Positions 1 to 64,000 of a stretch of 64,000 nucleotides of DNA are shown here, piece after piece. Origin of the DNA: Gammaproteobacteria bacterium. Lineage in GTDB: Bacteria > Pseudomonadota > Gammaproteobacteria > JAJPIJ01. The position numbers and the translations under genes are program-made. The notes below the pieces were generated by a model. That model saw only the letters and a list, made by a program, of their open reading frames with translations. It was not told where the DNA came from and made no database searches. The stretch is taken from assembly GCA_021324815.1 (NCBI GenBank), contig JAJPIJ010000051.1, forward strand, positions 2,188 to 66,187, read 5' to 3'. How positions within the stretch are numbered: the first letter of the stretch is position 1; each line of letters starts with the position of its first letter.

Positions 1-32
1 CTGCCGCGGGTGGAGAAACAACCGCCTCCCGC
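1..32. repeat. 32-bp direct repeat, copy 1 (ctgccgcgGgtggagaaacaaccgcctccCgc), at window edge
   Basis: Near-identical copy at 1099-1131 (30/32 nt, same orientation). Followed by a short imperfect inverted repeat (aacaaccgcc...ggcggcgttt). Confidence 0.8.
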
Positions 33-304
33 CGCATGAAACAAGGCGGCGTTTGCATTTGTCGCGGATTCGGAACACACTGCCCGGGCATCTCGCCTGA
101 CCCCGGCCTCTTGCCCTGCCCTCCATGGTGGAGAGGCATGCTTCCCCCGGAAGCTCCTGAGTAAATCAGAGACTCCCGAACCGAAACGACCGGCCCTGCG
201 GAGGGCGTCACGCCTGAAGTCACTGGCTGACGAAATGTCGTCCGTGGATCGGCGCGCGCCCGGAGCACGCCCGTTCCATCTATCCGCCACAGGAGATCCC
301 ACCG

Positions 305-988
305 ATGAACGCCACAACGAGCCCCCACCCCACAGTGACCCTTGCCGATGTGCATCAGGCCGTCGCCCAGGAAATCGAGGCTGTAAAACGTGATGTTGGC
401 GATAAAGACTTTGCAGCGGGCGTTGGACTGAAGATGAACGCCTTCACCGAGTTGTTGAAGGCCTTTGAAACAGGCCGCAACAGGATACTTGAGAGCAAAG
501 ATCCGGCGCAGGGCGACAAAAGCGCGCAGTTGAGCAAGCTTGCCGGCGATACGTACAACACCATGATGACCTTTGTAAATGGACTTCGATACCGGCAGCA
601 GGCCACGGCGCTCGCCGCGGAACTGTATAAAATGCCGGGCGAGGCCAGGTCCACTGATACGGTGCTGGAGTTTCTGAAACAGCAGGAGTTGCGCGGCCTG
701 CTACGGCAGAAGAGCGCGGCCGAGGTCGAGGCGATCTATCACCAGGCCGTCGAGGCAGGCAACGCCTTCATGATTCTCGCGATTGAAGGAGACCCGTTGG
801 GCTCCCTCATTTCGCCGGCCATTGTTGAAGACGGGCGGAGGCGCAACGCCGAAAAGGCCCACCCCGTACAATCCAGGAAAATGAATGATATTTTGAGGGC
901 CCAACGCGCCTTTGACACGGTCATATCCAAGGCCATGCTGGCCATGGGTCTGCGCCCCACCAGCGCCGTCGGAAAAGCCGCCGCCTGA
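305..988 (+). CDS. hypothetical protein (227 aa), no recognisable domain
   Basis: Long ORF with high-GC codon usage and non-repetitive composition. Bracketed by the two 32-bp direct repeats. Confidence 0.5.
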   Translation: MNATTSPHPTVTLADVHQAVAQEIEAVKRDVGDKDFAAGVGLKMNAFTELLKAFETGRNRILESKDPAQGDKSAQLSKLAGDTYNTMMTFVNGLRYRQQATALAAELYKMPGEARSTDTVLEFLKQQELRGLLRQKSAAEVEAIYHQAVEAGNAFMILAIEGDPLGSLISPAIVEDGRRRNAEKAHPVQSRKMNDILRAQRAFDTVISKAMLAMGLRPTSAVGKAAA

Positions 989-1098
989 TCGTTACCTCAT
1001 CTCGTCCTTGTGCGCGCCGGCACTCTGGACGATTCTGAAATTCCCATGCCAGAATAATGGTCAGGACATCTATGACCTCGGCCCCGGCCTGCTTCGAT

Positions 1099-1131
1099 CC
1101 AAATCTGCCGCGTGTGGAGAAACAACCGCCT
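1099..1131. repeat. 32-bp direct repeat, copy 2
   Basis: Matches 1-32 with 2 mismatches. Lies at the junction between high-GC DNA and the low-GC gene 1175-2428. Confidence 0.8.
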
Positions 1132-1174
1132 CCTGCTGCTTAAACAGTAAAACAAACAACAACATCAGAACCAC

Positions 1175-2428
1175 TTAACTTTTGCTTTTATCCTCTTCCT
1201 TAAGATCCTTAGGAACTTGCCACCAAGACCCCCTGCGCTTATGAACCCTTCGCTCAATCGAAACCATCTCTACATTATCAGTGGCAGAACTGAGCTGGCC
1301 GAGCTGCGCTGTTGGCGCGTCTGTGAAGCGTTTTAGGCGATCAACTAATTTCTTTTCCTTAACTGGATCCAGTGGAACTCGCGGCTTTCTATCACGCCAA
1401 GGTTGCAAATGCCGATCCCATAGCTGGCACACTAAAAAGTCGCCGTCTTTGGGAGGATCGGAAGCAAAAGACATTATTCCTTTCTCCCTTTCAGCATCGG
1501 ATACTCCAGAGTAATATTCGTTTAAAGCTTTGAGATCAGCCTTAAGGTCTTCACCCCATATAAACTCTTGGTCAGAACGCAAATATATAGGTGCACAGCG
1601 GCGATGCAGTTTGTCGGAAGAGATGAAAACCATACAAAACGGAAGATAAAACAAGTATCCAACATCCACTCGATTTGATGATCGTTCCGAAGAAATAAGA
1701 TTGGCAGCAAGGGTAATCTGAAAAAATACCTCTACACTCACCGCATGAGCTGCGTAAGGTGCATAAACAGAAAGTGGTTTGTATCCAGCCACACTCCATC
1801 TCTCAAGAATTGGACGCTCATATTGACGTGGGATATTGAAAAGGAAAGAGGCTATTTTCATTTGATCAAAGTGCTTGCCATCAGCACTCACGACGGCATC
1901 AGCGAGCCGTTTTGCCTCTTCAAGAGACTTACATGTCTGAGGGGTAATTCCAAACGATTTCATTCCTTCCGCAACAACCTTTAAATCCATGGCGGCGAGA
2001 GAAGCCCGCCAGTTATGAGCAAACTGACGTTCAACTTCTAAAAATTCACCATTCTGCCAGCGAGAAAACGCTCGTGCTTCCGCTGGGGCGTCAAAGATAA
2101 TTCCTTGCTTGCCATCAACATCGACAGGCCGGCCACCTGCAAACGGTATGCGTCCGTCCATTGGAACTGGATATCCCCTAAGACTTGCTACAGCGAGGCG
2201 CGAGTGGTGAGCACACGGGCCGCCCGACATCTCTGGTGTCTTATAGGCAATGTTTCCCACCTCTTGTTCAGGAGTACGGCCCTCTCGAACAGCTTTTTCA
2301 AGATCTGCGAGAGTTTCTACAAAGAACAAGGGCGATATAACGGGGTAAAAAAAGTGATCAAATAAGACCGCCTCGTCTACGCTCAGAGACTGGAGGAAGG
2401 ACTTATCGAAAAGAGCTATTGGACCCAA
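1175..2428 (-). CDS. hypothetical protein (417 aa) encoded by a strongly low-GC segment; candidate laterally acquired orphan gene
   Basis: Uninterrupted 1.25-kb ORF. Local GC is visibly far below flanking DNA (AT-rich codons, AT-rich 3' flank ttaaacagtaaaacaaacaacaac). No motif I can assign. Confidence 0.55.
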   Translation of the reverse strand: MGPIALFDKSFLQSLSVDEAVLFDHFFYPVISPLFFVETLADLEKAVREGRTPEQEVGNIAYKTPEMSGGPCAHHSRLAVASLRGYPVPMDGRIPFAGGRPVDVDGKQGIIFDAPAEARAFSRWQNGEFLEVERQFAHNWRASLAAMDLKVVAEGMKSFGITPQTCKSLEEAKRLADAVVSADGKHFDQMKIASFLFNIPRQYERPILERWSVAGYKPLSVYAPYAAHAVSVEVFFQITLAANLISSERSSNRVDVGYLFYLPFCMVFISSDKLHRRCAPIYLRSDQEFIWGEDLKADLKALNEYYSGVSDAEREKGIMSFASDPPKDGDFLVCQLWDRHLQPWRDRKPRVPLDPVKEKKLVDRLKRFTDAPTAQLGQLSSATDNVEMVSIERRVHKRRGSWWQVPKDLKEEDKSKS

Positions 2429-2475
2429 ATTGAACTACTCAAATCTATTTTGGGTCAGCTCAAACCACATTTTAT

Positions 2476-4146
2476 TTAATTTGGGATGGATTCGATTCGG
2501 CGATACAGCCAGCCGCCGATGTAAAAAGATATGCCGACCACGATCAGTGTGCCGATCCTGACCAGCGGCGAGGATGATCCCAGGTCGTAGAACAGCACCT
2601 TGCCTGCCGAGATGGCGAAGATGAGCAGCGAGGATTGCCCCAACAGTTTGTCCTTCCATCTCAGCGATGCCAGCAAACAGCCCAGCGCCAGCACGCCCCA
2701 CGCCATCGAGACGGCAATCCGGCCGGTGAACAAATGCGTGGCCGCCGCGATTGCGGCCAGATGTCCGGCGAAGAGCAGCAACGGCCACGCGCCTTTCGCC
2801 GCATTCGCGCGGCGCGCCCAAATATATCCGCCGTACAACTCCGCGGGGTACAGGACGGAGAGCGCGTCCGCGCCGACCACCGCATGGCGATCGTAACCGG
2901 TGACAATACGAAGGTAGTTGATGATGAAGATGATGAACACCGCCAGCCAGACGAAAACGCCCGCTGCCGAGAGCTTGCCTCTGAACATGCCGTATGCGGC
3001 CGTCACCGGCAGCACGATGAGTCCCACCCACGGCATCCAGGCCTCGGGCACGGATTCCAGATAGCCGGCGTGGAAGATCACCAGCGCGATGTACGCACCG
3101 AGCAGCATCCGCCCGCCGGGCATGTCGCGCCTCAAGATGGCTTGCGCCACCATGTATATGCACGCGAGCACGGCGGCGCTTCCCACCGCCACCCACGGCG
3201 CATAGGCGGGAATGTGCCTGTCCAGCAATTGGTATTGCAGCACGTAGAAGATGAGCAGCGCCGGCAGGTGCGCGGTGGCGGCGGATTCGCTCATCGGCAT
3301 CATGCGGCGCACGGAGTAAAGCGCCGCGGCGCCGGCGAAGATGAGCAGTTGCACGGCCTGGAATCCCACCGCGGTCAACCACTGCTCGCTGTGGCCGCTG
3401 TCGCGCCACGCGGCATCGAAGCCGATCAGCGCCAGGTAAAGCGCCAGCAGATACACCGAGCGCGTGCCCACCCGGATTGAAAACCAGCAGAACACCACGC
3501 TCCAGCTGGAGTAATAGATGGCGAGGTCGGACACGTCCAGAAATATGCTGTGGAGCAGGAAGGGCGCGGAGTAGGTGCCCGCCACGGCGAAGAAGGCGTA
3601 GAGCGTGCTCTGGAACGCCTGGCATAACCACAATGACAGCACGCAGATCAGGAGCACGGCGGATAATGCAGCCGATGCGCCGATGAACGCGTAGTAAAGA
3701 TGCGCGCCATAGACGGATAGAAAGAGGATGACCACGCCGCCCGCGGGCAGCAGGCCCGCATAAGCGCGGTCGCTCCCGCGCAGCGCCCAGCCGACGCCGA
3801 TCATGGCGAAGGCGGATAACACGGCCAGCATGATCTGCCGCTCCGGCGTGAGCCAGCCGGACACCAGCGCCAGCTTGATGACGTAGGACGCCGCCAGCAC
3901 CAGCGCGGTTGCTCCGCCCCATCCCAGCAATTTCGTGGCGAACGACGGGCCTTCCTGCTCGACCCGTTCGGGTGCTTCGGGCGTGACTGCGGGTTTGGAA
4001 ACCGCCGGTGAGGTTGCCTGCGGCATGCTCGGCGCCGCTGCTGACGGTTTTCCCTCTGGCGTCATTTCAGGCTTGAAGCCGAGCCATGACTCCATCTTTT
4101 CCAGCCGCGCTTCAATCGCCGCCAGCCGCTGTTCAATCTCCGCCAT
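2476..4146 (-). CDS. DUF2339-type polytopic membrane protein with N-terminal coiled-coil
   Basis: N-terminus MAEIEQRLAAIEARLEKMESWL, Pro/Ala-rich linker, then more than 12 predicted hydrophobic helices. The overlapping antisense ORF 2435-3922 is rejected as a GC artefact. Confidence 0.6.
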   Translation of the reverse strand: MAEIEQRLAAIEARLEKMESWLGFKPEMTPEGKPSAAAPSMPQATSPAVSKPAVTPEAPERVEQEGPSFATKLLGWGGATALVLAASYVIKLALVSGWLTPERQIMLAVLSAFAMIGVGWALRGSDRAYAGLLPAGGVVILFLSVYGAHLYYAFIGASAALSAVLLICVLSLWLCQAFQSTLYAFFAVAGTYSAPFLLHSIFLDVSDLAIYYSSWSVVFCWFSIRVGTRSVYLLALYLALIGFDAAWRDSGHSEQWLTAVGFQAVQLLIFAGAAALYSVRRMMPMSESAATAHLPALLIFYVLQYQLLDRHIPAYAPWVAVGSAAVLACIYMVAQAILRRDMPGGRMLLGAYIALVIFHAGYLESVPEAWMPWVGLIVLPVTAAYGMFRGKLSAAGVFVWLAVFIIFIINYLRIVTGYDRHAVVGADALSVLYPAELYGGYIWARRANAAKGAWPLLLFAGHLAAIAAATHLFTGRIAVSMAWGVLALGCLLASLRWKDKLLGQSSLLIFAISAGKVLFYDLGSSSPLVRIGTLIVVGISFYIGGWLYRRIESIPN

Positions 4147-4161
4147 GTGCCCCCCTCCGCA

Positions 4162-4623
4162 TCAAGTGAAGCGCTCGGTGAATGACTCCTTCTTCCACCC
4201 GTGTCCGAAGCGCCGCAACGCCTGATAAACGGCCATGCGTTGAAAGCTGGTCGCGCCCAGATCGGCCATCGCCTCGTTGGCCAGGATGTTGTCGGCGTCC
4301 CTGCGCGTCAAGGCCGTCTGGCGGCCGTCCTCCAGCGTGACCACCCCTTCATACTGATAGAGAACATCGTTCACCCAGCCGCCAAGTTCGATGCGCGGAT
4401 CGTCGCTGGCCATGAAGATCGACCACGCAAACTGGGGAATCGACGCGAGATCGGACACGTATCCCTGCGGCACCGTGATGATGCCGCCCGCGATGTCGCT
4501 GCGGAACCGCAGCGGGACCTGGAGAACGAACAGGGCCACGCTGAGCGGCTTGCCCTGGGCCCGCAATTTCCATGGCGCCAGTTGCAGCGACACGTCGCCG
4601 TCGATGTCAAAGAAACGGTTCAT
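4162..4623 (-). CDS. DUF1353 family protein (phage/prophage-associated small protein)
   Basis: 153 aa. Motifs FDIDGDVSL and VPQGYVSDLASIP are reminiscent of DUF1353. Assignment is from memory of the family. Confidence 0.45.
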   Translation of the reverse strand: MNRFFDIDGDVSLQLAPWKLRAQGKPLSVALFVLQVPLRFRSDIAGGIITVPQGYVSDLASIPQFAWSIFMASDDPRIELGGWVNDVLYQYEGVVTLEDGRQTALTRRDADNILANEAMADLGATSFQRMAVYQALRRFGHGWKKESFTERFT

Positions 4624-4653
4624 TATTCGCGGCCTTCAACCCGCCCGGACTGC

Positions 4654-5889
4654 TCACTTCTTCCGCTCGGCGCGGGCGATGGCCTTGAGGTCGGCGCGCT
4701 TGAGTTTCTTCGCGGCGCGCTGCTCGCTGCGGTGGCCGCGGCGATCCTCGCGCTTGAACGCCTTCTTCTTCGCCTTGGAGCCGTAGATCTGCTTCCACTT
4801 GCCGTTCTTGAAGATGATCTGGTAGCCGCCGGACAGAATCTGGAACGGCTCCCTCACCTTCTTCATTTGATCGAACTGTACTGATCCCGGCTTGTGGAAG
4901 GCCTCGAAGTACGCCGGGAAGACAAAGTCCGTCATGGGGATGCCCTTCACCGGGAAGCTCAGCGCCTCGACCGGATCGGCGCTTTCGTAGGCATACATCA
5001 GTTTCGGATCGGGGCCGGTGGTCATCATGTTGATGGCCGGGTCGACCAGCATCTCCACCAGCTCGTGCGAGGCCGACACGCTCACCAGATCGTTGTTCTT
5101 GATCGTGGTCTTCACGAACACCTTGGCCTGCGGCAGGCCGTCCGGCGTGAGATCATGGTAGGCGAGCGCGCCGGGCTGATCGGCGTCGTCGAGAAACACC
5201 ATCGCCCAGGCGCCCTTGATGAAGCCGTCGGACTTGACGAGTTTGGCGGGCGTGCCCCACACCGGCGCGACGTAGTCGTCGATGAACGCCTGCATGGCGG
5301 CGATCAGCTTGTCGAAGTTGACGCCCAGTTTGGTCTTCGCCCTGTTGAAGCAGGCGATGGTGGGCACGCCGCCTTGATTGAACGCGCCGCGTACCGGCGG
5401 CTTGCCGGCGGCGTGGCGCGGTCTGGCCGTGCGCCGGCGGGCTGGAGTTCCGGTCGTCATTTCCGCAATCGGAGGGCGGGGCGTCTGCGACGGCTTTGCG
5501 GCGGGCAGCGGCTCAACCTCGATTTCAAGCACGATGAGTTCGGTCGGCGGTACATCTTCAAGTTTGGCGAACAGCGCCTCGAACGCCTCCCGTGTGCCGC
5601 CGATGGTCTCCTGTTCCATGGTCCGGCCGACTACTATGCATCCCCCGACATCCCCCGCGCCGTTGCCTGGATGCAGGTACACGCCTTCGAAACCCGGCAC
5701 GTTCTTAAGATGCGGCAGCGGGCGCTGGAATTTCTGGGAAAAGTCGATCACCAGATCATAGATGCCCGCGGGAATGGCGCCGGCGCCGGTCTTCTTCTCA
5801 AATGTCAGGCATTCGTATTCGCCGTTGACATATAGTTCGCCGATCGCGCCCTGGTCGGTGAATTCCTTGCGTATGAGTTTCAATTCCAT
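4654..5889 (-). CDS. hypothetical protein with N-terminal L,D-transpeptidase(YkuD)-like fold motif and Lys/Arg-rich C-terminal tail
   Basis: Start taken at MELKLIRKEF (ATG 5889), preceded by GAGGGA SD. Motif HPGNGAGDVGGCIVVG resembles the YkuD H...GC(I/V) catalytic signature. C-terminus KAKKKAFKREDRRGHRSEQRAAKKLKR. Confidence 0.45.
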   Translation of the reverse strand: MELKLIRKEFTDQGAIGELYVNGEYECLTFEKKTGAGAIPAGIYDLVIDFSQKFQRPLPHLKNVPGFEGVYLHPGNGAGDVGGCIVVGRTMEQETIGGTREAFEALFAKLEDVPPTELIVLEIEVEPLPAAKPSQTPRPPIAEMTTGTPARRRTARPRHAAGKPPVRGAFNQGGVPTIACFNRAKTKLGVNFDKLIAAMQAFIDDYVAPVWGTPAKLVKSDGFIKGAWAMVFLDDADQPGALAYHDLTPDGLPQAKVFVKTTIKNNDLVSVSASHELVEMLVDPAINMMTTGPDPKLMYAYESADPVEALSFPVKGIPMTDFVFPAYFEAFHKPGSVQFDQMKKVREPFQILSGGYQIIFKNGKWKQIYGSKAKKKAFKREDRRGHRSEQRAAKKLKRADLKAIARAERKK

Positions 5890-5890
5890 G

Positions 5891-5934
5891 TTTTTTCCCT
5901 CGTGCTGGATGGTTTTTTCCCTCGTGCTGGATGG
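5891..5934. repeat. perfect 22-bp tandem duplication (ttttttccctcgtgctggatgg x2) covering the ribosome-binding region of the YkuD-like gene
   Basis: Units 5891-5912 and 5913-5934 are identical. On the minus strand each unit carries GAGGGAAAAAAC immediately 5' of the ATG. Confidence 0.9.
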
Positions 5935-6183
5935 AACGGCCGGCATCAAGAAACGGCTGGACAACAATCGTCACGCCGAAAACACGCGTCAACGGCGCGC
6001 GATTCATGTCACAGATGATGAACGCCCCCCGATGGTATTGGGTCTCTTCCTCACTGAGTCCGGGTTTTTATTCTGAAAGTTAATTTACCCCTGTGACTTC
6101 GAAAAATCATCAACCTTGCGGCAGCGGTAACGCGCGGGTTCGCACTGTTTTCGCGCGTGGGTATCGGGTCGTGAAATATCTTG

Positions 6184-6211
6184 TTGCGCCGCACAAATGA
6201 AGCGTTACAAT
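6184..6211 (+). promoter_or_regulatory. candidate sigma70 promoter (TTGCGC-N16-TACAAT) for the SDR gene
   Basis: Good -10 TACAAT 45 nt upstream of ATG 6256. The -35 is weak. Confidence 0.3.
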
Positions 6212-6255
6212 GACGCCAAATCATCACCTTCAATCACGACAGCGAGGAGAAGCCC

Positions 6256-7074
6256 ATGGAGATGAAAGACAAGGTCGCCGTGATCACAGGCGCCGGCAGC
6301 GGCATTGGATGCGCCGTCGCGCAGGAACTGGCCAGGCGCGGCTTGAAGGCGCTGGCGCTCGTTGATCTCAGCGACGGTCTCCCTGAAGTGTGCGAGAAGA
6401 TCAACAAGGAAACCGGCAGAACCATTGCGTATCCCTTCAAGGGCAACACCACGGACGCGGTTTTCCGCAGACAGGTTTTCGACGCCATCGAGTCGCGGCA
6501 CGGCACGGCGACGATCTGCGTCCCGGCGGCGGGCATCACGCGCGATGACCTGGCGGTCAGGGTTGACAAGGCCACCGGCAAGGCGCGCATTTATCCGCTG
6601 GAAAACTTCCGCCTCGTGCTGGAGGTGAACCTGGTCGCGCCGGTGTACTGGGCCATGGAAATGGTGGCGCGCATCGCCGAGGATCGGCATCGCAAGGGGC
6701 TCAAGCGCTGGACACCCGCCGAGCGGATCCAGGGCACCGTGGTGTTCATCGGCTCCATCTCGTCACAGGGCAACAAGGGACAGGTTTCCTACGCCAGCAC
6801 CAAGGCCGGCCTCGAGGGCGCCGCGGCGACGCTGACCAAGGAGGCCATCTTCCACGGGGTGCGCTGCGGCGTCATTCATCCCGGCTTCACCGACACGCCC
6901 ATGGTGCGCGCGCTCGGCAACGACTACATCGAAAAAAACATCCTGCCTTACACGCAGCTGGGGCGGCTTATACGCACGGAGGAAATCGCCGACGCCATCT
7001 GCTTTATGATCTCGAATTCGGCGGTGAGCGGCGAGTTGTGGGCGGATGCGGGCTGGCATCCCTCGCCGGCGTGA
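6256..7074 (+). CDS. SDR family NAD(P)-dependent oxidoreductase
   Basis: TGAGSGIG Rossmann motif at the N-terminus, 272 aa. Typical SDR architecture. Confidence 0.85.
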   Translation: MEMKDKVAVITGAGSGIGCAVAQELARRGLKALALVDLSDGLPEVCEKINKETGRTIAYPFKGNTTDAVFRRQVFDAIESRHGTATICVPAAGITRDDLAVRVDKATGKARIYPLENFRLVLEVNLVAPVYWAMEMVARIAEDRHRKGLKRWTPAERIQGTVVFIGSISSQGNKGQVSYASTKAGLEGAAATLTKEAIFHGVRCGVIHPGFTDTPMVRALGNDYIEKNILPYTQLGRLIRTEEIADAICFMISNSAVSGELWADAGWHPSPA

Positions 7075-7166
7075 ACCAGCCGCTCCGGCGCGGCTTCCAA
7101 AGCCGGGTGATCAATTGCAACTTGAACTACAACCTGAACGCCGTTTACCCCTCGATGCCCCCTCGC

Positions 7167-7191
7167 TTCGTGACGGGCCGCGGGGCGAACG
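7167..7191 (+). terminator. weak rho-independent terminator candidate after the SDR gene
   Basis: Short GC stem (gccg...cggc) followed by a T7 run. Convergent intergenic region with the mlaC-like gene. Confidence 0.25.
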
Positions 7192-7263
7192 GCATTTTTT
7201 TACAGAGACCCGCGGCTCGCGGCCTGCGCCTGCGGGACGGCGGAAAGGATCCGCGGACAGGCC

Positions 7264-7902
7264 CTAATCCGTGTGGCTGGCGGTCAACGGCTTCGATCCC
7301 TTTTCGCTCAGGCGGGTGATGAAGCCCTCCATGCCATATTGCTGGATCTCCGTGTCAACGCCGCTGCGGAACGTCGCGACGATGCTGACGCCGCCGGCGA
7401 GGACGTCGTAGACCTTCCAGCCGCCCTCCGTCTGGATCATCCGGTAGTCGATATTGAGCGGATTTTTGCCCGGCACCGATACGCGGGTGCGCACCACCGC
7501 CAGCGACGGATCGGTGTCACGGGAGGTCTGCAAATAGGTGATGCTCACGTCGGTGTAGTCGCTGACGTTGATGGCGTAGGTCCGCAGCAGCAGGCGCTTG
7601 AAATCGTCGATGAACTGCCGCTGCTGATCCGGGGTGGCTTCGCGCCAGTGTTTGCCGAGAATGAGGCGCCCGGAACGCACGGTGTCCACGTGCGGCGATA
7701 CGATTTGATCGACCAGTTCGACGGCATGGTTGGGATCGCTGTCGATGGCCGACTTGTCCCGCAGCACCGCCGCACGCAGGTCTTCTATGGTGGCACGAAT
7801 GACGGCCTGGGGATCGCCGGCACCGTCCGTCGCCGCATGGGCGGCGGCAAACAGGAGTGCCGTGAACAACAACATCCATCGCGAACGAACAAATTCGATC
7901 AT
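7264..7902 (-). CDS. mlaC: MlaC/Ttg2D-like periplasmic phospholipid-binding protein (orphan; no mlaFEDB neighbours)
   Basis: Signal peptide MLLFTALLFAAAHA. Body resembles the toluene-tolerance Ttg2D/MlaC family (about 200 aa). The start is uncertain. Confidence 0.55.
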   Translation of the reverse strand: MIEFVRSRWMLLFTALLFAAAHAATDGAGDPQAVIRATIEDLRAAVLRDKSAIDSDPNHAVELVDQIVSPHVDTVRSGRLILGKHWREATPDQQRQFIDDFKRLLLRTYAINVSDYTDVSITYLQTSRDTDPSLAVVRTRVSVPGKNPLNIDYRMIQTEGGWKVYDVLAGGVSIVATFRSGVDTEIQQYGMEGFITRLSEKGSKPLTASHTD

Positions 7903-8217
7903 GACATTGATTCCTTGAAAAACGGTCAACGAAGGGATGATTCCTGCAACAGTTGCGCTTCAACAATAGACAAATAATACGGCGTGGAGTTTAATTGCCC
8001 GCCTGTGCGGTGCGCCAGTCGATGAATGCGAAACACATCACAATTACGGCAAGCAGATTATACGTGAAAAACGCCATGAACAAGATGAAATAGTTGAAGG
8101 GTCCGCCGCCGATACAATATGTTACATTGACAATATAATAACGAATGAACGCTTCCTGAATTTTCAACCGTTTCCGCCGCAATCTCCATCTCGTTTATCG
8201 GAGCCGGGCGGCCGGGC

Positions 8218-9423
8218 ATGCACAAAACAAAACGCCGCCACGCGAAAAAATCCCCGCCGTTACGAACTTCGCGGAAGCGGGACGGCCGTTCCGCGGCCGG
8301 AACAGTGGCGCTGCTCATCGGCACGCGCAAGGGCGCGTTCATTCTGCGCAGTGATTCCAGACGCCGGGACTGGCGCGTGGCCGGCCCGCATTTTCTCGGC
8401 CATGCCGTGCACCATATCGCGCTGGACCCACGCGACGGCCGCACCCTGCTCTGCGCCGCGCGCGCGGGGCACTTGGGCCCCACCGTGTTTCGCTCCACCG
8501 ATCGCGGCAAAACCTGGCGGGAGTCAGGGAAGCCGCCCGCCTTTGAAAAGGCGCCGGAAGGCCGGACCGGCCGTTCCGTCGATCACGTCTTCTGGCTGAC
8601 GCCGGGTCACGCGAGCGAACCCGGCGTGTGGTACGCCGGCACCTCGCCGCAGGGACTGTTCCGCTCCGCGGACGGCGGCGTCACCTGGGAGGGCGTGGCG
8701 GGATTCAACGCGCATCCCCTGCGACCGGCATGGTGCGGCGACGGGCAGCAGGCGCCGCCGGACGGCGCCACGCTGCACTCGATCAACATCGACCCGCGCG
8801 ATCCAAGACATCTCTACGTCGGCCTGTCCAGCGGCGGCGTTTTCGAGAGCACGGACGGCGGCCGCGACTGGCGGCCTCTCAACCGCGGCTGCGCGGCCGA
8901 TTTCATCCCCACGCCGGACCCGGAATACGGCCACGACGTGCATTGCATGCGCCTGCACCCGCTCGCCCCCGATCGCCTCTACCAGCAGAATCACTGCGGC
9001 ATCTACCGCATGGAGCGCCCCCAGGGCCGCTGGACGCGCATCGGCGACAACATGCCGAGGCGGGTCGGCGACATCGGTTTCCCGCTGGTGCTGCATCCGC
9101 GCGATCCTGACACGTTGTGGGTGTTCCCCATGGACGGCTCGACGGTCTGGCCGCGCGTCAGTCCCGGCGGCAGGCCGGCAGCGTACATCTCACGCAACGG
9201 CGGCAACAGCTGGCGGCGCCAGGATCGCGGCCTGCCGGCCGGGCAGGGCTGGTTCACGGTCAAGCGCCAGGCCATGTGCGCGGATCGCGGCGATCCCGCC
9301 GGCGTCTATTTCGGCACCACGGCCGGGGAAGTGTGGGGCAGCCTCAACGAAGGCGAGAAGTGGACCTGCCTCCTCCGCCACCTGCCGGAGATCTATTCAG
9401 TCGAAGCCGCGGAACCCGGGTGA
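8218..9423 (+). CDS. BNR/Asp-box repeat beta-propeller protein (sialidase-like / Ycf48-like)
   Basis: Four Asp-box motifs S-x-D-x-G-x-T-W: STDRGKTW, SADGGVTW, STDGGRDW, SRNGGNSW. The true start is probably internal (VALLIGTRKGAFIL). Confidence 0.65.
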   Translation: MHKTKRRHAKKSPPLRTSRKRDGRSAAGTVALLIGTRKGAFILRSDSRRRDWRVAGPHFLGHAVHHIALDPRDGRTLLCAARAGHLGPTVFRSTDRGKTWRESGKPPAFEKAPEGRTGRSVDHVFWLTPGHASEPGVWYAGTSPQGLFRSADGGVTWEGVAGFNAHPLRPAWCGDGQQAPPDGATLHSINIDPRDPRHLYVGLSSGGVFESTDGGRDWRPLNRGCAADFIPTPDPEYGHDVHCMRLHPLAPDRLYQQNHCGIYRMERPQGRWTRIGDNMPRRVGDIGFPLVLHPRDPDTLWVFPMDGSTVWPRVSPGGRPAAYISRNGGNSWRRQDRGLPAGQGWFTVKRQAMCADRGDPAGVYFGTTAGEVWGSLNEGEKWTCLLRHLPEIYSVEAAEPG

Positions 9424-9683
9424 TGCGCGTGCACATCCCCTCGCAGCTCCAGGATTACACGCGCCACGAAAGCCGGGTGGAGGCGAATGGCGCCACCGTC
9501 GGCGAGGTACTGGCCGACCTTGACCGGCAGTTTCCCGGCATCCGGTTCCGGATCATCGACGAGCAGGACCGCGTCCGCAGGCACCTGCGCATCTTCATCA
9601 ACGAGGAGCAGATCCGCTCGCTCGATGCGCCGCTGAAGGCCGCGGACCGCCTGATCATTTTGGGCGCCCTGAGCGGCGGCTGA
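9423..9683 (+). CDS. MoaD/ThiS-family ubiquitin-like beta-grasp protein with C-terminal Gly-Gly
   Basis: 86 aa ending ...LIILGALSGG-stop. The ATG overlaps the stop of the BNR gene (ATGA coupling). Confidence 0.6.
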   Translation: MRVHIPSQLQDYTRHESRVEANGATVGEVLADLDRQFPGIRFRIIDEQDRVRRHLRIFINEEQIRSLDAPLKAADRLIILGALSGG

Positions 9684-12228
9684 GGTCCGCGGCGCGGAAA
9701 GATTTCGGCAGTTCGAAGATCGCGAACGCCGCCAGAACGGCGGCCAGGCACAGCCCCACGTCGGCCAGGTGCAACTGGCTGAACAGGAACAGGCCGCTCA
9801 ACACGGGAATATAAAGAACCAATCCCAGCAGGGCCACGGCCCCGATCGCGACCCACCACAACGCGGCGTTGGGCACCTTCAATGATTCCAGCGCCGGCCG
9901 CGACCACGAGCGATGGCTGAAAATGAGACTGACGCTGGCCAGCGCCATGGTCGTGAACGTCAGCGCCCGGGCCTCGTTCGCATCGCGGCCGAGCGCGAGC
10001 GCAGCCGAAAATATCGCCAGCACGAGCACGAACAGCACCACCCCCTGCGTCCCTCCGCGCGCGAGGACGTCGCTGTCGAACAGCCGCGCGGCGGCGGGGC
10101 GCGGCGGGCGGCGCATGACGCCCTCCTCCGCCGGCTCGGCCTCGAACACGATCGCGCAGGCGGGATCGATGATGAGTTGCAGAAAAAGAATGTGCACGGG
10201 CATGAGCACGATCGGCCAGCCCATGATCACCGGAACGATGGACATGCCGATGATCGGGATGTGCACGGCGATGACGAAGGCAAACGCCTTCCGCAGGTTG
10301 TCGAAAATGCGGCGCCCGAGCTTCACCGCGCTGACGATCGAGGAGAAATCATCGTCCAGCAGCACCAGCGCGGCGGATTCGCGCGCCACGTCGGTCCCGC
10401 GGCCGCCCATGGCGATGCCGATGTGCGCCGCCTTGAGCGCCGGCGCGTCGTTCACGCCGTCGCCGGTCATGGCGACGATTTCGCCGCCGGCCTTGAACGC
10501 CTCGACCAGCCGCAGCTTCTGCTCCGGCACCACCCGGCAGAAGACGCGGATGTCCCCGAGCCGTCGCTGCAACCCGGCGTCATCCAGCGCGTCGAGCTCG
10601 GCCCCGGTCATGACGCCGCCCGATCCATCGAGGCCGATCTGCCGGGCGACGCTTTGCGCGGTGGCGGGGTGATCGCCGGTGATCATGACGACGCGCAGGC
10701 CGGCCCGGCGGCTCTCGGCGATGGCCGCCTCCGCCATCGGCCGCAGCGGATCGACGAGCGCGACGAGACCGAGCAGTCGGAACTCAAAATCATGCTGGAT
10801 CTCCGGCAGGGCCGGGCGGCTGAACTCCGCCCGCGCCACGCCGAGCACCCGCAGGCCCCGCCCGGCCAGCGCGTCGACCCGCCGCATCAGCGCGGCGGTG
10901 TCGGCGGCGCCCAGGTGGCACAGATCGGCGATGGCCTCCGGCGATCCCTTGGCCGCGATGACGTAATCCCCGCCCGTGGGCGATCGCCAGACCCGCGACA
11001 TCGCCAGCAGGTCCTTCGACAACGGATAGTCCTCCACCAGCAGCCAGTCGGCGTGCAGATGCTCGGTCTCCGCGAGCAGTTCGAGGCCCGCTTCGCGGAT
11101 CGCCTTCTCGGTCGGATCGAAGGGATCGCGGTGGCTCGCCAGCACCGCGAATTCCAGGGTTTCGTGGAACGTTTCGGGGAACTCCCGGCCCGCGGACAGC
11201 GTGACGTCGAAAATCTGATCATCGACCGCGATCTGCGCCAGCGTCATGCGGTTCTGGGTCAGCGTGCCGGTCTTGTCCACGCACAGCACCGTGGCGGCAC
11301 CCAGCATTTCCACGGCGGGTATGCGCCGGGTCAGCACCTGTTCCCTGGCGATGCGCCACGCGCCCAGCCCCAGAAAAATGGCCAGCACCACCGGCAGTTC
11401 CTCCGGCAGGATCGCCATGGCCAGCGTCAGGCCGGCGAGAAAGCCGTGCAGCCAGTCCGCGCGCGTGACGCCATACCACACCGCGACGCCCACCGCCAGC
11501 GCGGAGCCGAACCACGCCAGGCGCTTCACCACCTGCGCGATCTCACGCTGGACGTGGGTCGCCTCCGGTGCGATGGACGAGAGGGATTTGCCGATGCGGC
11601 CCATGGCGGCGCCGGCGCCCGTGGCCAGCACGCGCGCGATGCCCTGGCCCTGCGTCACCAGCGTGCCGGCGAACACAAACGGCAGATCGTCGCCGCCGGG
11701 CCGGCCCATGGCCGCCGGCGCCGCGTCGGCGGCCTGCTTGCGCACCGGCGACGATTCGCCGGTCAGCAGCGATTCGTCGACGGCGAGGCTTTTGCCCTCC
11801 AGCAGCACGCCGTCCGCCGGCACGCGATCGCCCTCGGAAAGAACCATGAGATCCCCGCGCACCACCTCGCGGCCGGCGATGCGGATTTGCGCGCCGTCGC
11901 GGATGACGAGCGCGCGCGGGCTGGTGAGATCGCGCAGGGCCTCCAGCGTGCGCTCCGCCTTGTGTTCCTGGACAAAGGTGATGCCCATGACCACGAAGAC
12001 GAAGGCCAGCAGCATCAGGGCCTCCTGGCTGTCGCCGAGCAGCAGGTAGATGACCCCGCAGGCCACCAGCAGCATGAGCATGGGTTCGAGCGCGATGCCG
12101 AGCGCGATCGCAAATGCGCTGCGCGGCCTCGCCGCTGGAAGCTCGTTGTACCCCTCCCTCGCCAGCAGTTCGGCCGCCCGGGCGGCGGTCAAACCCCGGG
12201 GAAGGGACATCGGCGATGCGGGATTCAT
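9655..12228 (-). CDS. cation-transporting P-type ATPase (type II, Ca2+/Mg2+-like)
   Basis: 857 aa. Phosphorylation motif DKTGTLT, TGES-like and GDGVNDAPAL motifs, 10 TM pattern. The antisense 862-aa ORF is rejected. Confidence 0.9.
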   Translation of the reverse strand: MNPASPMSLPRGLTAARAAELLAREGYNELPAARPRSAFAIALGIALEPMLMLLVACGVIYLLLGDSQEALMLLAFVFVVMGITFVQEHKAERTLEALRDLTSPRALVIRDGAQIRIAGREVVRGDLMVLSEGDRVPADGVLLEGKSLAVDESLLTGESSPVRKQAADAAPAAMGRPGGDDLPFVFAGTLVTQGQGIARVLATGAGAAMGRIGKSLSSIAPEATHVQREIAQVVKRLAWFGSALAVGVAVWYGVTRADWLHGFLAGLTLAMAILPEELPVVLAIFLGLGAWRIAREQVLTRRIPAVEMLGAATVLCVDKTGTLTQNRMTLAQIAVDDQIFDVTLSAGREFPETFHETLEFAVLASHRDPFDPTEKAIREAGLELLAETEHLHADWLLVEDYPLSKDLLAMSRVWRSPTGGDYVIAAKGSPEAIADLCHLGAADTAALMRRVDALAGRGLRVLGVARAEFSRPALPEIQHDFEFRLLGLVALVDPLRPMAEAAIAESRRAGLRVVMITGDHPATAQSVARQIGLDGSGGVMTGAELDALDDAGLQRRLGDIRVFCRVVPEQKLRLVEAFKAGGEIVAMTGDGVNDAPALKAAHIGIAMGGRGTDVARESAALVLLDDDFSSIVSAVKLGRRIFDNLRKAFAFVIAVHIPIIGMSIVPVIMGWPIVLMPVHILFLQLIIDPACAIVFEAEPAEEGVMRRPPRPAAARLFDSDVLARGGTQGVVLFVLVLAIFSAALALGRDANEARALTFTTMALASVSLIFSHRSWSRPALESLKVPNAALWWVAIGAVALLGLVLYIPVLSGLFLFSQLHLADVGLCLAAVLAAFAIFELPKSFRAADLSRRSGRPK

Positions 12229-12348
12229 CTGCGGGTCATGGCCGTTCGATGGCGGGGCGGCGCCGTATCGGGCGGGGAATATGGCAAACTATTCTGCACC
12301 CCGATGCCCCCGCCGTGCCAGCGCGGAAACGCCAGGACTGGAGGATAT

Positions 12349-12760
12349 GCCCCCCTTGATCAGGCTTCCCTTCGCACTTGTGCGCATCCTGCTGGTGGGC
12401 GCGGTCACCACGGCGGCGGTGTCGCTGCTTCGTTATCAACTGGTCGAGCCGGATGCCGTCGCGCAACTGTGTCTGCGCGCCGATGCGCCGGCATGGTGTG
12501 AGGGGAGACGCTGGATCGTGCTGGGATTCGCATGGAACGCCTACGGGTGGGCGAGTGTTGTGTTTGCAGTCGCGGCGCTGTTCACCCGTTCGATCATCCC
12601 GGCCATGGCCGGATTGGTGCTGGGCCTGACGGGCGCCTTATTTTACCGCTACTTCCCGGCCGGCCTGGGATTGCTGTCGAGCGCATTGCTGCTCGCCCGC
12701 CGGTGGACGCCGCCAGCCGCACGTGCCGCCGGCAAGCAGCACGCACAACGCGGCCCATGA
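12349..12760 (+). CDS. possible small membrane protein (doubtful)
   Basis: Hydrophobic ORF. It overlaps the 3' end of the convergent GH17 gene by about 120 bp, so it may be spurious. Confidence 0.2.
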
Positions 12761-14311
12761 CCAGACGGTGAAGTTCAGGCCCTTCTCGGCGATGAGGATC
12801 AGCACGGCCGCGAGCGGCAGCCACCACGCCATCAGCAGCTCCTCCGGCGCCAACGGCGCGCGTTCCGCATCGCGCCCCCTCACCGCCTCCAGCAGCGCCA
12901 GGCCCGCGACCGGCAGCGCCAGCAGCGGGATCGGGAAATCCCGGTAGCGCCCATCCAGCACCAATCCCAGATTCAGATACGACAGGCCGGCCAGCAGTCC
13001 GAAACGCAGCAGCCCCAGGGTGTGGGACATCGACCAGCCGCCACGGCGGCGCAGGACGACCGCCACCTCCTCGATGCCGGCGACTCGCGGCAGTGCCGCG
13101 CCTGCGCCCGCCCACGACCTGAGCGCGATCAGCGCGCAAAAAAACGCCAGCCACCCCCACGCAGCGCCCGCGCCGGACAACATCCATTCGGCGGCATCGC
13201 GGCTGTCGCGGCTCAGATACTCGCATTGCGCCGCCAGCGCGGCGCCCGCGGCGACGCCGGCCGCCGCCATCAGGAACATGCCGCGGCGGCCGGCGCGCGG
13301 CGGAACGACGGCGCCGATAATCATGAAGAGCAGCGCCCCCGCGGACGCGGCTTGCAGGCCGCCGCGCCAATCCTCCGTTTCGCGCACGGGACCCTGCAAA
13401 CTGAATTTTGACGCGCCATTGACATCGTACAATCCCCATGAGCCGCCGACCGTTCCCTCGGCGGCGCGCTTCCACGGCTGGTCGTAGGCCTCGAACAGGT
13501 TGTAATCGATCCCGTGCTCCACGGCGTAACGGGTGAACTCGCGTAGGTAGCGCGCGGCGTTGACCCTGGAGGGTATGGCGCCCCCGCGCGGGCGCCCGGC
13601 GGTCGGCCAGCCGGTCTCGCCGATGAGTATGTGTCTGCCGGGAAACTGCCGTTGCATTTCCGCGTAGACTTCGCGCGCGTGATCGAGCGCCGCGCCCACG
13701 GCGACCGGATGGTTCTCCCAGTACGGCAGGATGTGGATGGTGATGAGCGACGCCGCGCCGGCGAGGCCGGGATGCCGCCGCCAGAATTCCCAGACGTCGG
13801 CGTAGGTGACCGGCAGTCGCGTGGCGGCGCGCACGCGTTCGAGATACCCGCGCAGCGCCTCCTCGCTCTGCTCATGCCGCAGCAACACCTCGTTGCCGAC
13901 GACGATGGCGCGGATGACATCGGCGTTTTCCGCCGCCACGCGCGTGGCCGTGCGGATCTCCGCCTCGTTGTCCGCCGCGTCGGGTCCTATCCAGACGCCG
14001 AGCAGCACCTTCATCCCGTATTTGCGCGCGACGGCGGGCACGGCGTCCAGGCCGCGCGCCACGGCGTAGGTGCGCACGCACTGGAAGCGATCGGCGAGGC
14101 GTCGCAGGTCGGCGTCAATCTGCGCCGGCGTCATCACGGCTTCCGCCGTCGCCATCCGCCGTGCCGGCGTGTAGGACACGCAGGCCAGCCGCCCCGCGGG
14201 CGCGTCGGGAAGACTGACAGGGCGCCCGGCCTCCCAACAACGAAGCATGGAAAAAATCGCCCCTGCCGCAACCATCATGAGCAGGGCCAGTTTGCGGCCC
14301 GATTCGTTCAA
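12638..14311 (-). CDS. glycoside hydrolase family 17 domain fused to C-terminal polytopic membrane domain (beta-glucan synthase NdvC-like)
   Basis: GH17 catalytic motifs IVVGNEVLL and LIGETGWPTAG. The C-terminal half has multiple hydrophobic helices. Confidence 0.75.
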   Translation of the reverse strand: MNESGRKLALLMMVAAGAIFSMLRCWEAGRPVSLPDAPAGRLACVSYTPARRMATAEAVMTPAQIDADLRRLADRFQCVRTYAVARGLDAVPAVARKYGMKVLLGVWIGPDAADNEAEIRTATRVAAENADVIRAIVVGNEVLLRHEQSEEALRGYLERVRAATRLPVTYADVWEFWRRHPGLAGAASLITIHILPYWENHPVAVGAALDHAREVYAEMQRQFPGRHILIGETGWPTAGRPRGGAIPSRVNAARYLREFTRYAVEHGIDYNLFEAYDQPWKRAAEGTVGGSWGLYDVNGASKFSLQGPVRETEDWRGGLQAASAGALLFMIIGAVVPPRAGRRGMFLMAAAGVAAGAALAAQCEYLSRDSRDAAEWMLSGAGAAWGWLAFFCALIALRSWAGAGAALPRVAGIEEVAVVLRRRGGWSMSHTLGLLRFGLLAGLSYLNLGLVLDGRYRDFPIPLLALPVAGLALLEAVRGRDAERAPLAPEELLMAWWLPLAAVLILIAEKGLNFTVWSWAALCVLLAGGTCGWRRPPAGEQQCARQQSQAGREVAVK

Positions 14312-14332
14312 GCGTGGTTCCGCCGTCCGTGA

Positions 14333-14713
14333 TTATTTTTTCAATAACGAGGCCAGGCCGGCGAAGGGCTGAAAAGTCGCGGGCTTCGGAGCGCGCGCAT
14401 CAGCCGTCGCCGCGCCGCCGTAGCGCGCCTGATCGACGTGACGCGCGTGCTCCTGGTCGTGACAATAGAGACAGAGCAATTCCCAGTTGCTGCCGTCGGG
14501 CGGATTGTTGTCGTGGTTGTGATCGCGGTGGTGCACCGTGAGCTCCTGCAGATTCTCGCGCGTGAATTCGCGGCCGCAGCGGCCGCAGACCCATGGATAG
14601 AGCTTGAGCGCCCGTTCCCGATACTCCTGCCCGCGCTGCCCGCGGTTGCGCCGCGCCTCATGGACCATGCGGTCCAGTCTGCCTTGATCGGGACCGTCCT
14701 TCCTTGCCTTCAT
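14333..14713 (-). CDS. yajD: HNH nuclease YajD family protein
   Basis: Motifs YPWVCGRCGREF...LTVHH.DHNHDNNPPDGSNWELLCLYCHD match the E. coli YajD pattern almost residue-for-residue. Confidence 0.8.
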   Translation of the reverse strand: MKARKDGPDQGRLDRMVHEARRNRGQRGQEYRERALKLYPWVCGRCGREFTRENLQELTVHHRDHNHDNNPPDGSNWELLCLYCHDQEHARHVDQARYGGAATADARAPKPATFQPFAGLASLLKK

Positions 14714-14739
14714 CGTCGCGACCGCCTGACGGGGACAGG

Positions 14740-15135
14740 CTAGTGAAACGCCTTTTTCATGCATTGATCGCGGACCTCCGCGGCCGCGCCGGCCAGCTTT
14801 TGTTTCTCCACCGGCAGGGCACGGTAGACGGGATCGCCGCCGTTGTGGGTCACCAGCGCGACATAGTCGTCAAACGTCAGGTCCAGGGTCAGCCTGCCGT
14901 TCAGGCAATTGCAGAATTGCTCGTGGCCGAAGGACTTCAGGCACGCGGCGTGGCGCTCATCCGAGATCTTTTTCAACTCCGCCAGGGTGTCGAGCACCTT
15001 GAAGCCCGGATCGGTCGTTGGCGCGGCAGGTCCCGGCTCCGTTCCGGCGGCTCCGGCCGCGGCAACGGCAAAAGCCAGCGGGAGCATGAACGCGGCGGAG
15101 GTCATGGCGCGCCGGGTCATCACCAGTACAGCCAC
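14740..15135 (-). CDS. secreted hypothetical protein (signal peptide, 4 Cys)
   Basis: N-terminal hydrophobic signal-like segment. 131 aa. Overlaps the upstream gene by 16 nt, so possibly an operon. Confidence 0.4.
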   Translation of the reverse strand: MAVLVMTRRAMTSAAFMLPLAFAVAAAGAAGTEPGPAAPTTDPGFKVLDTLAELKKISDERHAACLKSFGHEQFCNCLNGRLTLDLTFDDYVALVTHNGGDPVYRALPVEKQKLAGAAAEVRDQCMKKAFH

Positions 15136-15833
15136 CAGGTGCCGTCGGAACGGATGGCGTGGCCTTGCAGGGTGATGCGCGCGTCGAGCGGATTGCCTGG
15201 CTCGATTTCGGGCATCGGCGCGATTTGATGCACCGTATGGCCGGAGTGGATGACCATGCCGCCGGGTTGATAGCGATGCAGCGCCGGCGTGGAGGCAAAC
15301 ACCTTCCTGGCAATTTCATCCATCGGCAGGCCGCGCACCTCTTCGTGACGGATGTCCCAGGTGTGCAGCCCGCCGCCGCCGCGCGGCAGCACCACGCTGG
15401 CCGTGAAGGAGACGGGATGCTCGAAGTCCGGCTGCGGATGGTCGCGCCAGTCGATGAGCTGGTATTGCAGGTCGACGTGGATGGAGGCGATGGACTGCCG
15501 GAACAGCGGCACCGGCAGGAAGATGTGGAAGCCCGGCCGGCCGGCGCGCCACTCGTAGTCGCACCTCCCTCCCAGATGCTGGGCCAGTGACCTCGCCAAT
15601 TTGTCATACAGCCAGCCGAAGTTTTTCTCCAGCACCGGGTTCAACCTCGCGGCCTTGTCGTAGTAGCGCGTCTTGCGGGTGGCCGGATCGGTGGCGTCGA
15701 GATAGCTCGCCGCACCCAGGGTGTAGAACGGCGCCTCCGCGTGGCGCTGTTCCCAGTGCGCGCGCAGGGCATGGACGGTCTCCGCGGTGCGGCGGCATTC
15801 CTCGTCGTTCAGAAATGGATATTGCTCAAACAT
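15120..15833 (-). CDS. hypothetical protein, possibly cupin/2OG-Fe(II) oxygenase-like
   Basis: 237 aa. Has HxD (IHVD) and a distal His (GHTVH) that could form a facial triad. Weak assignment. Confidence 0.45.
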   Translation of the reverse strand: MFEQYPFLNDEECRRTAETVHALRAHWEQRHAEAPFYTLGAASYLDATDPATRKTRYYDKAARLNPVLEKNFGWLYDKLARSLAQHLGGRCDYEWRAGRPGFHIFLPVPLFRQSIASIHVDLQYQLIDWRDHPQPDFEHPVSFTASVVLPRGGGGLHTWDIRHEEVRGLPMDEIARKVFASTPALHRYQPGGMVIHSGHTVHQIAPMPEIEPGNPLDARITLQGHAIRSDGTWWLYW

Positions 15834-16101
15834 GGCGGCTCATTTTGCATCAGTGTAGCCCAATGCGCGCAGAATTCATCTGAGCGAATTGCGCCAACCC
15901 ATTGTTGCACAAATAAAACAGATATGTTTCAATGGAGGGGTTGCAGAGTGTTGCAGACATGCGTCCATCGTCCAAGGATACGCAGGCTGCGAAATGAAAG
16001 CCGTTCCGTCTCATTCGATCTGCCGTTATGGGCGGTCATCAACCGCTGTTATCGCATGTTCGCCTCTTCATTTTCGATTTTCGCACGAAAGGGATATGCC
16101 C

Positions 16102-16485
16102 ATGAACATTTATGTCGGTAATCTTGCCTACAGTGTCACGGATGCTGAGTTGAAATCCGTTTTCGAGCCGTATGGTCAGGTGGTTTCCGCCGAGGTCATC
16201 ATCGACAAGCGCACGCGCCGCTCGCGCGGTTATGGTTTTGTGCGCATGGCCAGTGACGCCGAGGGCCGCGCCGCCATCCAGGCGCTGGACGGCAGGGAGT
16301 TCCAGGGACGGCCGTTGCGCGTCGATGAATCCAAACCGGGCGGACAGGACAAGCGGCCGCAGGCCGGCGGCGGCCGTCCCTCGCGCAGCCACGGTCGCCA
16401 GCAACGCCCCGCCACTCCGCCGGCGCCTGCCGCTCCCGCGGGCGGCATCCTGTCGTTCTTCAAAAAGATTTTTTCCAGAGGCTGA
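16102..16485 (+). CDS. RRM-type RNA-binding protein with Gly/Arg/Pro-rich C-terminus
   Basis: RNP-1-like motif RGYGFVRM and RNP-2-like motif IYVGNL. Preceded by a 267-bp leader. Confidence 0.8.
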   Translation: MNIYVGNLAYSVTDAELKSVFEPYGQVVSAEVIIDKRTRRSRGYGFVRMASDAEGRAAIQALDGREFQGRPLRVDESKPGGQDKRPQAGGGRPSRSHGRQQRPATPPAPAAPAGGILSFFKKIFSRG

Positions 16486-16525
16486 CCTCATCCCGATCAC
16501 GCGGCGGTGCCGCGTGATCGGTCTC

Positions 16526-17533
16526 TCAACCCTGCTCCAGCAATTTGCGCAAATCGCCCAGCGCCGCATTGGCGCGGGAGAGATAGCTCGCCATGACCAG
16601 CGAGTGGTTGGCCACGAAGCCGAAGCCGGTGCCGTTCAGAATCATCGGGCTCCAGACCGTGGCCTGCGTCCCCTCCAGCTCGCGGATGATCTGCTGCAAA
16701 CTGACCAGGGCGTTCTTTTTCTCGAGCACACCGTGAAAATCGATCTCGGCCGCCTTCAGGAATAAAATCAGCGCCCAGGCGGAGCCGCGCGCCTCGTAGA
16801 AGACGTTGTCGATCTCCAGCCACGGCGTCTTGACGTTGATCCGGGCCCGCTCGTCGGTGGAGCCGGCAATGGCGGTGGGGCTGTTGAGATCGATGTTGAC
16901 CCGCTCCTGGCCGACGCTGGCGGACAGCCGTTGCGACAGGCTGCCGAGGCGCTTCTCAATCAGCGCCAGCCAGTCGCGCAGGTTGTCGGCGCGGGCATAA
17001 AACTGGGCGTTTTGATCCTTTTCATTCAGCAGCCGCGCCAGATAGCGCTCCAGCGCCTCGTTGCCGGCGCGGTACTCGCTTTCGCTCGACGGCAGGATCC
17101 AGGCGTCGTTCTGGTAGTTGAAGTGCGGCTCAGCGGTCTGCAAATCGGGATCCTCGGTGGATTGCGACTGCGAGCGGCTCATGTCGTTGCGCAGCGCCTT
17201 GGCGAGATCGCGCACCTGCGTCAGCACGCCGAACTCCCAGCTCGGCATGTTGTCCATGAACACGCCCGGCGGCATCACGTCGTTGCTCAGGTAGCCGCCG
17301 CGCTTGTCCAGCAGCGTGTTCACGGTCTCGATCAGCGTCGAGGTGATGACCACGCCCGGCCACAGCTTCTTTTCATCCCCGCCCACCCGCTTGAGCGCCA
17401 CCGCCTTCACGTCGAACAGCGCCGGCTCGCTGTCCCAGTACTCCATCAGCGCCAGATTGATCACGATGATGACGGCGAGAATGCCGCCAATCTCCAGCCG
17501 CAGGCGGCTGGTCCATCCATCCATCATTCCCAT
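16526..17533 (-). CDS. DUF2333 family protein with single N-terminal TM helix
   Basis: 335 aa. Family assignment from memory. Lies immediately downstream of serB on the same strand. Confidence 0.45.
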   Translation of the reverse strand: MGMMDGWTSRLRLEIGGILAVIIVINLALMEYWDSEPALFDVKAVALKRVGGDEKKLWPGVVITSTLIETVNTLLDKRGGYLSNDVMPPGVFMDNMPSWEFGVLTQVRDLAKALRNDMSRSQSQSTEDPDLQTAEPHFNYQNDAWILPSSESEYRAGNEALERYLARLLNEKDQNAQFYARADNLRDWLALIEKRLGSLSQRLSASVGQERVNIDLNSPTAIAGSTDERARINVKTPWLEIDNVFYEARGSAWALILFLKAAEIDFHGVLEKKNALVSLQQIIRELEGTQATVWSPMILNGTGFGFVANHSLVMASYLSRANAALGDLRKLLEQG

Positions 17534-17534
17534 T

Positions 17535-18209
17535 TCACTCTCCTGTCCGAATATTGCCGCGCTCCCGCGGCGTCAGTATGACATTGAGCACCGGCAGCAA
17601 CGACGGACCTTCAATATAGGCATCCGCCCGCCGCACCATCGCCTCGCGCCGCGCCACCCCCCCGAAACCGATGACGGTGACGCCGGCATGCGCCGCCTCC
17701 AAATCAGTCGCGCCATCGCCCACCAGCACGGCCTCGCCGGGCTTGAGCTTCAGCCGGCGGCAGATTTCCGCCTTGCCGCCGCTCCCGGCCAGCGGCGAGG
17801 ATTCGTCGAAGCCCGCGTAGTTGCCGGCGTCATCGAAAAACACATCGACGGCATGCACCTGCGCCGCGGGAACGCCAAAACGTCCCGCAAGGGCCAGCAC
17901 TGCCGGCTTGAGCCCGCCGCTGACGATATGCACCGTCCGTCCCGACTGCTGCAGCGCGGCCACCACCTCGACCGCCCCCGGTACGATTCCGGCGATGTAT
18001 TGCGCGCCCAGCCAGTCGACATCCTCCCGCCTCGGCCGGATGAGCGCCAGCCGGCGCCGGTAGACCTCCTCCAGCGGCAGCCGCCCGTCCATGGCGGCGC
18101 GCGTCAGCGGGGCGATCGCGGCCTCCATCCCGGCGCGGCGCGCCAGCAGATTGATGCCCTCGACCGCGGACAGCGTGCTGTCGCAATCGAACAGCACGAC
18201 CTTGATCAT
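17535..18209 (-). CDS. serB: HAD-family phosphoserine phosphatase
   Basis: HAD motif I FDCDSTL, VGDGATD motif. Adjacent to serA. Confidence 0.7.
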   Translation of the reverse strand: MIKVVLFDCDSTLSAVEGINLLARRAGMEAAIAPLTRAAMDGRLPLEEVYRRRLALIRPRREDVDWLGAQYIAGIVPGAVEVVAALQQSGRTVHIVSGGLKPAVLALAGRFGVPAAQVHAVDVFFDDAGNYAGFDESSPLAGSGGKAEICRRLKLKPGEAVLVGDGATDLEAAHAGVTVIGFGGVARREAMVRRADAYIEGPSLLPVLNVILTPRERGNIRTGE

Positions 18210-18219
18210 GGCGGCGATC

Positions 18220-19803
18220 TCACAATGAAATCTGCATGGCCTTCTTCACCGCCGGAATGGCGCGCACGCGCGCCAGTTGCTCGTCCGTCAGCGGCGCGGC
18301 GATGCCCAACGCGGCGACCGCCTGATCGCTGCCCGGGGCGAGACCGATCTGCATGCGGGCGATGTTGATTCCCGCGTCACCCAGCAGCGTGCCCAGCGCG
18401 CCGACCACGCCCGGCTGATCCTGGTGGCGGGTGAACAGCAGATGTCCCTCCAGCGCCACCTCCAGTTCGTAATCATTGATGCGCACCAGCCGCGGATGAC
18501 GTTCATCGAACAATGTGCCGGCCAGCGTGATCCGATCCGCGCCGAAACGGCCACCCACCCGCAACAGCGAGACATAATCGTGAGTCTCCTCCGAACGCGA
18601 TTCACTGGTGGTGATGCCCTGCTGTCGGGCGATATGCGCGGCATTGACGCGGTTGACCGTGGCGGCATGGTGTTCGCGCAGAAACCCGATCAACGCCTCG
18701 ACCGCGACCGGCATGGGATCGAGCGCCGCCGCCTGGCCGTGCAGCGTGACCTCCAGATGCTCCAGCGGCGCCGGCGCCATGCGCGCCAGCAGCCGGCCGA
18801 GCTGCAGCGCCAGCGCCTGATGGGGCCGCAGACGCTCCGCCTGTTCGCGCGAGAGCCGCGGCAGATTGACGGCGCCGGCGGCCTCGCCATTGTGCAGGAA
18901 GGCGGTGATCATCCGCGCGATCTCGACGCCGACGGCCTGCTGCGCCTCGGCGGTCGCGGCGCCCAGGTGCGGCGTGAATTCAACGTTCGGCAGTTCAAAC
19001 AGCGGCGAGGCGCCCGGCGGCTCCTGCTCGAAGACATCGAGCGCGGCGCCGGCCAGATGGCCGGATTTCAGCGCCTCATACAGCGCCTTCTCATCGACCA
19101 GGCCGCCGCGCGCGCAGTTGATGAGCCGGGCGCCGGGCTTCATCCTCGCGATCCTCCCGGCGTCCAGCAGATGACGTGTCGCATCAATCAATGGACAGTG
19201 CAGGGTCACAAAATCCGACCGGGCGAGCAGCGAGTCGAGGTCGGCCGCTGTCACGCCCCGCTCCGCGAATACGCCGGCGGTGACGAAGGGGTCATGACAG
19301 AGCACGCGCATCTTGAGGCCCAGACCGCGGGCGGCAACGATGCGGCCGATGTTGCCAAAACCGATCACACCAAGCGTCTTGCCGGCGACCTCGGCGCCGG
19401 TGAACTGGGAGCGTTTCCACTCGCCGGCCCGCACGGAACGATCCGCCGCCGGCAACCGCCGGCAGAGCGAGAACAGATGCGCGATGGCGAGCTCCGCGGC
19501 GCTGTTGGCGTTCGCCTCCGGCGTGTTCATCACCACGATGCCCAGTTCGGTGGCGGCGGCGACGTCAATGTTGTCCACGCCGATGCCGGCGCGGCCCACG
19601 ACCTTGAGCCGCCGACCGGCCGCGAGCACGTTGCGGGTCACGCGCGTGGCGCTGCGAACAATGAGCGCATCGGCCTCGCGGACGCGCCCGCACAACTCCG
19701 GCTCCTTGATGCCCACCGCCACTTCAACCATGCAATCCGCCTGCGACTTCAAATAATCAATGCCGTCCCGGGCGATGTCGTCGGCCACCAGTATGAGATG
19801 CAA
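18220..19803 (-). CDS. serA: D-3-phosphoglycerate dehydrogenase (long form with ACT domain)
   Basis: 527 aa. 2-hydroxyacid dehydrogenase NAD-binding GxGxxG (GVIGFGNIG), catalytic region, C-terminal ACT-like domain. Confidence 0.9.
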   Translation of the reverse strand: MHLILVADDIARDGIDYLKSQADCMVEVAVGIKEPELCGRVREADALIVRSATRVTRNVLAAGRRLKVVGRAGIGVDNIDVAAATELGIVVMNTPEANANSAAELAIAHLFSLCRRLPAADRSVRAGEWKRSQFTGAEVAGKTLGVIGFGNIGRIVAARGLGLKMRVLCHDPFVTAGVFAERGVTAADLDSLLARSDFVTLHCPLIDATRHLLDAGRIARMKPGARLINCARGGLVDEKALYEALKSGHLAGAALDVFEQEPPGASPLFELPNVEFTPHLGAATAEAQQAVGVEIARMITAFLHNGEAAGAVNLPRLSREQAERLRPHQALALQLGRLLARMAPAPLEHLEVTLHGQAAALDPMPVAVEALIGFLREHHAATVNRVNAAHIARQQGITTSESRSEETHDYVSLLRVGGRFGADRITLAGTLFDERHPRLVRINDYELEVALEGHLLFTRHQDQPGVVGALGTLLGDAGINIARMQIGLAPGSDQAVAALGIAAPLTDEQLARVRAIPAVKKAMQISL

Positions 19804-19833
19804 GGAGGTCCCCTCTTCCGGATGATTGCGCCG

Positions 19834-20986
19834 TCAGGCGCCGGTTTTTAGGCGATTGTATGCCCACGCGATCCATGGCAACAAATTCATGACATCGGCG
19901 GCGTCCACGGTGGCGCCGCACCACAGGCGCAGGCCGGGCGGCGCGTCACGATGGGCGGCGATGTCGTAGGCCACCTGCTCCGCCTCGAGCAGCCTGCAGA
20001 GCTGCTTCACCACCCGCCAGCGCTCCTCCAGGGACTGCCGCGTAAACCACGGATCGGTGAACTTGAGGCACACGGAAGTGCACGAGCGCGTCTCGGGGCG
20101 CTCGGCGAGAAAATCGATCCACGGCGTGCGCTCCACCCAGGAGGCGACCACGGCCAGATTGCGCTCGCTGCGCGCGATCAATTCCGGCACGCCGCCGATC
20201 GACGCCGCCCATTTCAGCGCGTCGAGTTGATCCTCGACGCAAAGCATCGATGGCGTATTGATGGTGTGGCCTTTGAAGATTTCCTCATCCAGCTTCCCCT
20301 GCTTGAGCAGGCGGAATAGCTTGGGCAGCGGCCATGGCGGCGCGTGGGATTCCAGCCGCGCCACGGCGCGCGGACTCAGGATCAGCATGCCGTGCGCGGC
20401 CTCGCCGCCCAGCACCTTCTGCCAGGAGTAGGTGACGACGTCGAGTTTCGGCCACGGCAGCGCCATCGCGAACACCGCCGAAGTGGCGTCGCAGAGGGTC
20501 AGACCCTGCCGGTCATCGGCGATCCAGTCGCCGTGCGGCACCCGCACGCCGGAGGTGGTGCCGTTCCAGGTGAACACCACGTCGCGGTTGCAGTCCACGC
20601 GGCCCAAATCGGGCAGCCGGCCATAGTCGGCCTGATGCACGCGCACGTCGCGCAGCTTCAATTCGCTTTTGACGTCGTGCACCCAGCCCAGGCCGAAGCT
20701 TTCCCACGCCAGCAGGTCGACCCCGCGCGCGCCGAGCAGCGACCACATCGCCATCTCCATCGCGCCGGTGTCCGAACCCGGCACGATCGCCAGCCTGTAG
20801 TCCCCCGGCAGTTGCAGCAGCGCGCGGCTCAGCGACAACACCTCCCGCAGACGGCCGAGACCGTCCGCCGAGCGGTGTGATCGACCGAGCAGGGCGCCGC
20901 GCAACGCATCCGGCGACCAGCCGGGACGCTTGGCACAGGGACCTGAGGAAAAAAAGGGTCGTTCGGGCCGCAGGGTGGGTCGATTC
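19834..20986 (-). CDS. serC: phosphoserine aminotransferase (short class V aminotransferase type)
   Basis: [16 protein letters not shown]-terminal motif, about 380 aa. Start probably a non-ATG codon near 20986. The longer 432-aa extension in the ORF track is discounted. Confidence 0.7.
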
Positions 20987-21353
20987 AACTGATGGATTCC
21001 CGGGTTAAGAACCTTCGTGCCTATTCTACCCCTTATCACCACGCACGAGATGGAGATCTCCACCCGCGCCGCGAGCAAACACCGCCCCAGCCACCTCGAT
21101 TCCGGCATCATGCGCCCGGTTCGAGTCTTCACCCCGGCCGCCGGCTGCCGTTTCCCGGGCGGCGATCGCCGGGCATTGACATCTATTCACCATCAAGAAA
21201 ATCCTGATAAATATGGGGTTATGTGACATAGTTCCAATCGACCCGGAGTGCGGCACTCGACTTCCGGCACAAGGGCTGCCACACTTAATCCATGGGAACC
21301 CCGTGCCCCCTGCTGGTAACGAAACTGCGGGATGATCAACTCAACAAGAAAGG

Positions 21354-21860
21354 GTGAAGCTTATGAAGACAATCAGTAAAGTCCTGTCCGCCACCGCGAT
21401 CGCGCTTGCCGCCGTCGCGCCCGCCAGTCACGCGACGGAGGGTTCCGCCGGCGTCCAGGTTGGCGTGCTGACCTGCACCGTCGTGCCGGGCAGCCGCGTG
21501 AATCTGTTGATCCGTTCCACCGCCGACGTCACATGCACCTATGAGAATCAGGGGCAGACCGAAAAATACAAGGGCGAGACCGGCATCGCGCTGGGCCTGG
21601 ACCTGAGCTTCAAGAATGACGAAAAATTCGCCTTTGCGGTGATCGCCGCCTCCGCGGACGTCAAGCCCGGCGCGCACGCACTGGCCGGCAAGTACGTGGG
21701 CGGCACGGCCGGCGCCAACGCGGGCGTGGGCCTGAGCGCCTCCGCGTTGATCGGCGGCGGCAACAAGAACATCAGCCTGCAACCGCTCGCGCTCGGCACC
21801 AGCACCGGTGTGGGTGTCGCCGGCGGCATCGGCTTCCTGTACATCGAAGCCGCGAACTGA
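21354..21860 (+). CDS. DUF992-like secreted protein
   Basis: Signal peptide, GVLTCTVVPG...VTCTY paired-Cys pattern, Gly/Ala-rich C-terminus. Family from memory. Confidence 0.45.
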   Translation: MKLMKTISKVLSATAIALAAVAPASHATEGSAGVQVGVLTCTVVPGSRVNLLIRSTADVTCTYENQGQTEKYKGETGIALGLDLSFKNDEKFAFAVIAASADVKPGAHALAGKYVGGTAGANAGVGLSASALIGGGNKNISLQPLALGTSTGVGVAGGIGFLYIEAAN

Positions 21861-22031
21861 GTTCAAGTTTCCGGATTCTCCGGCGCCGGCTCCGCCGCCG
21901 GCGCCGGCTTGTCTTTCCCCCGACATCGCCGCGGCTCCATTTCGCGGACATAGTCACCGGTTCAAGTGACTTGAACCGCAGCGGTGCCTCTCCTATTCTG
22001 AACGGCGCCCGTTCCGTCGCAGTTTGACGCC

Positions 22032-23933
22032 ATGATCGAAAAGTCATACAGAAACGCCCTGCCGGCCGGGCACTCCCTGCTCTGGTACAGCATAGAACGC
22101 GTGCTGGGACAGGGGGCCTTCGGCATCACTTATCTGGCCCGCGACGTGAATCTCGATCGCCGCGTGGCCATCAAGGAATTTTTGCCCGGACAATACGCCA
22201 CGCGCGAGGGCGATCAATCCGTGCGCACGCTGTCGGCCGATCTGCACGTCGAGTTTCATCAGGGACTGGAGCGCTTCCTGAAGGAGGCGCGCACGCTGGC
22301 GAAGTTCGAGCATGCCAACCTGGTGCGCGTGCTGAACGTCTTCGAGGCCAATCACACCGCCTACATGGTGATGACCTACGAGGAGGGACGGACGCTGAAG
22401 GACGTGCTCGCCCGCACCGGCACGCTCAACGAGGGTGATCTGCGGCTGCTGCTGATGCCGCTGCTGGACGGTCTGGAACACATCCACGACGCCAGTTTCA
22501 TTCACCGCGACATCAAGCCCGCCAACATTTTCATCCGCAACGACGGCAGCCCGGTGCTGATCGATTTCGGCTCCGCGCGCCAGGCAGTGCGCGGCCAGTC
22601 GCTCACGCTGACCAATTTCGTCTCGCAGGGCTACGCGGCCATCGAGCAATATTCCAGCCGCAGCGACAAGCAGGGGCCGTGGACGGACATCTACGGCATG
22701 GGCGCCACCCTGTTCCGGGCGATGACCGGCAAGGCGCCGGCGGACGCGGTGGATCGCAGCGAGGCCATCAGCCATGGCAACGCCGACGTCCTGGCCCGCC
22801 TCTCCAGCACCGTCGCGGAAAGATATTCGAAATCTTTCATACAGGCGGTGGAGCACGCCCTCGCCTTTCGCGCCCACGATCGCCCTCAATCGGTGGCCGA
22901 ATGGCGTCCCGAGTTCGACGTGACGCCCGTGACTTTGGTGAAATCCGCCGCCGGCGAATCGACAACGGCGCCGGTCACTCCGCCCGCGGCCGAACCACGA
23001 ACCGTTTTGATGAGCACCGCCGGGGAGGTGAAGACCGTCCTGCAGCCGCGGCCTGATCAAGGCGGTGAAGCGGGCGGCGCGCAGGTGCCGCCGAGCGAGG
23101 CGGAGACGGTGGCCCGGCCGCCTTCCGCCGCCAATACGCCGGTCCCACCCGCGCTGGCGCGGCGCACGCGGCGCCTGCAGCCGCACATGACCTATCGTGT
23201 GGCGTTGCTGATTGCGATTGTGATCGCGCTGGCGGTCCCCGCCTACAAATTTTTCGCCCCCGGCGGCCCTGAGGAGAACGTGCCGGCGGCGACGACGACC
23301 GCCACCACGGCGCCCCCGCCGGTGCTAACCGCCACGCCCCCCGCCGAAGGGACCCGGCCTCCCGTCGCCGCCGTCCCCGACCATCCGGTGCCGCCCCCCG
23401 TCCCCGGCGGCGCGACGATGCCGCCACCGGCGCCGGCGCAATCCCCCGACCAGCAGCGGGCGCAAAAGATTGCCGCCCTGCTCGCCGCGGCGCGTGCCGA
23501 CATCAACGCGCTGCGGCTGACCACGCCCAAGGAGGACAACGCCTTCGACAACTACCTGCAGGTGCTGGCGCTCGACTCCGGCAACGCCGAAGCGCAAAAG
23601 GGGATCACCGCCATCGCCCAGAAGTATGTGGAACTGACCTACCGCGATCTGGACGGCAACAATCCCACCCGCGCGGAGACGTACCTCAAAAAAGCCGAGG
23701 AGATCGCGCCGCAGGCGGATTTCGTCAAGGATGCGCGCAAGACTTTCGACGCCAGGCGCAATCCGCCGCCGCCGGCCTCCGCCGCCGGGGAAAAACCGAA
23801 GGAGGAAACCGAATCACTGAAGGACAAGGCCGCCGATTTCAAGCAGCGCTTCGAAGACTTCCTGAAGTCGCAGCCGCCGGCGCAGAAAACCCGCGCCGAT
23901 GAAATGCGCGAGCGCCTCGGAGGCAGCCATTGA
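22032..23933 (+). CDS. membrane-anchored Hanks-type Ser/Thr protein kinase with Pro-rich linker and periplasmic TPR-like C-terminal domain
   Basis: GQGAFG...VAIKE, HRDIKPAN, DFG motifs. TM segment VALLIAIVIALAVPAY. Confidence 0.85.
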   Translation: MIEKSYRNALPAGHSLLWYSIERVLGQGAFGITYLARDVNLDRRVAIKEFLPGQYATREGDQSVRTLSADLHVEFHQGLERFLKEARTLAKFEHANLVRVLNVFEANHTAYMVMTYEEGRTLKDVLARTGTLNEGDLRLLLMPLLDGLEHIHDASFIHRDIKPANIFIRNDGSPVLIDFGSARQAVRGQSLTLTNFVSQGYAAIEQYSSRSDKQGPWTDIYGMGATLFRAMTGKAPADAVDRSEAISHGNADVLARLSSTVAERYSKSFIQAVEHALAFRAHDRPQSVAEWRPEFDVTPVTLVKSAAGESTTAPVTPPAAEPRTVLMSTAGEVKTVLQPRPDQGGEAGGAQVPPSEAETVARPPSAANTPVPPALARRTRRLQPHMTYRVALLIAIVIALAVPAYKFFAPGGPEENVPAATTTATTAPPPVLTATPPAEGTRPPVAAVPDHPVPPPVPGGATMPPPAPAQSPDQQRAQKIAALLAAARADINALRLTTPKEDNAFDNYLQVLALDSGNAEAQKGITAIAQKYVELTYRDLDGNNPTRAETYLKKAEEIAPQADFVKDARKTFDARRNPPPPASAAGEKPKEETESLKDKAADFKQRFEDFLKSQPPAQKTRADEMRERLGGSH

Positions 23934-23966
23934 GATCGCCATCGGGGGAGGGGGCGGCGGGCGCGA

Positions 23967-24623
23967 TCAACCCCCCTGCCGGTCGGGACGATAAAGCTCG
24001 TAGGCCTTGGCGTATTCCATGATGCGGGCCACCTCCCGCACGAAGGCTTCGTCGTAGCCCGCGCGCTCCAGGAGATAAAATCCCATTTCCATGCCGCTGG
24101 CGATGCCGCCGCCTGTGATGATGCGCCCGGCGTCGACGATGCGGGCACGCGAAATTTTCGCCGCGGGCGCGATCTCGGCCAGCCGGTCGATGGGCACCCT
24201 GCCCATGTTCGAGGCCTCGATTCGATCGGGCTCCTTGCGGTTGGTCGCCGGCAGGCCATCGAGCAGTCCCATCTGACCGTAGATCCAGCTGCCCGTGCAC
24301 ACGCTGGTCAACAGCGTCGCCTCCGGCAGTTCCTGGATGTAGCGGTGCAGATTGGCGTTGTAGGTTTCCTGGCGCGTGCCGAGGCCACCGGGAATGAGAA
24401 AGGCATCCATCGCGGGATGATCCGCGAAAGCGTAATTGGGCAGCACGGTGAATCCAGCCTGCGTCTGCACCGGGCGCAGACTCTCCGCGATCAAAAAGGC
24501 ATCGAGCGACGGATCGAGGCGGCGCGCCACGGAGAAGACCCCATACGGCGCGGCGAAATCCACGATCTCCGCGTCCTTGAACACGTACACTCCGAGCCGG
24601 AATCCGGGCTTGTGCGACATCAT
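23967..24623 (-). CDS. DJ-1/PfpI family protein (isonitrile-hydratase-like glutamine amidotransferase fold)
   Basis: Nucleophile elbow SVCTGS. About 218 aa. Confidence 0.75.
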   Translation of the reverse strand: MMSHKPGFRLGVYVFKDAEIVDFAAPYGVFSVARRLDPSLDAFLIAESLRPVQTQAGFTVLPNYAFADHPAMDAFLIPGGLGTRQETYNANLHRYIQELPEATLLTSVCTGSWIYGQMGLLDGLPATNRKEPDRIEASNMGRVPIDRLAEIAPAAKISRARIVDAGRIITGGGIASGMEMGFYLLERAGYDEAFVREVARIMEYAKAYELYRPDRQGG

Positions 24624-25131
24624 TACCCTCCCTTCGCTGTTCATCGTCTCAATGTTTGCACGAACCCGGCCGGGGGGAAAGCGGTGGCCTCGGGAATCAC
24701 CGCCCACCCCGTCTCCCGCCGCGGGCCCAGGCCGCCTGCATCAGGTGCGGCTCAACCACGGACTTCCGCGCCCTTCCCGCCGGGAATGAGGGAGGAATCC
24801 GGCACATGGATGCCGGACGCGATCTTCTGGCATGATTGGCGCGCCACTGCGCGGAGGACCCGGCATGAGCGGCCCCAAAACCGTCACCAAGACGCTGGGG
24901 GGCGAAACCATCATCGAGATGCTGATCGAGGGCCTGCAACGCAACGCCGGCGATCGTGAGATCCGCGGCCTGATACGGGAAATCCGCGCCAGGGGCTTCA
25001 AGCGCCGCCATGTGCCCGCCAAGGTGGAAAAAAACCATCGGCGCCGCGGCGCGCCTCAAGCAATTGAGCGGAGGTTCAAAATCCCCCGGGCCGCCGCAGC
25101 GGCAAGCCCTGCAAGGAGTCCAGGCCCGTGT

Positions 25132-25359
25132 TCAGTGCGAGTGCGGGGCGATGCAGTTCAATGTCTCCAGGCGGGGAACGATCAAGCGCTCCCGGCGTTC
25201 CAGTTCCGCCGCCCGCGGCGTGATCAGCCCGTCCAGCAACCGCTGGACGCTCTGGGGGTATTGCCGTTCCCTGGAGAAATAAAGCAGACCGTGCAGCGCC
25301 ATGAGTTCACGGCGCAACAGATCAGTGGGATCATTGCTGGCGTTGTTCATGCCGGCCAC
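25132..25359 (-). CDS. small hypothetical protein (75 aa)
   Basis: Codon third-position GC bias consistent with coding. Immediately downstream of the RND permease. Confidence 0.3.
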   Translation of the reverse strand: MAGMNNASNDPTDLLRRELMALHGLLYFSRERQYPQSVQRLLDGLITPRAAELERRERLIVPRLETLNCIAPHSH

Positions 25360-25458
25360 CTCCTCGTCAGGGGACGGGGAGGATCATGCCCGCCAAATTT
25401 TACAGCTTCGTGAAACCCGCGGGACTCAGCCGCCGCGCCGGCGGGATTGGACTCCGCA

Positions 25459-28400
25459 TCAGGCCGGGCCGGAGCCCCCCGTCGCCGGCACTGTAACGGC
25501 GCCGCGGATCCGCTGATTCGTTCCGCGCCGTTCGACGAACCAGCGGATGACGGAGTAAAACACCGGCGTCAGCATGAGACCGAAGAAGGTCACGCCCAGC
25601 ATGCCGAAGAATACCGGCGTGCCCAGCGCCTGGCGCATCTCCGCGCCGGCGCCGGTGGAAAGCATGAGCGGCACCACGCCCATGACGAAGGCGAACGAGG
25701 TCATAAGGATCGGCCGCAGCCGCAGCCTGCAGGCCTCCAGGGCGGCCTCGACGCGCGACAGTCCCTGATCCTGGCGCGCCTTGGCGAACTCGACCAGCAG
25801 GATGGCGTTCTTGCTCGCCAGTCCCACCAGCACCAGGAGCGCCACCTGCGTGAAGATGTTGTTGTCGCCATGGCGCAGATCGACGCCGGCCAGCGCGCAC
25901 ATGATCGTCATTGGCAGGATGAGGATCACCGACAGCGGCAGCGACCAGCTCTCGTAGAACGCCGACAGCACCAGGAACACCAGCAGCGTGGACAGCGCGA
26001 ACACGTACAGCGCGATGTTGCCGGCGAGGATTTGCAGGTAACTCAACTCCGTCCACTCGAATCCCATCGACACCGGCAGTTCGCGCCTGGCGAGATTTTC
26101 CATGATGGCCACCGCCTGGCCGGAGCTGTAGCCCGGCGCGGGCGCGCCGTTGATCTCGATGGCCGGGTAGGTGTTGTAGCGCACGATGCGATCCGGGCCG
26201 CTGATCTCCTCCAGGTGCAGCAGCCCGCCCAGCGGCACCATCTCCCCGCGGCTGTTGCGAACCTTGAGCTGGCGGATGTCGTCCGCCCGCATGCGGAAGG
26301 GCGCGTCCGCCTGCGCCGTCACCTGGTAGGTGCGGCCGAACAGGTTGAGGTCGTTGACGTACAGCGAGCCCAGATAGATCTGCAGGGTGTCGAAAATGTC
26401 CGACAGCGGGATGCCCTGCGACTTGGCCTGCACACGATCGATGTCGGCGTAAATCTGCGGCTCGTTGTTCTGCACGCTGGTGAACAGGCCGACCACGCCG
26501 CGCTCGCGATGGCCGGCCTCGATGAGCTTCTGGACCGCGGCATACAGGCGATCCTGCCCCTCGGCGGCGCGGTCCTGCACCTGCAGCTTGAAACCGCCCA
26601 GACTGCCCAGACCGAGGATGGGCGGCGGCGGGAACACGCCGATGAAGGCGTCCTGGATGACGCCCAGCTTCTGATTCAGCGAACTCAGGATGCGCCCGAG
26701 CGTCTCGCCGCGCTCCACCCGCTCGTGGAAATCCCTGAGCGGCACGAAGATGGTGCCGGCGTTGGGCGTGTTGGCGAAACTGACGACGGAAAATCCGGGG
26801 AAGGCCACGGCGCCGGCGACGCCCGGCTCCGAAAGGATGATGTCGGAGGCGCGGCGGACCACGGCCTCGGTGCGATCGAGCGACGCGGCGGGTGGCAGTT
26901 GCGCGTAGACCACGAGGTAGCCCTTGTCCTGCGCCGGGATGAAGCCCGCGGGGACGCGCTGGGTCTCGAGGAAGGTGAGCACCAGCAGGCCGGCGTACAC
27001 CAGCAGCACCACCACGGCCAGCCGCAGCAGGCGGCCCACCAGCGCGGCGTAGAGGCTCGATCCGAACCGGAAGGCCATGTTGAAAATCCGGAAGAACCAC
27101 CCCAGGAACAGGTTCATGACCCGGGTCGGCAGATCAGGCCTGTCGACGTGCGACTTGAGCAGCAGGGCGGCCAGCGCCGGACTCAGGGAAAGCGAGTTGA
27201 AGGTCGAGATGATCGTCGAGGCGGCGATGGTCAGCGCGAACTGCTTGTAGAACTGGCCGTTGATGCCGGTGATGAACGCGGCCGGTACGAACACGGCGAT
27301 GAGCACGAGCGCGATGGCGATGATGGGGCCGCTGACCTCGTTCATCGCCTGCCGCGTCGCGTCGCGCGGCGACTGGCCCGAGGCGATGTGGCGCTCCACG
27401 TTTTCCACCACCACGATGGCGTCGTCGACGACGATGCCGATGGCGAGGATGAGCCCGAACAACGACAGCGTGTTGATCGAGAAGCCCATCGCCGCCATCA
27501 CGCCGAAGGTGCCGACGATGGACACCGGCACCGCCAGCAGCGGGATGATGGCGGCGCGCCAGGTCTGCAGGAAGACCAGCACCACGATGACGACCAGCGT
27601 CAGGGCCTCGAAAAAGGTGTGGACCACGGCGTCGATGGATTGCTGCACAAACACCGTCGTGTCGTAGACGATGCGGTAATCGATGCCCTCCGGGAAGCGG
27701 CTCTTGAGCCTCGCCATCAACTGCTTGATGTCGGCGGCGGTGGCCAGGGCGTTGGCGCCGGATCGCAGCGAGATCGGTATGGCGGCGGCCGGCTCGTTGT
27801 TGAGCAGGCTGCGCAGCGAATAGCGGCTGGCGCCCAGCTCGATGCGCGCCACGTCGCGCAGCCGCGTCACCTGCCCCGCCTGCCCGTACTTGACGATGAT
27901 GTTGCCGAAATCCTCCACCGTGGTGAGACGTCCGCGGGTGGTGACCGTGAACTGGAAGGAAACCGAATTGTCGGCGGGCGACTGGCCGACCACGCCGGCG
28001 GCCACCTGGACGTTTTGTTCGCGCACGGCGTTGACGATGTCCGTGGCGGTCAGGTTCAGGGCCGCGATCTTTCCGGGATCCAGCCACAGGCGCATGCTGT
28101 AATCGCCGGCGCCGAAGATGCGCGCGTCGCCGACACCCGGCAGGCGCAGCAGTTCGTTGCGGATGTTGAGCAACGCGTAGTTCGACAGGTACAACTGGTC
28201 GTAGCGTTTCGACGGCGATATGAGATGGATGACCAGCAGGATGTCCGGTGAACGCTTGGCGGTGGTGACGCCGAGGCGGCGCACATCCTCCGGCAGCCTG
28301 GGCAGCGCGTTGGAGACCCGGTTCTGCACCTGCATCTGGGCGATGTCGAGATTGTTGCCGATGTCGAAGGTCAGCGTGAGCTGCATCTGCCCGTCCGATG

Positions 28401-28653
28401 TCGATTGCGAGGACATGTACAGCAGCCCCTCCACGCCGTTGATCTCCTGCTCGATGGGCGTGGCCACCGTCTCGGCGATGACCCTGGGGTTGGCGCCCGG
28501 GTAGGACGCCGTCACCACGATGGTCGGCGGAACCACCTCCGGATACTGGGCGATGGGCAGCAGGATCATCGACAGGCCGCCGAGCAGCGTGATCACCGCC
28601 GACAGCACCAGGGCAAAGATGGGCCGATCGATGAAAAAATGCGCCAGTCTCAT
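25459..28653 (-). CDS. multidrug efflux RND permease (AcrB/MexB, HAE1 type)
   Basis: 1064 aa. TM4 motif GIVVDDAIVVVENVERH. Antisense ORFs 25447-28251 and 27134-28087 are rejected. Confidence 0.9.
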   Translation of the reverse strand: MRLAHFFIDRPIFALVLSAVITLLGGLSMILLPIAQYPEVVPPTIVVTASYPGANPRVIAETVATPIEQEINGVEGLLYMSSQSTSDGQMQLTLTFDIGNNLDIAQMQVQNRVSNALPRLPEDVRRLGVTTAKRSPDILLVIHLISPSKRYDQLYLSNYALLNIRNELLRLPGVGDARIFGAGDYSMRLWLDPGKIAALNLTATDIVNAVREQNVQVAAGVVGQSPADNSVSFQFTVTTRGRLTTVEDFGNIIVKYGQAGQVTRLRDVARIELGASRYSLRSLLNNEPAAAIPISLRSGANALATAADIKQLMARLKSRFPEGIDYRIVYDTTVFVQQSIDAVVHTFFEALTLVVIVVLVFLQTWRAAIIPLLAVPVSIVGTFGVMAAMGFSINTLSLFGLILAIGIVVDDAIVVVENVERHIASGQSPRDATRQAMNEVSGPIIAIALVLIAVFVPAAFITGINGQFYKQFALTIAASTIISTFNSLSLSPALAALLLKSHVDRPDLPTRVMNLFLGWFFRIFNMAFRFGSSLYAALVGRLLRLAVVVLLVYAGLLVLTFLETQRVPAGFIPAQDKGYLVVYAQLPPAASLDRTEAVVRRASDIILSEPGVAGAVAFPGFSVVSFANTPNAGTIFVPLRDFHERVERGETLGRILSSLNQKLGVIQDAFIGVFPPPPILGLGSLGGFKLQVQDRAAEGQDRLYAAVQKLIEAGHRERGVVGLFTSVQNNEPQIYADIDRVQAKSQGIPLSDIFDTLQIYLGSLYVNDLNLFGRTYQVTAQADAPFRMRADDIRQLKVRNSRGEMVPLGGLLHLEEISGPDRIVRYNTYPAIEINGAPAPGYSSGQAVAIMENLARRELPVSMGFEWTELSYLQILAGNIALYVFALSTLLVFLVLSAFYESWSLPLSVILILPMTIMCALAGVDLRHGDNNIFTQVALLVLVGLASKNAILLVEFAKARQDQGLSRVEAALEACRLRLRPILMTSFAFVMGVVPLMLSTGAGAEMRQALGTPVFFGMLGVTFFGLMLTPVFYSVIRWFVERRGTNQRIRGAVTVPATGGSGPA

Positions 28654-28662
28654 GGGGCGCGC

Positions 28663-29880
28663 TTAATTCCCGGCGCTGGTGGACGCGTGCGACGCAGCCG
28701 CCTGGGCGACGAATTCCGTCATGGTGGTCCGTTGGGGGGTGACGGGCGCGCCCGGCCGGGCGCGCTGCAGGCCGTTGACGATGATCCAGTCGCCGGCCTC
28801 GATGCCGGATTTGATCACGCGCAGGCCGTCGATGTCGGCGCCCAGCTGCACGGGGCGGTATTCGACGATGTGCCTGTCGTTCACCACCATCAGATATTGC
28901 TGGCCCTGATCGATGCTGACGGCGCGCTCCGTGACCAGCAGCGCGGGATACTTGCCGCTGCCCGGCACGCGCACCCTGACGAAAAAGCCGGCGCTCAATT
29001 GATCGTCGGCGTTGGCGAAAACGGCGCGGGCGCGCACGGTGCCGGTGTTCGGATCGAGGCGCGGCTCGACGTAATCGATGTAGCCCTGGTGCGGGAAGCC
29101 GTGCTCATCGGCCAGCGCCATCTCGACGGGGATGTGCACGAAGCGGGCGCTTTCACGCTTGCCCTCGCGCGCCAGCCGGCGGTACTTCAGGACCGAGCGC
29201 TCGTCGGCGTCGATGTAGGCGTAGATGGGATCGATGGACACGAGCACCGCCAGCAGCGTGGCCTCGTTGCCGCCGCCATTGATGAGATTGCCGGGGGTGA
29301 CCAGCTCGCGCGAGATGCGGCCGTTGATGGGGGCGCGGATCTCGGTGAACTCCCGATTGAGCCTGGCCAGCTCCAGCGCCGCGCCGTCCGCGCGCACCGC
29401 GGCCTCGGCCTCCTGCAGTTCGCGGCTGCGCACGTCGAGCTGCTCCTCGGGCAGCACGTGGGTGCTGAACAGGCGTCTGGCGCGCTCCAGTTCGCTTTTC
29501 GCCAGCGCCAGCCGGGCGCCGGCCTGCTCCAGCGTGGCCTGCGCCTGTTCCACCTCGGCGCGGTACGGGCGTTGATCGATGACGAACAGCAGATCGCCCT
29601 TCTGCACCTTCCTGCCGGCCTCGAACAGCACCTTGTCCAGGTAGCCGCTGACGCGGGCGCGGATCTCCACCGTTTCCGCCGCGTCCAGGCGGCCGGTGTA
29701 TTCATCCCATTCCACGACCTCCCGCTGCACGGGCTGGGCCACGGTCACGGCCGGTGGCGGCGGCGCGCCGGCCGGCGCCGGTGTGTCCGCCGCGCGGCTG
29801 CATCCGGCCAGCCAGACGCCGGCCAGCAGGCTCAGCAGTCCGTGCACGGAGAAAACAAAACGCCCGGAATTCATCACCAT
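28663..29880 (-). CDS. efflux RND periplasmic adaptor subunit (AcrA/MexA family)
   Basis: Lipoprotein-like N-terminus LAGCS, coiled-coil hairpin. Immediately upstream of the RND permease. Confidence 0.85.
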   Translation of the reverse strand: MVMNSGRFVFSVHGLLSLLAGVWLAGCSRAADTPAPAGAPPPPAVTVAQPVQREVVEWDEYTGRLDAAETVEIRARVSGYLDKVLFEAGRKVQKGDLLFVIDQRPYRAEVEQAQATLEQAGARLALAKSELERARRLFSTHVLPEEQLDVRSRELQEAEAAVRADGAALELARLNREFTEIRAPINGRISRELVTPGNLINGGGNEATLLAVLVSIDPIYAYIDADERSVLKYRRLAREGKRESARFVHIPVEMALADEHGFPHQGYIDYVEPRLDPNTGTVRARAVFANADDQLSAGFFVRVRVPGSGKYPALLVTERAVSIDQGQQYLMVVNDRHIVEYRPVQLGADIDGLRVIKSGIEAGDWIIVNGLQRARPGAPVTPQRTTMTEFVAQAAASHASTSAGN

Positions 29881-29983
29881 ACGGCTCCCGTTGGGATTAA
29901 AAGGACGCGTATTGTACCCGTTCTAATTGTTAAAACTATTGCGGGCATGCCGCGACTGGGCACCCGGCGGCGCAGGCGGGTAT

Positions 29984-31117
29984 TTAGAACTTCATGTCCT
30001 CAAAAAAATTCCTCACGCCATCCAGCCACGAGCTGGTCTTGGGACTGTGCCTGCCGTCCGTGCCCTCCAATGAGCGCCCGAACTGCTGCAACAGCTCCTT
30101 CTGCTGGCGGTTGAGATTGACCGGCGTTTCCACCGTCACCCGGCAGAGCAGATCGCCCACGCCGCTGCCGCGCACGGAACGCACGCCCTTGCCGCGCAGC
30201 CTGAACACGCGCCCGGTCTGCGTCTCCGGAGGGATCTTGAGCATGACACGTCCATCCAGCGTCGGCACGTCCAGCTCGCCGCCCAGCGCCGCCGTCACGA
30301 AACTGATCGGCACCTCGCAGTGCAAATCCTCACGCTCGCGGCGGAAGATCGGATGTTCCTTGACGTGCACGATGACGTAGAGATCTCCGGGCGGGCCGCC
30401 GTGCTCCCCGGCCTCGCCCTCGCCGGTCAGCCGGATGCGATCGCCGTTGTCCACCCCCGCCGGCACCTTGACCGAATGGGTCTTGTGATCGCGCACCCGC
30501 CCGTGACCGTTGCACGCGGGACACGGGTCGCGAATGATCTGTCCCGCCCCCCGGCAGCGGGGGCAGGTCTGTTGTATCGAGAAGAAGCCCTGGCTCATGC
30601 GCACCTGGCCGTGGCCCTGGCAGGTGTCGCAGGTCGTGGGCTGGGTCCCGGCCCGCGCCCCCGTGCCGTGGCACGCGCTGCATTCCTTCTCGGTGGGCGT
30701 GCGAATCTTGACGGTGGTGCCGAACACCGCCTCCTCAAGCGTCAGCTCCAGATCGTACTGGAGATCGGCGCCGCGGGTGACGCGCGGCCCGCGGCGGGCG
30801 CCGCCGGCGCCGAAAATATCCCCGAAGACCGATTCGAAGATGTCGCCGAAACCGCCCATGCCGGCGCCGCCGAAGCCGGCGGTGGCGGAGGGATCGACGC
30901 CGGCGTGACCGAATTGGTCATAGGCGGCGCGCTTGCGCGCGTCGCTCAAGACCTCGAAGGCCTCCTTGACCTCCTTGAATTTCTCCTCGGCCTGCTTGTT
31001 TCCCGGGTTGCGATCCGGGTGGAGTTTCATCGCCAGCCGGCGATAGGCCTTCTTGATGTCCTCCTCCGAGGCGTTGCGCGCCACGCCCAGCAGTTCGTAG
31101 TAGTCCTTTTTCGCCAT
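29984..31117 (-). CDS. dnaJ: molecular chaperone DnaJ
   Basis: J-domain HPD (KLHPDRNPG), G/F-rich region, four CxxCxGxG zinc-finger repeats. Confidence 0.95.
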
Positions 31118-31209
31118 ATCTCAATTCAGCATGGGTCACGACAAAAAACGACGAAGGGGCGAGAAGTCGCCGCTTCCCACCCCTCGCGCCACGCACTGCA
31201 ACTCTGCTC

Positions 31210-33147
31210 TTACGGCTTCTTGTCGTCCTTGACCTCTTCGAAGTCGGCATCGACGACGTTGCCCTCCCTGGCCTTGGCGGCGCCCTCGCCGCCCGGCGCC
31301 GGGCCGCCGGCGGTGGCGGATTCCGCCGCCTGCTTGTAGGCGCGCTCGGCAATCCTGCCCGACAGCTCCATCAGCCGTTGCGACTTCGCCTCGATGGCCG
31401 CCTTGTCGTCACCGTCCATGACCTTCTTCAATTCCTCGATGGCCGCCTCGATGTCCTTCCTCTCGCCCTCCGCGACCTTGCCGCCGAGCTCCTTCAGCGA
31501 CTTCTGCGCCGCGTGGATCAGATTATCGGCGTGATTGCGGGCGTTGACCAGTTCGTGGAACTTCTTGTCCTCGGCCGCATGCGCCTCGGCGTCCTTGACC
31601 ATGCGCTTGATCTCGTCCTCCGAGAGGCCCGAGGAGGCCTTGATGACGATGGACTGCTGCTTGCCGGTGGCCTTGTCCTTCGCCGACACGTTGAGGATGC
31701 CGTTGGCGTCGATGTCGAAGGTGACCTCGATCTGCGGCATGCCGCGCGGCGCCGGCGGAATGTCCGTGAGATCGAAGCGGCCCAGCGACTTGTTGGCCGC
31801 GGCGCGCTCGCGCTCGCCCTGCAGCACGTGCACCGTCACCGCCGTCTGGCCGTCCTCGGCGGTGGAGAATATCTGCTGCGCCTTGGTCGGGATGGTGGTG
31901 TTCTTCTCGATGAGCTTGGTCATCACGCCGCCCAGCGTCTCGATGCCGAGCGACAGCGGCGTGACGTCGAGCAGCAGCACGTCCTTGACGTCGCCGCCCA
32001 GCACGCCGCCCTGGATCGCCGCGCCGACCGCCACCGCCTCGTCGGGGTTGACGTCCTTGCGCGGCTCCCTGCCGAACAGGTTCCTGACGACCTCCTGCAC
32101 CTTGGGCATGCGCGTCTGGCCGCCGACCAGGATCACCTCGCCGATGTCGGAGGGCGCCACCCCCGCGTCCTTCATCGCGATCTTGCACGGCTCGATGGTC
32201 TTGTTGATCAGGTCCTCGACCAGCGACTCAAGCTTGGCCCGCGTCATCTTGACGTTGAGGTGCTTGGGGCCGCTGGCGTCGGCGGTGATGTACGGCAGGT
32301 TGACGTCGGTCTGCTGGCTCGAGGACAGCTCGATCTTGGCCTTCTCCGCCGCCTCCTTCAGGCGCTGGAGGGCCAGCGGATCGTTGTGCAGATCGAAGCC
32401 GTATTCCTTCTTGAACTCGTCGCACAGGTAGTCGATGACGCGCAAATCGAAGTCCTCGCCGCCGAGAAATGTGTCGCCGTTGGTGGACAGCACCTCGAAC
32501 TGCTTCTCGCCGTCCACGTCGGCGATTTCAATGATCGAGATGTCGAACGTGCCGCCGCCCAGGTCATAGACCGCGATCTTGCGTTCACCCTTGCCGGCCT
32601 TGTCGAGGCCGAAGGCGAGCGCGGCCGCCGTCGGCTCGTTGATGATGCGCTTGACCTCGAGCCCGGCGATGCGACCGGCGTCCTTGGTCGCCTGCCGCTG
32701 GGAATCGTTGAAATAGGCCGGCACCGTGATGACGGCGTCGGTCACGGGATGGCCGAGATAATCCTCGGCGGTCTTTTTCATCTTCATGAGCACGCGCGCG
32801 GAAATCTCCGGCGGCGCCATTTTCCTGCCGTTGACCTCCACCCAGGCGTCGCCGTTGTCGGCGGGGACGATCTTGTAGGGCACCATGCCGATGTCCTTCT
32901 GCACCATGTCCTCGCTGTACTTGCGGCCAATCAGGCGCTTGACGGCAAACAGGGTGTTCTTGGGATTGGTGACCGCCTGGCGCTTGGCCGACTGCCCCAC
33001 CAGCACCTCGCCGTCGTTGGTGAAGGCGACGATGCTGGGGGTGGTGCGCATGCCCTCGCTGTTCTCAATGACCTTGGGCTTGCCGCCTTCGAGGATGGCG
33101 ACGCAGGAATTGGTCGTGCCTAAATCAATGCCGATAATCTTGGACAT
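31210..33147 (-). CDS. dnaK: molecular chaperone DnaK (Hsp70)
   Basis: [18 protein letters not shown]-terminus, canonical Hsp70 signatures, 645 aa. Confidence 0.97.
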
Positions 33148-33184
33148 GCCGTGTTCTCCATCATCAAGCCGGGGTTGCCGGTAA

Positions 33185-33212
33185 ACATGGGGGCAATCGT
33201 GTATTTTTCAAG
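33185..33212 (-). promoter_or_regulatory. sigma32 (RpoH) heat-shock promoter upstream of dnaK
   Basis: Minus strand: CTTGAAA-N13-CCCCATGT, about 38 nt before the dnaK ATG. GGAGAA SD follows. Confidence 0.55.
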
Positions 33213-33240
33213 CCGTGGCCGGCCTTCGGGTGGTTTTGCA

Positions 33241-33849
33241 TCACCCGGCCTCCGCCCTGGCGCGGGCCACGATCACCATCGCCGGCCGCAGCAGCCGGCC
33301 GTTCAGCGTATAGCCCTTCTGCACCACGGTGAGCACGGTGCCGGGTTCGGCGCTGGATTCCTGCATGCTGATGGCCTGGTGCAGTTCGGGGTTGAACTTC
33401 TCGCCCAGTGGGCAAACTTCGGCGACATTGAGCTTCTCCAGCGCGGTGTTGAACAGCTTCAGCGTCAATTCCATGCCCGCGCGCAGGCCGGCAGGCTCGT
33501 CAGACGCCGGCGCCGTCGCCAGGCCCAGCTCCATGCTGTCCTTGACCGGCAGCATTTCCAGGATCAGGCGCTCCTGCCCGTATTTATGGGCATTCTCGAC
33601 GTCCCGCTCGGTGCGTTTGCGCAGGTTGTCCATCTCCGCCCGCAGCCGCAGCACGTCGTTTTGGTAGCCGGCCGCCTTGGACCGCCATTCCTCAACCTCG
33701 CGGGCCAGGGCCTCGCTGTCCGGCCCTTCCTCCACCGCGGCCGGGGGATCCGCCGCAGGGCGCGCCTCTTCCGCGCCCCCGGGCCGGGCTTCATGCGCCG
33801 CGGCCGCGCCGGCGGCGATCTCGGTCAACTGCTTCTTGTCCTTAACCAC
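33241..33849 (-). CDS. grpE: nucleotide exchange factor GrpE
   Basis: Coiled-coil N-terminus and GrpE core. Apparent GTG start with GGAG SD. Confidence 0.9.
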   Translation of the reverse strand: MVKDKKQLTEIAAGAAAAHEARPGGAEEARPAADPPAAVEEGPDSEALAREVEEWRSKAAGYQNDVLRLRAEMDNLRKRTERDVENAHKYGQERLILEMLPVKDSMELGLATAPASDEPAGLRAGMELTLKLFNTALEKLNVAEVCPLGEKFNPELHQAISMQESSAEPGTVLTVVQKGYTLNGRLLRPAMVIVARARAEAG

Positions 33850-33909
33850 GATGACTCCAGAGCAATCAAAAAGTTAATGTGAACCCGCGGATGACGCACA
33901 GAGCGGGAA

Positions 33910-33938
33910 ATATGGGGGCCGCAGGCTTGAAATTCAAG
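33910..33938 (-). promoter_or_regulatory. sigma32 (RpoH) heat-shock promoter upstream of grpE
   Basis: Minus strand: CTTGAAT-N14-CCCCATAT. The -35 lies within the palindrome ggcttgaaattcaagcc. The GCCACGGCTTGAA context is shared with the dnaK promoter. Confidence 0.6.
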
Positions 33939-33952
33939 CCGTGGCGCATGCT

Positions 33953-35025
33953 TTACGTCAGCGTTTTAAGCGCCGCGCCAAGAACCTTGGCGGTCAAGTC
34001 CACCAGCGGCACCACCCGCTCGTAGGGCATGCGGGTGGGCCCGATCACGCCCAGCACGCCGATGACCTTGTCCTCGCTGCCGTAGGGCGCGGTCACCACG
34101 CTGTAATCGTTTAGCACCTCGTAGCCGGATTCCTCGCCGATGAAGATCTGCACCCCATGGGCGTTCACGGCCTGGTCAAGCAGGTGCAGGATGTCGCGCT
34201 TCTGGTTGAAGGCCTCGAAGATCTGCCGCAGTTTTTCGATGTTCGACAGGTCATTGATCGCCATCAGGTTGGTCTGTCCGCTGACCACGTATTCGTCGCC
34301 GGATTTTTCCGCCACCAGGGCCTTTTCCGCCATCTCGATGGCGGCCTGCATGTGCCGGTCCAGTTCGGCGCGATTGCGCGCCATCTCCCGCAACAAACCC
34401 TCGCGCACCTGCATGAGGTCCCGTCCGGCAAAGGCCTGGTTGAGGTAATTCGCCGCCTGCTCCAGCTCGGAGGCGCTGTAGGCGCGGGCGGTGTGGATGA
34501 TGCGGTTCTGCACCTCCTGCTCGTTCACGATCAGGATGGCCAGCACGCGGTTGTCCGACAACGGCAGGAACTCCACCTGCCGCAGCGCCCGCTGCTCCAC
34601 CCGCGGGATCATCACCACGCTGGCGAGCTTGGTGATCTCCGACAGCATGTCGGAGGTCTTGTGCAGCAATTTTTGCACGTCCGCCTCGTGCTGCAAATCG
34701 CCGTGGATGCGCTCCACCACCTCCGCCGACGGGACGCGCATGGTCATCACGCTGTCGACGAACAACCGGTAGCCGAGCACCGTCGGCACGCGGCCTGCGG
34801 AGGTGTGCGGCGCGTGAATCAACCCCATGTCCTCGAGGTCGGCCATGACGTTGCGGATGGTCGCCGGGCTCAAGGTCAGATTCGCCTCGCGCGCGAGCGT
34901 GCGCGACCCCACCGGCTGGCCCTCGGCGATATAGCGCTCGACGAGCAGCCTGAACAGGTGCAGGGCCCGCTCCGAGAGCGCGCCGGGCGCGGGGGGACGG
35001 TGAATGGGACTTCCTGACATATACA
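33953..35025 (-). CDS. hrcA: heat-inducible transcriptional repressor HrcA
   Basis: LVERYIAEGQPVGSRTL winged-helix motif. Start chosen at MYMSGS. The upstream extension to 35128 would swallow the CIRCE element. Confidence 0.85.
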
Positions 35026-35033
35026 TTTTTGAA

Positions 35034-35060
35034 TTTAGCACTCCGCCCCGGCGAGTGCAA
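35034..35060. promoter_or_regulatory. CIRCE operator (TTAGCACTC-N9-GAGTGCAAA)
   Basis: Matches TTAGCACTC-N9-GAGTGCTAA with one mismatch. Lies 9 nt upstream of the hrcA start, in the hrcA/nadK divergent intergenic region. Confidence 0.8.
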
Positions 35061-35142
35061 AAACCAGCCGGACGCGCCCGTGCTTTGAGATGAATACCGG
35101 GAAATGCTAAGGTGAAATCGGCGCCCACCGCGTTCCCCCGTC

Positions 35143-36000
35143 ATGTTCAAACGCATCGGACTGTACGCCAAGCCGGACGATCCGCTCATCCTGCCCGCGC
35201 TGCAGGCGGTGATGGCCTGCCTCAAGCGGCGGCGGCTGGAAACCGTGCTGGACGAGACCAGCGCCGGCCTTCTCGGCGGCGCCGCCGGCCGCCTGGCGGG
35301 CGGGGATTGCGATCTGGTGATCGTCGTCGGCGGCGACGGCACGCTGCTCGGCGCCGCCCGCGCCCTCTATCAGGACGACGCCCGCCTGCTCGGCGTCAAC
35401 CTGGGCCGCCTGGGGTTCCTGGCCGATCTCACCCCCGACGGCCTGCCCCAGCAACTGGACGCGATCCTCGACGGCTCCTACGTGGAAGAACAGCGCCACC
35501 TGCTGCGCTGCGAAGTGATTCGCGGCGGACGGGGGATCGCCGAGAGCCACGCCATGAACGACGTCGTGATCCAGAAATGGAACACCGCCCGGTTGATCAC
35601 GCTGGGCACGACCATCGACGGGCGCCTGCTGCACAATCAGCGCTCGGACGGGATGATCATCGCCACCCCCACCGGCTCCACGGCCTACGCCGTGTCCGGC
35701 GGCGGTCCGATCCTGCATCCCGGCCTGCCGGCCTGGGTGATCGTGCCCATCTGCCCACACACCCTGACCCAGCGCCCCATCGTGGTGGCCGACAGCAGCC
35801 GGATCGAGGTCACCATCCACACCCGCAGCCTGGGCGACGCCCATCTCAACTGCGACGGCGAGGACTTGTGCGCCCTGCAACCCGGCGACCGGGTGGTCAT
35901 CACCAAGCACAGCCGCAGCATCAGACTCATTCATCCCGCCGGCCATGATCATTACGCGACGCTCAGGGCCAAGCTGCACTGGGGCACCGACCCGTGTTAG
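35143..36000 (+). CDS. nadK: NAD+ kinase
   Basis: GGDGT motif (VVGGDGTLL) and NAD kinase fold signature. Confidence 0.9.
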   Translation: MFKRIGLYAKPDDPLILPALQAVMACLKRRRLETVLDETSAGLLGGAAGRLAGGDCDLVIVVGGDGTLLGAARALYQDDARLLGVNLGRLGFLADLTPDGLPQQLDAILDGSYVEEQRHLLRCEVIRGGRGIAESHAMNDVVIQKWNTARLITLGTTIDGRLLHNQRSDGMIIATPTGSTAYAVSGGGPILHPGLPAWVIVPICPHTLTQRPIVVADSSRIEVTIHTRSLGDAHLNCDGEDLCALQPGDRVVITKHSRSIRLIHPAGHDHYATLRAKLHWGTDPC

Positions 36001-36042
36001 AAAAGCCGCGGCACCTCCACGTTTCCCCGGCCCTGTAAAGCC

Positions 36043-37710
36043 ATGCTGCGTTACCTGTCGATAAAAAATTTCGCGTTGATCGCGGAAGTGGAGATGGAAT
36101 TCGGTCCCGGCATGACCGTGTTCACCGGCGAGACCGGCGCCGGCAAGTCCATCCTGGTGGAGGCGCTGGGCCTGGCGCTCGGCGATCGGGCGGACAGCAC
36201 GCTGGTGCGCACCGGCGCCGAGCAGGCCAGCGTCAACGCCGTGTTCACGCCGCCGGCCGGCGGGGAATTCCGGGCGTGGCTCACGGAACAGGGCGTGGAG
36301 GCGGTGGATGACGAGATCATCCTCAAGCGCCAGTTCGGCGTTGACGGCCGCTCGCGCGCCTTCATCAACGGCGGCCCCGTGTCCCTGCAAACGCTGCGCG
36401 CGGTGGGCGAGCGGCTGGCCGATATTCACGGCCAGAACGAGCACCATGCCCTGTTGCGCCGCGAGGTGCAGCGCGATTTGCTCGACGATTACGCCGGCCA
36501 CCCGGAACTCATGGAGCGCGTGGCGGCGGCCTGCCGCCGGGTGCGCGAGACGGAGCGGGCGCTCAAGGAAATCGACGCGCTCACCACCGGCGAGCGCGAA
36601 CTGGAGCTGCTGCGCTACCAATTTGATGAATTGCGCAATCTCAAGCTGACGCCCGAGGAAATCCTGCGCGTGGAGAGCGAGCACAAGCGACTGGCGCACG
36701 CCGGGCGGCTGATGGAGGGCGTCCGGCAGGCGCTCTCGGCCCTGAACGAGGAGGATGCCTGCGCCGAGGTGGCCCTGGAGCGCACCCGCATCGAGCTGCA
36801 GGCGCTCGCCAGACTCGATCCCGCCATCGACGAAGTCGCCGCCCTGCTGGATCAGGCCCTGATCCCGCTGCGCGAGGCCGGCCACTGGCTGCGCCGGTAC
36901 CTCGAGCGCCTCGACGCCGATCCCGACACCGTGCGGCAGCTCGACGACACGCTGGGCCGGCTGCACGACCTGGCGCGCAAGCACCGCGTGCGCATGGAGG
37001 AACTGCCGGCGCAGATGGCGCAGATCGAGCAGCGCCTGCAACTGCTGGAGCACCACACCGAGCACCGGGAAAAGCTGAGCCGCGAGCTCGACGCGGCCCG
37101 CAAGGATTACCAGGACGCCGCGCTGGCGTTGCACGAGAGCCGCGCCAGGGCCGCCAGGAAGCTCGCCAGGGCCGTGGCCGACGGCCTGCAGGATCTCGGC
37201 ATGCCCGGCGGGCGCTTCGCCGTCGACGTCACGCCGGAGGAGGAGACGGTGAGCCCGCAGGGCGGCGATCGCGTGGAATTCATGGTCAGCGCCAATCCCG
37301 GCCAGCCGTTGAAGCCCATGACCAGGGTCGCCTCCGGCGGCGAACTGTCGCGCATCAGCCTCGCCGTGCAGGTCATCTGCGCGCGGCACCAGACCGCGCC
37401 GACGCTCGTGTTCGACGAGGTGGACGTCGGCATCGGCGGCGGCGTGGCCGAGATCGTCGGCCGCCTGCTGCGCCGTCTGGCCGGGCGCGGCCAGGTGCTC
37501 TGCGTCACGCACCTGCCGCAGGTGGCGGCGCAGGCGCATCAGCACCTGCAAATCCAGAAGCGCATCGCCAAAAACGACACCCGCGTGGAAATCAGGCCGC
37601 TCAAGAAGGATGAGCGCGTGCAGGAAATCGCGCGCATGCTGGGCGGCATGACCATCACGCCGCAGACCGTCGAGCACGCCAGGACCATGCTCGAACTGGC
37701 CGCCGCCTGA
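36043..37710 (+). CDS. recN: DNA repair protein RecN
   Basis: N-terminal Walker A GETGAGKS, long coiled-coil, C-terminal signature. 555 aa. Confidence 0.92.
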   Translation: MLRYLSIKNFALIAEVEMEFGPGMTVFTGETGAGKSILVEALGLALGDRADSTLVRTGAEQASVNAVFTPPAGGEFRAWLTEQGVEAVDDEIILKRQFGVDGRSRAFINGGPVSLQTLRAVGERLADIHGQNEHHALLRREVQRDLLDDYAGHPELMERVAAACRRVRETERALKEIDALTTGERELELLRYQFDELRNLKLTPEEILRVESEHKRLAHAGRLMEGVRQALSALNEEDACAEVALERTRIELQALARLDPAIDEVAALLDQALIPLREAGHWLRRYLERLDADPDTVRQLDDTLGRLHDLARKHRVRMEELPAQMAQIEQRLQLLEHHTEHREKLSRELDAARKDYQDAALALHESRARAARKLARAVADGLQDLGMPGGRFAVDVTPEEETVSPQGGDRVEFMVSANPGQPLKPMTRVASGGELSRISLAVQVICARHQTAPTLVFDEVDVGIGGGVAEIVGRLLRRLAGRGQVLCVTHLPQVAAQAHQHLQIQKRIAKNDTRVEIRPLKKDERVQEIARMLGGMTITPQTVEHARTMLELAAA

Positions 37711-37775
37711 TCCGCGTTCATATCTCACCGGGATTTGCATAGTTAATCAGCGTGCGGCCCGGCCTCGTGCATCGC

Positions 37776-37822
37776 AAATCCCCCCTTCGCCCCCCTTTGA
37801 AAAAGGGGGGGTGGGGGGATTT
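37776..37822 (+). terminator. long GC-rich imperfect palindrome (putative recN terminator or REP-like element)
   Basis: aaatccccccttcgccccccttt-gaaaa-agggggggtggggggattt, about 65 nt after the recN stop. Confidence 0.35.
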
Positions 37823-37876
37823 GATGTCACCAGCCACCGAGGCGCGTCACCTTCACCGATTTCGCGTGCATCAGTA

Positions 37877-38392
37877 ATGGGACGCTGGCGGCCGCCCCCA
37901 CCCCAATCCTCCCCCTACATCACCGCGGCGGGTTTTCAGGCCCTGCAGGCGGAACTCAAAGGCTTGTGGGAGCGCCGCGCCGGCGTCACGAAGCATCTGG
38001 CGGCGGCGGCGGCCGAGGGCGACCGCTCGGAGAATGCCGAGTACATCTATCGCAAAAAGGAGTTGCGCGAAATCGACCGGCGCATCCGCTACCTGCAAAA
38101 ACGCCTGCCGGCGCTCAAGGTCATCGCCCAGGCGCCGGCGGACGTGGAGCGCGTGTATTTCGGCGCCTGGGTCATCCTCGAGGCGGAGGACGGCTCGACA
38201 CAGGTTCACCGCATCGTCGGGGCCGATGAGACCGGCGGTGAAAGGAACCATCTGAGCGTGGATTCCCCGCTGGCCCGGCAACTGCTGAAGAAAACGCCAG
38301 GGGAGGAAGTGGTGGTCAAGACCGGGCACACCAGCCGTCGCTACCGGCTTCTTGAGGTCACCTACGAACCGCCGCCCCACGGCCGCCGATAG
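37877..38392 (+). CDS. greB: transcription elongation factor GreB
   Basis: GDRSENAEY acidic finger motif, FGAWV, SPLARQLLKK. Aligns to E. coli GreB by eye. Confidence 0.8.
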   Translation: MGRWRPPPPQSSPYITAAGFQALQAELKGLWERRAGVTKHLAAAAAEGDRSENAEYIYRKKELREIDRRIRYLQKRLPALKVIAQAPADVERVYFGAWVILEAEDGSTQVHRIVGADETGGERNHLSVDSPLARQLLKKTPGEEVVVKTGHTSRRYRLLEVTYEPPPHGRR

Positions 38393-38548
38393 CCCGGCCC
38401 CCGCGCGGTTGTGCAGCGCGGATCATCCGCAGGCGGAAACCGCGGGTTAGGGCTGTGTTCATATATCGTCTATACTGATGGTCCTGGAGACATCTCCGAC
38501 CTGTAATCAATACAACGACGATAAAAGCAAGCCACAAGCCGCTTCACA

Positions 38549-39883
38549 ATGAACGGACTGAGAAATCTGGAAAACAGCACCCTGGCCAAGTATCAGGTCA
38601 TCAAGGAGATTGGCAGGGGCAACATGGGCAAGGTCTATCTCGGCCACGATCCCTTCGTCGACCGGCCGGTGGCGATCAAGGTTGCGGACCAGGATCGGCT
38701 GGCCTCCATGGAGGACGGCGACCTCTACAAAAAACTCTTTTTCAACGAGGCCCAGGCGGCGGGGATGCTGAAGCATCCCAACATCACCGGCATCTACGAC
38801 GCCGGCGCCAATGACGGCGTGTATTACATCGTCATGGAATACGTGCACGGCGGCCAGACGCTGGAGCACTACTGCGATCCCCACAACCTGCTGCCGCTCA
38901 ACGAGGTGATTACCATCACCTACAAGTGCGCCGTGGCGCTGGACTACGCCCACAAGAAGGGGGTCATCCACCGCGACATCAAGCCGCGCAACATCCTCAT
39001 CACCGAGGATCACGACGTCAAAATCACCGACTTCGGCATCGCCGTGCTGCCGGAGGACCTCGGCAGCACCATGGTCAACCACGCCGGCTCGCCGCTGTAC
39101 ATGTCGCCGGAGCAGATCCAGGATCAGGACGTCACGCCGCAGACCGATATTTTCGCGCTGGGGCTGGTGGTCTATGAACTGCTGACCGGCCATCACCCGT
39201 TTCAATCCAACAACATCGAGGCCATACAGCATCTCATCCTGAACGGCGCCATTCCGCCGATCAAAAACTACCGCCCGGACGTCCCCGATGTCCTGGAGCG
39301 CATCGTCCATCGCGCGCTGGCCCGCGAAGCGCGCCTGCGCTACAAGTCCGCCATGGACATGGCCGGCGATTTGAGCCTCGTGTTCGATTTCATCCAGCCG
39401 GCCAGGGAATCGATCACCAAGCAGGAAAAATTCAACGCCGTCCGGGCGCAGGATTTCTTCCGCGATTTCACCGACAACGAAATCTGGGAGTTGATCAACG
39501 CCAGCCAGTGGCTGGACCTGCCCGCCAAGAGCAGCGTCATCGTCGAGGGCGACGTGGACAAGTCCTTCTACGTCATCCTCTCCGGCGTGGTGGAGGTCAT
39601 GAAATCCGGCGTTTACGTGGACACGCTGGTGAGCGGCGACTGCTTCGGCGAGATGGGTTTCGTCTCCGGACGCGAGCGCACCGCCAGCATCACGACGCGC
39701 GAGCCCAGCACCTTGATCAAGGTCCACGCGGCCCAGATTGAGCGCACCTCGCTCAACTGCCAGTTGCGCTTTCACAAGCTGTTCCTGCATACCCTGATCG
39801 CGCGCCTGTCGCGTGCGACCGACCGCATCGTCCGCACCGGCCAGCAGCCGGCGGTTCATGAACCGTCAACCCACGCCTCCTAA
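38549..39883 (+). CDS. Hanks-type Ser/Thr protein kinase fused to C-terminal cyclic-nucleotide-binding (cNMP) domain
   Basis: GRGNMGKV, VAIKV, HRDIKPRN, DFG, SPE motifs. C-terminal FGEMGF...RTASI cNMP-binding signature. Confidence 0.85.
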   Translation: MNGLRNLENSTLAKYQVIKEIGRGNMGKVYLGHDPFVDRPVAIKVADQDRLASMEDGDLYKKLFFNEAQAAGMLKHPNITGIYDAGANDGVYYIVMEYVHGGQTLEHYCDPHNLLPLNEVITITYKCAVALDYAHKKGVIHRDIKPRNILITEDHDVKITDFGIAVLPEDLGSTMVNHAGSPLYMSPEQIQDQDVTPQTDIFALGLVVYELLTGHHPFQSNNIEAIQHLILNGAIPPIKNYRPDVPDVLERIVHRALAREARLRYKSAMDMAGDLSLVFDFIQPARESITKQEKFNAVRAQDFFRDFTDNEIWELINASQWLDLPAKSSVIVEGDVDKSFYVILSGVVEVMKSGVYVDTLVSGDCFGEMGFVSGRERTASITTREPSTLIKVHAAQIERTSLNCQLRFHKLFLHTLIARLSRATDRIVRTGQQPAVHEPSTHAS

Positions 39884-41717
39884 GCGCCCGGCGGCGCCCC
39901 GTCCGGCGGACGTGAAATCCGCACCGGTGGAAGGCATGGTGCCGCCCGTTCAATCGGCGCAACCGGAGGGCAGGCTGACGCAGGAGCGGCTGCTCTCCTG
40001 GCTGCTCGCCGACAAGCTCATCGGCCTGCAACAGGTGGAACAGCTGCGCGTCTCGCAGCCCGGCCGCGGCGAGGACACCCGTCATCCGCTCATCCGCATC
40101 GGCGAACAGGGCTGGGTCAGCGCGACGCATCCCCCCTTCCCCTTGAGCCTCGAACGCCTGACGCGCTGGCTGGCGGAAAAGGTCGGACTGCCCTATGTGC
40201 GCATCGACCCGCTCAAGATCGACGTCGAGGCGGTGACCAAGCTCGTGTCGCAGGCCTACGCGCAACGCTTCCGCTTCCTGCCCATCGAAGTGGACGCGGA
40301 GAACGTCACGGTGGCGACCGCCGAGCCGTACCTGCGCGAGTGGGAGCTGGAGCTCTCGCGCATCCTGCAACGCAAGATCAGGCGCGTCATCGCCAACCCC
40401 AAGGACATCAACCGCTACCTCACGGAGTTTTACGGCGTCAGCCGCTCCATCTTCGGCGCCACGCGGGCCTCCACCGAGGGATCGGTGGTCACCAATTTCG
40501 AGTCGCTGACCGAACTCGGCAAGGTCGGCGAGCCGGACGCCAACGATCAACACATCGTCCATCTGGTCGACTGGCTGCTGCAATTCGCCTTCGAGCAGCG
40601 CGCCAGCGACATCCACGTCGAGCCCAGGCGCGAGCTGTCCCGCATCCGCTTCCGCATCGACGGCATGCTGCACCAGGTGCACGAGCTGCCGACGCCGATC
40701 GTCACCGCCATCACCAGCCGTCTGAAGTCGCTGGGCCGCATGGACGTCGCCGACAAGCGCCGCCCGCAGGACGGCCGCGTCAAGACCAAGACGCCGGCGG
40801 GCAAGGAGGTGGAGATGCGTTTGTCCACCATGCCGACCACCTTCGGCGAGAAACTGGTGCTGCGCATCTTCGACCCGCAGGTGCTGAGCCGCAGCTTCGC
40901 CGAGCTGGGCTTCGGCGATCACGATCTGGCCTGCTGGCAGCGCATGGTGGAAAACCCGCACGGCTTCATCCTCGTCACCGGCCCGACCGGCTCCGGCAAG
41001 ACCACGACGCTCTACTGCGCGCTCAAACAAATTGCGCGGCCGGAATACAACGTGTGCAGCATCGAGGACCCCATCGAGATGGTGGAGCCGCAGTTCAACC
41101 AGATGCAGGTGCAGCCCGCCATCGACGTGGACTTCGCCACTGGCGTGCGCACGCTGCTGCGCCAGGACCCGGACATCATCATGATCGGCGAAATCCGCGA
41201 TCGCGAGACCGCCGACGTCGCCATCCAGGCGGCGCTGACCGGCCACCTCGTGCTCTCCACGCTGCACACCAACGGCGCCCCCTCCGCCATCACGCGGCTC
41301 ATCGACATCGGCGTGCAGCCGTTCCTGATCGGCGCCTCGCTGCTCGGCGTCGTGGCGCAGCGCCTCGTGCGCACGCTCTGCGCCCATTGCAAAAAACCCG
41401 GCAAGCTCGACTGGAGCGGCTGGCAGGCGCTCACCGCCAACATCCACGTCGCCGCCCCCAAGGAGGTATACAAGCCCGTCGGCTGCGACGAATGCCGGCA
41501 CACCGGTTACCGGGGCCGCACCGGTCTCTACGAGATCCTCACCATGAACCGCGAGATGCGCGACCTCATCCGCCCGCAGGTGGACTCGGGCACGCTGCGC
41601 GACGCCGCCATCCGCAGCGGCATGCGCGACCTGCGCCAGAGCGGCGCCGAGAAAGTCGCCGCCGGCGTCACCACGCTGGAGGAGGTCATCTCCGTCATCC
41701 CCCCGCAGGAATCCTGA
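39858..41717 (+). CDS. GspE/PilB/MshE-family secretion ATPase with MshEN-like N-terminal domain and C-terminal tetracysteine zinc site
   Basis: Walker A GPTGSGKTTT, Asp/His boxes, CAHC...CDEC. N-terminal LLSWLLADKLIGLQQVEQL resembles the MshEN motif. The start overlaps the kinase gene by 26 nt. Confidence 0.85.
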   Translation: MNRQPTPPKRPAAPRPADVKSAPVEGMVPPVQSAQPEGRLTQERLLSWLLADKLIGLQQVEQLRVSQPGRGEDTRHPLIRIGEQGWVSATHPPFPLSLERLTRWLAEKVGLPYVRIDPLKIDVEAVTKLVSQAYAQRFRFLPIEVDAENVTVATAEPYLREWELELSRILQRKIRRVIANPKDINRYLTEFYGVSRSIFGATRASTEGSVVTNFESLTELGKVGEPDANDQHIVHLVDWLLQFAFEQRASDIHVEPRRELSRIRFRIDGMLHQVHELPTPIVTAITSRLKSLGRMDVADKRRPQDGRVKTKTPAGKEVEMRLSTMPTTFGEKLVLRIFDPQVLSRSFAELGFGDHDLACWQRMVENPHGFILVTGPTGSGKTTTLYCALKQIARPEYNVCSIEDPIEMVEPQFNQMQVQPAIDVDFATGVRTLLRQDPDIIMIGEIRDRETADVAIQAALTGHLVLSTLHTNGAPSAITRLIDIGVQPFLIGASLLGVVAQRLVRTLCAHCKKPGKLDWSGWQALTANIHVAAPKEVYKPVGCDECRHTGYRGRTGLYEILTMNREMRDLIRPQVDSGTLRDAAIRSGMRDLRQSGAEKVAAGVTTLEEVISVIPPQES

Positions 41718-42282
41718 CAGGCTGCTGCAAAACTACTGCGCTCGGCATGACTTTGTCGCTCGGGGCCCGGAAATCCTCATTTACTGCCGTGTAAACTCCG
41801 GTTTCCTCGCCCCTCGCGCCGCGTACTGCCTGCGCTCGCTACGTTTCGCCCGAATTACCTTGCCTTTTTCAAAGACTCGGGATTCTGATGAACAAATTAG
41901 AAATCCTGACTTTCGTCCGCGTTTTAGTGGAAAGCATTCGAAATCAAAGGAACGGAAGAATCCGGCCTGGCCGTGAACGTCACTGCCGGTGCATCGCAGC
42001 AAGCACTTGCTTTTCTATGGATTCCACATTCTGATCTGTCATACCGACAATTGCCATGTCACCTTGCGAACATCGCACGATGACGCTTTGGTATCCGGCT
42101 TCCGAGAACATTGCCCGTTTCGCTATCGTTTGCCGCGGCATACCCCAATGGGAATCGGGCCATTTTCAGAGCCGACCGCCATGTGGATCGCTCGCGTCTC
42201 ATTGATGATGCAAGGCATCGCGCAGTGGACAGAGGCAACCGCCGGCTGGAATTGAATCCTTTCATCAAAGACCTTCCGAACA

Positions 42283-42552
42283 TCATCGGCAGACAGGGTG
42301 TCTAGCGCCAGAGATTGCGCCTGCTTCGAACTGCCGGGCATATTCACGTCGTAACGTCGTGAAAAGCCACTCCTTTGCCGCCATCTCGCCACGTAACTGG
42401 CGGATCGATCGCCACGCCCGCGCAAATGTCTCCTGCACAAGGTCTTCGGCTTCTGGGCGATTACGGATCAGCCAATAAGCAAAATGATACAGATCGGCCG
42501 AACACGCAAGGACCAGTGCCGCAAACCGCGTTTGCGTGACTCCATGCTTCAT
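42283..42552 (-). pseudogene. ECF sigma factor remnant (sigma70 region 2 only, region 4 missing)
   Basis: 89-aa ORF with region-2 motif DLVQETFARAWRSIRQLRGE, then a stop. No region-4 HTH in any downstream frame. Confidence 0.5.
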
Positions 42553-42734
42553 TAGACCGGGTATCCCGGTCGACTACTACAGCTTAGGGGAACGACGGCG
42601 GGAAGAACGCGATGCCGTTGGGAAACCAACCTTGCCGCCGGTTCGGACCGCCCTACACTACTCGAAGGATCGTCAAGGTCCACCCCCGCCGGATAACCCG
42701 GCCAAGTAGACTATTGCAACACGAATGGGTGCCA

Positions 42735-42763
42735 GGAACGTTTCGCCCGCCTGTTTCGTCTTT
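42735..42763 (+). promoter_or_regulatory. ECF-type promoter candidate (GGAAC-N17-CGTCTT) upstream of ECF sigma gene
   Basis: Classic autoregulated ECF -35 GGAAC / -10 CGTC architecture, about 85 nt before ATG 42848. Confidence 0.4.
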
Positions 42764-42847
42764 ACGTAATAAGAACGCAATGTTGCCTGAAAAAGTCGGG
42801 GGGCGGTCCGATCGCCTGCTCCAGTTCTTCCAATAACAGCCAACTAT

Positions 42848-43378
42848 ATGACATACAAAGAGTTTACTGAACTGGCGTTGTCTTATCGGGAGGACCTTTA
42901 TGCCTATGCAAGACGTCTCTGCCATGCAGAGTGGGATGCCGATGACTTGTTGCAGTCCGCTTATGAACATGCCTTTAGAAGATGGGGGACTCTCCGGCAC
43001 CCCGCGCTTTGCCGCGGGTGGCTTTTTCGAATCGTCAGGAATCTACATATCGATCGGACACGTGCAACCTCCGCCCGCAGCGAATTGCGGTTGGTTAAAC
43101 CCGGCGACTGTATCGCTCCGGAACCCATCGTACCCGCGGAGACCGTCGAACGGCTGACGGTGCATCAACTGGAATGGGCGCTGACACGTCTGCCGCGGGA
43201 ACAAGCCGAGGCCGTGTTGCTCTGTGACCTCTGGGGATTCACATACGAAGAAATCATGACAATCACTGACACTGCCTTGGGCACGGTGCGGTCGCGGATC
43301 TCCCGTGGAAGATTATCGCTATCCCGCCTGTTGGTCGCAGGAACCGAGGTCGTGGGTACCTCAGGTACATTCCTATGA
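42848..43378 (+). CDS. ECF (sigma-70 family) RNA polymerase sigma factor
   Basis: Region 2 (DLLQSAYEHAFRRW) and region 4 (LPREQAEAVLLCDLWGFTYEEIMTITDTALGTVRSRISRGR). 176 aa. Confidence 0.85.
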   Translation: MTYKEFTELALSYREDLYAYARRLCHAEWDADDLLQSAYEHAFRRWGTLRHPALCRGWLFRIVRNLHIDRTRATSARSELRLVKPGDCIAPEPIVPAETVERLTVHQLEWALTRLPREQAEAVLLCDLWGFTYEEIMTITDTALGTVRSRISRGRLSLSRLLVAGTEVVGTSGTFL

Positions 43379-44106
43379 ACTGCAATAAGCACGTCGATAC
43401 CATCTCAGCGTACGTGGATGGCGAAGTCACGCCGGAAGAACGAGTAGCAATGGAACGACATTTCGCAAGCTGCTCCGAATGTTCCCGACGCCTCGCCAGC
43501 TACCGAAGTCTCAAGCATATCGTCGGTCGCCTGCAGGGACGGGTATCTCTTCCTGAGCCCGTCGATGCCAGGATTGGAGGGTTGCGCTTTCGTTTTGGCG
43601 AACAACAATGGTCCAAATGGATACAATGGTTGACGGGCGCCCTTGCAGCCACCGCAGCGGTTTTGGCGGTTTACCTCACTTTCTGGGTGAAAGCGTCGCC
43701 GGAACGTAATACATCCCTCGTTCATGAGCTGGTAGCAGATCATGTTCGCTTTGGGCAGTCCACCATGGCGACGGAGGTTGCATCGCAGGATCCGTCGGTG
43801 GTGTCGCGCTTTTTTGCCAACCGCCTGGATTTTGACCCGTATGTCCCCATCTTGGCCGGCGCTGATCTTATCGGAGGTCGGGTTTGTACGATCGCGGGCA
43901 GCAAGTCTCAACTGCTTTTCTACCGCTTGGGGGATCGCAAGCTGTCGCTGTACGTCATGAACCAGCCCGTCGATGCAGTCTCCCAATGCCGCCAGGTCGG
44001 CCAGCACCATGTGTGCGGCCGGCGCCATGGCCCGCTCTCGCTGGTGTTGGTCGGCGACGAATCTGACAGCGCTTTGGAAGAGCTTCTCAAACGCGCTGCT
44101 TTGTGA
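43375..44106 (+). CDS. zf-HC2 anti-sigma factor with TM helix and periplasmic domain
   Basis: HFASCSECSRR zinc-finger motif, TM segment LTGALAATAAVLAVYLTFWV. The start overlaps the sigma stop (ATGA). Confidence 0.7.
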   Translation: MNCNKHVDTISAYVDGEVTPEERVAMERHFASCSECSRRLASYRSLKHIVGRLQGRVSLPEPVDARIGGLRFRFGEQQWSKWIQWLTGALAATAAVLAVYLTFWVKASPERNTSLVHELVADHVRFGQSTMATEVASQDPSVVSRFFANRLDFDPYVPILAGADLIGGRVCTIAGSKSQLLFYRLGDRKLSLYVMNQPVDAVSQCRQVGQHHVCGRRHGPLSLVLVGDESDSALEELLKRAAL

Positions 44107-44117
44107 GTCGGGTCTAA

Positions 44118-47100
44118 TGACACGCTACGCCCTTGACAATCCCTACGCCGTTGTCGTCCTCGCCCTGGCGATTCTTGTCATCGGCTCGACGTCGATCACT
44201 CGCCTACCGACGGACATTCTGCCGACGTTCAAGACGCCCGCCGTGCAAATTCTCACCTTCTATCCGGGAATGCCGACGGAAGTCATGGAGAAGGACATTA
44301 CGACGCGACTCGAACGGTGGACCGGTCAGGCCAATGGCGTCGCGCGGCAGGAGGCCAAGTCGATGGTTGGCGTGAGCGTCGTGAAGGATTTCTTCCGCGA
44401 GGATGTGAATCCGAACACGGCGATGTCCCAAGTCACATCGCTCGCGATGAGCGATCTCTATTATCTCCCGCCGGGGACGATTCCGCCGATGGTCATGCCC
44501 TTTGATCCGACGGCTTCCATCCCGCTGGCACTCATCAGCGTCTCGAGCAAAACGCTGGACGAAACGGCGCTTTACGACGTGGCCTACTTCGATCTGCGCA
44601 ACCGGCTGCAATCCATCCCCGGCGTCATCGCGCCCGCCGTCTATGGCGGGAAGCTCCGTCGTATTCTGGCTTACGTCGATCCCGAGAAGGCACAGGTCCG
44701 CGGGCTCTCGCCCTTGGACGTCATCAATACCATCCGCAACTACAACGTGATGATTCCAACCGGTGACGCCAAGTTCGGCGCGCTGGATTATCAGATCAAC
44801 GCCAACGGCATGGTTGCGACCGTGAACGAACTGAACGACCTCCCTCTCAACGTCGGCCACGGACCGCCGACCTACATCCGCGATGTCGCCAAGGTCGAGG
44901 ACTCGAACCAAATTCAATCGAACATCGTTCGCGTGAACGGCAGGCGACAGGTCTATGTCCCTATCTACCGTCAACCCGGCGCGAATACGATCGCGGTCGT
45001 CGAAGGGATCAAGGCACAACTCAAGCCCATCCTGGAACGCATCAAGGGCATCAGCCTCGACGTGGTGATGGACCAGTCGTTTTACGTGCGCGAGTCAATC
45101 AACAACCTGATTTATGAAGCCATCATCGGTGCGGGGCTGGCGGCACTGCTGGTGCTGGTCTTTCTCGGCAGTTTCCGGCCCATGTTCATCGTTCTCCTCT
45201 CGCTGCCGCTGGCGTGCCTCGGCGCTTTCATCGGGCTTCATTTCACGGGGGAGAGCCTGAACGCGATGACGCTTGGTGGTCTCGCTCTGGCGGTCGGGCT
45301 GTTGATCGACCAGTCGATCGTCGTCATTGAAAACACGGAGCGGCATCTCTCCCTCGGGAAGCCGCCCATGACCGCTGCGCTCGACGGCGCGACGGAGGTG
45401 GCCAAGCCGCTGCTGATCATTACGGTGACGCTGGCGGTGGTTTTTTTCCCGGTGGTTTTTCTCACCGGCATCGGCAAGTTCCTGTTCACGCCGCTGGCGA
45501 AGACCGTCATCATTGCCGTTGGCACAAGCTACATCCTGGCGCTGACGCTGGTGCCAGTCTGCGCCGCGAAATTTCTCCGGCACAAAGTCTCGGCGAGGCG
45601 CTCCGATGCGCGGGCACAAATCCTCCCGCAGGAGACCGGCCCGCATCCGCAGCCGTCGGCGGGCGACGAGGAGCATTTTGAGGCGGAAGAGGAGCGGGGC
45701 TGGTTTTATCGCGTTCGCCGGAGCTACGGCAATCTGTTGAACAAAGCTTTCGCCCATCGCCGGCTCGTGCTCGGAACCACGGCGCTGATGTTTGTCGCCT
45801 CGTTGTCCCTCTTCAAATTTTTGGGGACGGAATTGTTTCCGCAAACCGACGCCGGGCAATTCATGGTGAAAGTGCGCTCCCAAACGGGTCTGCGCGTCGA
45901 GCGAACCGAACAACTCATTGCCGGGGTCGAAAAGTCCATCGCCGCAACCATCCCGGAGCAGGAACGAAAGATCATCATTTCAAACATCGGCGTGCTGCTG
46001 GACTGGCCGGCGGCCTACACGCCGAACTCCGGGTCGCAAGACGCGTTTGTTCTCGTTCAACTGGCTGAAAAGCACGCACGATCGACTTTCGATTACGTGA
46101 ACGAGTTGCGCCAACAGCTTCCGCTAGAATTCCCCGGCACGGAGTTCAGTTTCGATACGGGCGGCATGATGACGGCGGCCTTGAACGGCGGTCTGCCCTC
46201 CCCCATCAACATTCAGATCGAAGGCAGCAACCTCGATGTGGCGCATAGCATCGCGGAAGAAATTAAACGCTTTTCAGAAAACGTGCCAGGCGCGGTAGAT
46301 GTGCGTATTCAGCAACGGCTCGACGCGCCGCAAATCAACGTGGACGTGGATCGCACGAAGGCCGCACAGGTCGGCCTCACCCAGGACAGTGTCGTCAAGA
46401 ACATCGTCACCGCGCTCAACAGTTCCGTTAATTTTGCACCCTCGTTCTGGATTGATGAACACAACGGCAATCACTACTTCATTGGCGCGCAGTACCGGGA
46501 GTCGGACATCAAGTCGCTGGACACAGTGCTCGATATTCCCATCGCCGGCCCGCAGCAAGCCACGCCCATTCCGTTGCGCAACGTGGCAAAGTTTTCGCGC
46601 GGGACTGCTCCTTCTGAAATCAATCACCTCAACATCACCCGCGTGACCGACATCTACGTGAATGTACGCGGTCGTGACGTTGGCTCGGTGGCGGCGGAGA
46701 TCGAGAAACACATCAACCGGATTCGCAACGACCGCGCCGAGGTGCCGGAGGGTTACTACATTCAAATGCGCGGCGAGGTGAAGTCCATGCACGACTCCTT
46801 CCAATCGCTAGGCTTCGGGTTCGTTCTCGCCGTCGTGCTGGTTTATCTGGTCATGGTCGTCCAGTTCCGCTCGTTCCTCGATCCATTCATCGTCATGTTC
46901 GCCGTGCCGCTCGGCTTGATCGGCGTGGCACTGATGCTCTACTTCACGGGTACGTCTCTGAGCATCCAGTCGGCGATGGGCATCATCATGATGGTCGGCA
47001 TTGTGGTCAGCTTCAGCGTCATCATGGTGGACTTCGCGAACCGTATTCTGGAGGAGGCCCGGAGGAAAGGAATCCCAAAGACCGCTCGTCACGCCATCTT

Positions 47101-47320
47101 TGAGGCGGCGACACTCCGGCTGCGTCCGATTCTGATGGTCGGTCTGGCGGCGGTACTCGGCTTAACGCCCATGGCCATTTCTGGCGGTGCGAACATCCCA
47201 CTGGCCCGCGCTGTGGTCGGCGGCCTGCTGGCCGCAGTGGTGATGGTCTTGTTCGTTGTGCCGATTCTCTATCTGCTATTCAAAGGAGAGAGGCCAACTC
47301 AAACAGCATCGCAGATATGA
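44118..47320 (+). CDS. efflux RND permease (second pump; ECF-linked)
   Basis: 1067 aa. 12-TM/2-loop RND architecture, TM4 LLIDQSIVVIENTERH. Confidence 0.9.
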
Positions 47321-48483
47321 AAAAACACTTGCTACATCTTCTGATTGGCTGCGGCGGAATCCTCGCCGCCGTTTTGTTGACCGGCTGTGATCGTTCCGCG
47401 AAAGTATATGCCTCTTCGTCCGCGCCCATTCCGAACGTGCAAGTCGTTCACCTGAAATCAGGGGAGATCACCCGCCGCATCGCACTACCGGGCAATCTGC
47501 GCGCCTACCAGGAAGCGACGCTCTACGCGAAAGTGCCTGGTTATCTGAAATCCATTGCGGTAGACCGGGGCGACTGGGTCAAAGCGAATGATGTGCTCGC
47601 GGAACTCGAAGTCCCCGAGATGCTGGCCGACGTGGAGCGCTACCAGGCGGAATTAAGCCGCTCCGAGGCTGAGTCGGTGCGCGCCGAGGCGGAAGCACAA
47701 TTGGCGGAGATCGAACAAGAACGCGTCCGCAGAGCTCAAGAGAAGGCACCGGACTTGGTGATACCGCTGGCCGTTGACAAAGCCAGGGCCCAGTTTAAGG
47801 TAACCAAAGCCCAACAGGTTGTCGCCCGGTCGAATTACGAAGTCGGCCGTGCCAACTTGAAACGGCTCGAGACTCTTATCAGTTACTCAAAGATCATTGC
47901 TCCGTTCGACGGCGTCGTGGTCAGACGCTGGGTGGACATCGGAGCATTTATTCCAGCGGCCACTTCCAGCAGCGCCGCCCGCAGTGCCGCCGTGGTCACA
48001 GTGATGGACTTCAGCCGCGTTCGCATCGAAGTGGCTATCCCGGAACCGGAAGTGCCGCTGGTCAAGAAGAATTTGCCGGTCAAAGTCACGGTCGAGGAAC
48101 TGCCGGGCCGTGTATTCAATGGGAAAATATCGCGCTTCGCCTACGCGCTCGACGAATCCACCAAGACAATGATGACGGAAATCGAAATTCCGAATTCCGA
48201 CCACGCGCTGCGCCCCGGGATGTACGCAAGCTGTCAGATTACTTTGGAAAAGAAGACGGACGCTCAACTTCTGCCCGCCGAGGCGATCATCACGGAAAAG
48301 AACAAAAGTTTTGTTTTCGCCTACCGTGATGGGAAGGCCGCTCGTCTTCCGGTCAAGACCGGCTTCGATGATGGCATTGCCGTCGAAATCCTGGAGGGAT
48401 TGAAACCCAACGAAGCCGTGATTGTGGCCGGCAGGCAGGCCATCACGGACGGTCAAATCGTCAACGCCACGGAGGCCCAATGA
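47317..48483 (+). CDS. efflux RND periplasmic adaptor subunit
   Basis: Lipobox LLTGC, biotinyl-lipoyl/beta-barrel MFP pattern. ATGA overlap with the RND gene. Confidence 0.85.
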   Translation: MKKHLLHLLIGCGGILAAVLLTGCDRSAKVYASSSAPIPNVQVVHLKSGEITRRIALPGNLRAYQEATLYAKVPGYLKSIAVDRGDWVKANDVLAELEVPEMLADVERYQAELSRSEAESVRAEAEAQLAEIEQERVRRAQEKAPDLVIPLAVDKARAQFKVTKAQQVVARSNYEVGRANLKRLETLISYSKIIAPFDGVVVRRWVDIGAFIPAATSSSAARSAAVVTVMDFSRVRIEVAIPEPEVPLVKKNLPVKVTVEELPGRVFNGKISRFAYALDESTKTMMTEIEIPNSDHALRPGMYASCQITLEKKTDAQLLPAEAIITEKNKSFVFAYRDGKAARLPVKTGFDDGIAVEILEGLKPNEAVIVAGRQAITDGQIVNATEAQ

Positions 48484-49841
48484 GAGTCCGGGTTTGCATT
48501 CACTTGACGTTTTGCGCCGCTGCCTGGCTCTGCTTCGCGCCTGCATCCCTTGCGCAACCCGCCGATTCCGCAACGAGCGAAACCGGAGCGAATGTTTACT
48601 TGATTGACCTGCCCACCGCTTTGCGGCTGGCTGGGGCACGGAATCTTGACGTTCAACTCGCTCGCGAAAAACTGGCGGAAGCCAGGGCGCTTGACGAAAG
48701 CGCGATGCTCCGATTTTATCCGTGGGTGAACGTGGGGATTTCTTATAACCGGCATGACGGCCGGATCCAGTCGACCGAAGGGGACATCCTTACTGTGAGC
48801 AAGCAGGCTTATGCACCGGGCGTCGCGCTGGTCAGTGAGTTGGATCTGGGCGACGCCATCTACAAAAAGCTTGCAGCCAAGCAGAACGAAAACGCCGCGG
48901 ACTATGCGTTCGAGGCTCAACGCCAAGCCAGCATCGCGGCCGTAGCGCGAAACTATTTTGATCTGGCGCTCGGGCAGGCCACCGTGGGCGTGGCGCGGGA
49001 GTCGGTGCGAATTTCAACCGACTACGAGACACAAGTGCGCCACGCCGTGGAAGCCGGCATTGCTTTTAAGGGAGATGCGCTTCGCGTTTCAGTGCAGGCG
49101 GAACGTAACCGGCTTGTGTTGCGCCAAGCCATGGAAGAACAGCGAAAGGCCGCCGCCCGTCTGGCACAGTCACTTCACATGGACTCCTCGATCGAACTGG
49201 TGGCCCGCGACACTGACCTCACCCCGATTAGCCTTGTTGACACCCACACGACCATGGACTCGCTCGTACAGCAAGCGCTCTCCACGCGTCCGGAGTTAAA
49301 GCAGGGCAACGCCGAGGTGGAGGCTGCGCGCGAGGACGAAAATGGAACGGTTTATGGTCCGTTGATTCCGTCAATCAGAGGCCAAGTCGTCGGTGGGGGG
49401 CTGGGCGGGGGCCGGAACAGTGACACCGGCAATTTTGGTGATCAAGAGGACTACTTCATCGGAATTGGTTGGCGTATCGGACCGGGCGGCCTGTTTGACT
49501 TTGGCCGGCAACGAGCGGCGAATGCCCGCCTCAATTCGACCCGGCTGGGCGAGGAAAAACTTCATGATGAAGTCGTCCGCCAAGTCGTGGAAGCATTCAC
49601 CCGGCTGCAATCGCAATCCGAACAAATCAATATGGCGCGGCGCGCGTTGACCGCCGCCGAAGAGGGTCTTCACCTGGCCCAGCAGCGACAGGAGTTTGGT
49701 GTCGGAATCGTTTTGGAAAACATTCTCGCCGAGCAGGACTTGACCCGCGCTCGCATTGATTACCTCAAATCTGTCGCCGAGTTTAACAAGGCGCAATATG
49801 ATCTCTCCAAGGCAGTTGGCAGGTTGCCAGTGTCTGATTAG
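48480..49841 (+). CDS. TolC-family outer membrane efflux protein
   Basis: Signal peptide, two repeated OEP coiled-coil halves. ATGA overlap with the MFP gene. Confidence 0.8.
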   Translation: MRVRVCIHLTFCAAAWLCFAPASLAQPADSATSETGANVYLIDLPTALRLAGARNLDVQLAREKLAEARALDESAMLRFYPWVNVGISYNRHDGRIQSTEGDILTVSKQAYAPGVALVSELDLGDAIYKKLAAKQNENAADYAFEAQRQASIAAVARNYFDLALGQATVGVARESVRISTDYETQVRHAVEAGIAFKGDALRVSVQAERNRLVLRQAMEEQRKAAARLAQSLHMDSSIELVARDTDLTPISLVDTHTTMDSLVQQALSTRPELKQGNAEVEAAREDENGTVYGPLIPSIRGQVVGGGLGGGRNSDTGNFGDQEDYFIGIGWRIGPGGLFDFGRQRAANARLNSTRLGEEKLHDEVVRQVVEAFTRLQSQSEQINMARRALTAAEEGLHLAQQRQEFGVGIVLENILAEQDLTRARIDYLKSVAEFNKAQYDLSKAVGRLPVSD

Positions 49842-49987
49842 AAGCCCTGGAAGCCCCATGAGGAACCTGGCAACAATGGAAATGGTGTATTGAGTATGGG
49901 CCAAAGCAGAGACTCGCTGAAAAACTTCGGCCAAACCTGATATATCGCCGGCTGGTCGAAGTACATGAGGCGTGCCCTCTTAAATAG

Positions 49988-50563
49988 CTACTTTGGCGGC
50001 GACGATTTCGATGCTTGCGGCGCGACCATGCAAAACCCCTGGGGTTCGACCCCCAGAGCTGCATTGAACTTGCTTGACAGGTTCTGGAATGCAATTAACG
50101 CCGTCAGCTCGATGACGGCATCGTCATCGAAGAACTTGCGCAGGCGCGCGAGATGCCCAGCGGTTGAGGACCTGTCCGCACGGGTCATTGCCTCCGCGTA
50201 GGCCAGTGCCGCCTTCTCGCGTTCGCTGAAGTGCGAACTGGACTCGAAATCCGCCAGCGCCTGCAGCTTTTCCACATTGCCGCCACGCCTGAGTATCAGT
50301 GCGGAGTTGATGTCCACGCAGAATGAACACCAGTTGATTTGAGACACCCTCACCGCGATCAGTGAGCGGAGCAGCGGCTCAATGGGCGAGGAACGGCGGT
50401 CAAGGGCACCATATAAAAGCGCCAGGGCAACGAATACCTTCGGGCTCCGGCCCCACAACCGAGCGGACTCGAGCACCGTGCCATAGCGCCGTTTTTGATT
50501 CCAGAGAAATAGACGCACATACCATGGGAAGCGGTGCGTCGGCGGGGTCGGAATCATAGCCAT
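49988..50563 (-). CDS. carboxymuconolactone decarboxylase (AhpD-like) family protein
   Basis: 191 aa. CMD-family length and a WCSFC Cys pair. Confidence 0.6.
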   Translation of the reverse strand: MAMIPTPPTHRFPWYVRLFLWNQKRRYGTVLESARLWGRSPKVFVALALLYGALDRRSSPIEPLLRSLIAVRVSQINWCSFCVDINSALILRRGGNVEKLQALADFESSSHFSEREKAALAYAEAMTRADRSSTAGHLARLRKFFDDDAVIELTALIAFQNLSSKFNAALGVEPQGFCMVAPQASKSSPPK

Positions 50564-50760
50564 GCCATCACCTCGCTGTCCTGAGAATGCCTACCAATCG
50601 CTATTTTGAGCAGTCCGAAAACCAATTTTAGATCTCATCACGCCGCCTCCATCTGAAGAGGTATTTCCGGAAGGTTGACCCGGCTGAGTATAAACGCGAT
50701 GTTTGAAGACACCCGGCTTTATCGCCGCGAAATCTCACAGCTTTCCACCGGCAATTGGCG

Positions 50761-52938
50761 CTAAATCCACAAGCCGGCCGCCGCCGCGGGCGGGGAAGTC
50801 AGCCAGGTTCGCTCGAACTCTTCGCTCGTCACCGGTTTCCCGAAAAGATATCCCTGAGCCTCATTACATTTTCTGAGTCGAAGAAAAACGACTTGAGCCT
50901 CGGTCTCGACACCTTCGGCGATGACGCGCATGCCAAGCGCATGTCCTATCCGCAATATCGTGTCGCAGATTACCTCCGCGTTATGGTCGTGTCCAATACC
51001 GTCTACAAATGACTTGTCGATCTTGATCGCATCAACCATGAAACGTTGCAAGTAGTTCAGCGACGAATAGCCGGTGCCGAAATCATCTATGGACACATGC
51101 ACGCCGAGTTTGCGCAGTTCGGCAAGTACTTGCGTGGAATGTTCGACGTCACGCATTGTTGTCGTTTCGGTAATCTCCAATTCGAGTCGAACGGTCGGTA
51201 TGCCGGACTCACCCGCACCGCGGACGGTCGTTGTTTCGGTTACTTCCAATTCAAGTCGATCTGCCGGCATGGCAGAGCCATGCACGACCCGTTTGATCCG
51301 CCGTACCAGGTCTGGGTCGGAAAATTCCTGTCCCGATACGTTGATTGCGAGACGTGGCGACCAACCATAACGCGTGTGCCACCTTTGGATATGCTCACCG
51401 GCCGCCCGCAGGACGAAATCGCCAATCTGTCCCATCAATCCGGTGGATTCCGCAAGCGGAATGAATTCGGCTGGATTCACCAAACCCCGGGTCGGATGCT
51501 GCCAGCGTAGCAGGACTTCGGCGCCGGCCAGCACCGCCCCATCATGCGGCGGCAAGAGCTTGACCTTGGGCTGAAAGACCACGAAAAACTCGCGGCGCAA
51601 AATCGCCTGTTCAAGATCATGGGTCAACTGCTGGCGCGCGCGCATGGCCAATGCGAACTGTGGCGAATAGAACTGATATTTGCAGGTGGTTGCCTCGTAG
51701 GTCTGTACTAATGCCAGTTCCGCCTGCGACAGCAGATCCTCGCCCACAAATACGTTTCCATCCGATTGCGCGATGCCCACTCGCACGGGTAGTGACACCT
51801 CGACATCATCTGCCACTTTGATGGGATGAGAAACGGCATTCAGCAATTTCTCCGCGAGCGCCGCCGTGACATGCGGATCGCCCATTCCGCATCGAACTAT
51901 GACGAATCGATCGGCGCCGACATGCGCCAGAAAGTCGTCGGGGGATGCGGCATATTGCAGACATCGCGCGAGTTCGTGAAGCAAACGATCCGCCGCGGCA
52001 TGACCATAGGTCGCGTTCAGCGCGCGAAAGCGAAGCACGTTGAAAAGCAGCACGGTCACTCCATGCCCCATGCCGCATCTACGCTTCAGGAACTCCAGCA
52101 ACGCCGCCCGGTTCGGCAAACCGGTAATGAGGTCATGGTGCGTCAGGAAAAACGCCTGCTCCACCGCCATCTCTTTATCACGGCGCCTGCTGTCGGCCAC
52201 CCTGTTGAGCATGGTGTTGTGTGCGTGGATCAAGTCGCCCATCTCGTCGCCGCGCCTCATCGACAATGTGAACGATGCGGCATCGTCTGGTGTTGCCGCG
52301 GCCTTGAGTGCGCTTTCGCGCAGTCGCAGCAGCGGGCGCAGCAGCCATCGATCCAGCACCAGCATTGTCCCGACGGTCACCACCAGCACGATGATTGCGA
52401 TCAAACCGGCGATGCGCAATAAGTAGGCATGCAATCGCTGCGGCAGGTCGCCAACATCAACGCGGGCGGCCACAGTCACATCCGGAATCAGATCGCTGCG
52501 CCAGACCGCAGTCAGAGTTCGCCCCCCTGTCTCCGTAGAAACGAGTTGTCGCTTCAGTGTCGCGCCCGGCACCAGGTCGGTGGCAGGAACCTCGCCGGCG
52601 CTGGCCAGTACCGCGCCAGACGGGCCGCGGATCGCCACCCCGCGCAACCCCTCCTGACCGACGATTGCATCAAGATCCGGAAGGATCCTGCGTCTCCGAG
52701 CGTCGGCGAGCACAAATTCAACCAGGCTCTGGGTCCTCTCGGCCAGTCGCATCAGCTCCCCGCGCTCAAAATACCTGGCTGATGGCACTATAATGACACT
52801 TTCAACGCCAAGGATAAGTCCAAACACGGCAAGCGTGATCTTCCAGCAAAGGCGGCAACTCCATAGCGGGGAAAGTCCAGCCACCGCCGGGACCTTATGC
52901 TGGATGCTCTGCTGTTCCATTTTAAATGTGTCATCCAT
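50761..52938 (-). CDS. membrane sensor diguanylate cyclase/phosphodiesterase (TM-periplasmic-TM-HAMP-GGDEF-EAL)
   Basis: GGDEF region (LPNRAALLEF..., RCGMGD variant), EAL region (EVLLRWQHP, DDFGTGYSSLNYL). Two N-terminal TM helices. Confidence 0.85.
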   Translation of the reverse strand: MDDTFKMEQQSIQHKVPAVAGLSPLWSCRLCWKITLAVFGLILGVESVIIVPSARYFERGELMRLAERTQSLVEFVLADARRRRILPDLDAIVGQEGLRGVAIRGPSGAVLASAGEVPATDLVPGATLKRQLVSTETGGRTLTAVWRSDLIPDVTVAARVDVGDLPQRLHAYLLRIAGLIAIIVLVVTVGTMLVLDRWLLRPLLRLRESALKAAATPDDAASFTLSMRRGDEMGDLIHAHNTMLNRVADSRRRDKEMAVEQAFFLTHHDLITGLPNRAALLEFLKRRCGMGHGVTVLLFNVLRFRALNATYGHAAADRLLHELARCLQYAASPDDFLAHVGADRFVIVRCGMGDPHVTAALAEKLLNAVSHPIKVADDVEVSLPVRVGIAQSDGNVFVGEDLLSQAELALVQTYEATTCKYQFYSPQFALAMRARQQLTHDLEQAILRREFFVVFQPKVKLLPPHDGAVLAGAEVLLRWQHPTRGLVNPAEFIPLAESTGLMGQIGDFVLRAAGEHIQRWHTRYGWSPRLAINVSGQEFSDPDLVRRIKRVVHGSAMPADRLELEVTETTTVRGAGESGIPTVRLELEITETTTMRDVEHSTQVLAELRKLGVHVSIDDFGTGYSSLNYLQRFMVDAIKIDKSFVDGIGHDHNAEVICDTILRIGHALGMRVIAEGVETEAQVVFLRLRKCNEAQGYLFGKPVTSEEFERTWLTSPPAAAAGLWI
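51163..51258. repeat. in-frame 69-bp tandem duplication inside the EAL domain coding region
   Basis: Cores gtttcggtaatctccaattcgagtcga (51163-51189) and gtttcggttacttccaattcaagtcga (51232-51258). Encodes RLELEVTETTTVR / RLELEITETTTMR. Confidence 0.75.
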
Positions 52939-53037
52939 TGCTTCCGCCTGATGCGCGACGTTTGGATACGGCGCCGTCTTGCGTGGCCATGGCGCGCATC
53001 ACGTCAAGCGATTCAGACTTCCAATCGATTGATGAGA

Positions 53038-53619
53038 TCAGTCATCGTCGTGTCCCCGCCATGCGCGATCGGCAAACATTTCATCGACTGGGGTGTGAAA
53101 CAGGTGATTGGAATAGTTGCTGAGCGTCTTCACGGCAATGGCCAGGATGATGGCGAGGATCTGGTGTTCTGAATAGCCCGCCTTCAGAAAGGCCGCGACG
53201 TCTTCCTGGCGCGGCCGCCCCTGCGTCCATAACATAATCCGCGTGAAGTCAAAGAGTGCCGAAAGCCGCGGGTCACTAATTTCCTTGCCGTCGCGGATGG
53301 CATCGGTCACTGCCATCGGGACCTGCGAATGTTTGTCGGCAAGCGTGCTGTGCGCCGCCATGCAATAATGGCACCGATTATCGCGGCTAATCGTCAGAAA
53401 CACGACCTCCTGCTCGGCCGGCGTAAATCCGGACTCTGACCGAAATCTCGCATAGCCGAGCAGGTAGGTCTCCAACAGGCCCGGCAGGTTCACCATGCCG
53501 GCATACATGTTGGGGATGAAACCGACCTGGGCTTTCGCCCGGTCAAGGACCTCCCGGGCGCGCGGATCGGCCTGCGCAAGCGTGATCAGGGGAAGGGTGA
53601 GTTTGTACTCTGCGGTCAT
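53038..53619 (-). CDS. carboxymuconolactone decarboxylase / AhpD-like peroxidase-related protein
   Basis: CHYCMAAH (CxxC...H) motif typical of the AhpD core. About 193 aa. Confidence 0.7.
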   Translation of the reverse strand: MTAEYKLTLPLITLAQADPRAREVLDRAKAQVGFIPNMYAGMVNLPGLLETYLLGYARFRSESGFTPAEQEVVFLTISRDNRCHYCMAAHSTLADKHSQVPMAVTDAIRDGKEISDPRLSALFDFTRIMLWTQGRPRQEDVAAFLKAGYSEHQILAIILAIAVKTLSNYSNHLFHTPVDEMFADRAWRGHDDD

Positions 53620-53974
53620 GGCGAAATGGCTCCTCAGTACAGTACGCGCTAAGTTGATGGCCCGGTTCCAACTCAACCGGAACCTCCCGGCAGTCATTCC
53701 CGTATGTCCGCTTTTATCCACGCCTAGGACTCGCAACTGCTTTCAGAGGCCCGATGTCATAGCGATCCACGGTTTGATGGGGTGGGCCACCACCTTTAGT
53801 CTTAGTCGCCCGTGCACTCCCCTTCTTACATCAATCGGGACACGACCGCGGCCCATCCCCGAGGAGCGGGCCGGTCCTGCGCCGGGACATGCCGGCAGCG
53901 CAACCGGCGCTAAACCGCCTATCGGTCCGGCGCGCCGACAAGAAGGCAGACCGCCAAAAGGACGTAGCGCGTAA

Positions 53975-56131
53975 TTACCCCCTTTGCCAGCGGTGCAGAT
54001 GTTCCAGCCAGCACAGCAGCCGCACCGGTGCGTGCTGGCGCTTCCACGTCCCGGCGGCGTACTTGTTGGCCTCTGCCAGGGTGGGATAGATGTGGATGGT
54101 TTTAAGGATCTTGTTGAGTCCGATGCCGTGGCGCATCGCCAGCACGTATTCGGCGATGAGATCACCGGCATGCTCGCCAACAATGGTGACGCCCAGGATT
54201 CGATCGGAGCCCGGCGCGGTCAGCACCTTGACATAGCCGCGGTCGCTGCCATCGGTGATGGCCCGATCGAGATCGTCCAATCCGTAGCGCGTCACCTCGA
54301 CTACCACGCCCTGCGCTTTCGCCTCCGCCTCGTTCAACCCCACCCGCGCGACTTCCGGATCGGTGAAGGTCGCCCAGGGAATCACGGAGTAATCAGCCTT
54401 GAAGCGCTTGTAGCGACCGAACAGGGCGTTGACCGCGGCATACCATGCTTGGTGCGCGGCGGTATGGGTAAACTGGTAGGGACCGGCGACGTCGCCGCAT
54501 GCAAGAATATTCGGATAGCGGGTTTGGAGATATTCATTGGTACGCACAGTACCGGTGGGAGTCGTCTCAATGTTGAGTTCTTCCAGACCCAGCCCTTCCG
54601 TATTGGCGCGACGCCCCACAGCGACCAGCACGTCATCGAAAACCACCCGCCGCATATCACCGAGGTGATCAAGATAGACGGCCTTCTCGCCATCCTCGAT
54701 AGCGAAGTGCATCGCCTTGTGCTCCAGAAGGACTTGCACGCCGTCGGCCTCCAAGCTTTGCTGAACCAGTTGCGAGGCCTCGTCGTCCTCCCGGATCAGC
54801 AAACGGGGCAGCATTTCGACCAAAGTGACGTTGCTGCCCAGCCGGGCGAAGGCCTGTGTCAGTTCGCAGCCGATGGGGCCGCCGCCCAGGACCACGAGGC
54901 GCGCCGGTCTGGTTTCAATCTCCCACAGGCTATCGGAGGTCAGGTAACCAACCTCGCGCAGCCCCGGTATGGACGGAACCAGCGGGCGGCTGCCGGTGGC
55001 GATCACGATGTTACACGCGGTCAGCCGCTGTGTATCGCTCCCGTGCCGGATTTCAACCTCCCAGGGCGAAACCAGCCGCGCCTCGCCCGCTCGGCAATCC
55101 ACGCCCAGTTCGGTGTAGCGCGCCACCGAATCGTGCGGCGCCACCTTTTCGATCACGCGGTGGACGCGTCGCATGACGCTGGCGAAATCAACCGGTGGAT
55201 CGATCCCGCCCAAACCATAGTGATCAGCGCATCTGGCCAGATGCAGGATGCGCGCGCTCTTGATCAAGGCCTTGGATGGCACACAACCCGTATTCAGACA
55301 GTCGCCGCCCATGCGATGTTTCTCCACAAGCGTAACACCGGCCCTGATTGCCGCGGCGATATACGCCGTTACCAGACCTGCGCTGCCGGCGCCGATCACG
55401 ATCAGATTGCGGTCGAAGCGCCGCGGTCGTCGCGATTCCCAAGGCCGGTACACGTGCCAGATCTGCGCGCGCGACGCCAGAACGCGCGCCAGCCAGGGGA
55501 AGCATGCCAACAACGCGAAAGCGCCCAAGAGCTGCGGTGATAACAGGTCGGCGACGCTTTCGATCCGCGCCAGCTGGGTGCCGGCATTCACGTAGACGAT
55601 TGTGCCGGCCAGCATCCCGACTTGGCTCACCCAGTAGAAGGTCCAGGCCGGCATGAGTGTCAGTCCCATCAACAGATTGACCAGGAAGAACGGGAACGCC
55701 GGCACCAACCGGAGGGTGAAAAGATATAAGGCGCCATCGCGTTCCAGACCGGCGTTGATATGGCGCAAGCTTGCGCCGAAGCGGCTTTGGACAATGTCGC
55801 GCAAGAGGAAGCGCGAGACAAGAAACGCCAGCGTCGCGCCCAGAGAGGACGCAAACGACACGATTACAGTGCCGGACAGCATACCGAACAGGGCACCCGC
55901 CATTATCGTCAGGAGAGTGGCGCCGGGTAACGATACGGCAGTCACTGCGACGTAGCACAGGAAGAAACCGACAACCATGGACAATGGATAGCGATGATAG
56001 AGCTGTACGAAATGTTGCTGGCGCGCCTTCAGATTGTCCAGGGTTAGGTAGGACTGCATATCGAAGACAAAAAATGCGGCAATCGCCGCTGCGACCACTG
56101 TAAACAGGATCAGCTTGTTGCGGCCGCGCAT
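53975..56131 (-). CDS. bifunctional DedA(TVP38/TMEM64)-family membrane domain / class I FAD-dependent pyridine nucleotide-disulfide oxidoreductase
   Basis: N-terminal polytopic DedA-like domain. C-terminal FAD motif GAGSAGL, redox-active GGDCLNTGCVPSK, NADH-binding and dimerisation regions. Confidence 0.75.
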   Translation of the reverse strand: MRGRNKLILFTVVAAAIAAFFVFDMQSYLTLDNLKARQQHFVQLYHRYPLSMVVGFFLCYVAVTAVSLPGATLLTIMAGALFGMLSGTVIVSFASSLGATLAFLVSRFLLRDIVQSRFGASLRHINAGLERDGALYLFTLRLVPAFPFFLVNLLMGLTLMPAWTFYWVSQVGMLAGTIVYVNAGTQLARIESVADLLSPQLLGAFALLACFPWLARVLASRAQIWHVYRPWESRRPRRFDRNLIVIGAGSAGLVTAYIAAAIRAGVTLVEKHRMGGDCLNTGCVPSKALIKSARILHLARCADHYGLGGIDPPVDFASVMRRVHRVIEKVAPHDSVARYTELGVDCRAGEARLVSPWEVEIRHGSDTQRLTACNIVIATGSRPLVPSIPGLREVGYLTSDSLWEIETRPARLVVLGGGPIGCELTQAFARLGSNVTLVEMLPRLLIREDDEASQLVQQSLEADGVQVLLEHKAMHFAIEDGEKAVYLDHLGDMRRVVFDDVLVAVGRRANTEGLGLEELNIETTPTGTVRTNEYLQTRYPNILACGDVAGPYQFTHTAAHQAWYAAVNALFGRYKRFKADYSVIPWATFTDPEVARVGLNEAEAKAQGVVVEVTRYGLDDLDRAITDGSDRGYVKVLTAPGSDRILGVTIVGEHAGDLIAEYVLAMRHGIGLNKILKTIHIYPTLAEANKYAAGTWKRQHAPVRLLCWLEHLHRWQRG

Positions 56132-57075
56132 GTCACTCTTTCCGCCGACCGATTTGCGATTGGTGCCAGTTCGCTGCAGGATGCATGGTGTTTGAAACAA
56201 CTGTAACATCGGTGATGGCGCAGCATGATGCGTTGTTTCAAACTTTCCCCCAGGCTCCCACCCAGGTCAAAAGCTGGATCATCGTCCACCAGCGTGCAGG
56301 CATACACCCGCATGCGACCACCGATCTTCACCACCATCCGGCTGGAGGCGCACATGAAGGCGGCGCGGCTTTCCGCGGTGTGATAGGTGGTCATGCAATG
56401 CTCGGTGATTTCTGGGTTTTCTACCCGGCTGCCGGGCGGATGAAAATCGGGGAACGACACCAGCCTCAGATCTTTCGGCAAACCGTTTCGCTGGAAAAGG
56501 TCTCGAAAACGGCTTTCGACGACGTCAGCGTCTTCATTGGCTGACTGCTGCCGGGCCACTGATACTTTGAAACCCATGGCATGCAACGCGCACAAGCTTT
56601 TCACCGCCAGATCAAAGGCGCCGAAACCCCGGCCACTGTCATGGCGGTTTGCATCGGGATAATCGAGGCTCACACGGAAACTTGTCGGATGGGGGCAATG
56701 CAACAATGGCCGCAACTCATCTAGACGACGCAGCAGCGGCAGCGTGCCATTGGTCAGCACCAGGCAGGGACGGTAGCGCGAGGCACATCTTAAGATTGCC
56801 GGGAAATCCCTCGCCAGAAACGGTTCACCGCCGGTGAATGAAAACTGTTCAACACCGAGTGCCACGGCTTCCACAATGAACGGTTCGACATCAATGAGTT
56901 TCACCAGCTCCAAGCGTCTGTCGCCGGGCTTCGAACCTTCCAGGCAGAAAGGACAAGCCAGGTTGCAAGCCGTGCCGATATGAAACCACAGTTCGCGTAA
57001 GCGGCTGGTATCGATATAGCCCCGCGGCTCACCGCTTCGCGTGAACAACCAGTCATCCCGCGCCATCCTGTTCAT
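56110..57075 (-). CDS. arsS: radical SAM / Cys-rich domain protein (TIGR04167-like; arsenosugar biosynthesis ArsS-like)
   Basis: CNLACPFC radical-SAM cluster motif, C-terminal Cys-rich CYSCFKHHASC. Immediately downstream of the ArsM-like gene. Confidence 0.6.
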   Translation of the reverse strand: MNRMARDDWLFTRSGEPRGYIDTSRLRELWFHIGTACNLACPFCLEGSKPGDRRLELVKLIDVEPFIVEAVALGVEQFSFTGGEPFLARDFPAILRCASRYRPCLVLTNGTLPLLRRLDELRPLLHCPHPTSFRVSLDYPDANRHDSGRGFGAFDLAVKSLCALHAMGFKVSVARQQSANEDADVVESRFRDLFQRNGLPKDLRLVSFPDFHPPGSRVENPEITEHCMTTYHTAESRAAFMCASSRMVVKIGGRMRVYACTLVDDDPAFDLGGSLGESLKQRIMLRHHRCYSCFKHHASCSELAPIANRSAERVTCAAATS

Positions 57076-57084
57076 GTCATTCTC

Positions 57085-58131
57085 CTAACAGCAGCCGTTG
57101 TTCGCGGATGCGCTGGTGGCCTCAGCAAACGGCAGTCCGCCACCACACCCAGCGAATAACCCGTAATGTGTGTCAAAGCTGCCGATGAACTCGAAATGGG
57201 GTGCAAAACGGGTCTCCTTCAACATCCGCCAGGTATTGCCGCACACGGGCAAGACACGCCCCTTTTCCATGACATGATGTTTGTCCAGCACGAAACGATC
57301 CGGGTGATATGGAATAGTGCCACGATAGATCACCGCCTGGCCGTAATCCTCGCAGGCCGGTTCCAAATCAGGCAATTTAAACAATCGGTAGGTTGCCGAG
57401 AAAAAGCGGATGTTACCGAGCCGCTTGGACAGTTGAGGGCTTTCCACCCGGATCGGCCGGCCGCCGACCTGGCGCGGGTCGGGGAAACCCTGGCGTACTG
57501 CCAGCGTTAAAAAGTCGTTCCAATAGAGCGCCCCGCTCAGGCATTCACCGTACAGCACCGGATCCTGTTTGAGCTGCGCCGGGACCCGCCGGTCCGCATA
57601 AATGTCCGCGAAGTAGATCTCACCGCCCGGCTTCAACACATGGTAAGCCTGACGCAGGACTGCGGCCTTGTCCGAGGCAAGATTGATCACGCAGTTGGAT
57701 ACAACGAGATCCACGCTGGCCGCGGGAATGGCTAGTCTGTCAAGGCGTTCGATATCGCCATGCAGAAACTGGACATTGCTCTTCTGATAACCAAAGGCCT
57801 TGCGATGAAACTCGGCGTGCCGGCGGGCAATGGCAAGCTGTTTTTCGGTCATGTCGACACCAATCACCGAACCTTGCGGTCCCACCAGTCGGGACAGGAG
57901 ATAAGCGTCACGACCGGTTCCACAGCCCAGATCCAGGATGGTCAGCCCTTCCAGATGTTCCGGCACAATCAGTCCGCAGCCATAATGCCGTTCGATGACC
58001 TCGGGATGGATCTGCGCCAGGATGGGTTTGACAAACTCCGGTGGCGACGCTTCGGTGCAGCATGCGTCAGTTTTCAGATCTTTCGTGCCCTGCAAGGTTT
58101 CGCCGTAATACTGCTTCACGATATCATTCAT
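57085..58131 (-). CDS. arsM: arsenite S-adenosylmethionine methyltransferase (ArsM/AS3MT-like)
   Basis: N-terminal DACC Cys pair, YGCGLIVPEHLEGLTILDLGCGTGRD SAM-binding motif with conserved Cys, further conserved Cys and C-terminal Cys-rich tail. Confidence 0.7.
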   Translation of the reverse strand: MNDIVKQYYGETLQGTKDLKTDACCTEASPPEFVKPILAQIHPEVIERHYGCGLIVPEHLEGLTILDLGCGTGRDAYLLSRLVGPQGSVIGVDMTEKQLAIARRHAEFHRKAFGYQKSNVQFLHGDIERLDRLAIPAASVDLVVSNCVINLASDKAAVLRQAYHVLKPGGEIYFADIYADRRVPAQLKQDPVLYGECLSGALYWNDFLTLAVRQGFPDPRQVGGRPIRVESPQLSKRLGNIRFFSATYRLFKLPDLEPACEDYGQAVIYRGTIPYHPDRFVLDKHHVMEKGRVLPVCGNTWRMLKETRFAPHFEFIGSFDTHYGLFAGCGGGLPFAEATSASANNGCC

Positions 58132-58150
58132 TAGTTTTCACTCCAGAATG

Positions 58151-58849
58151 TCATGTACCTGTTTCACCATTACCGTAACCGCGCGCCAGCACATTGGGAG
58201 AAAGGCCTGCCGCAAATGCCAGCGCCAGGATGCGGTTTCGAAAGGATCTCCGCCACCAACCATCGCGTTCCCAGCGACGCGGATCTACTCGCAGCCCGTC
58301 ATCGATCACAACGAACGGTCCTTGTTGACGCAGTTTCCTGACCAGTGCGACCTCTTCAAAAAGCGGTGACACAGAATGCCCACCCGCCATTACATAAGCC
58401 GCCACGGTCATAAACAAACCTTGATCACCATACGGTATGCCAATCCGGCAACGTAAATTGATCAACCTCTCCAGAACCCTTGCCTGCCAGCGGCAAGCCC
58501 CCGCAAAGCGAAAACGAAAGTATCCCCCTGCGGCGCCGCGGCCCATGGCTTGTGTGATCGAACCAAGTGGATCGCCCTGAAGAGTTGCGTCGGCGTGCAG
58601 GAACCAGATGACATCACCAGTCGCTGCGAATGCGCCCTGACGTAGCTGCGCGCCGCGGCAGGGCCGCGACGGCAACCGCCGTGCCCCCCAGCGCTGACAC
58701 AGCGAATGCGTAGCGGCGCCGTCTTCGGCGTCGACGACGACGATTTCGTGCGGTTGCGAAGCCCCGGCACGCAGTTGCGACAATAACCGCCCCAGCGCGG
58801 CATCGTCGCGAAAGCACGGAATCACTACACTGATATCCACGTTACACAT
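58151..58849 (-). CDS. family 2 glycosyltransferase (TIGR04283-like, rSAM-associated)
   Basis: DISVVIPCFRD GT2 N-terminal motif. Confidence 0.6.
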   Translation of the reverse strand: MCNVDISVVIPCFRDDAALGRLLSQLRAGASQPHEIVVVDAEDGAATHSLCQRWGARRLPSRPCRGAQLRQGAFAATGDVIWFLHADATLQGDPLGSITQAMGRGAAGGYFRFRFAGACRWQARVLERLINLRCRIGIPYGDQGLFMTVAAYVMAGGHSVSPLFEEVALVRKLRQQGPFVVIDDGLRVDPRRWERDGWWRRSFRNRILALAFAAGLSPNVLARGYGNGETGT

Positions 58850-58854
58850 GCCCA

Positions 58855-59550
58855 TCACATTGAGGATTGCAACCACCGGTAAAGCTTCTGGCGGGCCGGT
58901 CGCCGATCCCCGGCCAGGGTGTTGGCAAGGCGTTGCAGGTCATCGACCTCGTCGATGTCAAATCCGCCGCCAGGCAAAACTACGAGACTCCCGCAGCGGT
59001 TGCAGGCCTGCGCCAGGGTCTGGCCCAGTTGCCCGGTGCTCCACGGCAAACCGCCGAGATCAGGCCAAGGGCGCCGGGACGCCATGAGGACGACACCGCC
59101 ATCCCTCGCCGGGATCAGCACGGTATCGTAGCTCATCAGGCAGCGACGAACGTCCTCATAATCGGTGCTCGACAGTGACGGCGCATCGCTGCCGATGAAC
59201 ACCAGCGACTGATGGCCACGCGCGCGCAGTTCGCCATCCAGACGATTGAGACGTTGGCCCAGATTGCCGCGCCCCTGAGCATGGACCCGCACACCTGGAA
59301 GTAACGTCGTTGCCCAAGACACATCTCGCCGCCTCGCAGGCGCCACGACGATGGGGCCAGGCCAGGCGGCCAGATCCTCCGTGGCACAGGCAAGCAGTTG
59401 TGTTGCGATTTCGTAGGTGATATTGATGCCCAGTGTTTTCGCCAGACGCTGCTTGCCGACACCGGGCGCCGGACGTTTGCATACCAAAACCAATGTGGGC
59501 AGGCGCGGATCTCCGGCGGACGCGCTGTCTGTGAGGATGGTCGGGGCCAT
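58855..59550 (-). CDS. DUF2064 (TIGR04282-like, rSAM-associated transferase 1) protein
   Basis: LVLVCKRPAPGVGKQRLAKTLG motif. Start at MAPTIL with GGAGG SD. The long Arg-rich N-terminal extension in the ORF track is discounted. Confidence 0.6.
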   Translation of the reverse strand: MAPTILTDSASAGDPRLPTLVLVCKRPAPGVGKQRLAKTLGINITYEIATQLLACATEDLAAWPGPIVVAPARRRDVSWATTLLPGVRVHAQGRGNLGQRLNRLDGELRARGHQSLVFIGSDAPSLSSTDYEDVRRCLMSYDTVLIPARDGGVVLMASRRPWPDLGGLPWSTGQLGQTLAQACNRCGSLVVLPGGGFDIDEVDDLQRLANTLAGDRRPARQKLYRWLQSSM

Positions 59551-59570
59551 CTGGCTGGCTGCCTCCGACC

Positions 59571-60704
59571 TCATGGCATGAGAAAGTGCATGGCTCGGTA
59601 AGCTGCGATCCCGAGCAGCGCCGCCACCGGCAGGGTTACCACCCAGGCCAGCAGGATGTCCCGCAACACACGACGATTGATCCGACGACGTCGGAGCCCG
59701 GCGCCGACAATACCGCCTGAAGACACATGCGTCGTGGACACCGGCAAACCATAGAGCGCCGCCGACGTTACCAGCACGGCCGTGACGAGATTGGCGGCGA
59801 ATCCCTCGCGGTGGTCCATGCGGGTGACCTTTTCCGCCAGCACATGCGTGACACGACGACCGCCGACGACACTGCCCACCAACATGCCCAGGGCAACAAG
59901 TGCGAACAGCGCCGGCATCGGCAGCGCGGTCGGACCGGCCAGCACTGCCGCGGCGGCGATCAGGGCCACCATTTTGGGCGCGTCGTTCATGCCACGAGCG
60001 AGACTGGTGGCGCCGCTGGTCAGCCAGTGCAGATGGTCGAACGTCAGACGCACCGCCTGTGGTCTTTCCCGGGCGCACTGCTCCCGGTCACCCGTCACAA
60101 TCGACAGGGTCGTCGGCACGAAGGTACCGGCGGCGGCCAGGGTGCCGATACGATCCACGTTTATCTCAACAGGCTGCGCCTCCAGGCACAGGCAATCCCC
60201 CACCGGCACGCGCTCCTCTTGCTCCTGAAAGGATCCGAGCAACAACACAGTCAATCCGAAAGAGACGGCCGGACTCACCAGCAGCGGGAGAAAAACCTTC
60301 ATGCCCAATGAACTCCATTGGATGGAGGCGGGACCATAAACGAGATAGCCAACGCCGACGACAGCACCGACCAGGGCATGGGTGGTGGAGACCGGCAGCC
60401 CGGTACGGGAGGCCAGGAAAACCCATCCTGCCGCCCCAATCAGCATGGCCAGCACCGCGGCGAGAGTGGGTGTAATGACAGGATCCAGCAACCCCTTGCC
60501 GAAGGTCGTGAGCATGGCACTGCCCCACAGCCCACCCAGCAAGGCGCCTAGACCAGTCCACAGAGTGCCCCAAATGATGGCCCGCCGATAGGTGGTCACA
60601 CCGCTGCCGACCAGCGTGGCAATCCCCTTCGACACGTCGTTGGAGCCATTGGCATAGGCCAGTGCCAAACCGGCCGTGACGGCAAACAGAATCTCCACAG
60701 TCAC
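59571..60704 (-). CDS. PiT-family inorganic phosphate (arsenate-permeable) transporter
   Basis: Duplicated PiT signature (YANGSNDVSKGIATLVGSG; ARGMNDAPK). 377 aa. Confidence 0.85.
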   Translation of the reverse strand: MTVEILFAVTAGLALAYANGSNDVSKGIATLVGSGVTTYRRAIIWGTLWTGLGALLGGLWGSAMLTTFGKGLLDPVITPTLAAVLAMLIGAAGWVFLASRTGLPVSTTHALVGAVVGVGYLVYGPASIQWSSLGMKVFLPLLVSPAVSFGLTVLLLGSFQEQEERVPVGDCLCLEAQPVEINVDRIGTLAAAGTFVPTTLSIVTGDREQCARERPQAVRLTFDHLHWLTSGATSLARGMNDAPKMVALIAAAAVLAGPTALPMPALFALVALGMLVGSVVGGRRVTHVLAEKVTRMDHREGFAANLVTAVLVTSAALYGLPVSTTHVSSGGIVGAGLRRRRINRRVLRDILLAWVVTLPVAALLGIAAYRAMHFLMP

Positions 60705-61073
60705 GGCGTATCCTCAATCTTACTGTTGCCTATCGGTTGAGGTGAAGAGAAAAATTTGTGGAAGCGCCTTCCACCGGGCATGGTAAGCGCGGAACGCAAG
60801 GCGCACAAAGCGGGTTCAGGATTGAACTGATTGTGAGGTCTCATGGTGCTGGGTCCATACGAAGGTGATCCATAGCATAAGACGGCTTTGCCCGGCATAT
60901 TCTTACATCGATGTCATGATAAAACGGCTCGACGAGGTTGATACCAACCCGTTCTTTGGACTGATGCGATGGTGTCAGCTACCATAAGGACCCGAATACA
61001 ACCCGTCTCGGTTTCGGCCACGGCCCCGGGCAAGCACTCCAAATATTAGAGACACATTCGTGCGAGCCCTGGG

Positions 61074-61703
61074 ATGCCAAGGACACTTCTACAAAAGGCA
61101 GCACATATGAATGGACCTGTGGTCGTCAGCCCTGACGCGATTGCCAGAGAACAAAAATACCTTTATCGATACGCCATCACGCGCTTGCGTGACCCTGATC
61201 TTGCGCAGGACGTCGTGCAGGACACCATCCTCGCCGCGATGGAGGCGGCAGAGCGCTTCCAGGGAAAGGCGTCTCTGCGGACCTGGCTCATCGCCATTCT
61301 GCGGAACAAGATCCTCGATGCCATGAAGGCGCATGCTCGATTGGTGTCTCTGGAGTCGGATCCCTCCACAGAGGATGCGCTTGATCACGATGTCGACAAG
61401 CAATTCAACCTGGACGGTCGCTGGTCGACCACCTATCGACCAACATCCTGGGCGAATCCGGAGGCTGCCTTTGAGAATACGCAGTTTTGGACGGTCTTCG
61501 AACGCTGTCTTGAGCATGTGCCGCCTCGGATTGCCGAGGTGTTCGTTCTACGAGAGGTGTTGGGTGAGACCATCGCCGACATCTGTAAGATTCTCGATCT
61601 TTCCGCGTCCAATTGTTCAGTCATGTTATTCCGCGCCCGCATGCGCCTGAAGGATTGTCTGGACGTGAACTGGTTTCGCGGGGAGACACGCAAGGATGCT
61701 TGA
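61074..61703 (+). CDS. ECF sigma factor (RpoE/ChrR-partner type)
   Basis: Region 2 DLAQDVVQDTILAAME, region 4 LPPRIAEVFVLREVLGETIADICKILDLSASNCSVMLFRAR. Confidence 0.8.
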   Translation: MPRTLLQKAAHMNGPVVVSPDAIAREQKYLYRYAITRLRDPDLAQDVVQDTILAAMEAAERFQGKASLRTWLIAILRNKILDAMKAHARLVSLESDPSTEDALDHDVDKQFNLDGRWSTTYRPTSWANPEAAFENTQFWTVFERCLEHVPPRIAEVFVLREVLGETIADICKILDLSASNCSVMLFRARMRLKDCLDVNWFRGETRKDA

Positions 61704-61752
61704 ACAGCATCCCGTCATGGCAAGATCAATCAATCGAACAAGGAGCTAACCC

Positions 61753-61947
61753 GTGGTCAGCTGGATGGATAACTGCAAAAAGATCAGCAGAATGATGTCT
61801 GATGCCATGGATCGCGATCTGACCCCCTGGGAGCGCCTGCGGATCCGAGTGCACCTCCTGATGTGTACAGGCTGCGCCCAATTTGCGCGCCAGCTCCAGA
61901 TACTCCGGGCGGTCTCACGCGCTTTCGTTGATCACACATTCTCGTAA
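61753..61947 (+). CDS. minimal ZAS-type anti-sigma factor (64 aa)
   Basis: HLLMCTGC = HxxxCxxC zinc-anti-sigma motif. Directly downstream of the ECF sigma gene. Lacks a C-terminal sensor domain. Confidence 0.5.
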   Translation: MVSWMDNCKKISRMMSDAMDRDLTPWERLRIRVHLLMCTGCAQFARQLQILRAVSRAFVDHTFS

Positions 61948-62016
61948 TGGCATGGCGAGTGCCACGGCTGCGTGAACGTCCCTGCAATAGGGGCCGCAAA
62001 TGAAATGGGCGCAGCG

Positions 62017-62589
62017 TTACCGATACAGATAGCTCACAATGGCGTCGATCTCTGCAGGGCTGAGATGGAAATTGGGCATGAACGTTTGGGGTTTGAGCTT
62101 TGCCGGGTCCGCCAGCCAGCTTTTCTCCCAATCGGGATCGCGTCGCTGTTTGACGGTGGTGAGATCAGGGTAAAGCGCGCGCCCGGCTTCGCCGGCAATG
62201 GCATGACAAGCGAAGCACTGGTACGCCTTGACTAGTTTCTCGCCGATCTCTGCTTGCGAGCCACCGCCTTTCAGCAGGTTGTCCTTGTCCACCGGCTTGG
62301 CGAGTTGGTGAAGAAAAGCTATGAGGGCTTCCCGATCGCCTTCCGTCCAGGCGAACTTCGGCATGAGCGTCCCCGGTTTGACCGCACTTGGATCCTCCAG
62401 CCAGTTCATCAGCCAATCGTCGGTTCTTCGTATGGTGACTTGGTTCAGGTTGGGACCAACCATGCCCCCCTCCTCCGATCCAATCACATGACAAGAACGA
62501 CAATTATGCTGGGCGATGAGTCGTTGCGCCCTGCCGATGTCAGCGCCGGCAACTGTAGACGGCAATGCCAGTAGTAGGATGCACGACAT
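62017..62589 (-). CDS. dihaem c-type cytochrome
   Basis: Two CxxCH motifs (CRSCH, CFACH). Signal peptide from MSCILLLALPS. Confidence 0.7.
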   Translation of the reverse strand: MSCILLLALPSTVAGADIGRAQRLIAQHNCRSCHVIGSEEGGMVGPNLNQVTIRRTDDWLMNWLEDPSAVKPGTLMPKFAWTEGDREALIAFLHQLAKPVDKDNLLKGGGSQAEIGEKLVKAYQCFACHAIAGEAGRALYPDLTTVKQRRDPDWEKSWLADPAKLKPQTFMPNFHLSPAEIDAIVSYLYR

Positions 62590-62691
62590 TACTGTCGCTC
62601 GTTTAGATCGCGGACGACAAGCAGGGCGCGCCGCAAGCCGGGCGGCCCGCAGATTGAGATCAATCATGGCGTTTCGATTGGCGCCGTGGGG

Positions 62692-63273
62692 CTACATCGA
62701 CTGTTTGCCGGGGGTGTACGCCTTCCCCTGACTGAGATACGACACGTAAGCCGCCAGGTCCCTTGAGTCCTTGCTTCCGAGCGGCAGCGGCTGGCCCTTC
62801 AGGAACATCACTACACAGTTATTGTTCATTTCGGGCAGCGTGATCACGGCATCGTTCGGGACTTTGTATTTGGGGAACGTCAGTGCTGCGCCTTTCAACG
62901 TTGGAATGAGCATCTGCATGTCCCCCATCGGCACTTTACCGCCGGTGGTGTCTCCGCCCGGATGACAGGTTGCGCAGGTAAATCCATTGGTGCCGAGACG
63001 GCTGCTCCCGAACAACTGTTCGCCGTGCTTGAGCGCGGTCTGCTGCTCGGTCATGACGTATTGCGCCCGGTCCTTGTCGGGCATCATCATGACCTTTTTC
63101 ATGTTTTGCATGGACATGGCTATCATCTGGTCAATGGACGGCATGGCACCGGCGGACGCCGATTCGGACTTCATATTCAGCGCGTCGCAGGCCGCCAGTG
63201 TGAGCCCCACAGCGACTATCCCCATCGTGACATTGAACGGAACGCGCAGGTGACGACTGATGTTGGTGATCAT
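62692..63273 (-). CDS. monohaem c-type cytochrome, probable lipoprotein
   Basis: CATCH haem-binding motif, lipobox LTLAAC. Confidence 0.65.
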   Translation of the reverse strand: MITNISRHLRVPFNVTMGIVAVGLTLAACDALNMKSESASAGAMPSIDQMIAMSMQNMKKVMMMPDKDRAQYVMTEQQTALKHGEQLFGSSRLGTNGFTCATCHPGGDTTGGKVPMGDMQMLIPTLKGAALTFPKYKVPNDAVITLPEMNNNCVVMFLKGQPLPLGSKDSRDLAAYVSYLSQGKAYTPGKQSM

Positions 63274-64000
63274 GGCAGCCTCCTCAAGTTTGTTGATGAC
63301 CTTAGTAGTCGTCCCTCGCGCGCTGTTATCGTGGCAGGGACGCTTCCGTAGCATTAGACGTTGCTGATAGACAATCCTTACAATTGACTTGCCGGCGCCA
63401 CGACTTCACCCAGGTCGCGCCGGAGCCATGCCCGATATATGTGTCAGACAGGTTTTAGACTGACTCCATCTTCACAAGGAAATATTCGAGATATTTCCGG
63501 GACACCACACTAGAGCTTATCGTTTCAATGCTGCCGCTCGCAGCAAGCGCCATTCTCTGCGACATCTCCGTGGCGCTTGTCGCCCGGAACCGGGCCGCGT
63601 GTCCCTCTCGTGTACAACAAATTACTCAACCAGCCATCAAGCGAGAGGCGGCCGGGGATCTGCAAGGAATACAAATCTCCTTTAAACCTTCTGACATCCA
63701 TTTGGTAATTCAATCGGCGCTATTTCTGGTTTTTAGCCGCTTCGCAAATTTCAGCCGCGTTTCGACATGCGCCTTTTCTTCCGGGAGCAAGCCAAGAAAT
63801 TCCGTCGTGCTGCCGAGTTCCAGCCTCTGGCTTCAATCTGTTTCCGCTTACTTTTCCGCATAGTGATATTCCGTGTTGCCGTGCGTACATTTGGGGATAA
63901 GCACTACGCCGCGCGAGGTCGAATTTCGCGATTCAGCCTGGCGCCCAATCTCGCCTTGCGCTCTCCATGTCGTAAGAAGACTGCATGTTCAGCCAGAAAC

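Follow-up and report, generated by a model that had tools for sequence, protein, structure and literature searches.

In a chromosomal slot of variable content, a single-gene cassette gained by horizontal transfer encodes a member of a large unnamed family with a proposed split PIN-like core

The PIN-like superfamily is defined by a conserved core consisting of the strands S1 and S2, the crossover helix H4 and the strand S4 (PMC5499597). The acidic residues of the active site occupy fixed places in this core: an Asp follows S1, a second acid is found on the helix behind S2, a third at the N-terminus of H4 and a fourth after S4, and the site is supplemented by Ser/Thr and Asn/Gln residues (PMC5499597). 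Three groups of this superfamily are of particular relevance here. DUF4935 (PF16289; Matelska et al. 2017, PMC5499597) is a VapC-group, PIN-like family of bacterial proteins of about 350–400 aa, usually encoded by monocistronic genes. Their PIN-like core is N-terminal and carries, behind S2, a long insert made of helices; their C-terminal part is without known homology. The Shigella VapC (PF01850, PDB 3TND) shows D7 after S1, E42 after S2, D98 on the crossover helix, and T114 and E119 after S4. In the FEN-like 5' nucleases a helical insertion lies over the active site of a PIN-like core (PMC5499597); these enzymes have about seven acidic residues and two metal sites.

The locus described here is situated at the beginning of the window, i.e., the whole 64,000-nucleotide stretch of DNA that was analysed, in the slot between a DUF2339 gene and a GFA-family gene. 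The following features were recognized, with positions given in the window:

1–41, plus strand: true 3' end of the GFA-family gene (PF04828), ending in LPRVEKQPPPAA and a stop codon; contains the first copy of a direct repeat
305–988, plus strand: 227-aa gene, function unknown, convergent with the 417-aa gene and located between both GFA 3'-end copies
1000–1144, plus strand: decayed GFA duplicate, frameshifted, covering the C-terminal ~48 codons (..VRAGTLDD.. / ..CFDPNLPRVEKQPPPAA and a stop codon)
~1133–2473: swapped cassette; DNA homology to the related locus L086 ends at both edges
1175–2428, minus strand: CDS of the 417-aa protein, TTG start at 2426–2428, stop at 1175–1177; member of a large family without a name
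2422–2456, minus strand: inverted repeat with 8-bp arms (2422–2429 and 2449–2456) and a 19-nt loop
2476–4146, minus strand: native DUF2339 membrane-protein gene, upstream boundary of the slot

The original prediction had singled out the 1.25-kb ORF at 1175–2428 as markedly AT-rich and as a likely recent horizontal acquisition, and had proposed a GC and codon-usage plot as a check. The composition was clearly confirmed. The GC content of the 417-aa gene was 0.470 compared to 0.630 in the rest of the window, with values of 0.42 to 0.53 in sliding 300-nt windows inside the gene, and the GC3 was 0.40, half that of the neighbouring genes (0.80–0.85 for DUF2339, DUF1353, DUF5675, adh_short and MlaC). 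The homologues share the same opening, MGPI.LFDKSF, and the TTG start is therefore correct. The stop codon of the co-directional DUF2339 gene was located 47 nt upstream of this start. No sigma-70-like promoter and no intrinsic-terminator-like site were found in the 900–2700 region, and no inverted repeat or terminator-like element was found downstream of the gene. In the simplest model, the 417-aa gene would probably be expressed by read-through from the upstream operon. The inverted repeat at 2422–2456 is predicted to fold into a hairpin in which the TTG start codon is paired; this hairpin showed no conservation at the other loci of the family.

The genes upstream had been considered phage-associated, one of them as YkuD-like. 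The latter matched DUF5675, and the DUF5675-DUF1353-DUF2339 trio showed a native GC3 and a synteny that was kept in relatives with an 81–86% identical DUF2339. These are therefore native chromosomal genes, and the hypothesis that the trio is a prophage remnant was rejected on the basis of both observations. The characterised member of DUF1353 is a phospholipase A2 (PMC11525133). No tRNA or Rfam element that could serve as an integration target was found within the window.

The gene order ThiS-BNR-MlaC-(adh)-DUF5675-DUF1353-DUF2339 ... GFA-aconitase-MnmA was shared with relatives of the host, and the content of the slot between DUF2339 and GFA differed from one to the other. In the window, the GFA remnant and the 227-aa gene accompanied the 417-aa gene in the slot. 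In L086, the flanks of which are ~90% identical at the DNA level, the slot was occupied by another AT-rich segment of 775 bp (GC 0.43) with a 223-aa ORF on the opposite strand, giving a weak, sub-threshold match to CAP12/Pycsar-TIR. A third AT-rich gene, partial (190 aa) and cut by the contig end, was present in L091 (DUF2339 86% identical), and it may be cyclase-like. Neither of these two cargo proteins had a match in the PDB. In L092–94 (DUF2339 81% identical) the slot held a Y-family polymerase gene of native GC, directly followed by GFA.

The homology between the window and L086 broke at position 2474, 2 nt past the DUF2339 stop codon, and at approximately 1132, at the end of the GFA remnant. 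The tightness of these breaks indicates that the exchanged unit is a single-gene cassette covering ~1133–2473. In a comparison with relatives, as the original prediction had suggested, three related genomes with kept flanks lacked the 417-aa gene at this slot, whereas a native gene would have been expected there with native composition. Both the foreign composition and the differing content of the slot between conserved flanks argue for horizontal acquisition. Horizontal acquisition, which had been predicted, is thus well supported, and ~1133–2473 can be described as an acquired single-gene cassette in a chromosomal slot of variable content. A similar bias was visible across the family, the genes of which averaged 0.05 GC below their flanks at 77 other loci, and 0.10–0.17 below in high-GC hosts. 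No attC-like or other conserved recombination site was found flanking the gene across the loci, which does not correspond to an integron cassette, and no 8-mer was common to more than five of the 79 upstream or 77 downstream flanks.

The protein had been called an orphan without a nameable domain. The second part of this description was borne out, as no match was found in Pfam, NCBIfam, PHROGs or PADLOC with the full 417-aa protein, nor in a PDB sequence search. The first part was not: judged by sequence, the 417-aa protein is a member of a large, widely transferred and strongly conserved family without a name. More than 2,345 homologues were retrieved by a word-indexed search, and the best 120 of them were 53–71% identical, nearly all of ~415 aa, annotated as "hypothetical" and devoid of Pfam domains. 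An exhaustive profile search at E ≤ 1e-3 returned 2,328 clusters (50% identity), including 950 at E ≤ 1e-30. The 80 genomic loci retrieved (45–61% identity to the window protein) came from Nitrospirota, Acidobacteriota, Planctomycetota, Chloroflexota, Bacteroidota, Myxococcota, Desulfobacterota, Poribacteria, Dormiibacterota, Binatia, many Proteobacteria and two archaeal MAGs. Sequence conservation across phyla was very high (45–70%) and the spread was patchy, as the patterns used gave 134 matches in 185,579 species genomes. The family was found in none of 50,697 phage genome records; the 72,556 plasmids contained a single decayed fragment of it, and three loci were detected in 2.9 million viral contigs. 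The reading as a phage or prophage gene was rejected, given the absence from these phage records, the few viral-contig loci and the syntenic native genes on the flanks.

An AlphaFold2 model of the 417-aa protein was built on a 47-sequence alignment (pLDDT 85.8, pTM 0.86). The N-terminal part consists of a strand (4–7), two helices, a strand (28–31) and a helix (33–44). It is followed by a mostly helical insertion of ~200 aa (~49–246) with one hairpin inside. The C-terminal part shows a helix (251–264), a strand (267–270), a helix (273–282), a strand (288–291), a helix (292–307), and a tail that ends with a conserved and confidently placed KRKGSWWQ.PKDL motif. In this model, the four short strands that lie outside the hairpin have only one another as pairing partners. 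We propose that the core is a single Rossmann-like alpha/beta domain made from two segments (~1–48 and ~250–310), with the following elements:

Segment 1: S1 = 4–7, followed by D8; S2 = 28–31; helix 33–44 with E38 and D42
Segment 2: crossover helix 251–264 with N252 and D255; S4 = 267–270 with S270 and D272; S5 = 288–291

No S3 strand was predicted in the model. In 110 members that are 32–40% identical to the window protein, the residues D8, K9, S10, E38, W124, D255, Y258, S270 and D272 were invariant wherever aligned, and H75, W140, R141, H275, Q287 and K296 were nearly so. D8 was present in 108 of 108 aligned sequences, and E38, D255, S270 and D272 in 111 of 111 each. On the helix before S4, N252 was mostly conserved and R253 was conserved in at least 90% of the sequences. 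Coevolution was analysed by mean-field DCA with 248 sequences and 57,630 pairs. The coupling between positions 5 and 269 ranked third of all pairs with a score of 2.29, compared to maxima of 1.49 and 1.88 after column permutations, which ignore phylogeny. The couplings 6–32, 271–292, 34–254 and 30–253 pointed in the same direction, but fell within the permutation tail. The 5–269 signal supports the pairing of S1 with S4, and a parallel register at 5/269 would place D8 beside D272.

The positions of the invariant acids can be compared one by one with the definition of the PIN-like core. D8 immediately follows the strand 4–7, where an Asp is expected just after S1. E38, on the helix 33–44 after the strand 28–31, occupies the place of the acid that is found after S2 or, in VapC-like proteins, on the next helix. 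D255 lies near the start of the helix 251–264 preceding S4, i.e., at the start of H4 if the assignment of this helix is accepted. S270 and D272, at the end of 267–270, correspond to the Asp or Glu, often accompanied by Ser/Thr, that follows S4. Because D8, E38, D255 and D272, together with S270 and N252, match the PIN-like definition one-to-one, we propose that the protein works as a metal-dependent nuclease with a split PIN-like core. The tetrad D8, E38, D255 and D272, with S270 and N252, would form a putative catalytic site at the C-terminal edge of the sheet, and the metal would be Mg2+ or Mn2+. The ~200-aa helical insertion and the conserved C-terminal tail may control substrate access or activation. 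We infer a PIN-like catalytic mechanism, nucleic-acid substrates and a defence role; the putative nuclease would act alone, either in defence against phages or mobile elements or as a toxin.

Among described families, DUF4935 resembles the 417-aa family in overall plan, with a proposed PIN-like core at the N-terminus, a long helical insert after S2, a C-terminal part without known homology and an acidic tetrad following the same positional logic. It differs in that the ~200-aa insert of the 417-aa family divides the core and displaces H4, S4 and S5 to 250–310, in the lack of a predicted S3, and in that the family gave no match to the PF16289 HMM, even at E ≤ 10 on cores from which the insertion had been excised. 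The likeness to the Shigella VapC is found in the individual residues: D8 corresponds to D7, E38 to E42, D255 to D98, and S270-x-D272 to T114..E119, with a similar spacing between H4 and S4. Unlike VapC, the 417-aa protein is three times larger, is encoded without an adjacent antitoxin gene, and yielded an hhalign probability below 5% and no Foldseek match. With the FEN-like enzymes it would share a PIN-like core covered by a helical insertion. Four acids are invariant in the 417-aa family, in contrast to the larger number in FEN-like nucleases, and no similarity between them was detectable.

PIN similarity was found by no search. Pfam returned no PIN family with the full protein, with the spliced core of the window protein, or with 85 diverse spliced cores at E ≤ 10; with the spliced cores only noise was observed (e.g., SRR1 in 3 of 85). 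In hhalign comparisons with the PF01850 (VapC) alignment the probability was 0.1–4.9%, the VapC profile being narrow (Neff ~2). The PDB was searched at sequence and profile level with the protein, with the family alignment and with two alignments restricted to the core, and nothing credible came up. Foldseek with the whole model, in which the core is split by the 200-residue insertion, gave as its best PDB hit TrpRS (E 0.15, probability 0.1) and listed no PIN domain; no significant match (E < 0.1) was obtained in BFVD. Structure prediction had been proposed as a way to reveal a housekeeping fold, and none was assigned. The reading that we favour, in which an acquired cassette carries a family with a PIN-like core acting as an Mg2+/Mn2+-dependent nuclease and a lone conflict effector (defence or toxin), is tentative, and we give it a probability of roughly 0.45.

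The genomic neighbourhoods of the family gene are relevant to its role. In L096 it lay within an integrated element, between an AIPR gene and an MmeI-type restriction–modification (RM) gene. In L098/99 its neighbours were a complete type I RM, an Mrr nuclease and a Prim-Pol, and in L097 it was part of a conjugative element with VirD4, a relaxase, IS21 and a serine recombinase. In three Limnobacter species it lay 92 nt downstream of an OLD-family ATPase-TOPRIM gene. Schlafen/AlbA_2, PLD-like, HNH, IIG RM and MobA/TraI relaxase genes were further neighbours across the loci, and solitary insertions among housekeeping genes were seen in L100, L102 and the window. No conserved partner gene emerged: after clustering of 886 neighbour ORFs, no cluster was present in more than 5 of the 80 loci. 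VapC genes were not found in the fetched family loci. A VapBC-type type II module was rejected, as no neighbour cluster exceeded this number of loci and, in the window, no ORF separates the DUF2339 stop from the start codon of the 417-aa gene. The proteins of some members were extended at the C-terminus by fusions of several kinds, namely two DUF5677-like lineages, an HExxH-containing domain, a unique 460-aa tail and SEC-C. Shuffling of C-terminal domains is typical of conflict proteins. The DUF5677-like tail of one protein (P0036) was modelled as an all-helical bundle (pLDDT ~60–85); this model had no match in the PDB, and the other fusion tails had no PDB sequence match. In the literature, DUF5677 is reported to be enriched on recombinase-linked defence contigs, and the one gene tested gave no phage protection.

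In several respects the locus resembles stand-alone defence or abortive-infection (Abi) cargo genes, as an AT-rich single-gene cargo with different cargo in the slot of sister strains, RM, AIPR, OLD and Schlafen genes as frequent neighbours of the family, and shuffled C-terminal domains. It also departs from known defence cargo. The search of defence models suggested in the original prediction, run with PADLOC-DB 2.0 (5,027 models), gave 0 families at E ≤ 0.1, so that no model matched the protein, and defence neighbours were present at only part of the loci, with defence-HMM matches in only a few of 138 flanking proteins. By analogy with such genes, a defence, abortive-infection or toxin role of the 417-aa protein is plausible. 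A mobile-element-serving role is a live rival. The protein could be a nuclease-like effector of a selfish kind (an addiction toxin, or a factor of inter-element competition or DNA processing) which hitch-hikes into hotspots. The location in the conjugative element by IS21 and the serine recombinase, the MobA/TraI relaxase neighbours, the transposase remnants adjoining other family genes, and the vicinity of Prim-Pol and DnaB genes of integrative elements all point in this direction, as do the very high conservation across phyla and the failure of known defence models to match. However, neither an antitoxin-like or partner gene nor flanking repeats or sites were conserved, the gene is usually single copy, it is missing from the phage genomes counted above and occurs among the plasmids as one decayed fragment only, and many loci, the window included, are without mobility genes nearby; we consider such a role rather unlikely. 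A native or housekeeping gene of odd composition, or a non-functional ORF, would be consistent with a gene that is co-directional with the upstream operon, 47 nt behind it and without promoter- or terminator-like sites of its own. This explanation is highly improbable given the absence of the gene from this slot in the three relatives, the patchy spread and a GC3 half that of the neighbours, and a spurious ORF is excluded by the strong purifying selection seen along the full length in thousands of homologues.

With regard to mechanism, the main rival to a PIN-like nuclease is a HAD-like or other Rossmannoid phosphoesterase. The same acquired cassette would then encode another metal-dependent phosphoryl-transfer or hydrolase enzyme: a HAD-like or Toprim-like phosphoesterase, or an enzyme that acts on nucleotides or small molecules. 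Several kinds of Rossmannoid hydrolase carry acids at the C-terminal ends of parallel strands that lie next to each other, and the failure of every search to find PIN similarity is in keeping with such an enzyme. The D8-K9-S10 segment after S1 is similar to a known variant of HAD motif I, DKT(G), and motifs III and IV of HAD enzymes might be imitated by R253 ahead of S4 and by S270-S271-D272 behind it. Nevertheless, motif I of HAD proteins has a second Asp, which the D8-K9-S10-F11 sequence lacks, position 32 at the end of S2 varies between C, S, T and A where HAD proteins would have a conserved Ser/Thr, and the model shows a helix directly after D8, with no squiggle or flap. Membership in the HAD-like phosphatases was rejected, since neither the DxDx(T/V) pattern of motif I nor the S2 Ser/Thr was found. 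The invariant E38 and D255 have no role in HAD or Toprim schemes, yet they fall exactly at PIN-like positions, and no HAD or Toprim match was obtained in Pfam, PDB or Foldseek. We regard this class of enzyme as quite unlikely. As assignments for the conserved motifs, PD-(D/E)xK, Toprim, TIR, SIR2 and receiver domains were rejected for a mismatch in motif order or secondary structure.

Returning to the PIN-like nuclease, a bolder version can be formulated, in which the family is an unrecognised PIN-type branch without counterpart among solved or viral-predicted folds and constitutes a new single-gene system against phages or mobile elements, spread over at least a dozen bacterial phyla and archaea, with the insertion and the docked tail serving as sensor or autoinhibitor. 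We find it doubtful in this complete form. If the PIN-like assignment is true, thousands of "hypothetical" genes of environmental bacteria and archaea would encode metal-dependent nucleases with a split PIN-like core, and the defence-system catalogues, which now miss the family, would gain a new single-gene candidate. Even without a defence role, a large, conserved and confidently modelled family absent from Pfam and from structure libraries is worth curation and biochemistry. The slot itself is a clean natural experiment, with near-identical flanks and four different contents, and shows how small cargo is exchanged at a chromosomal hotspot where neither mobility genes nor repeats are recognisable.

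A 32-bp direct repeat had been noticed, and the 417-aa ORF had been placed between this repeat and the DUF2339 stop codon. The repeat does exist, but it measures 40 nt with 88% identity between the copies at 1–40 and 1105–1144, and the second copy is the last 40 nt of the ~145-nt decayed GFA duplicate. The two copies do not flank the 417-aa ORF, which is abutted by one copy only; they bracket the 227-aa gene. The GC3 of the latter gene was intermediate (0.71). It was kept in L086, as a 230-aa version, despite the different cargo there, and is therefore not linked to the 417-aa gene.

The slot, which is the chromosomal site between the DUF2339 gene and the gene of the GFA family, varied in content downstream of DUF2339 among related genomes with conserved flanks. 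The occupants seen in three of them were the following:

L086, 329–1103: AT-rich 223-aa ORF with a weak match to a CAP12/Pycsar TIR domain (E 0.004)
L091, 8680–9250: AT-rich gene, incomplete at the contig end
L092, 8732–9943: Y-family DNA polymerase gene of native GC

On the GFA side, sequence comparison distinguished two copies of the same gene end, and the window also holds a compact group of genes on the DUF2339 side:

Window 1–41: true 3′ end of the GFA-family gene
Window ~1000–1144: decayed, frameshifted duplicate of this gene end, about 48 codons
Window 2422–2456, minus strand: 8-bp inverted repeat, GACCCAAA / TTTGGGTC, with a 19-nt loop
Window 2476–5967: DUF5675-DUF1353-DUF2339 trio, with gaps of 15 and 30 nt
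Window 5890–5933: perfect 22-nt tandem duplication, GTTTTTTCCCTCGTGCTGGATG twice

A 227-aa gene (window 305–988) with an intermediate GC3 of 0.71 lies between the true GFA end and its decayed duplicate. The same layout was present in L086 and missing from L092-94. This arrangement resembles the trace that an earlier insertion into the 3′ end of the GFA gene would leave.

The trio has a native composition and its synteny is kept in the relatives. TtaP, the characterised representative of DUF1353, is a phospholipase A2 (PMC11525133); DUF5675 features in a lysin-discovery preprint. The three genes may form an envelope-related module, as opposed to being phage genes. The 22-nt tandem duplication lies just upstream of the likely DUF5675 start (MELKLIRKEF), where it doubles a Shine-Dalgarno-like GAGGG stretch on the coding strand of this gene.

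In the predicted fold of the start region of the 417-aa gene (−60 to +15, −16.6 kcal/mol), the 8-bp inverted repeat pairs the TTG start codon. This pairing was not conserved across the other loci of the family, where the start codon was paired in 24 of 79.

The only surroundings of the family gene seen to be conserved in several genomes were those of three Limnobacter loci (L037, L038 and L042, 3951–7710), in which a gene for an OLD-family ATPase-TOPRIM protein lies 92 nt upstream on the same strand and a gene for a 4-fold beta-flower protein 91 nt downstream. Two family members, P0218 and P0214, have a C-terminal extension in common, which had no match in Pfam or PDB. The P0218 extension carries the HExxH motif AHELLH, a hint that a metallopeptidase-like domain may be fused there.

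WYL/WCX regulators and PIN-domain proteins are common in defence or TA contexts. On the host contig, past the left end of the window and about 8 kb from the cassette, lie a gene for a WYL/WCX-domain regulator and a PIN-domain gene (L001 19760–21254).

Follow-up and report, generated by a model that had tools for sequence, protein, structure and literature searches.

A predicted cyclic-nucleotide-binding Ser/Thr kinase gene overlaps the gene of a TfpB-family pilus extension ATPase in an uncultured gammaproteobacterium

What is a Ser/Thr kinase with a cyclic-nucleotide-binding (CNB) domain doing next to a secretion- or pilus-class ATPase, at a site where no other part of a secretion system or pilus is encoded? 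Two overlapping genes in a stretch of 64,000 nucleotides (64 kb, hereafter the window) from an uncultured gammaproteobacterium raise this question. The initial annotation described them as an apparently active kinase and an orphan motor ATPase with possibly two second-messenger inputs, and the open reading frames and the sequence itself bear out the gene pair and its 26-nt overlap. The locus is laid out as follows.

37877-38392: greA, upstream of the kinase gene
38393-38548, + strand: 156-nt spacer separating greA from the kinase gene, the presumed site of the pair's promoter
38549-39883, + strand: kinase gene, 444 aa; Hanks-type Ser/Thr kinase with a C-terminal CNB domain, predicted to be soluble (ORF, translation, Pfam)
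39858-41717, + strand: ATPase gene, 619 aa; predicted TfpB-family type IVa pilus extension ATPase (NCBIfam NF053534, Pfam)
39858-39883, + strand: 26 nt shared by the end of the kinase gene and the start of the ATPase gene, as the nucleotide sequence itself shows
39858-39935, + strand: lineage-specific Pro/Ala-rich N-terminal extension of the ATPase, residues 1-26

The ATPase gene opens with the ATG at 39858 and the kinase gene closes with the TAA at 39881-39883, an arrangement that might couple translation of the kinase and the ATPase. We considered M27 (ATG 39936) as the ATPase start instead. It has some appeal: other family members start at the corresponding position, and the 52-nt gap that would replace the overlap is also that of a related locus, L004. 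We disfavour it because L089, the nearest relative of the window (kinase 94% and ATPase 90% identical), has lost the M27 codon through a 36-nt deletion and keeps the upstream ATG in frame. Past the kinase stop, L089 differs from the window by two indels (+3 nt and -36 nt), both in frame, which argues for translation of the extended ATPase N-terminus. Besides the window, its nearest relatives P0122 and L089 have the extension; other members of the family lack it. A promoter and terminator scan of 38300-42900 gave no sigma-70 consensus match, the greA-kinase gap included, and no terminator 3' of the pair. The genes around the pair are housekeeping genes. A second Hanks kinase is encoded at 22032-23933 in the window, and kinases are thus no rarity in this genome.

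The identity of the motor was addressed with family models. Against the TfpB equivalog model NF053534 the window ATPase scores 867.4 bits (cut-off 850), with ATPase residues 40-615 matched to model positions 7-583 of 584, and it stays below the cut-offs of PilB (TIGR02538; 516.8, cut-off 675.65) and GspE (TIGR02533; 514.7, cut-off 630.25). Five representatives of other subclades behave in the same way, reaching 865-928 bits with NF053534 (all at or above 850) and falling below the PilB and GspE cut-offs. Judged by these models, the window ATPase is a member of the TfpB family and not an unclassified GspE/MshE protein; its nearest sequence matches among solved structures are PilB proteins. In Acinetobacter baylyi, TfpB is an accessory (second) motor for type IVa pilus extension and resembles PilB; its defining features were homology to PilB, absence of pilC synteny and a requirement in efficient pilus extension. 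The pilus machine on which it acts is encoded at another place in the genome, and a role in starting extension was proposed for it (Ellison et al. 2021, PMC8213720). Calling the protein an orphan GspE/MshE-type ATPase was correct as to its lack of T2SS or T4P neighbours, but the family has a name. The scan of some 50 ORFs throughout the 64 kb indeed turned up no T2SS or T4P component, with T2SSF, peptidase A24 and pilin genes all missing, and these genes are likewise missing from the flanks of related loci. This "orphan" position is explained by the family itself, which is defined partly by its location apart from pilC. The ATPase landmarks are listed below; Walker A, Asp box, Walker B, His box and the tetracysteine Zn site are all present and invariant in the ATPase alignment.

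40542-41690, + strand: T2SSE ATPase core, residues 229-611 (Pfam E 4.4e-131)
40980-41006, + strand: Walker A GPTGSGKTT, residues 375-383
41064-41078, + strand: Asp box EDPIE, residues 403-407
41166-41201, + strand: Walker B DPDIIMIGEIRD, residues 437-448
41247-41273, + strand: His box LVLSTLHTN, residues 464-472
41379-41393, + strand: Zn-cysteines CAHC, residues 508-511
41484-41495, + strand: Zn-cysteines CDEC, residues 543-546

The Pfam search found Pkinase, cNMP_binding, MshEN (ATPase residues 110-196, E 2.2e-18) and T2SSE. The kinase carries the following features.

38591-39292, + strand: Pkinase domain, residues 15-248 (Pfam E 1.3e-53, 182 bits, cut-off 31.7)
38612-38635, + strand: kinase domain landmark, G-loop GRGNMG
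38669-38683, + strand: kinase domain landmark, VAIK
38969-38992, + strand: kinase domain landmark, HRDIKPRN
39029-39037, + strand: kinase domain landmark, DFG
39089-39112, + strand: kinase domain landmark, SPLYMSPE
39518-39745, + strand: CNB domain, residues 324-399 (Pfam cNMP_binding E 2.8e-14)
39644-39688, + strand: phosphate-binding cassette FGEMGFVSGRERTAS within the CNB domain

The Hanks catalytic set is complete (G-loop, VAIK Lys, alpha-C Glu, HRD, catalytic-loop Asn, DFG and an APE-like motif) and invariant or nearly so in 30 homologues; the alignment of these 30 sequences shows no variation at K44, E67, H141-R142-D143, K145, N148, D161-F162, S181-P182...P187-E188 and R264. As initially proposed, the kinase is apparently catalytically competent. 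The fusion to a cyclic-nucleotide-binding domain, also part of that proposal, is supported by the Pfam match together with an intact cassette: F366, G367, E368, R377 and A379 are invariant in the same alignment, giving the FGE...R(S/T)A pattern. The cassette is of the RTA type, as in PKG, and the best alignments of the domain are with PKG and PKA CNB domains, namely Plasmodium PKG CNB-D (FGERALLYDEPRTAS) and PKA RI. The combination of Pkinase and CNB recurs in over 120 homologues that reach 51% identity or more. AlphaFold2 predicts each domain confidently with a disordered linker in between, and the model (pTM 0.64) does not fix the arrangement of the kinase relative to the CNB domain.

With both proteins described, one may ask whether they need have anything to do with pili. 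The ATPase is about equally similar to GspE and PilB and no pilus genes are nearby, as would suit an ATPase repurposed for a T2SS, for another non-pilus process or as a free-standing regulator; the kinase domain also matches the PADLOC models PD-T4-6 and mad6, as would suit a kinase-based anti-phage system. We consider such readings quite improbable. Of the TfpB, PilB and GspE models the ATPase passes only the TfpB equivalog, and its family is highly conserved, with 63-73% identity across many lineages. The PADLOC matches (at most 263 bits, residues 10-295) span the generic kinase domain only and score much like any Hanks kinase model, the generic PknB model giving 287 bits, below cut-off. The ATPase has no PADLOC match, and the usual neighbourhood of the genes is made up of core housekeeping genes and not of a defence island. 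We set a defence-system identity aside, the matches probably reflecting generic kinase-domain similarity.

How constant is the association between kinase and motor? In an ATPase-anchored sample of 57 loci from metagenomes the kinase lies directly upstream of tfpB in eight, and the remaining 49, which have dsbC, an acylphosphatase gene or another gene in that place, are without it; the kinase is, therefore, accessory. Where the two occur together, the order kinase then ATPase on the same strand recurs, with gene-call spacings of -26 to +52 nt and kinases 38-94% identical to that of the window. Gene-call overlaps measure 26 nt in the window and 20 nt in L171, and elsewhere gaps of 16-52 nt separate the genes; in L136, the kinase of which is 38% identical, the spacing is -13 nt. 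The pair is found in at least two different genomic contexts: between dsbC and xerD (L004, L087, L113, L118, L119, L123, L136, L138, L141, L169 and L171) and next to greA (the window and L089). In the trees, kinase-linked ATPases form approximately one clade, as do the paired kinases, and the kinase and ATPase trees look similar, with the same loci grouped together. Nested within the paired clades are some ATPases with no adjoining kinase (L090, L091) and kinases with no adjoining ATPase (L085, L088, L170). More distant kinase-CNB homologues are unpaired; this comparison set comprises at least 17 full-length kinase-CNB loci of 31-47% identity among the matches listed, collected by a genome-collection scan with a generic kinase pattern that missed close relatives. 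The expected conservation of the two genes as neighbours, then, holds within one clade and does not extend to other TfpB loci or to distant kinase-CNB homologues. From the trees, the pairing looks like one ancestral insertion followed by vertical inheritance and not like repeated independent recruitment.

These observations can also be read as inherited gene order and nothing else: a kinase gene, inserted once between dsbC and tfpB in an ancestor, would have stayed there, its product would phosphorylate unrelated substrates, and TfpB would work as it does in genomes without the kinase. We take this seriously, as a sizeable minority possibility. The confinement of the pair to roughly one clade and the many TfpB loci without a kinase fit such a history; the usual neighbourhood of tfpB (dsbC / xerD-rplS-trmD-rimM-rpsP) is very stable and of housekeeping character, and could retain passenger genes; and related kinase-CNB proteins adjoin unrelated genes, for example ribH-nusB-thiL. 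However, the pair has moved jointly from the dsbC/xerD site to greA in the window and L089, its overlaps or very short gaps are kept down to the 38% kinase identity of L136, and the similarity of the two trees likewise speaks against this reading. Searching for Ser/Thr positions specific to kinase-linked ATPases, we obtained T218 and T328 only. We rejected both as phospho-acceptors: they follow the clade and not the presence of the kinase, T218 occurring also in kinase-less L090. Comparison of kinase-linked with other ATPases thus yielded no residue that is both linkage-specific and a plausible phospho-acceptor.

The second input suggested for the pair was c-di-GMP, to be bound by the N-domain of the ATPase.

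39975-40457, + strand: GSPII/MshEN-fold N-domain, approximately residues 40-200 (AlphaFold2, Foldseek)
39987-40058, + strand: degenerate motif-1 site, ATPase residues 44-67
40080-40115, + strand: family-specific RHPLIRIGEQGW in the motif-2 region of the N-domain

The peptide on which this suggestion rested, LLSWLLADKLIGLQQVEQL, corresponds to ATPase residues 45-63. As far as the fold is concerned, the resemblance to MshEN stands. The AlphaFold2 model of the N-domain (pLDDT 86, pTM 0.80) has the GSPII/MshEN arrangement of a four-helix N-subdomain followed by an alpha/beta C-subdomain, the latter being what the Pfam MshEN model matches, and its best Foldseek matches are PilF GSPII-B, MshE (5HTL), X. 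citri PilB-N and XpsE-N (E 4e-8 to 5e-7, TM 0.5-0.68). The binding motif, in contrast, is absent. It consists of two tandem 24-residue stretches, RLGxx(L/V/I)(L/V/I)xxG(L/V/I)(L/V/I)xxxxLxxxLxxQ, with a 5-residue spacer, and even a relaxed form of it was found in none of 120 database homologues and none of 44 locus-derived homologues; motif 2 of Geobacter PilB, the positive control, passes both the strict and the relaxed form. At the best site in the window, 8 of the relaxed motif's 11 constrained positions fit, and both glycines are missing. The Gly at motif position 3, the backbone of which contacts c-di-GMP (Wang et al. 2016, PMC5013675), is replaced by Leu, Val or Ile in motif 1, never being Gly; at the same place in motif 2, Pro stands in 38 of the 44 sequences and Ala or Val in the others. 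Motif 2 as a whole gives way to a family-specific (R)HP...QGW with a 9-residue insertion.

A module with two inputs, cAMP or cGMP sensed by the kinase and c-di-GMP bound, in the manner of MshE, by the ATPase N-domain, could appeal to the predicted fold, with the c-di-GMP-bound PilF GSPII-B and MshE among the top matches, to the R1, L2 and Q24 of the motif retained in the window helix 44-67, and to a HAMP-GGDEF-EAL gene 9 kb from the pair. The published expression is, moreover, imperfect: the second motif of PilF GSPII-B, a known binder, fails it, yet keeps the Gly. Against this, the motif is missing from every homologue searched, the ligand-contacting Gly is never present, motif 1 varies across the family at R1 and Q24, and the same fold occurs in XpsE, which has lost c-di-GMP binding (PMC5013675), and in the protein-binding X. 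citri PilB-N. We regard the c-di-GMP input, and with it the two-input module, as very improbable. Most likely the N-domain offers a surface for regulation or for contacts with other proteins and does not act as a c-di-GMP receptor.

This leaves the reading that we favour, in which the two genes would form one operon with a single, cyclic-nucleotide input. The first gene would supply a soluble Hanks Ser/Thr kinase that senses cAMP or cGMP through the CNB domain at its C-terminus, and the second a TfpB-type motor acting on a type IVa pilus machine encoded elsewhere. The bound cyclic nucleotide would switch the kinase on or off, the kinase would phosphorylate TfpB or a TfpB partner, and pilus extension would thereby be coupled post-translationally to the cyclic-nucleotide level. 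That a cyclic-nucleotide-gated kinase modulates TfpB is, in our judgement, an evenly balanced proposition, the parts being read from sequence and the coupling between them inferred. A connection between cAMP and pili is plausible, since control of type IV pili by cAMP at the level of transcription, via Vfr and Pil-Chp, is established (reviewed in PMC11656802). The more specific proposal of a bacterial PKA/PKG counterpart, in which a cAMP- or cGMP-gated kinase phosphorylates TfpB or its docking partner and so licenses or blocks the start of extension, we hold to be rather unlikely.

What switches type IV pilus extension motors on, and what some bacteria need TfpB for as a second motor, are questions for the field at large, to which a conserved operon of TfpB with a cyclic-nucleotide-gated kinase would bring a concrete hypothesis of direct signal-to-motor control. 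We found no description of a kinase paired with TfpB, PilB or GspE in the literature searched, in agreement with the initial annotation, which did not recognise the pairing; a 2024 review of PilB regulation covers second messengers, PilZ/FimX and small protein inhibitors, and lists no Ser/Thr kinase (PMC11656802). If the PKA/PKG-like proposal is true, it would be the first case of a pilus extension ATPase switched by Ser/Thr phosphorylation and would add to the cAMP-pilus axis a branch that works post-translationally. The pair hints at a control of the pilus motor by cAMP or cGMP not previously described, and it would supply a candidate substrate for the many uncharacterised bacterial kinase-CNB fusions. 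For annotation, "GspE/PulE family" genes of this type in uncultured Gammaproteobacteria are, on the family models, TfpB orthologues, and their MshEN-annotated N-domains should, given the motif results, not be counted as c-di-GMP receptors.

How does the pair compare with known systems? With the c-di-GMP receptors MshE, PilF GSPII-B and the PilB MshEN domain (PMC5013675) the window N-domain shares the predicted fold, but the tandem motifs are not conserved in its family and the ligand-contacting Gly is replaced in both. XpsE-N and Xanthomonas citri PilB-N have the same GSPII fold, do not themselves bind c-di-GMP and act as protein-docking surfaces (PilB-N with PilZ), although their sequence identity to the window N-domain is just 14-19%. 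The eukaryotic PKG and PKA likewise combine CNB with a Hanks kinase and provide the nearest solved CNB relatives; unlike them, the window kinase has a single CNB domain, placed C-terminal to the kinase and not N-terminal to it or on a separate subunit, and no inhibitory pseudosubstrate was identified in it. In Pseudomonas aeruginosa, Thr phosphorylation through PpkA-Fha1 controls the type VI secretion system. There, too, the gene of a Hanks kinase lies with those of an envelope nanomachine, and the kinase gates the machine at the post-translational level, but PpkA is a membrane kinase with an FHA-domain adaptor and a cognate PP2C phosphatase, whereas the window kinase is predicted to be soluble and cyclic-nucleotide-gated, and neither an FHA nor a PP2C gene was found within the window. 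The closest counterpart of the motor is A. baylyi TfpB, which likewise is an assembly ATPase resembling PilB, has a GSPII N-domain and a tetracysteine site, and is encoded apart from pilC and pilD. No kinase is mentioned for that system, whereas the window TfpB, in an uncultured host and with its function predicted, carries a lineage-specific Pro/Ala-rich N-terminal extension and shares its putative operon with a cNMP-binding Hanks kinase.

The two genes overlap on the plus strand, in the following setting.

38549-39883, plus strand: kinase-CNB ORF (444 aa); Pfam Pkinase at residues 15-248 (E 1.3e-53), cNMP_binding at 324-399 (E 2.8e-14)
39858-41717, plus strand: ATPase ORF (619 aa); Pfam MshEN at residues 110-196 (E 2.2e-18), T2SSE at 229-611 (E 4.4e-131)
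Upstream of the pair, minus strand: hrcA-grpE-dnaK-dnaJ
Between that cluster and the pair: nadK, recN, greA
42283-42552, minus strand: 89-aa ORF with Sigma70 region 2 alone (E 4e-13), within the 1.1-kb gap that follows the ATPase gene
42848-44106, plus strand: intact ECF sigma/anti-sigma pair, downstream
Downstream of the pair: RND efflux operon

The kinase gene ends with a TAA codon at 39881-39883, 26 nt within the ATPase frame that opens at the ATG at 39858, as the initial annotation had read it. An alternative ATPase start, M27 (39936), falls in the alignment where most family members begin. However, in L089, the closest relative of the window pair (kinase 94% and ATPase 90% identical), the upstream ATG is kept, the +3-nt and -36-nt indels past the kinase stop are both in frame, and the latter removes the M27 codon. 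M27 is therefore disfavoured as the true start, and the start at 39858, and hence the overlap, appears the better-supported reading.

In an alignment of 30 kinases (50-87% identity) the Hanks catalytic residues K44, E67, H141-R142-D143, K145, N148, D161-F162, S181-P182, P187-E188 and R264 are invariant, as are F366, G367, E368, R377 and A379 of the cNMP phosphate-binding cassette. The best solved relatives of the CNB domain are Plasmodium PKG CNB-D and PKA RI, and its cassette FGEMGFVSGRERTAS aligns with FGERALLYDEPRTAS. On sequence grounds, and as originally proposed, the protein is an active kinase joined to a functional-looking cAMP/cGMP site. Its AlphaFold2 model is confident for each domain (pLDDT 85) but not for the placement of the two relative to each other (pTM 0.64, linker below 50). 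The window encodes a second Hanks-type kinase at 22032-23933 on the plus strand (633 aa, Pkinase E 3e-41), with a long C-terminal region that has no Pfam match.

The ATPase had been described as an orphan of the GspE/MshE type. It does lie apart from pilus genes: as first noted, no pilus or secretion component gene is found among the approximately 50 ORFs scanned over the 64-kb window. It does belong to a named family, however. The protein passes the NCBIfam equivalog model NF053534 ("type IV pilus assembly ATPase TfpB") nearly end to end, with 867.4 bits against a cut-off of 850, and falls below the cut-offs of the PilB (516.8 vs 675.65) and GspE (514.7 vs 630.25) models; representatives of other subclades (n = 5) show the same pattern, scoring 865-928 bits with the TfpB model. 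In the family alignment every catalytic box is present and invariant, and so is the tetracysteine site. By these models the ATPase is TfpB. In Acinetobacter baylyi this is a phylogenetically distinct PilB homologue; efficient extension of the type IVa pilus requires both it and PilB, and the step at which it acts may be initiation (Ellison et al. 2021, PMC8213720). Missing pilB-pilC synteny is part of why TfpB was named (PMC8213720), and the orphan status of the ATPase is thus a family trait, not an anomaly.

The N-terminal domain had been proposed to be an MshEN-like receptor for c-di-GMP, and of this the fold is supported but the binding is not. The domain is predicted confidently (pLDDT 86, pTM 0.80) to have the GSPII/MshEN fold, with PilF GSPII-B, MshE (5HTL), X. 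citri PilB-N and XpsE-N as top structural matches. Binding of c-di-GMP is marked by two 24-residue motifs that provide contacts from R1-L2-G3, L17, L21 and Q24, the G3 backbone adding polar bonds (PMC5013675). The relaxed motif pattern of the same authors found no match among 120 database and 44 locus-derived homologues (1 match in 8800 for a shuffled-sequence control); as a regular expression it is imperfect, and it misses the second motif of PilF GSPII-B, a known binder, in which the Gly is kept. The window helix at residues 44-67 (RLLSWLLADKLIGLQQVEQLRVSQ) agrees at 8 of 11 constrained motif positions, with neither glycine present. In the family as a whole, motif 1 conserves neither R1 nor Q24 and has Leu, Val or Ile at position 3 in every case; motif 2 opens with a near-invariant His-Pro and contains a 9-residue insertion. 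Since the pattern is absent, the glycine replaced, R1 and Q24 unconserved and the second motif interrupted, canonical c-di-GMP binding is unlikely; a GSPII-fold case of this kind, XpsE, is already documented (PMC5013675).

In place of motif 2 stands the element (R)HPL..(I/L)A(E/D)QGW (window 40080-40115, ATPase residues 75-86), in which H76 is conserved in at least 90% of the family alignment and P77 is invariant, followed by a conserved S-A-T-x-P-x-Y-P-L-T loop. Its strong conservation points to some other conserved function. A HAMP-GGDEF-EAL protein (725 aa) is encoded 9 kb downstream, at 50761-52938 on the minus strand. Signalling by c-di-GMP is therefore present in the organism, though its TfpB is without the binding motif.

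Conservation of the two genes as neighbours was followed from either side. Viewed from the kinase, the database homologues P0001, P0044, P0083, P0035 and P0034 have TfpB downstream, and the pairing persists down to 38% kinase identity (locus L136); P0095, P0110 and P0064, all of one sequence subgroup, have no adjoining TfpB. The closed or near-closed genomes in which the pair is found are represented by the 5.7-Mb contig of ERZ26867466 and the 6.3-Mb contig_1 of ERZ26694734. Full-length kinase-CNB homologues at greater distance, taken from named MAGs, were unpaired in 17 of 17 cases among the matches listed; these include Woeseiaceae, Steroidobacteraceae, Usitatibacter, Gallionellaceae and Nitrospirae, and several lie directly after ribH-nusB-thiL.

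Viewed from the ATPase, 57 loci with at least 1.5 kb of upstream sequence came from scanning metagenomes with its family-specific N-domain. In these, tfpB is directly preceded by the kinase gene at 8 loci, by divergent dsbC at 20, by an acylphosphatase gene on the same strand at 12 and by another gene at 17. The commonest context, shared by roughly one third of the loci sampled, runs dsbC, tfpB, then xerD-rplS-trmD-rimM-rpsP, and the kinase, where present in it, lies between dsbC and tfpB. Uncultured Gammaproteobacteria (L004, L087, L090-L115, L169, L171) have DUF3108 and divergent dsbC on one side of tfpB and xerD, rplS, trmD, rimM and rpsP on the other. Such a housekeeping context suggests that tfpB belongs to the stable core rather than to an accessory island.

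In neighbour-joining trees the kinase-linked ATPases form essentially one clade, with kinase-less L090 and L091 nested within, and the paired kinases form one clade, with unpaired L085 and L088 nested within; internal groupings are similar between the two trees. The window and L089 carry the pair away from the dsbC/xerD site, after greA. The pairing is real, old and tight, and looks like one acquisition followed by inheritance and one joint relocation, not many independent recruitments. This pattern is good evidence that the pair is an operon but no more than moderate evidence for a direct functional link between kinase and TfpB. The chief alternative is that the kinase has long stayed next to tfpB as a passenger and acts on other substrates. 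No phospho-acceptor residue could be nominated in the ATPase: T218 and T328 were rejected, being clade markers only, and a T-P site in a lineage-specific N-terminal extension is speculation.

The acylphosphatase (approximately 91 aa, Pfam PF00708, E 3e-25; L134:437-712) also precedes tfpB in L120, L126, L128, L140, L144-L146, L149-L151, L153, L154, L157, L158 and L160; the linked ATPases form their own subclade with the top TfpB-model score (928 bits), and the acylphosphatase gene is a possible alternative partner of the motor. In L088 (8001-10713) an unpaired kinase-CNB gene comes before two genes, one for a kinase domain alone (332 aa) and one for a free-standing CNB protein (121 aa), which look like the fusion duplicated in split form. 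At L170:9229-11094 (minus strand), 3 kb away from an unpaired kinase-CNB gene, a PP2C phosphatase carries a fused FGE-sulfatase domain; the surroundings of paired kinases showed no PP2C. In the 6.3-Mb genome of L169 (6348-8942) a DDE transposase insertion has shortened the kinase-adjoining tfpB to 454 aa, leaving the kinase intact.

Window-L089 homology and synteny end at 41801, 84 nt past the ATPase stop, where L089 runs into gcvP and gcvT, and at about 42 kb the G+C content of the window drops from 62-70% to 56-60%. The right-hand third (41802-64000) is therefore variable or inserted DNA or, possibly, the product of a join in the MAG assembly. An NCBI MAG contig, JBAIHU010000186.1 (GCA_037025245.1), matches the window. 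The 89-aa ORF probably represents a truncated ECF sigma gene. Genes for DUF1353 and DUF5675 proteins and for an HNH endonuclease (4162-5967 and 14333-14764, both minus strand) may be remnants of phage.

Control of pili by cAMP is known at the transcriptional level, and kinase-CNB fusions are a known, uncharacterised architecture. In the best-supported model, a cyclic nucleotide would gate the Hanks kinase, which would modulate the TfpB motor or something that TfpB docks to, adding a fast, post-translational input to pilus extension. The sequences themselves establish how the genes are built, which domains they encode, that the kinase has its catalytic residues, that the ATPase belongs to TfpB, that the c-di-GMP motif is missing and how the pair is conserved; we infer that a ligand binds, which one it is, that phosphate passes to TfpB and in which direction the kinase acts.

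The pairing had been put forward as undescribed, and we found no account of an operon that unites a Hanks kinase with such a motor ATPase in the 2024 PilB-regulator review (PMC11656802) or in full-text literature searches. The GSPII/MshEN fold that the window N-domain shares is found in c-di-GMP binders, non-binders and partner-protein binders alike. A. baylyi TfpB, like the window ATPase, is distinct from PilB and without pilB-pilC synteny. TfpB itself is already known; what appears new, in the literature covered, is a Hanks kinase that shares its operon with a pilus extension ATPase.

Follow-up and report, generated by a model that had tools for sequence, protein, structure and literature searches.

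Does a compact run of genes that sets an ArsM-type methyltransferase beside a cysteine-rich radical-SAM enzyme (rSAM) build an organoarsenical, and is its rSAM an ArsS? The question was raised by a 64,000-nucleotide stretch of contig JAJPIJ010000051.1 (referred to here as the window) from a gammaproteobacterium that is known as a MAG. The gene system concerned is known but barely characterized; it was first described as "rSAM/selenodomain-associated" and is now described as "arsenosugar biosynthesis."

Gene organization

The seven open reading frames that the first-pass annotation had assigned to one cluster at 53975-60704 are all present on the minus strand in the order that it gave, and the same genes are called in MAG contig JBAIHU010000186.1 (GCA_037025245.1). 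The interval itself holds six of them, tightly packed. These encode a PiT/PHO4-family anion transporter (PF01384; 377 aa, 59571-60704), whose gene opens the operon, a DUF2064 protein (PF09837; 239 aa, 58855-59574), a family-2 glycosyltransferase (GT2; PF00535; 234 aa, 58151-58855), an ArsM-type As(III) S-adenosylmethionine methyltransferase (348 aa, 57085-58131), the rSAM (PF04055; 321 aa, 56110-57075), and a DedA(VTT)::FAD-disulfide reductase (PF09335, PF07992, PF00070, and PF02852; 718 aa, 53975-56131). The successive junctions are a 4-nt overlap between the PiT stop and the DUF2064 start, a 1-nt overlap, gaps of 19 and 9 nt, and a 22-nt overlap. The close spacing attributed to the whole cluster holds for these six genes; the seventh, encoding an AhpD/CMD-like CxxC protein (193 aa, 53038-53619, minus strand), follows after a 355-nt gap and lies outside the interval. 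As had been stated before, arsR, arsB, arsC, and acr3 are missing: none was seen either within ~10 kb or when the larger window ORFs were inspected. Neither an arsenate reductase nor an MTA phosphorylase (MTAP) was found in the window.

Divergent from the operon, the plus strand carries an ECF sigma factor (198 aa, 61107-61703; TIGR02943, 214 bits, above the cutoff of 162) and a zf-HC2 (ZAS-type) anti-sigma factor (64 aa, 61753-61947), whose HxxxCxxC motif reads HLLMCTGC and whose identical copy in a related locus (L002) matches PF13490. TGAAC-N17-CGTT occurs once in the 402-bp intergenic region, at 60793-60818 on the minus strand, ~90 nt before the PiT start. The site, whose motif does not recur ahead of related clusters, is a weak candidate for an ECF-type promoter.

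The methyltransferase and the radical-SAM enzyme

The alignments identify the methyltransferase as a true ArsM homologue with all four catalytic cysteines conserved, as the first-pass annotation had proposed. It matches Chlamydomonas ArsM (PDB 5evj) at an E value of 3.9e-108 and CmArsM (4fr0/4kw7) at 7e-90, with C24, C52, C147, and C197 aligned to positions 44, 72, 174, and 224 of the CmArsM chain. Its motifs are kept in 32/32 cluster-linked homologues, all of which end in -CC. Its scores fall below curated NCBIfam cutoffs (165 versus 263 for NF008823).

The neighboring rSAM had been called ArsS-like, with the caveat that placement in another family would count against the call. At the family level the call is refuted: the protein scores 35.5 bits against TIGR04167 (ArsS), for which the cutoff is 300, and a Pfam scan returned PF04055 alone, without PF12345/DUF3641. 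TIGR04167 ranks only ninth among its NCBIfam matches; the top match is the Rv1681 family (97 bits versus a cutoff of 380), and the HpnH model gives a weak generic match of 30.6 bits. Structural neighbors of the AF2 model (pLDDT 80.5) are generic rSAM proteins with a TM of ~0.5. Besides the cluster motif CxxxCxxC (C37/C41/C44), the protein has seven more invariant cysteines (C104, C227, C242, C260, C290, C293, and C300). The C-terminal Cys motifs of ArsS and the new rSAM are collinear (MC..Y.C..C..C..G.SC). Comparison of the rSAM C-terminal domain with ArsS by hhalign was not significant (E value of 0.029, probability of 1.7%), so the ArsS reaction cannot be transferred to the rSAM by homology. 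By its sequence features, the rSAM belongs to an unnamed twitch/SPASM-like family and occupies the ArsS position. This family is represented in at least 576 GTDB species, with 121 representatives at 50% identity for an E value of ≤1e-30. Gene context and domain fusions keep the functional idea of an ArsS-like role alive, and the best reading is that the ArsS slot is taken by an rSAM that is either very distantly related to ArsS or analogous to it.

Partner proteins

Both transferases noted earlier are in the cluster; their family assignments fell short, as DUF2064 scores 106.6 bits against TIGR04282 (cutoff of 134) and GT2 scores 177.7 bits against TIGR04283 (cutoff of 182). We regard them as sisters of these two families. 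The DUF2064 protein (PF09837, 63 bits) is predicted to have a CofC/MobA-like nucleotidyl-transferase fold. In two related loci, L011 and L048, the partner GT2 exceeds the TIGR04283 cutoff (276.8 and 196.7 bits), and in L011 the new rSAM stands beside both a GT2 and a DUF2064 protein that pass the cutoffs.

The last gene of the packed six joins a DedA/VTT membrane domain to a class-I pyridine-nucleotide-disulfide oxidoreductase with a redox-active CLNTGC at aa 278 to 283. Its C terminus, HIYPTLAE, lacks the C-terminal Cys pair, and it scores 385.6 against the MerA model, under the cutoff of 454. The same architecture, DedA (COG0398)::pyridine-nucleotide-disulfide-oxidoreductase, is the commonest DedA domain fusion and is of unknown function (PMC10127716). 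The window and the ArsS clusters give this fusion a defined set of genomic partners, a context that PMC10127716 does not provide, and thereby a candidate pathway context.

Two genes are peripheral and lie outside the conserved system. PiT (PF01384, E value of 2e-74, with weak matches to CysP-type sulfate permease and PitA) was found near the rSAM in 0/80 related loci and is thus specific to this organism. The AhpD-like protein, with a CHYC motif at aa 83 to 86, scores 24.2 bits against PF02627 (cutoff of 23) and 67 bits against TIGR01926, under 81.8, and adjoins the rSAM in 2/80 loci. NCBIfam family NF041537 is an ArsM::AhpD fusion, which makes a thiol-redox link between AhpD and ArsM plausible.

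Conservation of the gene neighborhood

Homologues of the partner genes were counted up to 5 kb from the rSAM in 80 related GTDB loci. DedA was present in 43, FAD-reductase in 40, DUF2064 in 39, GT2 in 38, ArsM in 24, and MTAP in 10. The co-conservation anticipated by the first-pass annotation holds in that 68/80 loci have at least one partner, so the grouping is not due to chance; it does not extend to PiT and the AhpD-like gene. DUF2064-DedA-FAD-reductase-GT2-rSAM units without ArsM account for 19/80 loci, and an ECF sigma factor is found in 9/80. Canonical ArsS was absent from all 80. Ten loci have the order rSAM-MTAP-GT2; one such intervening MTAP scores 283.5 bits against TIGR01694, above 274.85.

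The rSAM is also fused to its partners. ArsM::rSAM and rSAM::ArsM fusions occur in Deferribacter thermophilus (WP_423302845.1) and in MAGs of Planctomycetota/Brocadiales and Deltaproteobacteria. Other fusions are TIGR04282::rSAM (P0400, where the fused DUF2064 scores 163.6, above 134), metallophosphoesterase::rSAM, rSAM::HD(YfbR-like), and Pyr_redox::rSAM. In L055 and L092, DedA and FAD-reductase are encoded by two neighboring genes; L092 is a single operon of rSAM::ArsM, VTT, Pyr_redox, and DUF2064::GT2.

Comparison with known systems

ArsS adenosylates DMAs(III) to DDMAA (PMC13598754), and in Synechocystis arsS neighbors arsM and the two are cotranscribed (bioRxiv 10.1101/2022.09.23.509062). 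The window resembles this canonical system (TIGR04167/TIGR04282/TIGR04283) in that ArsM adjoins a CxxxCxxC radical-SAM gene, whereas its rSAM fails TIGR04167 and lacks PF12345. In canonical clusters of Thauera, Vibrio aerogenes, and Rhodoferax (L089 to L091), ArsS (PF04055 and PF12345) is accompanied by VTT::Pyr_redox, GT2, DUF2064, an ArsM-like methyltransferase, PNP/MTAP, a Phn-type ABC transporter, and ECF/zf-HC2. The ECF sigma factor is near ArsS in Rhodoferax, and V. aerogenes has the MTAP-type gene. An occasional MTAP/PNP, an ECF sigma/zf-HC2 pair, and a phosphate- or phosphonate-type transporter are further features shared with the ArsS clusters; the window operon has a translationally coupled PiT where some ArsS clusters have the Phn-type transporter. 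The DedA::FAD-reductase of the window is 57 to 64% identical to its canonical counterparts and ArsM is 59 to 61% identical, whereas GT2 and DUF2064 are only 31 to 35% identical. This shared partner set and the 57 to 64% identities support the earlier proposal of organoarsenical biosynthesis rather than detoxification. In the literature searched, no experiment was found that gives TIGR04282, TIGR04283, or the DedA::reductase a role in making arsenosugars.

In the arsinothricin pathway (arsQML), a radical-SAM enzyme and ArsM likewise build an organoarsenical, with the As-C bond formed by radical chemistry, but ArsL transfers a 3-amino-3-carboxypropyl group, and the arsQML cluster includes the ArsQ permease but lacks GT2, DUF2064, DedA, and MTAP. 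The order rSAM-MTAP-GT2 suggests a logic similar to that of the hopanoid side chain, in which HpnH adds 5'-deoxyadenosyl and PNP-family HpnG then removes adenine to leave the ribosyl unit; substrate and families differ, and sequence kinship is confined to the rSAM core. With classic ars detoxification operons the cluster shares an arsenic-handling enzyme, ArsM; it differs in the absence of arsR, arsB, acr3, arsC, and arsH in and around it, in its ECF/ZAS regulator, and in its biosynthetic gene content.

Discussion

An ordinary detoxification arsM beside unrelated genes would be in keeping with the arsenite tolerance that ArsM alone confers in many organisms (bioRxiv 10.1101/2022.09.23.509062). 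The overlapping or nearly abutting reading frames, the lack of arsR, arsC, and acr3 nearby, the repeated clustering of these genes across dozens of genera and multiple phyla, and the fusions of rSAM with its partners make this highly improbable, and the conservation and fusion data already contradict it. A module devoted mainly to something other than arsenic (selenium, tellurium, antimony, sulfur, or membrane lipid/redox), with ArsM as an occasional add-on, would account for the 56/80 loci without ArsM within 5 kb, the ECF/ZAS pair in place of ArsR, and the original selenodomain name, which JGI still uses; one DedA protein has a reported link to selenite resistance (Ledgham 2005, as referenced in PMC10127716). 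We consider it improbable, given that ArsM is covalently fused to rSAM in both orders in several phyla, that all four As(III)-binding cysteines are kept in the linked methyltransferases, and that experiments show ArsS, the canonical counterpart of the rSAM, to act on arsenic (PMC13598754).

It is less easy to dismiss, if still unlikely, that an organoarsenical is made with ArsM by an rSAM reaction unlike that of ArsS, using another SAM-derived group or a later intermediate and yielding a different class of compound. The separate rSAM family, with Rv1681 as its best match and TIGR04167 only ninth, and the want of demonstrable C-terminal homology with ArsS are consistent with such a reaction; the divergence of GT2 and DUF2064 is compatible with a changed substrate, and ArsL illustrates how diverse rSAM chemistry on arsenic can be. 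Yet rSAM and ArsS are mutually exclusive within an otherwise orthologous gene set, L011 pairs the new rSAM with canonical transferases, the in-cluster MTAP fits an adenosylated intermediate, and no ArsL name appears in the best 25 of the 34 NCBIfam matches.

We therefore lean, with some reserve, toward the six-gene operon as a variant of an arsenosugar-type organoarsenical pathway, with the rSAM in the ArsS slot and a product based on a 5-deoxy-5-arsinoyl-ribose unit. Against this reading, ArsM was within 5 kb in only 24/80 loci, and an MTAP beside a radical-SAM gene could merely recycle the 5'-deoxyadenosine by-product.

In the arsenosugar-type pathway, PiT would import arsenate or another phosphate-like oxyanion, since Pit transporters are known to accept arsenate as well as Pi. 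ArsM, from its homology, would convert As(III) to dimethylarsenite. Context and fusions, rather than family membership, point to the rSAM as the enzyme behind the As-C bond, which it would most likely make by combining the 5'-deoxyadenosyl radical of SAM with DMAs(III) to give 5'-deoxy-5'-dimethylarsinoyl-adenosine. An MTAP-type enzyme, in this organism necessarily encoded outside the window cluster, would remove adenine and leave a ribose-1-phosphate derivative. The arsenoribose would then be activated by the DUF2064 protein and moved by GT2 to an acceptor, e.g., glycerol, a glycerophospho-group, or a lipid. More speculatively, the FAD-disulfide-reductase half may supply thiol reducing power that keeps arsenicals trivalent or re-reduces the disulfide cascade of ArsM, the DedA half may carry out a membrane or lipid step, and the ECF sigma/ZAS pair may be a thiol-reactive regulator.

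Such a pathway would mean that an unannotated radical-SAM family, widespread among marine bacteria, stands in for ArsS as the enzyme that makes the As-C bond and would be overlooked in current arsenic-gene surveys.

Organization of the cluster

Seven minus-strand ORFs were found across 53.0 to 60.7 kb of the window, and identical genes were called on the MAG contig JBAIHU010000186.1 (GCA_037025245.1). Counting from the upstream end, they encode a PiT-type transporter (59571-60704; 377 aa; PF01384, 251 bits over profile positions 1 to 350 of 350), a DUF2064 protein (58855-59574; 239 aa; PF09837, 63 against a cut-off of 25.8), a GT2 protein (58151-58855; 234 aa; best match TIGR04283), an ArsM-type methyltransferase (57085-58131; 348 aa), a radical SAM protein (rSAM; 56110-57075; 321 aa), a fusion of DedA/VTT to a FAD-disulfide reductase (53975-56131; 718 aa; PF09335 with PF07992, PF00070 and PF02852), and an AhpD/CMD-like protein (53038-53619; 193 aa). 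The first-pass annotation placed all seven between 53975 and 60704. The strand and gene order that it gave were correct, but these coordinates hold six genes, the AhpD-like gene lying 355 nt past the six-gene block. Its description of the genes as tightly spaced or overlapping held for the first six, whose junctions measure -4, -1, +19, +9 and -22 nt, with a 9-nt gap between the methyltransferase and rSAM genes on the same strand. Because of this tight spacing, the six genes likely form a single transcript.

Upstream of the operon, and divergent from it, are genes on the plus strand for an ECF sigma factor (61107-61703; TIGR02943, 214 bits) and a 64-aa zf-HC2 (ZAS-type) anti-sigma factor (61753-61947) with an HxxxCxxC motif, HLLMCTGC. 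A single copy of an ECF-like motif, TGAAC-N17-CGTT (60793-60818, minus strand), is located approximately 90 nt upstream of the PiT gene; it was not conserved upstream of the other loci. A scan for sigma-70 promoters and terminators gave signals not above those of shuffled sequences, and an Rfam search of 48 to 64 kb returned no match. As first noted, the cluster has no arsR, arsB, arsC or acr3; none of these genes, nor arsH, was found within approximately 10 kb or among the large ORFs of the window. Canonical ArsS, MTA phosphorylase (MTAP), DUF547 and DUF3047 were likewise not found among the other genes of the window, where the remaining large ORFs encode housekeeping proteins (dnaK, dnaJ, hrcA, serA) and two RND pumps.

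Several features of the surroundings were recorded. Just downstream of the cluster is a HAMP-GGDEF-EAL protein (50761-52938, minus strand), followed by a second CMD/AhpD-like CxxC protein (49988-50563, minus strand), whose best NCBIfam match is NF053654, a YciW-related (seleno)protein family (133.8 against a cut-off of 310). The RND efflux systems lie at 25459-29880 (minus strand) and 43973-49841 (plus strand); the latter consists of ACR_tran, membrane-fusion protein and OEP genes and stops approximately 150 nt short of the second CMD gene. Past the sigma/anti-sigma pair are two c-type cytochromes (62017-62667 and 62692-63354, both on the minus strand), one of the SoxA/TsdA type and the other a dihaem cbb3/FixO-like protein. 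The G+C content falls from 0.64-0.70 over 8 to 42 kb to 0.56-0.62 over 42 to 64 kb, the part that contains the cluster. This drop could mark a horizontally acquired segment or an assembly join in the MAG.

The methyltransferase

The methyltransferase matched solved ArsM structures over nearly its whole length: 5evj from Chlamydomonas with an E value of 3.9e-108 (residues 4 to 343), 4fr0/4kw7 from Cyanidioschyzon with 7e-90, and 8xt7 with 1e-79. Its C24, C52, C147 and C197 are in register with chain positions 44, 72, 174 and 224 of 4kw7/4fr0, the catalytic cysteines C44, C72, C174 and C224 of CmArsM. The scores fell below the curated NCBIfam cut-offs (NF008823, 165.1 versus 263; NF038099, the arsenosugar ArsM model, 107.1 versus 400; NF040538, 148.9 versus 500). 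The protein is a bona fide homologue of ArsM that lies beyond the reach of the narrowly trained NCBI models, and the original ArsM call survived the cysteine check.

A C-terminal Cys-Cys, usually as G-C-C, is present in all 32 of the ArsM homologues linked to clusters (57085-57090 in the window). This ending is common to the clusters with the new rSAM and those with canonical ArsS (loci L004 to L090). By analogy with the C-terminal pair of MerA, it may serve as an arm for metalloid hand-off.

The radical SAM protein belongs to a family other than ArsS

The rSAM had been called ArsS-like, a family assignment that was not upheld. Against TIGR04167, the model of canonical ArsS, it scored 35.5 bits with a cut-off of 300, matching only profile positions 3 to 150 of 303, the N-terminal core, and TIGR04167 was only its ninth-best NCBIfam family. 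In Pfam, PF04055 was its sole match. PF12345 (DUF3641) was absent from it, was present in 120 of the 120 canonical ArsS matches listed, and occurred in 0 of the 120 new-family matches listed. The rSAM was thus rejected as an ArsS, failing TIGR04167 and lacking DUF3641. Membership in any curated family was also rejected: the best 25 of 34 NCBIfam matches were all far below their cut-offs, led by the Rv1681 family at 97 versus 380 bits, and no family named ArsL was among these 25.

The CxxxCxxC motif of the protein (C37, C41 and C44 in CNLACPFC) is invariant in 16 aligned members of the new family, as are seven further cysteines, C104, C227, C242, C260, C290, C293 and C300, the last three falling within HHRCxSCFxxGxSCSE. 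Profile alignment of the new family with ArsS by hhalign gave a probability of 97% and an E value of 7e-11 over 261 columns at full length and an E value of 1e-11 for the core alone. When the alignment was restricted to the C-terminal halves, the E value was 0.029 and the probability 1.7%, and homology to ArsS in this half was therefore not demonstrable. The full-length signal stems from the common rSAM core. The cysteine motifs are collinear between the two families (MC..Y.C..C..C..G.SC), with G-A-S-C300 corresponding to G-S-S-C. A GxxU selenocysteine motif has been given for TIGR04167 (PMC13188914), and the last collinear cysteine, C300, corresponds to its selenocysteine position.

Searching solved structures by sequence returned generic rSAM matches only (AbmM 8wm2, SkfB, BlsE). 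An AlphaFold model (pLDDT 80.5) matched BlsE, SkfB, SuiB, MoaA and viperin in Foldseek, with TM scores of approximately 0.5. The likeness to twitch/SPASM-type rSAMs seen in the model is only generic and offers no functional lead. From the profile and motif comparisons, we regard the new rSAM as a very distant homologue of ArsS or an analogue; it is not a member of its family. Since it fails the ArsS tests, the function of ArsS cannot be transferred to it by homology.

Partner proteins

The GT2 and DUF2064 proteins, which had been named as rSAM-associated transferases to be checked against TIGR04283 and TIGR04282, both scored below the cut-offs, at 177.7 versus 182 (profile coverage 1 to 221, full length) and 106.6 versus 134 (also full length). 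TIGR04283 and TIGR04282 are nevertheless their best matches, so that each protein is a close sister of its family and not a member of it. Partners of the new rSAM elsewhere did exceed the cut-offs, namely, the GT2 proteins of loci L011 (276.8 bits) and L048 (196.7 bits) and the DUF2064 protein of L011 (210.2 bits). The window DUF2064 protein also has a weak match to TIGR03552 and a CofC-like nucleotidyl-transferase fold.

In the DedA::reductase fusion, all four Pfam domains exceeded their cut-offs, and the redox-active motif is CLNTGC (C278-C283). Mercuric reductase was rejected as its identity: the score against the MerA model was 385.6 versus 454, and the C-terminal CC pair is absent. DedA proteins of COG0398 resemble scramblases, and the most frequent DedA fusion is the one to a disulfide reductase, to which no function has been assigned (PMC10127716). 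In the AhpD-like protein, the PF02627 match was marginal (24.2 versus a cut-off of 23), and the CxxC motif is CHYC at aa 83 to 86. Our literature search found no experimental roles for TIGR04282, TIGR04283 or the DedA::reductase.

Gene neighborhoods and natural fusions

Window proteins were mapped onto 80 fetched loci of the new rSAM family, with a partner defined as lying within 5 kb of the rSAM. At least one partner was present in 68 of the 80 loci, nearly always on the strand of the rSAM. The association is conserved, with the exceptions of PiT (0/80) and the AhpD-like gene (2/80). The most frequent partners were DedA (43 loci), the FAD-reductase (40), DUF2064 (39) and GT2 (38), followed by ArsM (24, being absent within 5 kb from the other 56), MTAP (10) and the ECF sigma factor (9, and also beside one ArsS cluster). 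Recurrent gene orders were ArsM-rSAM-DedA::reductase (Isoalcanivorax and Litorivivens), DUF2064-DedA-reductase-GT2-rSAM (in L055, DedA and the reductase are encoded separately) and DUF2064-rSAM-MTAP-GT2 (Motiliproteus and Neptuniibacter); in L011 the order was ArsM-rSAM-DedA::reductase-GT2-DUF2064. The in-cluster MTAP of the relatives exceeded its curated cut-off (TIGR01694, 283.5 versus 274.85).

Fusions were sought among the 50%-identity representatives of the new family. ArsM precedes the rSAM in P0362 and in P0377, from a deltaproteobacterial MAG, and follows it in P0479 and its relatives (Planctomycetota/Brocadiales) and in the P0363 cluster. The latter includes P0511, the Deferribacter thermophilus protein WP_423302845.1, which falls into the same 90%-identity cluster as P0363. 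Other fusions joined the rSAM to TIGR04282 (TIGR04282::rSAM, P0400, 163.6 bits versus a cut-off of 134), a metallophosphoesterase (metallophosphoesterase::rSAM, P0401 and P0407), an HD/YfbR-like 5'-deoxynucleotidase domain (rSAM::HD, P0394) and Pyr_redox (Pyr_redox::rSAM, P0415 and P0489). In a metagenomic locus (L092:2980-9194, JGI metagenome 3300005882), P0363 is part of an operon with the order DUF547, rSAM::ArsM, VTT, Pyr_redox and DUF2064::GT2. These five genes condense all functions of the window operon apart from PiT. This fusion operon is the strongest evidence for rSAM and ArsM acting in one pathway. A CbiMQO-type transporter is located upstream of it.

A further locus (L094:1-13547, ENA ERZ1756068) carries a DUF2064::rSAM fusion with VTT::Pyr_redox, two DUF547 genes, YdjM/DUF3047 and a TonB-dependent receptor. 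It is also flanked by a CNT nucleoside transporter, a CDP-alcohol phosphatidyltransferase, GT2, a GT87-like protein and a fatty-acid hydroxylase. This gene content hints at a lipid-linked product, with arsenosugar phospholipids as one candidate.

Comparison with canonical ArsS clusters

Canonical ArsS neighborhoods were found via the GT2 protein of L011 in Thauera phenylacetica, Vibrio aerogenes and a Rhodoferax MAG. In all three, ArsS (PF04055 plus PF12345) adjoins a VTT::Pyr_redox fusion, GT2 and DUF2064, whereas the ArsM-like methyltransferase, PNP/MTAP, a phosphonate-type ABC transporter and the ECF sigma/zf-HC2 pair are variable. The window DedA::reductase and ArsM are 57 to 64% and 59 to 61% identical, respectively, to their counterparts in these clusters, but GT2 and DUF2064 are only 31 to 35% identical. 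Canonical ArsS was found in 0 of the 80 new-family loci. Since the partner set is shared and ArsS is missing from the new-rSAM loci, the two kinds of cluster are one system in two versions, which differ in their rSAM. The proposal of organoarsenical biosynthesis rather than a detoxification ars operon was thus right in kind, the partner set being equivalent to that of ArsS clusters.

Distribution of the new family

The protein database contained more than 120 clusters at 62 to 81% identity to the rSAM, labeled only as "radical SAM protein" or as generic MoaA/AslB. When 1.84 billion representatives at 50% identity were searched with a profile, 121 matched at an E value of ≤1e-30, and a scan of one genome per species placed relatives in at least 576 GTDB species. 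Most GTDB carriers are marine Gammaproteobacteria; gammaproteobacterial carriers include Alcanivorax, Marinobacter, Motiliproteus, Litorivivens, Halioglobus, Kistimonas/Endozoicomonadaceae and Lentisalinibacter. Carriers outside this class include Kiritimatiellae, Rhodospirillaceae, Gemmatimonadota and Calditrichaceae. We found no literature on the family.

The plasmid collection held only two matches. The copy on pHP-187 of Marinobacter adhaerens HP15 (NC_017507.1, 90097-90988) falls into two pieces on alignment and lacks an annotated CDS and is therefore probably a frameshifted pseudogene; it adjoins a sodium:solute symporter, which is located after the rSAM in other loci of Marinobacter as well. 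The other is a 36%-identical rSAM on plasmid p546-1 of Roseomonas haemaphysalidis (NZ_CP061178.1, 52211-71170), in the order TIGR04282, DUF547, a second rSAM (approximately 460 aa), the rSAM, a PhnD/E/C-type ABC transporter and a metallophosphoesterase. Divergent from these are genes for a chalcone-isomerase-family protein, MauE/DoxX, DUF547, a FAD-oxidoreductase, VTT, another FAD-oxidoreductase and GT2. This locus represents yet another variant of the system.

Proposed pathway and implications

In marine food webs, organic arsenic occurs mainly as arsenosugars and arsenolipids. To our knowledge, only arsM and arsS have experimental support in their biosynthesis. ArsS adds the 5'-deoxyadenosyl radical to dimethylarsenite [DMAs(III)], yielding 5'-deoxy-5'-dimethylarsinoyl-adenosine (DDMAA) (PMC13598754), and in Synechocystis arsS is cotranscribed with arsM (bioRxiv 10.1101/2022.09.23.509062). 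The cluster is a variant of this annotated, barely characterized arsenosugar gene system. What sets it apart is the rSAM, from a widespread unannotated family that apparently substitutes for ArsS.

We propose that the new rSAM would take the ArsS step, forming the As-C bond that converts DMAs(III) to DDMAA. An MTAP-type phosphorylase would then strip the adenine, by a logic analogous to that of HpnH and HpnG, in which a phosphorylase removes adenine from the product of an rSAM. Alternatively, the MTAP beside the rSAM could merely salvage 5'-deoxyadenosine. In the proposed route through DDMAA, DUF2064, with its CofC-like fold, would activate arsenoribose-1-phosphate, and GT2 would pass the activated arsenoribose to an acceptor. 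More speculatively, the reductase may hold arsenicals or the ArsM cysteines in the reduced state, DedA may work at a lipid-linked or membrane step, PiT may bring in arsenate, and the ECF/ZAS pair may sense thiol-reactive arsenite.

On balance, we favor the view that the cluster, which comes from an uncultured MAG, works as an ArsS-type pathway. A broader reading is considerably more doubtful, and we offer it only tentatively: the family might be a second, independently recruited As-C enzyme that, with ArsM, DUF2064, GT2, MTAP/phosphoesterase and DedA::reductase, makes up a complete uncharacterized route by which heterotrophic marine bacteria would turn arsenite or methylarsenicals into arsenosugars that are glycosylated or lipid-linked. 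If true, genes would be assigned to the steps after DDMAA, and the commonest DedA fusion, DedA::disulfide-reductase, would gain a function. Surveys based on TIGR04167 would then undercount arsenosugar producers. If the activity of the family is confirmed, surveys of the potential for arsenosugars in the ocean would have to be revised, and radical formation of As-C bonds would have a second enzyme scaffold. MTAP, DUF2064, GT2 and the phosphoesterase would in that case be candidates for the later steps, and a role for the DedA fusion would be suggested.

Follow-up and report, generated by a model that had tools for sequence, protein, structure and literature searches.

A DedA–flavoreductase fusion protein and its linkage to arsenosugar-type genes in proteobacteria

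Proteins in which a DedA-type membrane domain is joined to a pyridine nucleotide-disulfide oxidoreductase have been noted before. Todor et al. (2023) recorded the combination of PF09335 with PF07992 and PF02852 and placed the PF07992/PF02852 fusions in COG0398 (PMC10127716), and RefSeq/PGAP names the family 'bifunctional TVP38/TMEM64 family protein/FAD-dependent oxidoreductase'. The function of the COG0398 DedA proteins is called open by the same source, which also reports that they correlate with aerobic lifestyles and that their eukaryotic relatives are scramblases (PMC10127716). [quoted passage not shown] In S. meliloti, a TVP38 gene and merA1 have been listed together (PMC12445080).

With regard to the genes that surround the fusion, the closest described pathway is that of arsenosugar synthesis in Synechocystis, in which ArsM and ArsS carry out the first steps (PMC8552651; PMC12159101, citing Xue et al. 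2019; Cheng et al. 2021). Of this route, only these first two steps are established (as cited in PMC8552651). Literature searches found no description of a role for a DedA-reductase in the Synechocystis pathway. In Synechocystis, arsM (slr0303) and a gene for a YdjX-type DedA protein (slr0305) would lie close together, an adjacency deduced from the locus tags only. The same searches retrieved neither a functional study of the fusion nor a paper that connects it to arsenosugar genes or describes its genomic context. The statement of the preliminary description of this DNA that the function of such fusions is unknown still holds, although the fusion itself had already been noted and named.

The fusion gene and its two halves

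In the window, as the whole stretch of 64,000 nucleotides analysed here will be called, an open reading frame extends over 53975..56209 on the minus strand. The ATG at 56131, which is preceded by GGAAAGAG, gives a product of 718 amino acids encoded at 53975-56131 (minus strand; stop codon at 53975-53977) without any interruption. The same sequence is present in three independent assemblies (L084, L086, L087), in each of which the gene callers chose this start, and the alignment of homologues of 711-725 amino acids to the fusion begins at residues 1-6. A Pfam search recovers three domains in this single frame: VTT_dom (PF09335) at residues 72-185, with 72.3 bits against a cut-off of 33.9, Pyr_redox_2 (PF07992) at residues 242-562, with 209 bits, and Pyr_redox_dim (PF02852) at residues 584-692, with 105 bits. 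The union of a DedA domain with a class I FAD disulfide oxidoreductase, proposed earlier from the letters of the sequence, is thereby borne out.

More than 8000 homologues of the fusion were found, the best 120 of which are all full length (711-737 amino acids), and 93 plasmid records hold a full-length copy. The named plasmid coding sequences are collinear with the window protein over their full length, at 55-61% identity and 96-97% coverage, and copies from genomes and metagenomes share 60-82% identity with it. The window protein falls within the RefSeq family on this similarity, with the same architecture and length and the same invariant CLNTGC and H-x-Y-P-T-x-x-E motifs, and no structural difference was found; nothing sets it apart within this large family, which already has a name.

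The reading that two separate genes were joined by an assembly error or a frameshift has in its favour that one metagenome-assembled copy of the same sequence (L085) is broken into pieces of 331 and 399 amino acids, and that other taxa do have truly separate genes (L102, discussed below). Against this, no stop codon or frameshift separates the domains, at least three independent assemblies encode the same 718-residue product, plasmids carry the full-length form, and in the AlphaFold2 (AF2) model a helix runs without a break through the junction. An artefact is thus effectively refuted. The fusion gene is real and widely conserved, since full-length homologues exist in their thousands.

The membrane half, comprising the DedA/VTT domain and a basic linker helix (residues 1-235; 55427..56131, minus strand), belongs by sequence to the COG0398/TVP38 subfamily of the DedA superfamily. 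It lies nearer to YdjX and YdjZ than to COG0586, as BLASTP matches it to E. coli YdjX (E = 4e-22) and YdjZ (E = 2e-15) at 31-32% identity and returns no match to E. coli DedA. Searched on its own, this domain has neither an NCBIfam hit nor a sequence match among solved structures. Hydropathy and positive-inside analysis, which detect a basic N-terminus and eight Lys/Arg residues in the linker, and the AF2 model, in which helix 199-234 continues into the FAD domain, point to an N-in/C-in arrangement. The anchoring suggested in the preliminary description is therefore placed, as a prediction, with the reductase half on the cytoplasmic side.

This second half (residues 240-718; 53978..55414, minus strand) can be assigned to the class I FAD-dependent pyridine nucleotide-disulfide oxidoreductases from its Pfam domains, its PDB and Foldseek matches and the invariant C278-x4-C283. 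As had been noticed earlier, a redox-active CxxxxC site is present: the motif GGDCLNTGCVPSK, at residues 275-287 (55271..55309, minus strand), is invariant in the 26 homologues of alignment A1. Among PDB sequences the best match is the mercuric reductase MerA (5x1y, 265 bits), dihydrolipoyl dehydrogenase (Lpd; 2eq6) is matched with 260 bits, and Foldseek gives TM scores of 0.86-0.90 to both, with Lpd structures ranked at the top. The C-terminal active-site motif, H680-I-Y682-P-T-L-A-E687 (54071..54094, minus strand), is likewise invariant in A1 and departs from the His-Glu dyad (H-P-T-x-x-E), in that Tyr682 takes the position of the catalytic His in Lpd, where MerA also has a Tyr. This Tyr is found in all 26 aligned sequences, and the Y-P-T..E motif also occurs in unfused and split homologues. 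The cofactor would preferably be NADH, because the invariant Glu439 ends the second Rossmann β-strand, as it does in Lpd.

None of the equivalog cut-offs is reached by the reductase half. It scores 390 bits with TIGR01350 (dihydrolipoyl dehydrogenase; cut-off 408.8) and 385.6 bits with TIGR02053 (MerA; cut-off 454.45). A plain dihydrolipoyl dehydrogenase (E3), or a glutathione-type disulfide reductase, is suggested by some source names ('dihydrolipoyl dehydrogenase'), the TIGR01350 score and the Foldseek ranking, together with a common fold (TM about 0.86-0.89), 33-38% identity and the NADH-type Glu. However, the catalytic His of Lpd is lost in every aligned member, the fusion is membrane tethered, E1/E2 genes were never adjacent in the loci examined, and genes for a lipoyl carrier or AhpC are absent nearby. 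This identity was rejected on the replacement of His by Tyr and the low score, and the reading as a whole is very improbable. MerA has in common with the fusion the class I fold, the CxxxxC site and the Tyr in place of the catalytic His, but its NmerA domain and its C-terminal Cys-Cys pair are missing, and the N-terminus is a DedA domain instead; C707, the sole C-terminal Cys of the fusion, is not conserved in the aligned homologues. Moreover, the second active-site Tyr of MerA is a His in the fusion, and the nucleotide motif is of the NADH type, with Glu, not of the NADPH type. Identity with MerA was also discarded, in spite of the similar catalytic Tyr, in view of the Cys pair, the nucleotide motif and the score.

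The operon of the window

The fusion is the last gene of a packed operon on the minus strand, in the order PiT, TIGR04282-like, TIGR04283-like, ArsM, radical SAM and fusion, with gaps of 20, -1, 19, 9 and -22 nt. The operon begins with a PiT/PHO4-family inorganic phosphate transporter (59571..60704; PF01384, 251 bits), followed by a DUF2064 (CofC-like) protein (58855..59550) that gives 61.5 bits with the Pfam model and 104.6 bits against 134 for TIGR04282, and by a family-2 glycosyltransferase (58151..58855) that scores 177.7 bits with TIGR04283, for which the cut-off is 182. The 'arsenosugar' label of both TIGR04282 and TIGR04283 is itself an annotation derived from context.

The next gene (57085..58131) encodes a protein of 348 amino acids that is, by sequence, a genuine homologue of the ArsM-type As(III) SAM methyltransferases. 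It matches the Chlamydomonas ArsM structure 5evj over its full length with 365 bits and CmArsM (4fr0) with 305 bits, and holds the four conserved Cys (C44, C72, C174 and C224 of CmArsM); its score with NCBIfam NF008823, 165, is below the cut-off of 263. The radical SAM gene (56110..57075; 321 amino acids) overlaps the start of the fusion by 22 nt. With TIGR04167, the ArsS family, its product scores 35.5 bits against a cut-off of 300, and DUF3641 is not matched. Nevertheless, hhalign relates it to ArsS as a full-length remote homologue (97.5%, E = 7.7e-12, 272 columns, 22% identity), in an alignment that takes in the C-terminal Cys motifs. More than 7000 proteins match this family, and a metagenome scan with the single radical SAM protein gave 8 loci. 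By sequence comparison, this large and uncharacterised family is a full-length sister of ArsS. Thus, of the arsM/arsS pair that had been placed directly upstream of the fusion, the position and ArsM stand, but the supposed arsS is not a TIGR04167 member. As in Synechocystis, an ArsM homologue is paired with a radical SAM protein, here from the sister family, and the TIGR04282- and TIGR04283-like families lie in the same operon.

Downstream of the fusion, the next gene (53038..53619, minus strand) encodes an AhpD/CMD-like CxxC-H protein with the motif CHYCMAAH, which passes the thresholds of PF02627 (CMD; 24.2 against 23) and TIGR00778 (28.8 against 27.8 bits) marginally. It had been described as lying immediately downstream; it is indeed the next gene and a CMD-family member, but it is 355 nt away and does not abut the fusion. 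A promoter and terminator scan detected nothing above the shuffled background in this gap or elsewhere. In E. coli, the order ydjX-ydjY-ydjZ-ynjA-ynjE also sets an AhpD-like gene (ynjA) after ydjZ, and a rhodanese gene (ynjE) follows; the AhpD-like protein of the window has no detectable similarity to YnjA. In M. tuberculosis, Lpd and AhpD belong to the Lpd-DlaT-AhpD-AhpC relay. The window resembles this system in having a gene for an AhpD-like CxxC protein beside the fusion, but such a neighbour is absent from most related loci.

On the plus strand, divergent from the operon, an ECF sigma factor (61074-61703) and a small zf-HC2-type anti-sigma frame (61753-61947) are candidate regulators. The window holds no homologues of MtnP, DUF547, CDP-alcohol phosphatidyltransferase or TIGR03169, nor of E. 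coli-type ArsR, ArsB or ArsC. Regarding the suggestion that the fusion supplies reducing equivalents for the reduction of As(V) to As(III), no specific pointer to this reaction was found.

Neighbourhoods in other genomes

The neighbours of the fusion were compared in a sample of 83 related loci, with counts taken from species-level genomes with informative flanks. As the longest-frame calls had given shadow frames in high-GC loci (c2, c5, c9), genes were counted by GC scoring at codon positions and direct tblastn, and those whose ends run a few nucleotides into the fusion, such as the radical SAM gene, are included. True ArsS is encoded directly upstream of the fusion in 39 of 66 informative loci. 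Among 63 loci, the fusion is flanked by TIGR04283 in 41, TIGR04282 in 39, DUF547 in 28 and TIGR03169 in 24. At least one gene of the module is present in 46 of the 52 well-flanked loci, the other six having none. The physical linkage of the fusion with the 'arsenosugar-type' module of ArsS, TIGR04282 and TIGR04283 is therefore conserved across species, and the co-occurrence with ars genes, whose absence would have spoken against the earlier proposal, is present. The neighbour denoted c7 gave only sub-threshold metallophosphoesterase matches and no PDB match in the related loci.

A RefSeq-annotated Acinetobacter plasmid holds arsS, the fusion, DUF547, TIGR04283, TIGR04282, a methyltransferase, PiT, mtnP and a CMD gene. 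Its cluster includes orthologues of ArsM, PiT (38% identity), the AhpD-like protein (50%), the ECF sigma factor (37%) and both glycosyltransferase-like genes of the window, with a true ArsS where the window has the sister family. An AhpD-like orthologue with 57% identity is also encoded near the fusion in B. thailandensis, and the AhpD-like neighbour was found in 1 of 80 related loci. An Isoalcanivorax cluster combines ArsM, the radical SAM gene and the fusion. In L102, genes for DUF2064, DedA, the FAD reductase, GT2 and an ArsS-like radical SAM protein follow one another with 4-nt overlaps throughout, the DedA and reductase genes being separate and translationally coupled, and in L090 and L092 an unfused reductase lies between TIGR04282-like and TIGR04283-like genes, beside an ArsS-like radical SAM gene.

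The role of the fusion may be broader than arsenic, as several loci are without ArsS and 6 of 52 without any module gene. It is conceivable, although clearly less probable than a dedicated arsenical function, that the protein has a general role in aerobic bacteria, as an enzyme of membrane redox processes or lipid homeostasis whose DedA half would scramble or transport lipid while the flavoprotein would reduce a lipid-soluble oxidant, a disulfide or a quinone-like compound, the arsenic-type neighbours being one of several contexts. The ArsS-free loci of Pseudooceanicola, Pseudoalteromonas and Catenovulum (L103, L105, L106), in which an ABC transporter, a CDP-alcohol phosphatidyltransferase and a sterol-desaturase-family gene adjoin the fusion, agree with this proposal, and so do the aerobic distribution and scramblase kinship of COG0398 (PMC10127716) and the E. 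coli ydjX-ynjE gene order. Thioredoxin, CcdA, peroxiredoxin-like and 'peroxidase-related' genes lie close to some copies of the fusion and can be counted on the same side. However, in about 60-65% of informative loci the fusion has ArsS, TIGR04282 or TIGR04283 at its side, a module gene occurs in the large majority of well-flanked ones, and the split pair of L102 is embedded between two glycosyltransferase-like genes with overlapping stop and start codons.

The neighbours also bear on a reading as a MerA-like reductase for the detoxification of metal or metalloid ions (Hg, Se, Te, Au or Cu), with DedA as the route of uptake or hand-over, comparable to MerT passing Hg(II) to NmerA and MerA. In addition to the PDB match and the catalytic Tyr, it would be favoured by the sigma/anti-sigma pair, which is found repeatedly in the vicinity of the fusion (10 loci for cluster c8, and also L083, L103, L104, L107 and L108), by TIGR03169 ('N-terminal to SelD') and rhodanese genes as neighbours, and by B. 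thailandensis, where the fusion gene comes after a DUF2282-DUF692-DoxX operon. This operon is of the bufferin type, which is linked to metal stress. A DedA protein of Ralstonia metallidurans has reportedly been linked to selenite uptake and would point the same way. Nevertheless, the sub-threshold TIGR02053 score, the lack of NmerA and of a conserved C-terminal Cys pair, the His in place of the second MerA Tyr and the NADH-type motif make this reading improbable.

A possible role in organoarsenical metabolism

To the reading that the fusion is a homodimer-type class I flavoreductase, held by its DedA half at the cytoplasmic face of the inner membrane and dedicated to an organoarsenical ('arsenosugar-type') module, we give a probability of about one half. 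According to this proposal, NADH would reduce FAD, which would then reduce the C278-C283 disulfide, and the resulting dithiol would act on a small, soft-centred substrate instead of a bulky disulfide, as Tyr682 replaces the usual His base in the manner of MerA. The most likely job of the reductase would be to hold methylated arsenic in the trivalent state, or to maintain the cysteine proteins of the pathway (ArsM, the AhpD-like CxxC protein) in reduced form, a reduction that ArsM and the radical SAM enzyme would need under aerobic conditions. ArsM operates with a disulfide cascade. The DedA half would import or remove a membrane-soluble or anionic intermediate; alternatively, it could flip a lipid-linked product, for instance an arsenosugar lipid.

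A bolder extension, which we regard as unlikely, is that a widespread bacterial arsenosugar/arsenolipid pathway cannot do without the DedA-flavoreductase, in its fused form or in the split form of L102 and S. meliloti, and that this component has been overlooked so far. We know of no bacterial gene for a MAs(V)/DMAs(V) reductase, and the flavoprotein would be this missing enzyme, which converts pentavalent methyl- or dimethylarsinoyl compounds back to their trivalent forms at the membrane. The DedA half would carry the arsenical across, or else flip an arsenosugar lipid whose synthesis would involve the genes for TIGR04282/TIGR04283, MtnP and CDP-alcohol phosphatidyltransferase. If this were true, it would offer a first biochemical approach to COG0398 DedA proteins and to a second, ArsS-like family of radical SAM enzymes that form C-As bonds.

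The contribution of the present analysis is the context, namely the embedding of the fusion, its split form and unfused reductase relatives in the ArsS/TIGR04282/TIGR04283 module across many proteobacterial species. If this linkage is functional, organoarsenical or arsenolipid synthesis would gain in this protein a concrete candidate for its redox and transport steps, and the large sister family of ArsS, paired with ArsM, would be a candidate for a new C-As-bond-forming enzyme. It would also open an entry point to the biology of COG0398 DedA proteins, a tractable one because the soluble flavoprotein domain can be assayed.

The fusion gene and its operon

The DedA-flavoprotein fusion (53975-56131, minus strand) lies in an open frame running from 53975 to 56209, in which the ATG at 56131, preceded by GGAAAGAG, gives a 718-aa product. 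The same start was picked by gene callers on independent assemblies with identical sequence (L084, L086, L087), and homologues of 711-725 aa share its position. This single frame contains three Pfam domains (positions renumbered to the 718-aa protein), namely VTT/DedA (PF09335; residues 72-185, 72 bits against a cut-off of 33.9), Pyr_redox_2 (residues 242-562, 209 bits) and Pyr_redox_dim (residues 584-692, 105 bits), which confirms the preliminary description of a DedA domain fused to a class I FAD disulfide oxidoreductase. The redox-active CxxxxC site also claimed there corresponds to C278 and C283, located in GGDCLNTGCVPSK (residues 275-287) and invariant in a 26-sequence alignment with a mean column identity of 72%.

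More than 8000 database proteins match the fusion, the best 120 being all of 711-737 aa with an identical Pfam set; among the best 150 representatives of a 50%-identity clustered library, many give near-full query coverage, down to about 35% identity. A full-length copy is present in 93 plasmid records. The check for a frameshift or stop thus found the gene intact in homologues, plasmid records and independent assemblies, with a single split copy in the MAG GCA_037025745.1 (L085, 2606-4779), where the gene, identical in other respects, is predicted as two ORFs (331 and 399 aa), the latter only about 88% identical. This copy is probably an assembly error, a strain chimera or a local pseudogene, and the possibility that the fusion itself is an assembly artefact is effectively excluded.

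The fusion belongs to a set of six genes packed on the minus strand, with intergenic distances of 20, -1, 19, 9 and -22 nt, beginning with a PiT gene (59571-60704; PF01384, 251 bits) and continuing with a TIGR04282-like DUF2064 gene (58855-59550; 104.6 bits versus 134), a TIGR04283-like GT2 gene (58151-58855; 177.7 bits versus 182), an ArsM homologue (57085-58131) and a radical SAM gene (56110-57075). The ArsM homologue aligns along its whole length with solved ArsM structures (5evj, 365 bits; CmArsM, 305 bits) and has all four conserved ArsM cysteines, so that its earlier 'arsM' label is justified at the homology level. The 'arsS' label given to 56110-57075 had to be withdrawn, since the protein scores 35.5 bits against the 300 required by TIGR04167 and has no DUF3641.

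This radical SAM protein is a remote full-length ArsS homologue, and its family (about 303-321 aa) numbers more than 7000 database hits, among them Alcanivorax, Litorivivens and Parahaliea. An alignment of the family with true ArsS extends over 272 columns and takes in the C-terminal Cys motifs (hhalign 97.5%, E = 7.7e-12, 22% identity). Its members share an invariant C-terminal HHRC[YF]SCF..G[AS]SCSE, and an ArsM homologue frequently accompanies them (window; L088, L089, L100, L102). The family is a candidate second group of C-As-bond-forming enzymes.

The AhpD/CMD-like CxxC-H gene (53038-53619, minus strand), initially placed immediately downstream of the fusion, is indeed the next gene, but a 355-nt gap separates the two, in which terminator and promoter prediction gave nothing above background. 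Upstream of the operon, and divergent from it, the plus strand encodes an ECF sigma factor (61074-61703) followed by a small ORF of the zf-HC2 anti-sigma type (HLLMCTGC; 61753-61947); loci of Alcanivorax, Pseudooceanicola, Burkholderia, Acinetobacter and Sphingopyxis have a similar sigma/anti-sigma pair close to the fusion. The 64-kb window was found to have no E. coli-type arsR, arsB or arsC.

Just downstream, the minus strand also encodes a HAMP-GGDEF-EAL protein (50761-52938), with a short repeat inside its EAL region (LELEVTETTT...LELEITETTT) and a Pfam EAL match in two stretches, and a second CMD/YciW-related protein (49988-50563; NF053654, 134 bits, below cut-off). The G+C content falls at about 42 kb from 62-70% (8001-42000) to 56-62% (42001-64000), and the lower-GC region containing the operon could be an island or composite. 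Apart from this, the window has a usual chromosomal gene content (DnaK, RND pumps, P-type ATPase, Ser/Thr kinase).

The membrane and flavoprotein halves

By sequence comparison, the DedA half is of the COG0398/TVP38 type, being 32% identical to E. coli YdjX (E = 4e-22) and 31% to YdjZ (E = 2e-15), with no match to E. coli DedA. COG0398 DedA proteins are most often fused to PF07992 plus PF02852, without known function (Todor et al., PMC10127716); the architecture is thus already noted in the literature, as well as named by RefSeq, and the window copy is typical of this named family. In E. coli K-12 (L098, 1833401-1840774), both COG0398 DedA genes lie in ydjX-ydjY-ydjZ-ynjA-ynjBCD-ynjE, where ydjY is ferredoxin-type (4Fe-4S), ynjA AhpD-like and ynjE a rhodanese gene. 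As in the window, a COG0398 DedA gene (ydjZ) is there followed by an AhpD-like one (ynjA); BLASTP detected no similarity between YnjA and the window AhpD-like protein.

Hydropathy indicates about six membrane-embedded segments within residues 7-215; with a basic N-terminus (MRGRNK) and eight Lys/Arg in the linker (215-245), this fits an N-in/C-in topology with a cytoplasmic flavoprotein. The AlphaFold2 model has a mean pLDDT of 79 (by 10-residue block, values in the FAD half are mostly about 80-95, a few blocks being low, and those in the DedA half 55-80). In this model the last membrane helix (199-234) continues directly into the first FAD-domain β-strand at residue 241, and therefore the tether is short and probably rigid.

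The sequences closest to the FAD half are those of MerA (5x1y, 265 bits) and Thermus Lpd (2eq6, 260 bits); in fold, too, Lpd and MerA come closest (TM 0.86-0.90). The fusion falls below every NCBIfam equivalog cut-off, including those for MerA (TIGR02053; 385.6 versus 454.45), Lpd (TIGR01350; 390 versus 408.8) and NF004991 (512 versus 620). In its C-terminal motif, H-I-Y-P-T-L-A-E, Tyr682 is invariant among the 26 aligned sequences and stands where Lpd and GR have their catalytic His; unfused and split relatives keep it as L-P-Y-P-T-R-x-E, and MerA also has an aligned Tyr. Taking into account these scores and the absence of the catalytic His, a plain Lpd/E3 function is very improbable despite the resemblance. 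An invariant V-E-M (Glu439) closes the second Rossmann strand. A Glu-type end is the NADH pattern found in Lpd, as opposed to the NADPH pattern of GR and MerA, and suggests that the reductase would prefer NADH.

Genomic contexts of the fusion

A one-genome-per-species contig scan returned more than 540 relatives. The 80 best of these, from beta- and gammaproteobacteria (60-67% identity), were analysed together with three protein look-up loci, neighbours being counted by tblastn where at least 2.5 kb of flank was available. Upstream, true ArsS was found in 39 of 66 loci and an unannotated protein of 320-340 aa (c7) in 19; downstream, TIGR04283 (41 of 63 loci), TIGR04282 (39/63), DUF547 (28/63) and a TIGR03169 oxidoreductase (24/63) recur. 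Representatives exceed the curated cut-offs of TIGR04167 (449 versus 300), TIGR04283 (287 versus 182), TIGR04282 (202 versus 134) and TIGR03169 (381 versus 310). Without the flank filter, 43 loci contain ArsS, and in 41 of them it shares the strand of the fusion. At least one of these neighbours or an ArsM-like gene accompanies the fusion in 46 of 52 two-flank loci, contrary to the absence of co-occurrence with ars genes that would have refuted the preliminary proposal. The c7 protein sits between ArsS and the fusion (e.g., L003 8986-10008; L020 269-1234), matches metallophosphoesterases below threshold only (GDFHWFD motif), and is without relatives in the PDB.

The closest relative (82% identity) has the same radical SAM gene with the same 22-nt overlap, and in Isoalcanivorax the order is ArsM, radical SAM, fusion; two other loci have ArsM plus the radical SAM gene, or the latter alone, with no fusion nearby. 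Two metagenome loci show TIGR04282-like, unfused reductase and TIGR04283-like genes followed by the radical SAM gene. In a gammaproteobacterial MAG (L102, 3423-7915), five genes form an operon for DUF2064, DedA (241 aa), FAD reductase (495 aa), GT2 and radical SAM proteins, successive stops and starts overlapping by 4 nt throughout; its DedA and reductase are 37% and 44% identical to the matching halves of the window fusion. This split form is the most informative of these contexts: as Rosetta-stone-type evidence, it ties the two halves to each other in function and to the module.

Gene labels of independent origin come from RefSeq-annotated plasmids. In Acinetobacter portensis, the plasmid pJNE5-X3_NDM-1 carries arsS, fusion, DUF547, TIGR04283, TIGR04282, methyltransferase and PiT genes, and near them mtnP (MTA phosphorylase), sterol-desaturase-family, CMD, sigma factor, thioredoxin, CcdA and peroxiredoxin-like genes. 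Identities to the window homologues (methyltransferase 58%, CMD 50%, PiT 38%, sigma 37%, TIGR04282 31%, TIGR04283 30%) indicate that the window gene set, including PiT and AhpD-like genes, recurs in a different order, although the plasmid has ArsS proper and the window the ArsS-like enzyme.

Near the fusion of B. thailandensis are a CMD orthologue (57% identity), TIGR04282, TIGR04283, MTA phosphorylase and TIGR03169-like genes, and the fusion directly follows a DUF2282-DUF692-DNA-binding-DoxX operon (L104, 4450-6864), presumably one for a bufferin-type RiPP associated with metal stress. Such bufferin-like and ECF sigma neighbours, which we take to be metal-stress-related, together with TIGR03169/rhodanese neighbours and the active-site Tyr, would suit a MerA-like metal(loid) detoxification. 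This role is nevertheless unlikely, since the fusion has neither NmerA nor the C-terminal Cys pair of MerA, the single C-terminal Cys of the window protein not being conserved.

In Pseudooceanicola, Pseudoalteromonas and Catenovulum the fusion occurs without ArsS, adjoining DUF547, ABC transporter, CDP-alcohol phosphatidyltransferase and sterol-desaturase-family genes. These contexts, and COG0398 biology, favour a broader membrane redox or lipid role, which is possible, if doubtful. In annotated plasmids (L104-L108), mtnP, CDP-alcohol phosphatidyltransferase, sterol-desaturase-family and ABC transporter genes, none of them found in the window, recur round the fusion and give hints of riboside processing and phospholipid head-group chemistry.

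A proposed role in organoarsenical synthesis

The fusion, with its conserved architecture, cytoplasmic flavoprotein and redox cysteines, is physically linked to the ArsS/TIGR04282/TIGR04283 module, of which it is quite probably a functional component. That it has a specific arsenical or thiol redox role is proposed tentatively, and to the combined statement, a module component with such a role, we assign a probability of about 0.5.

In the proposed mechanism, NADH would reduce FAD and, in turn, the C278/C283 dithiol. The Tyr-for-His site, as in MerA, would be a better fit for a small soft centre (As, As-S, As=O) or a small CxxC partner, and a poorer one for classical disulfide exchange. The substrate of ArsS is trivalent DMAs(III), quickly oxidised in air, and the catalytic cycle of ArsM reportedly passes via disulfides needing re-reduction (Marapakala et al. 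2015). A dedicated NADH-driven membrane reductase would meet the reduction need of these steps, its electrons possibly being relayed via the AhpD-like CxxC protein, similarly to the Lpd-AhpD relay of M. tuberculosis. For the DedA half, delivery or export of an arsenical is a possible function, as is the flipping of a lipid-linked product.

In Synechocystis, the first arsenosugar steps are those of ArsM and ArsS (PMC8552651), arsenic being adenosylated in the radical SAM step (PMC12159101). It may be speculated that the MTA phosphorylase, GT-like enzymes and CDP-alcohol phosphatidyltransferase of related clusters would convert the adenosylated arsenical, via a riboside, into an arsenosugar phospholipid. 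In Synechocystis sp. PCC 6803, arsM is slr0303 (PMC4010505) and slr0305 encodes a YdjX/YdjZ-type Tvp38/DedA homologue (PMC3836016); if slr0304 is arsS, the experimentally validated arsenosugar genes would there be followed by a COG0398 DedA gene.

No paper was found in the literature on the tight linkage of the fused, split or unfused forms with ArsS/TIGR04282/TIGR04283 clusters, on the recurrence of PiT, ArsM, AhpD-like and ECF sigma genes in that set, or on a large ArsS-like sister family paired with ArsM. With these observations, it becomes testable what COG0398 DedA proteins do and how organoarsenical synthesis proceeds in its later steps.
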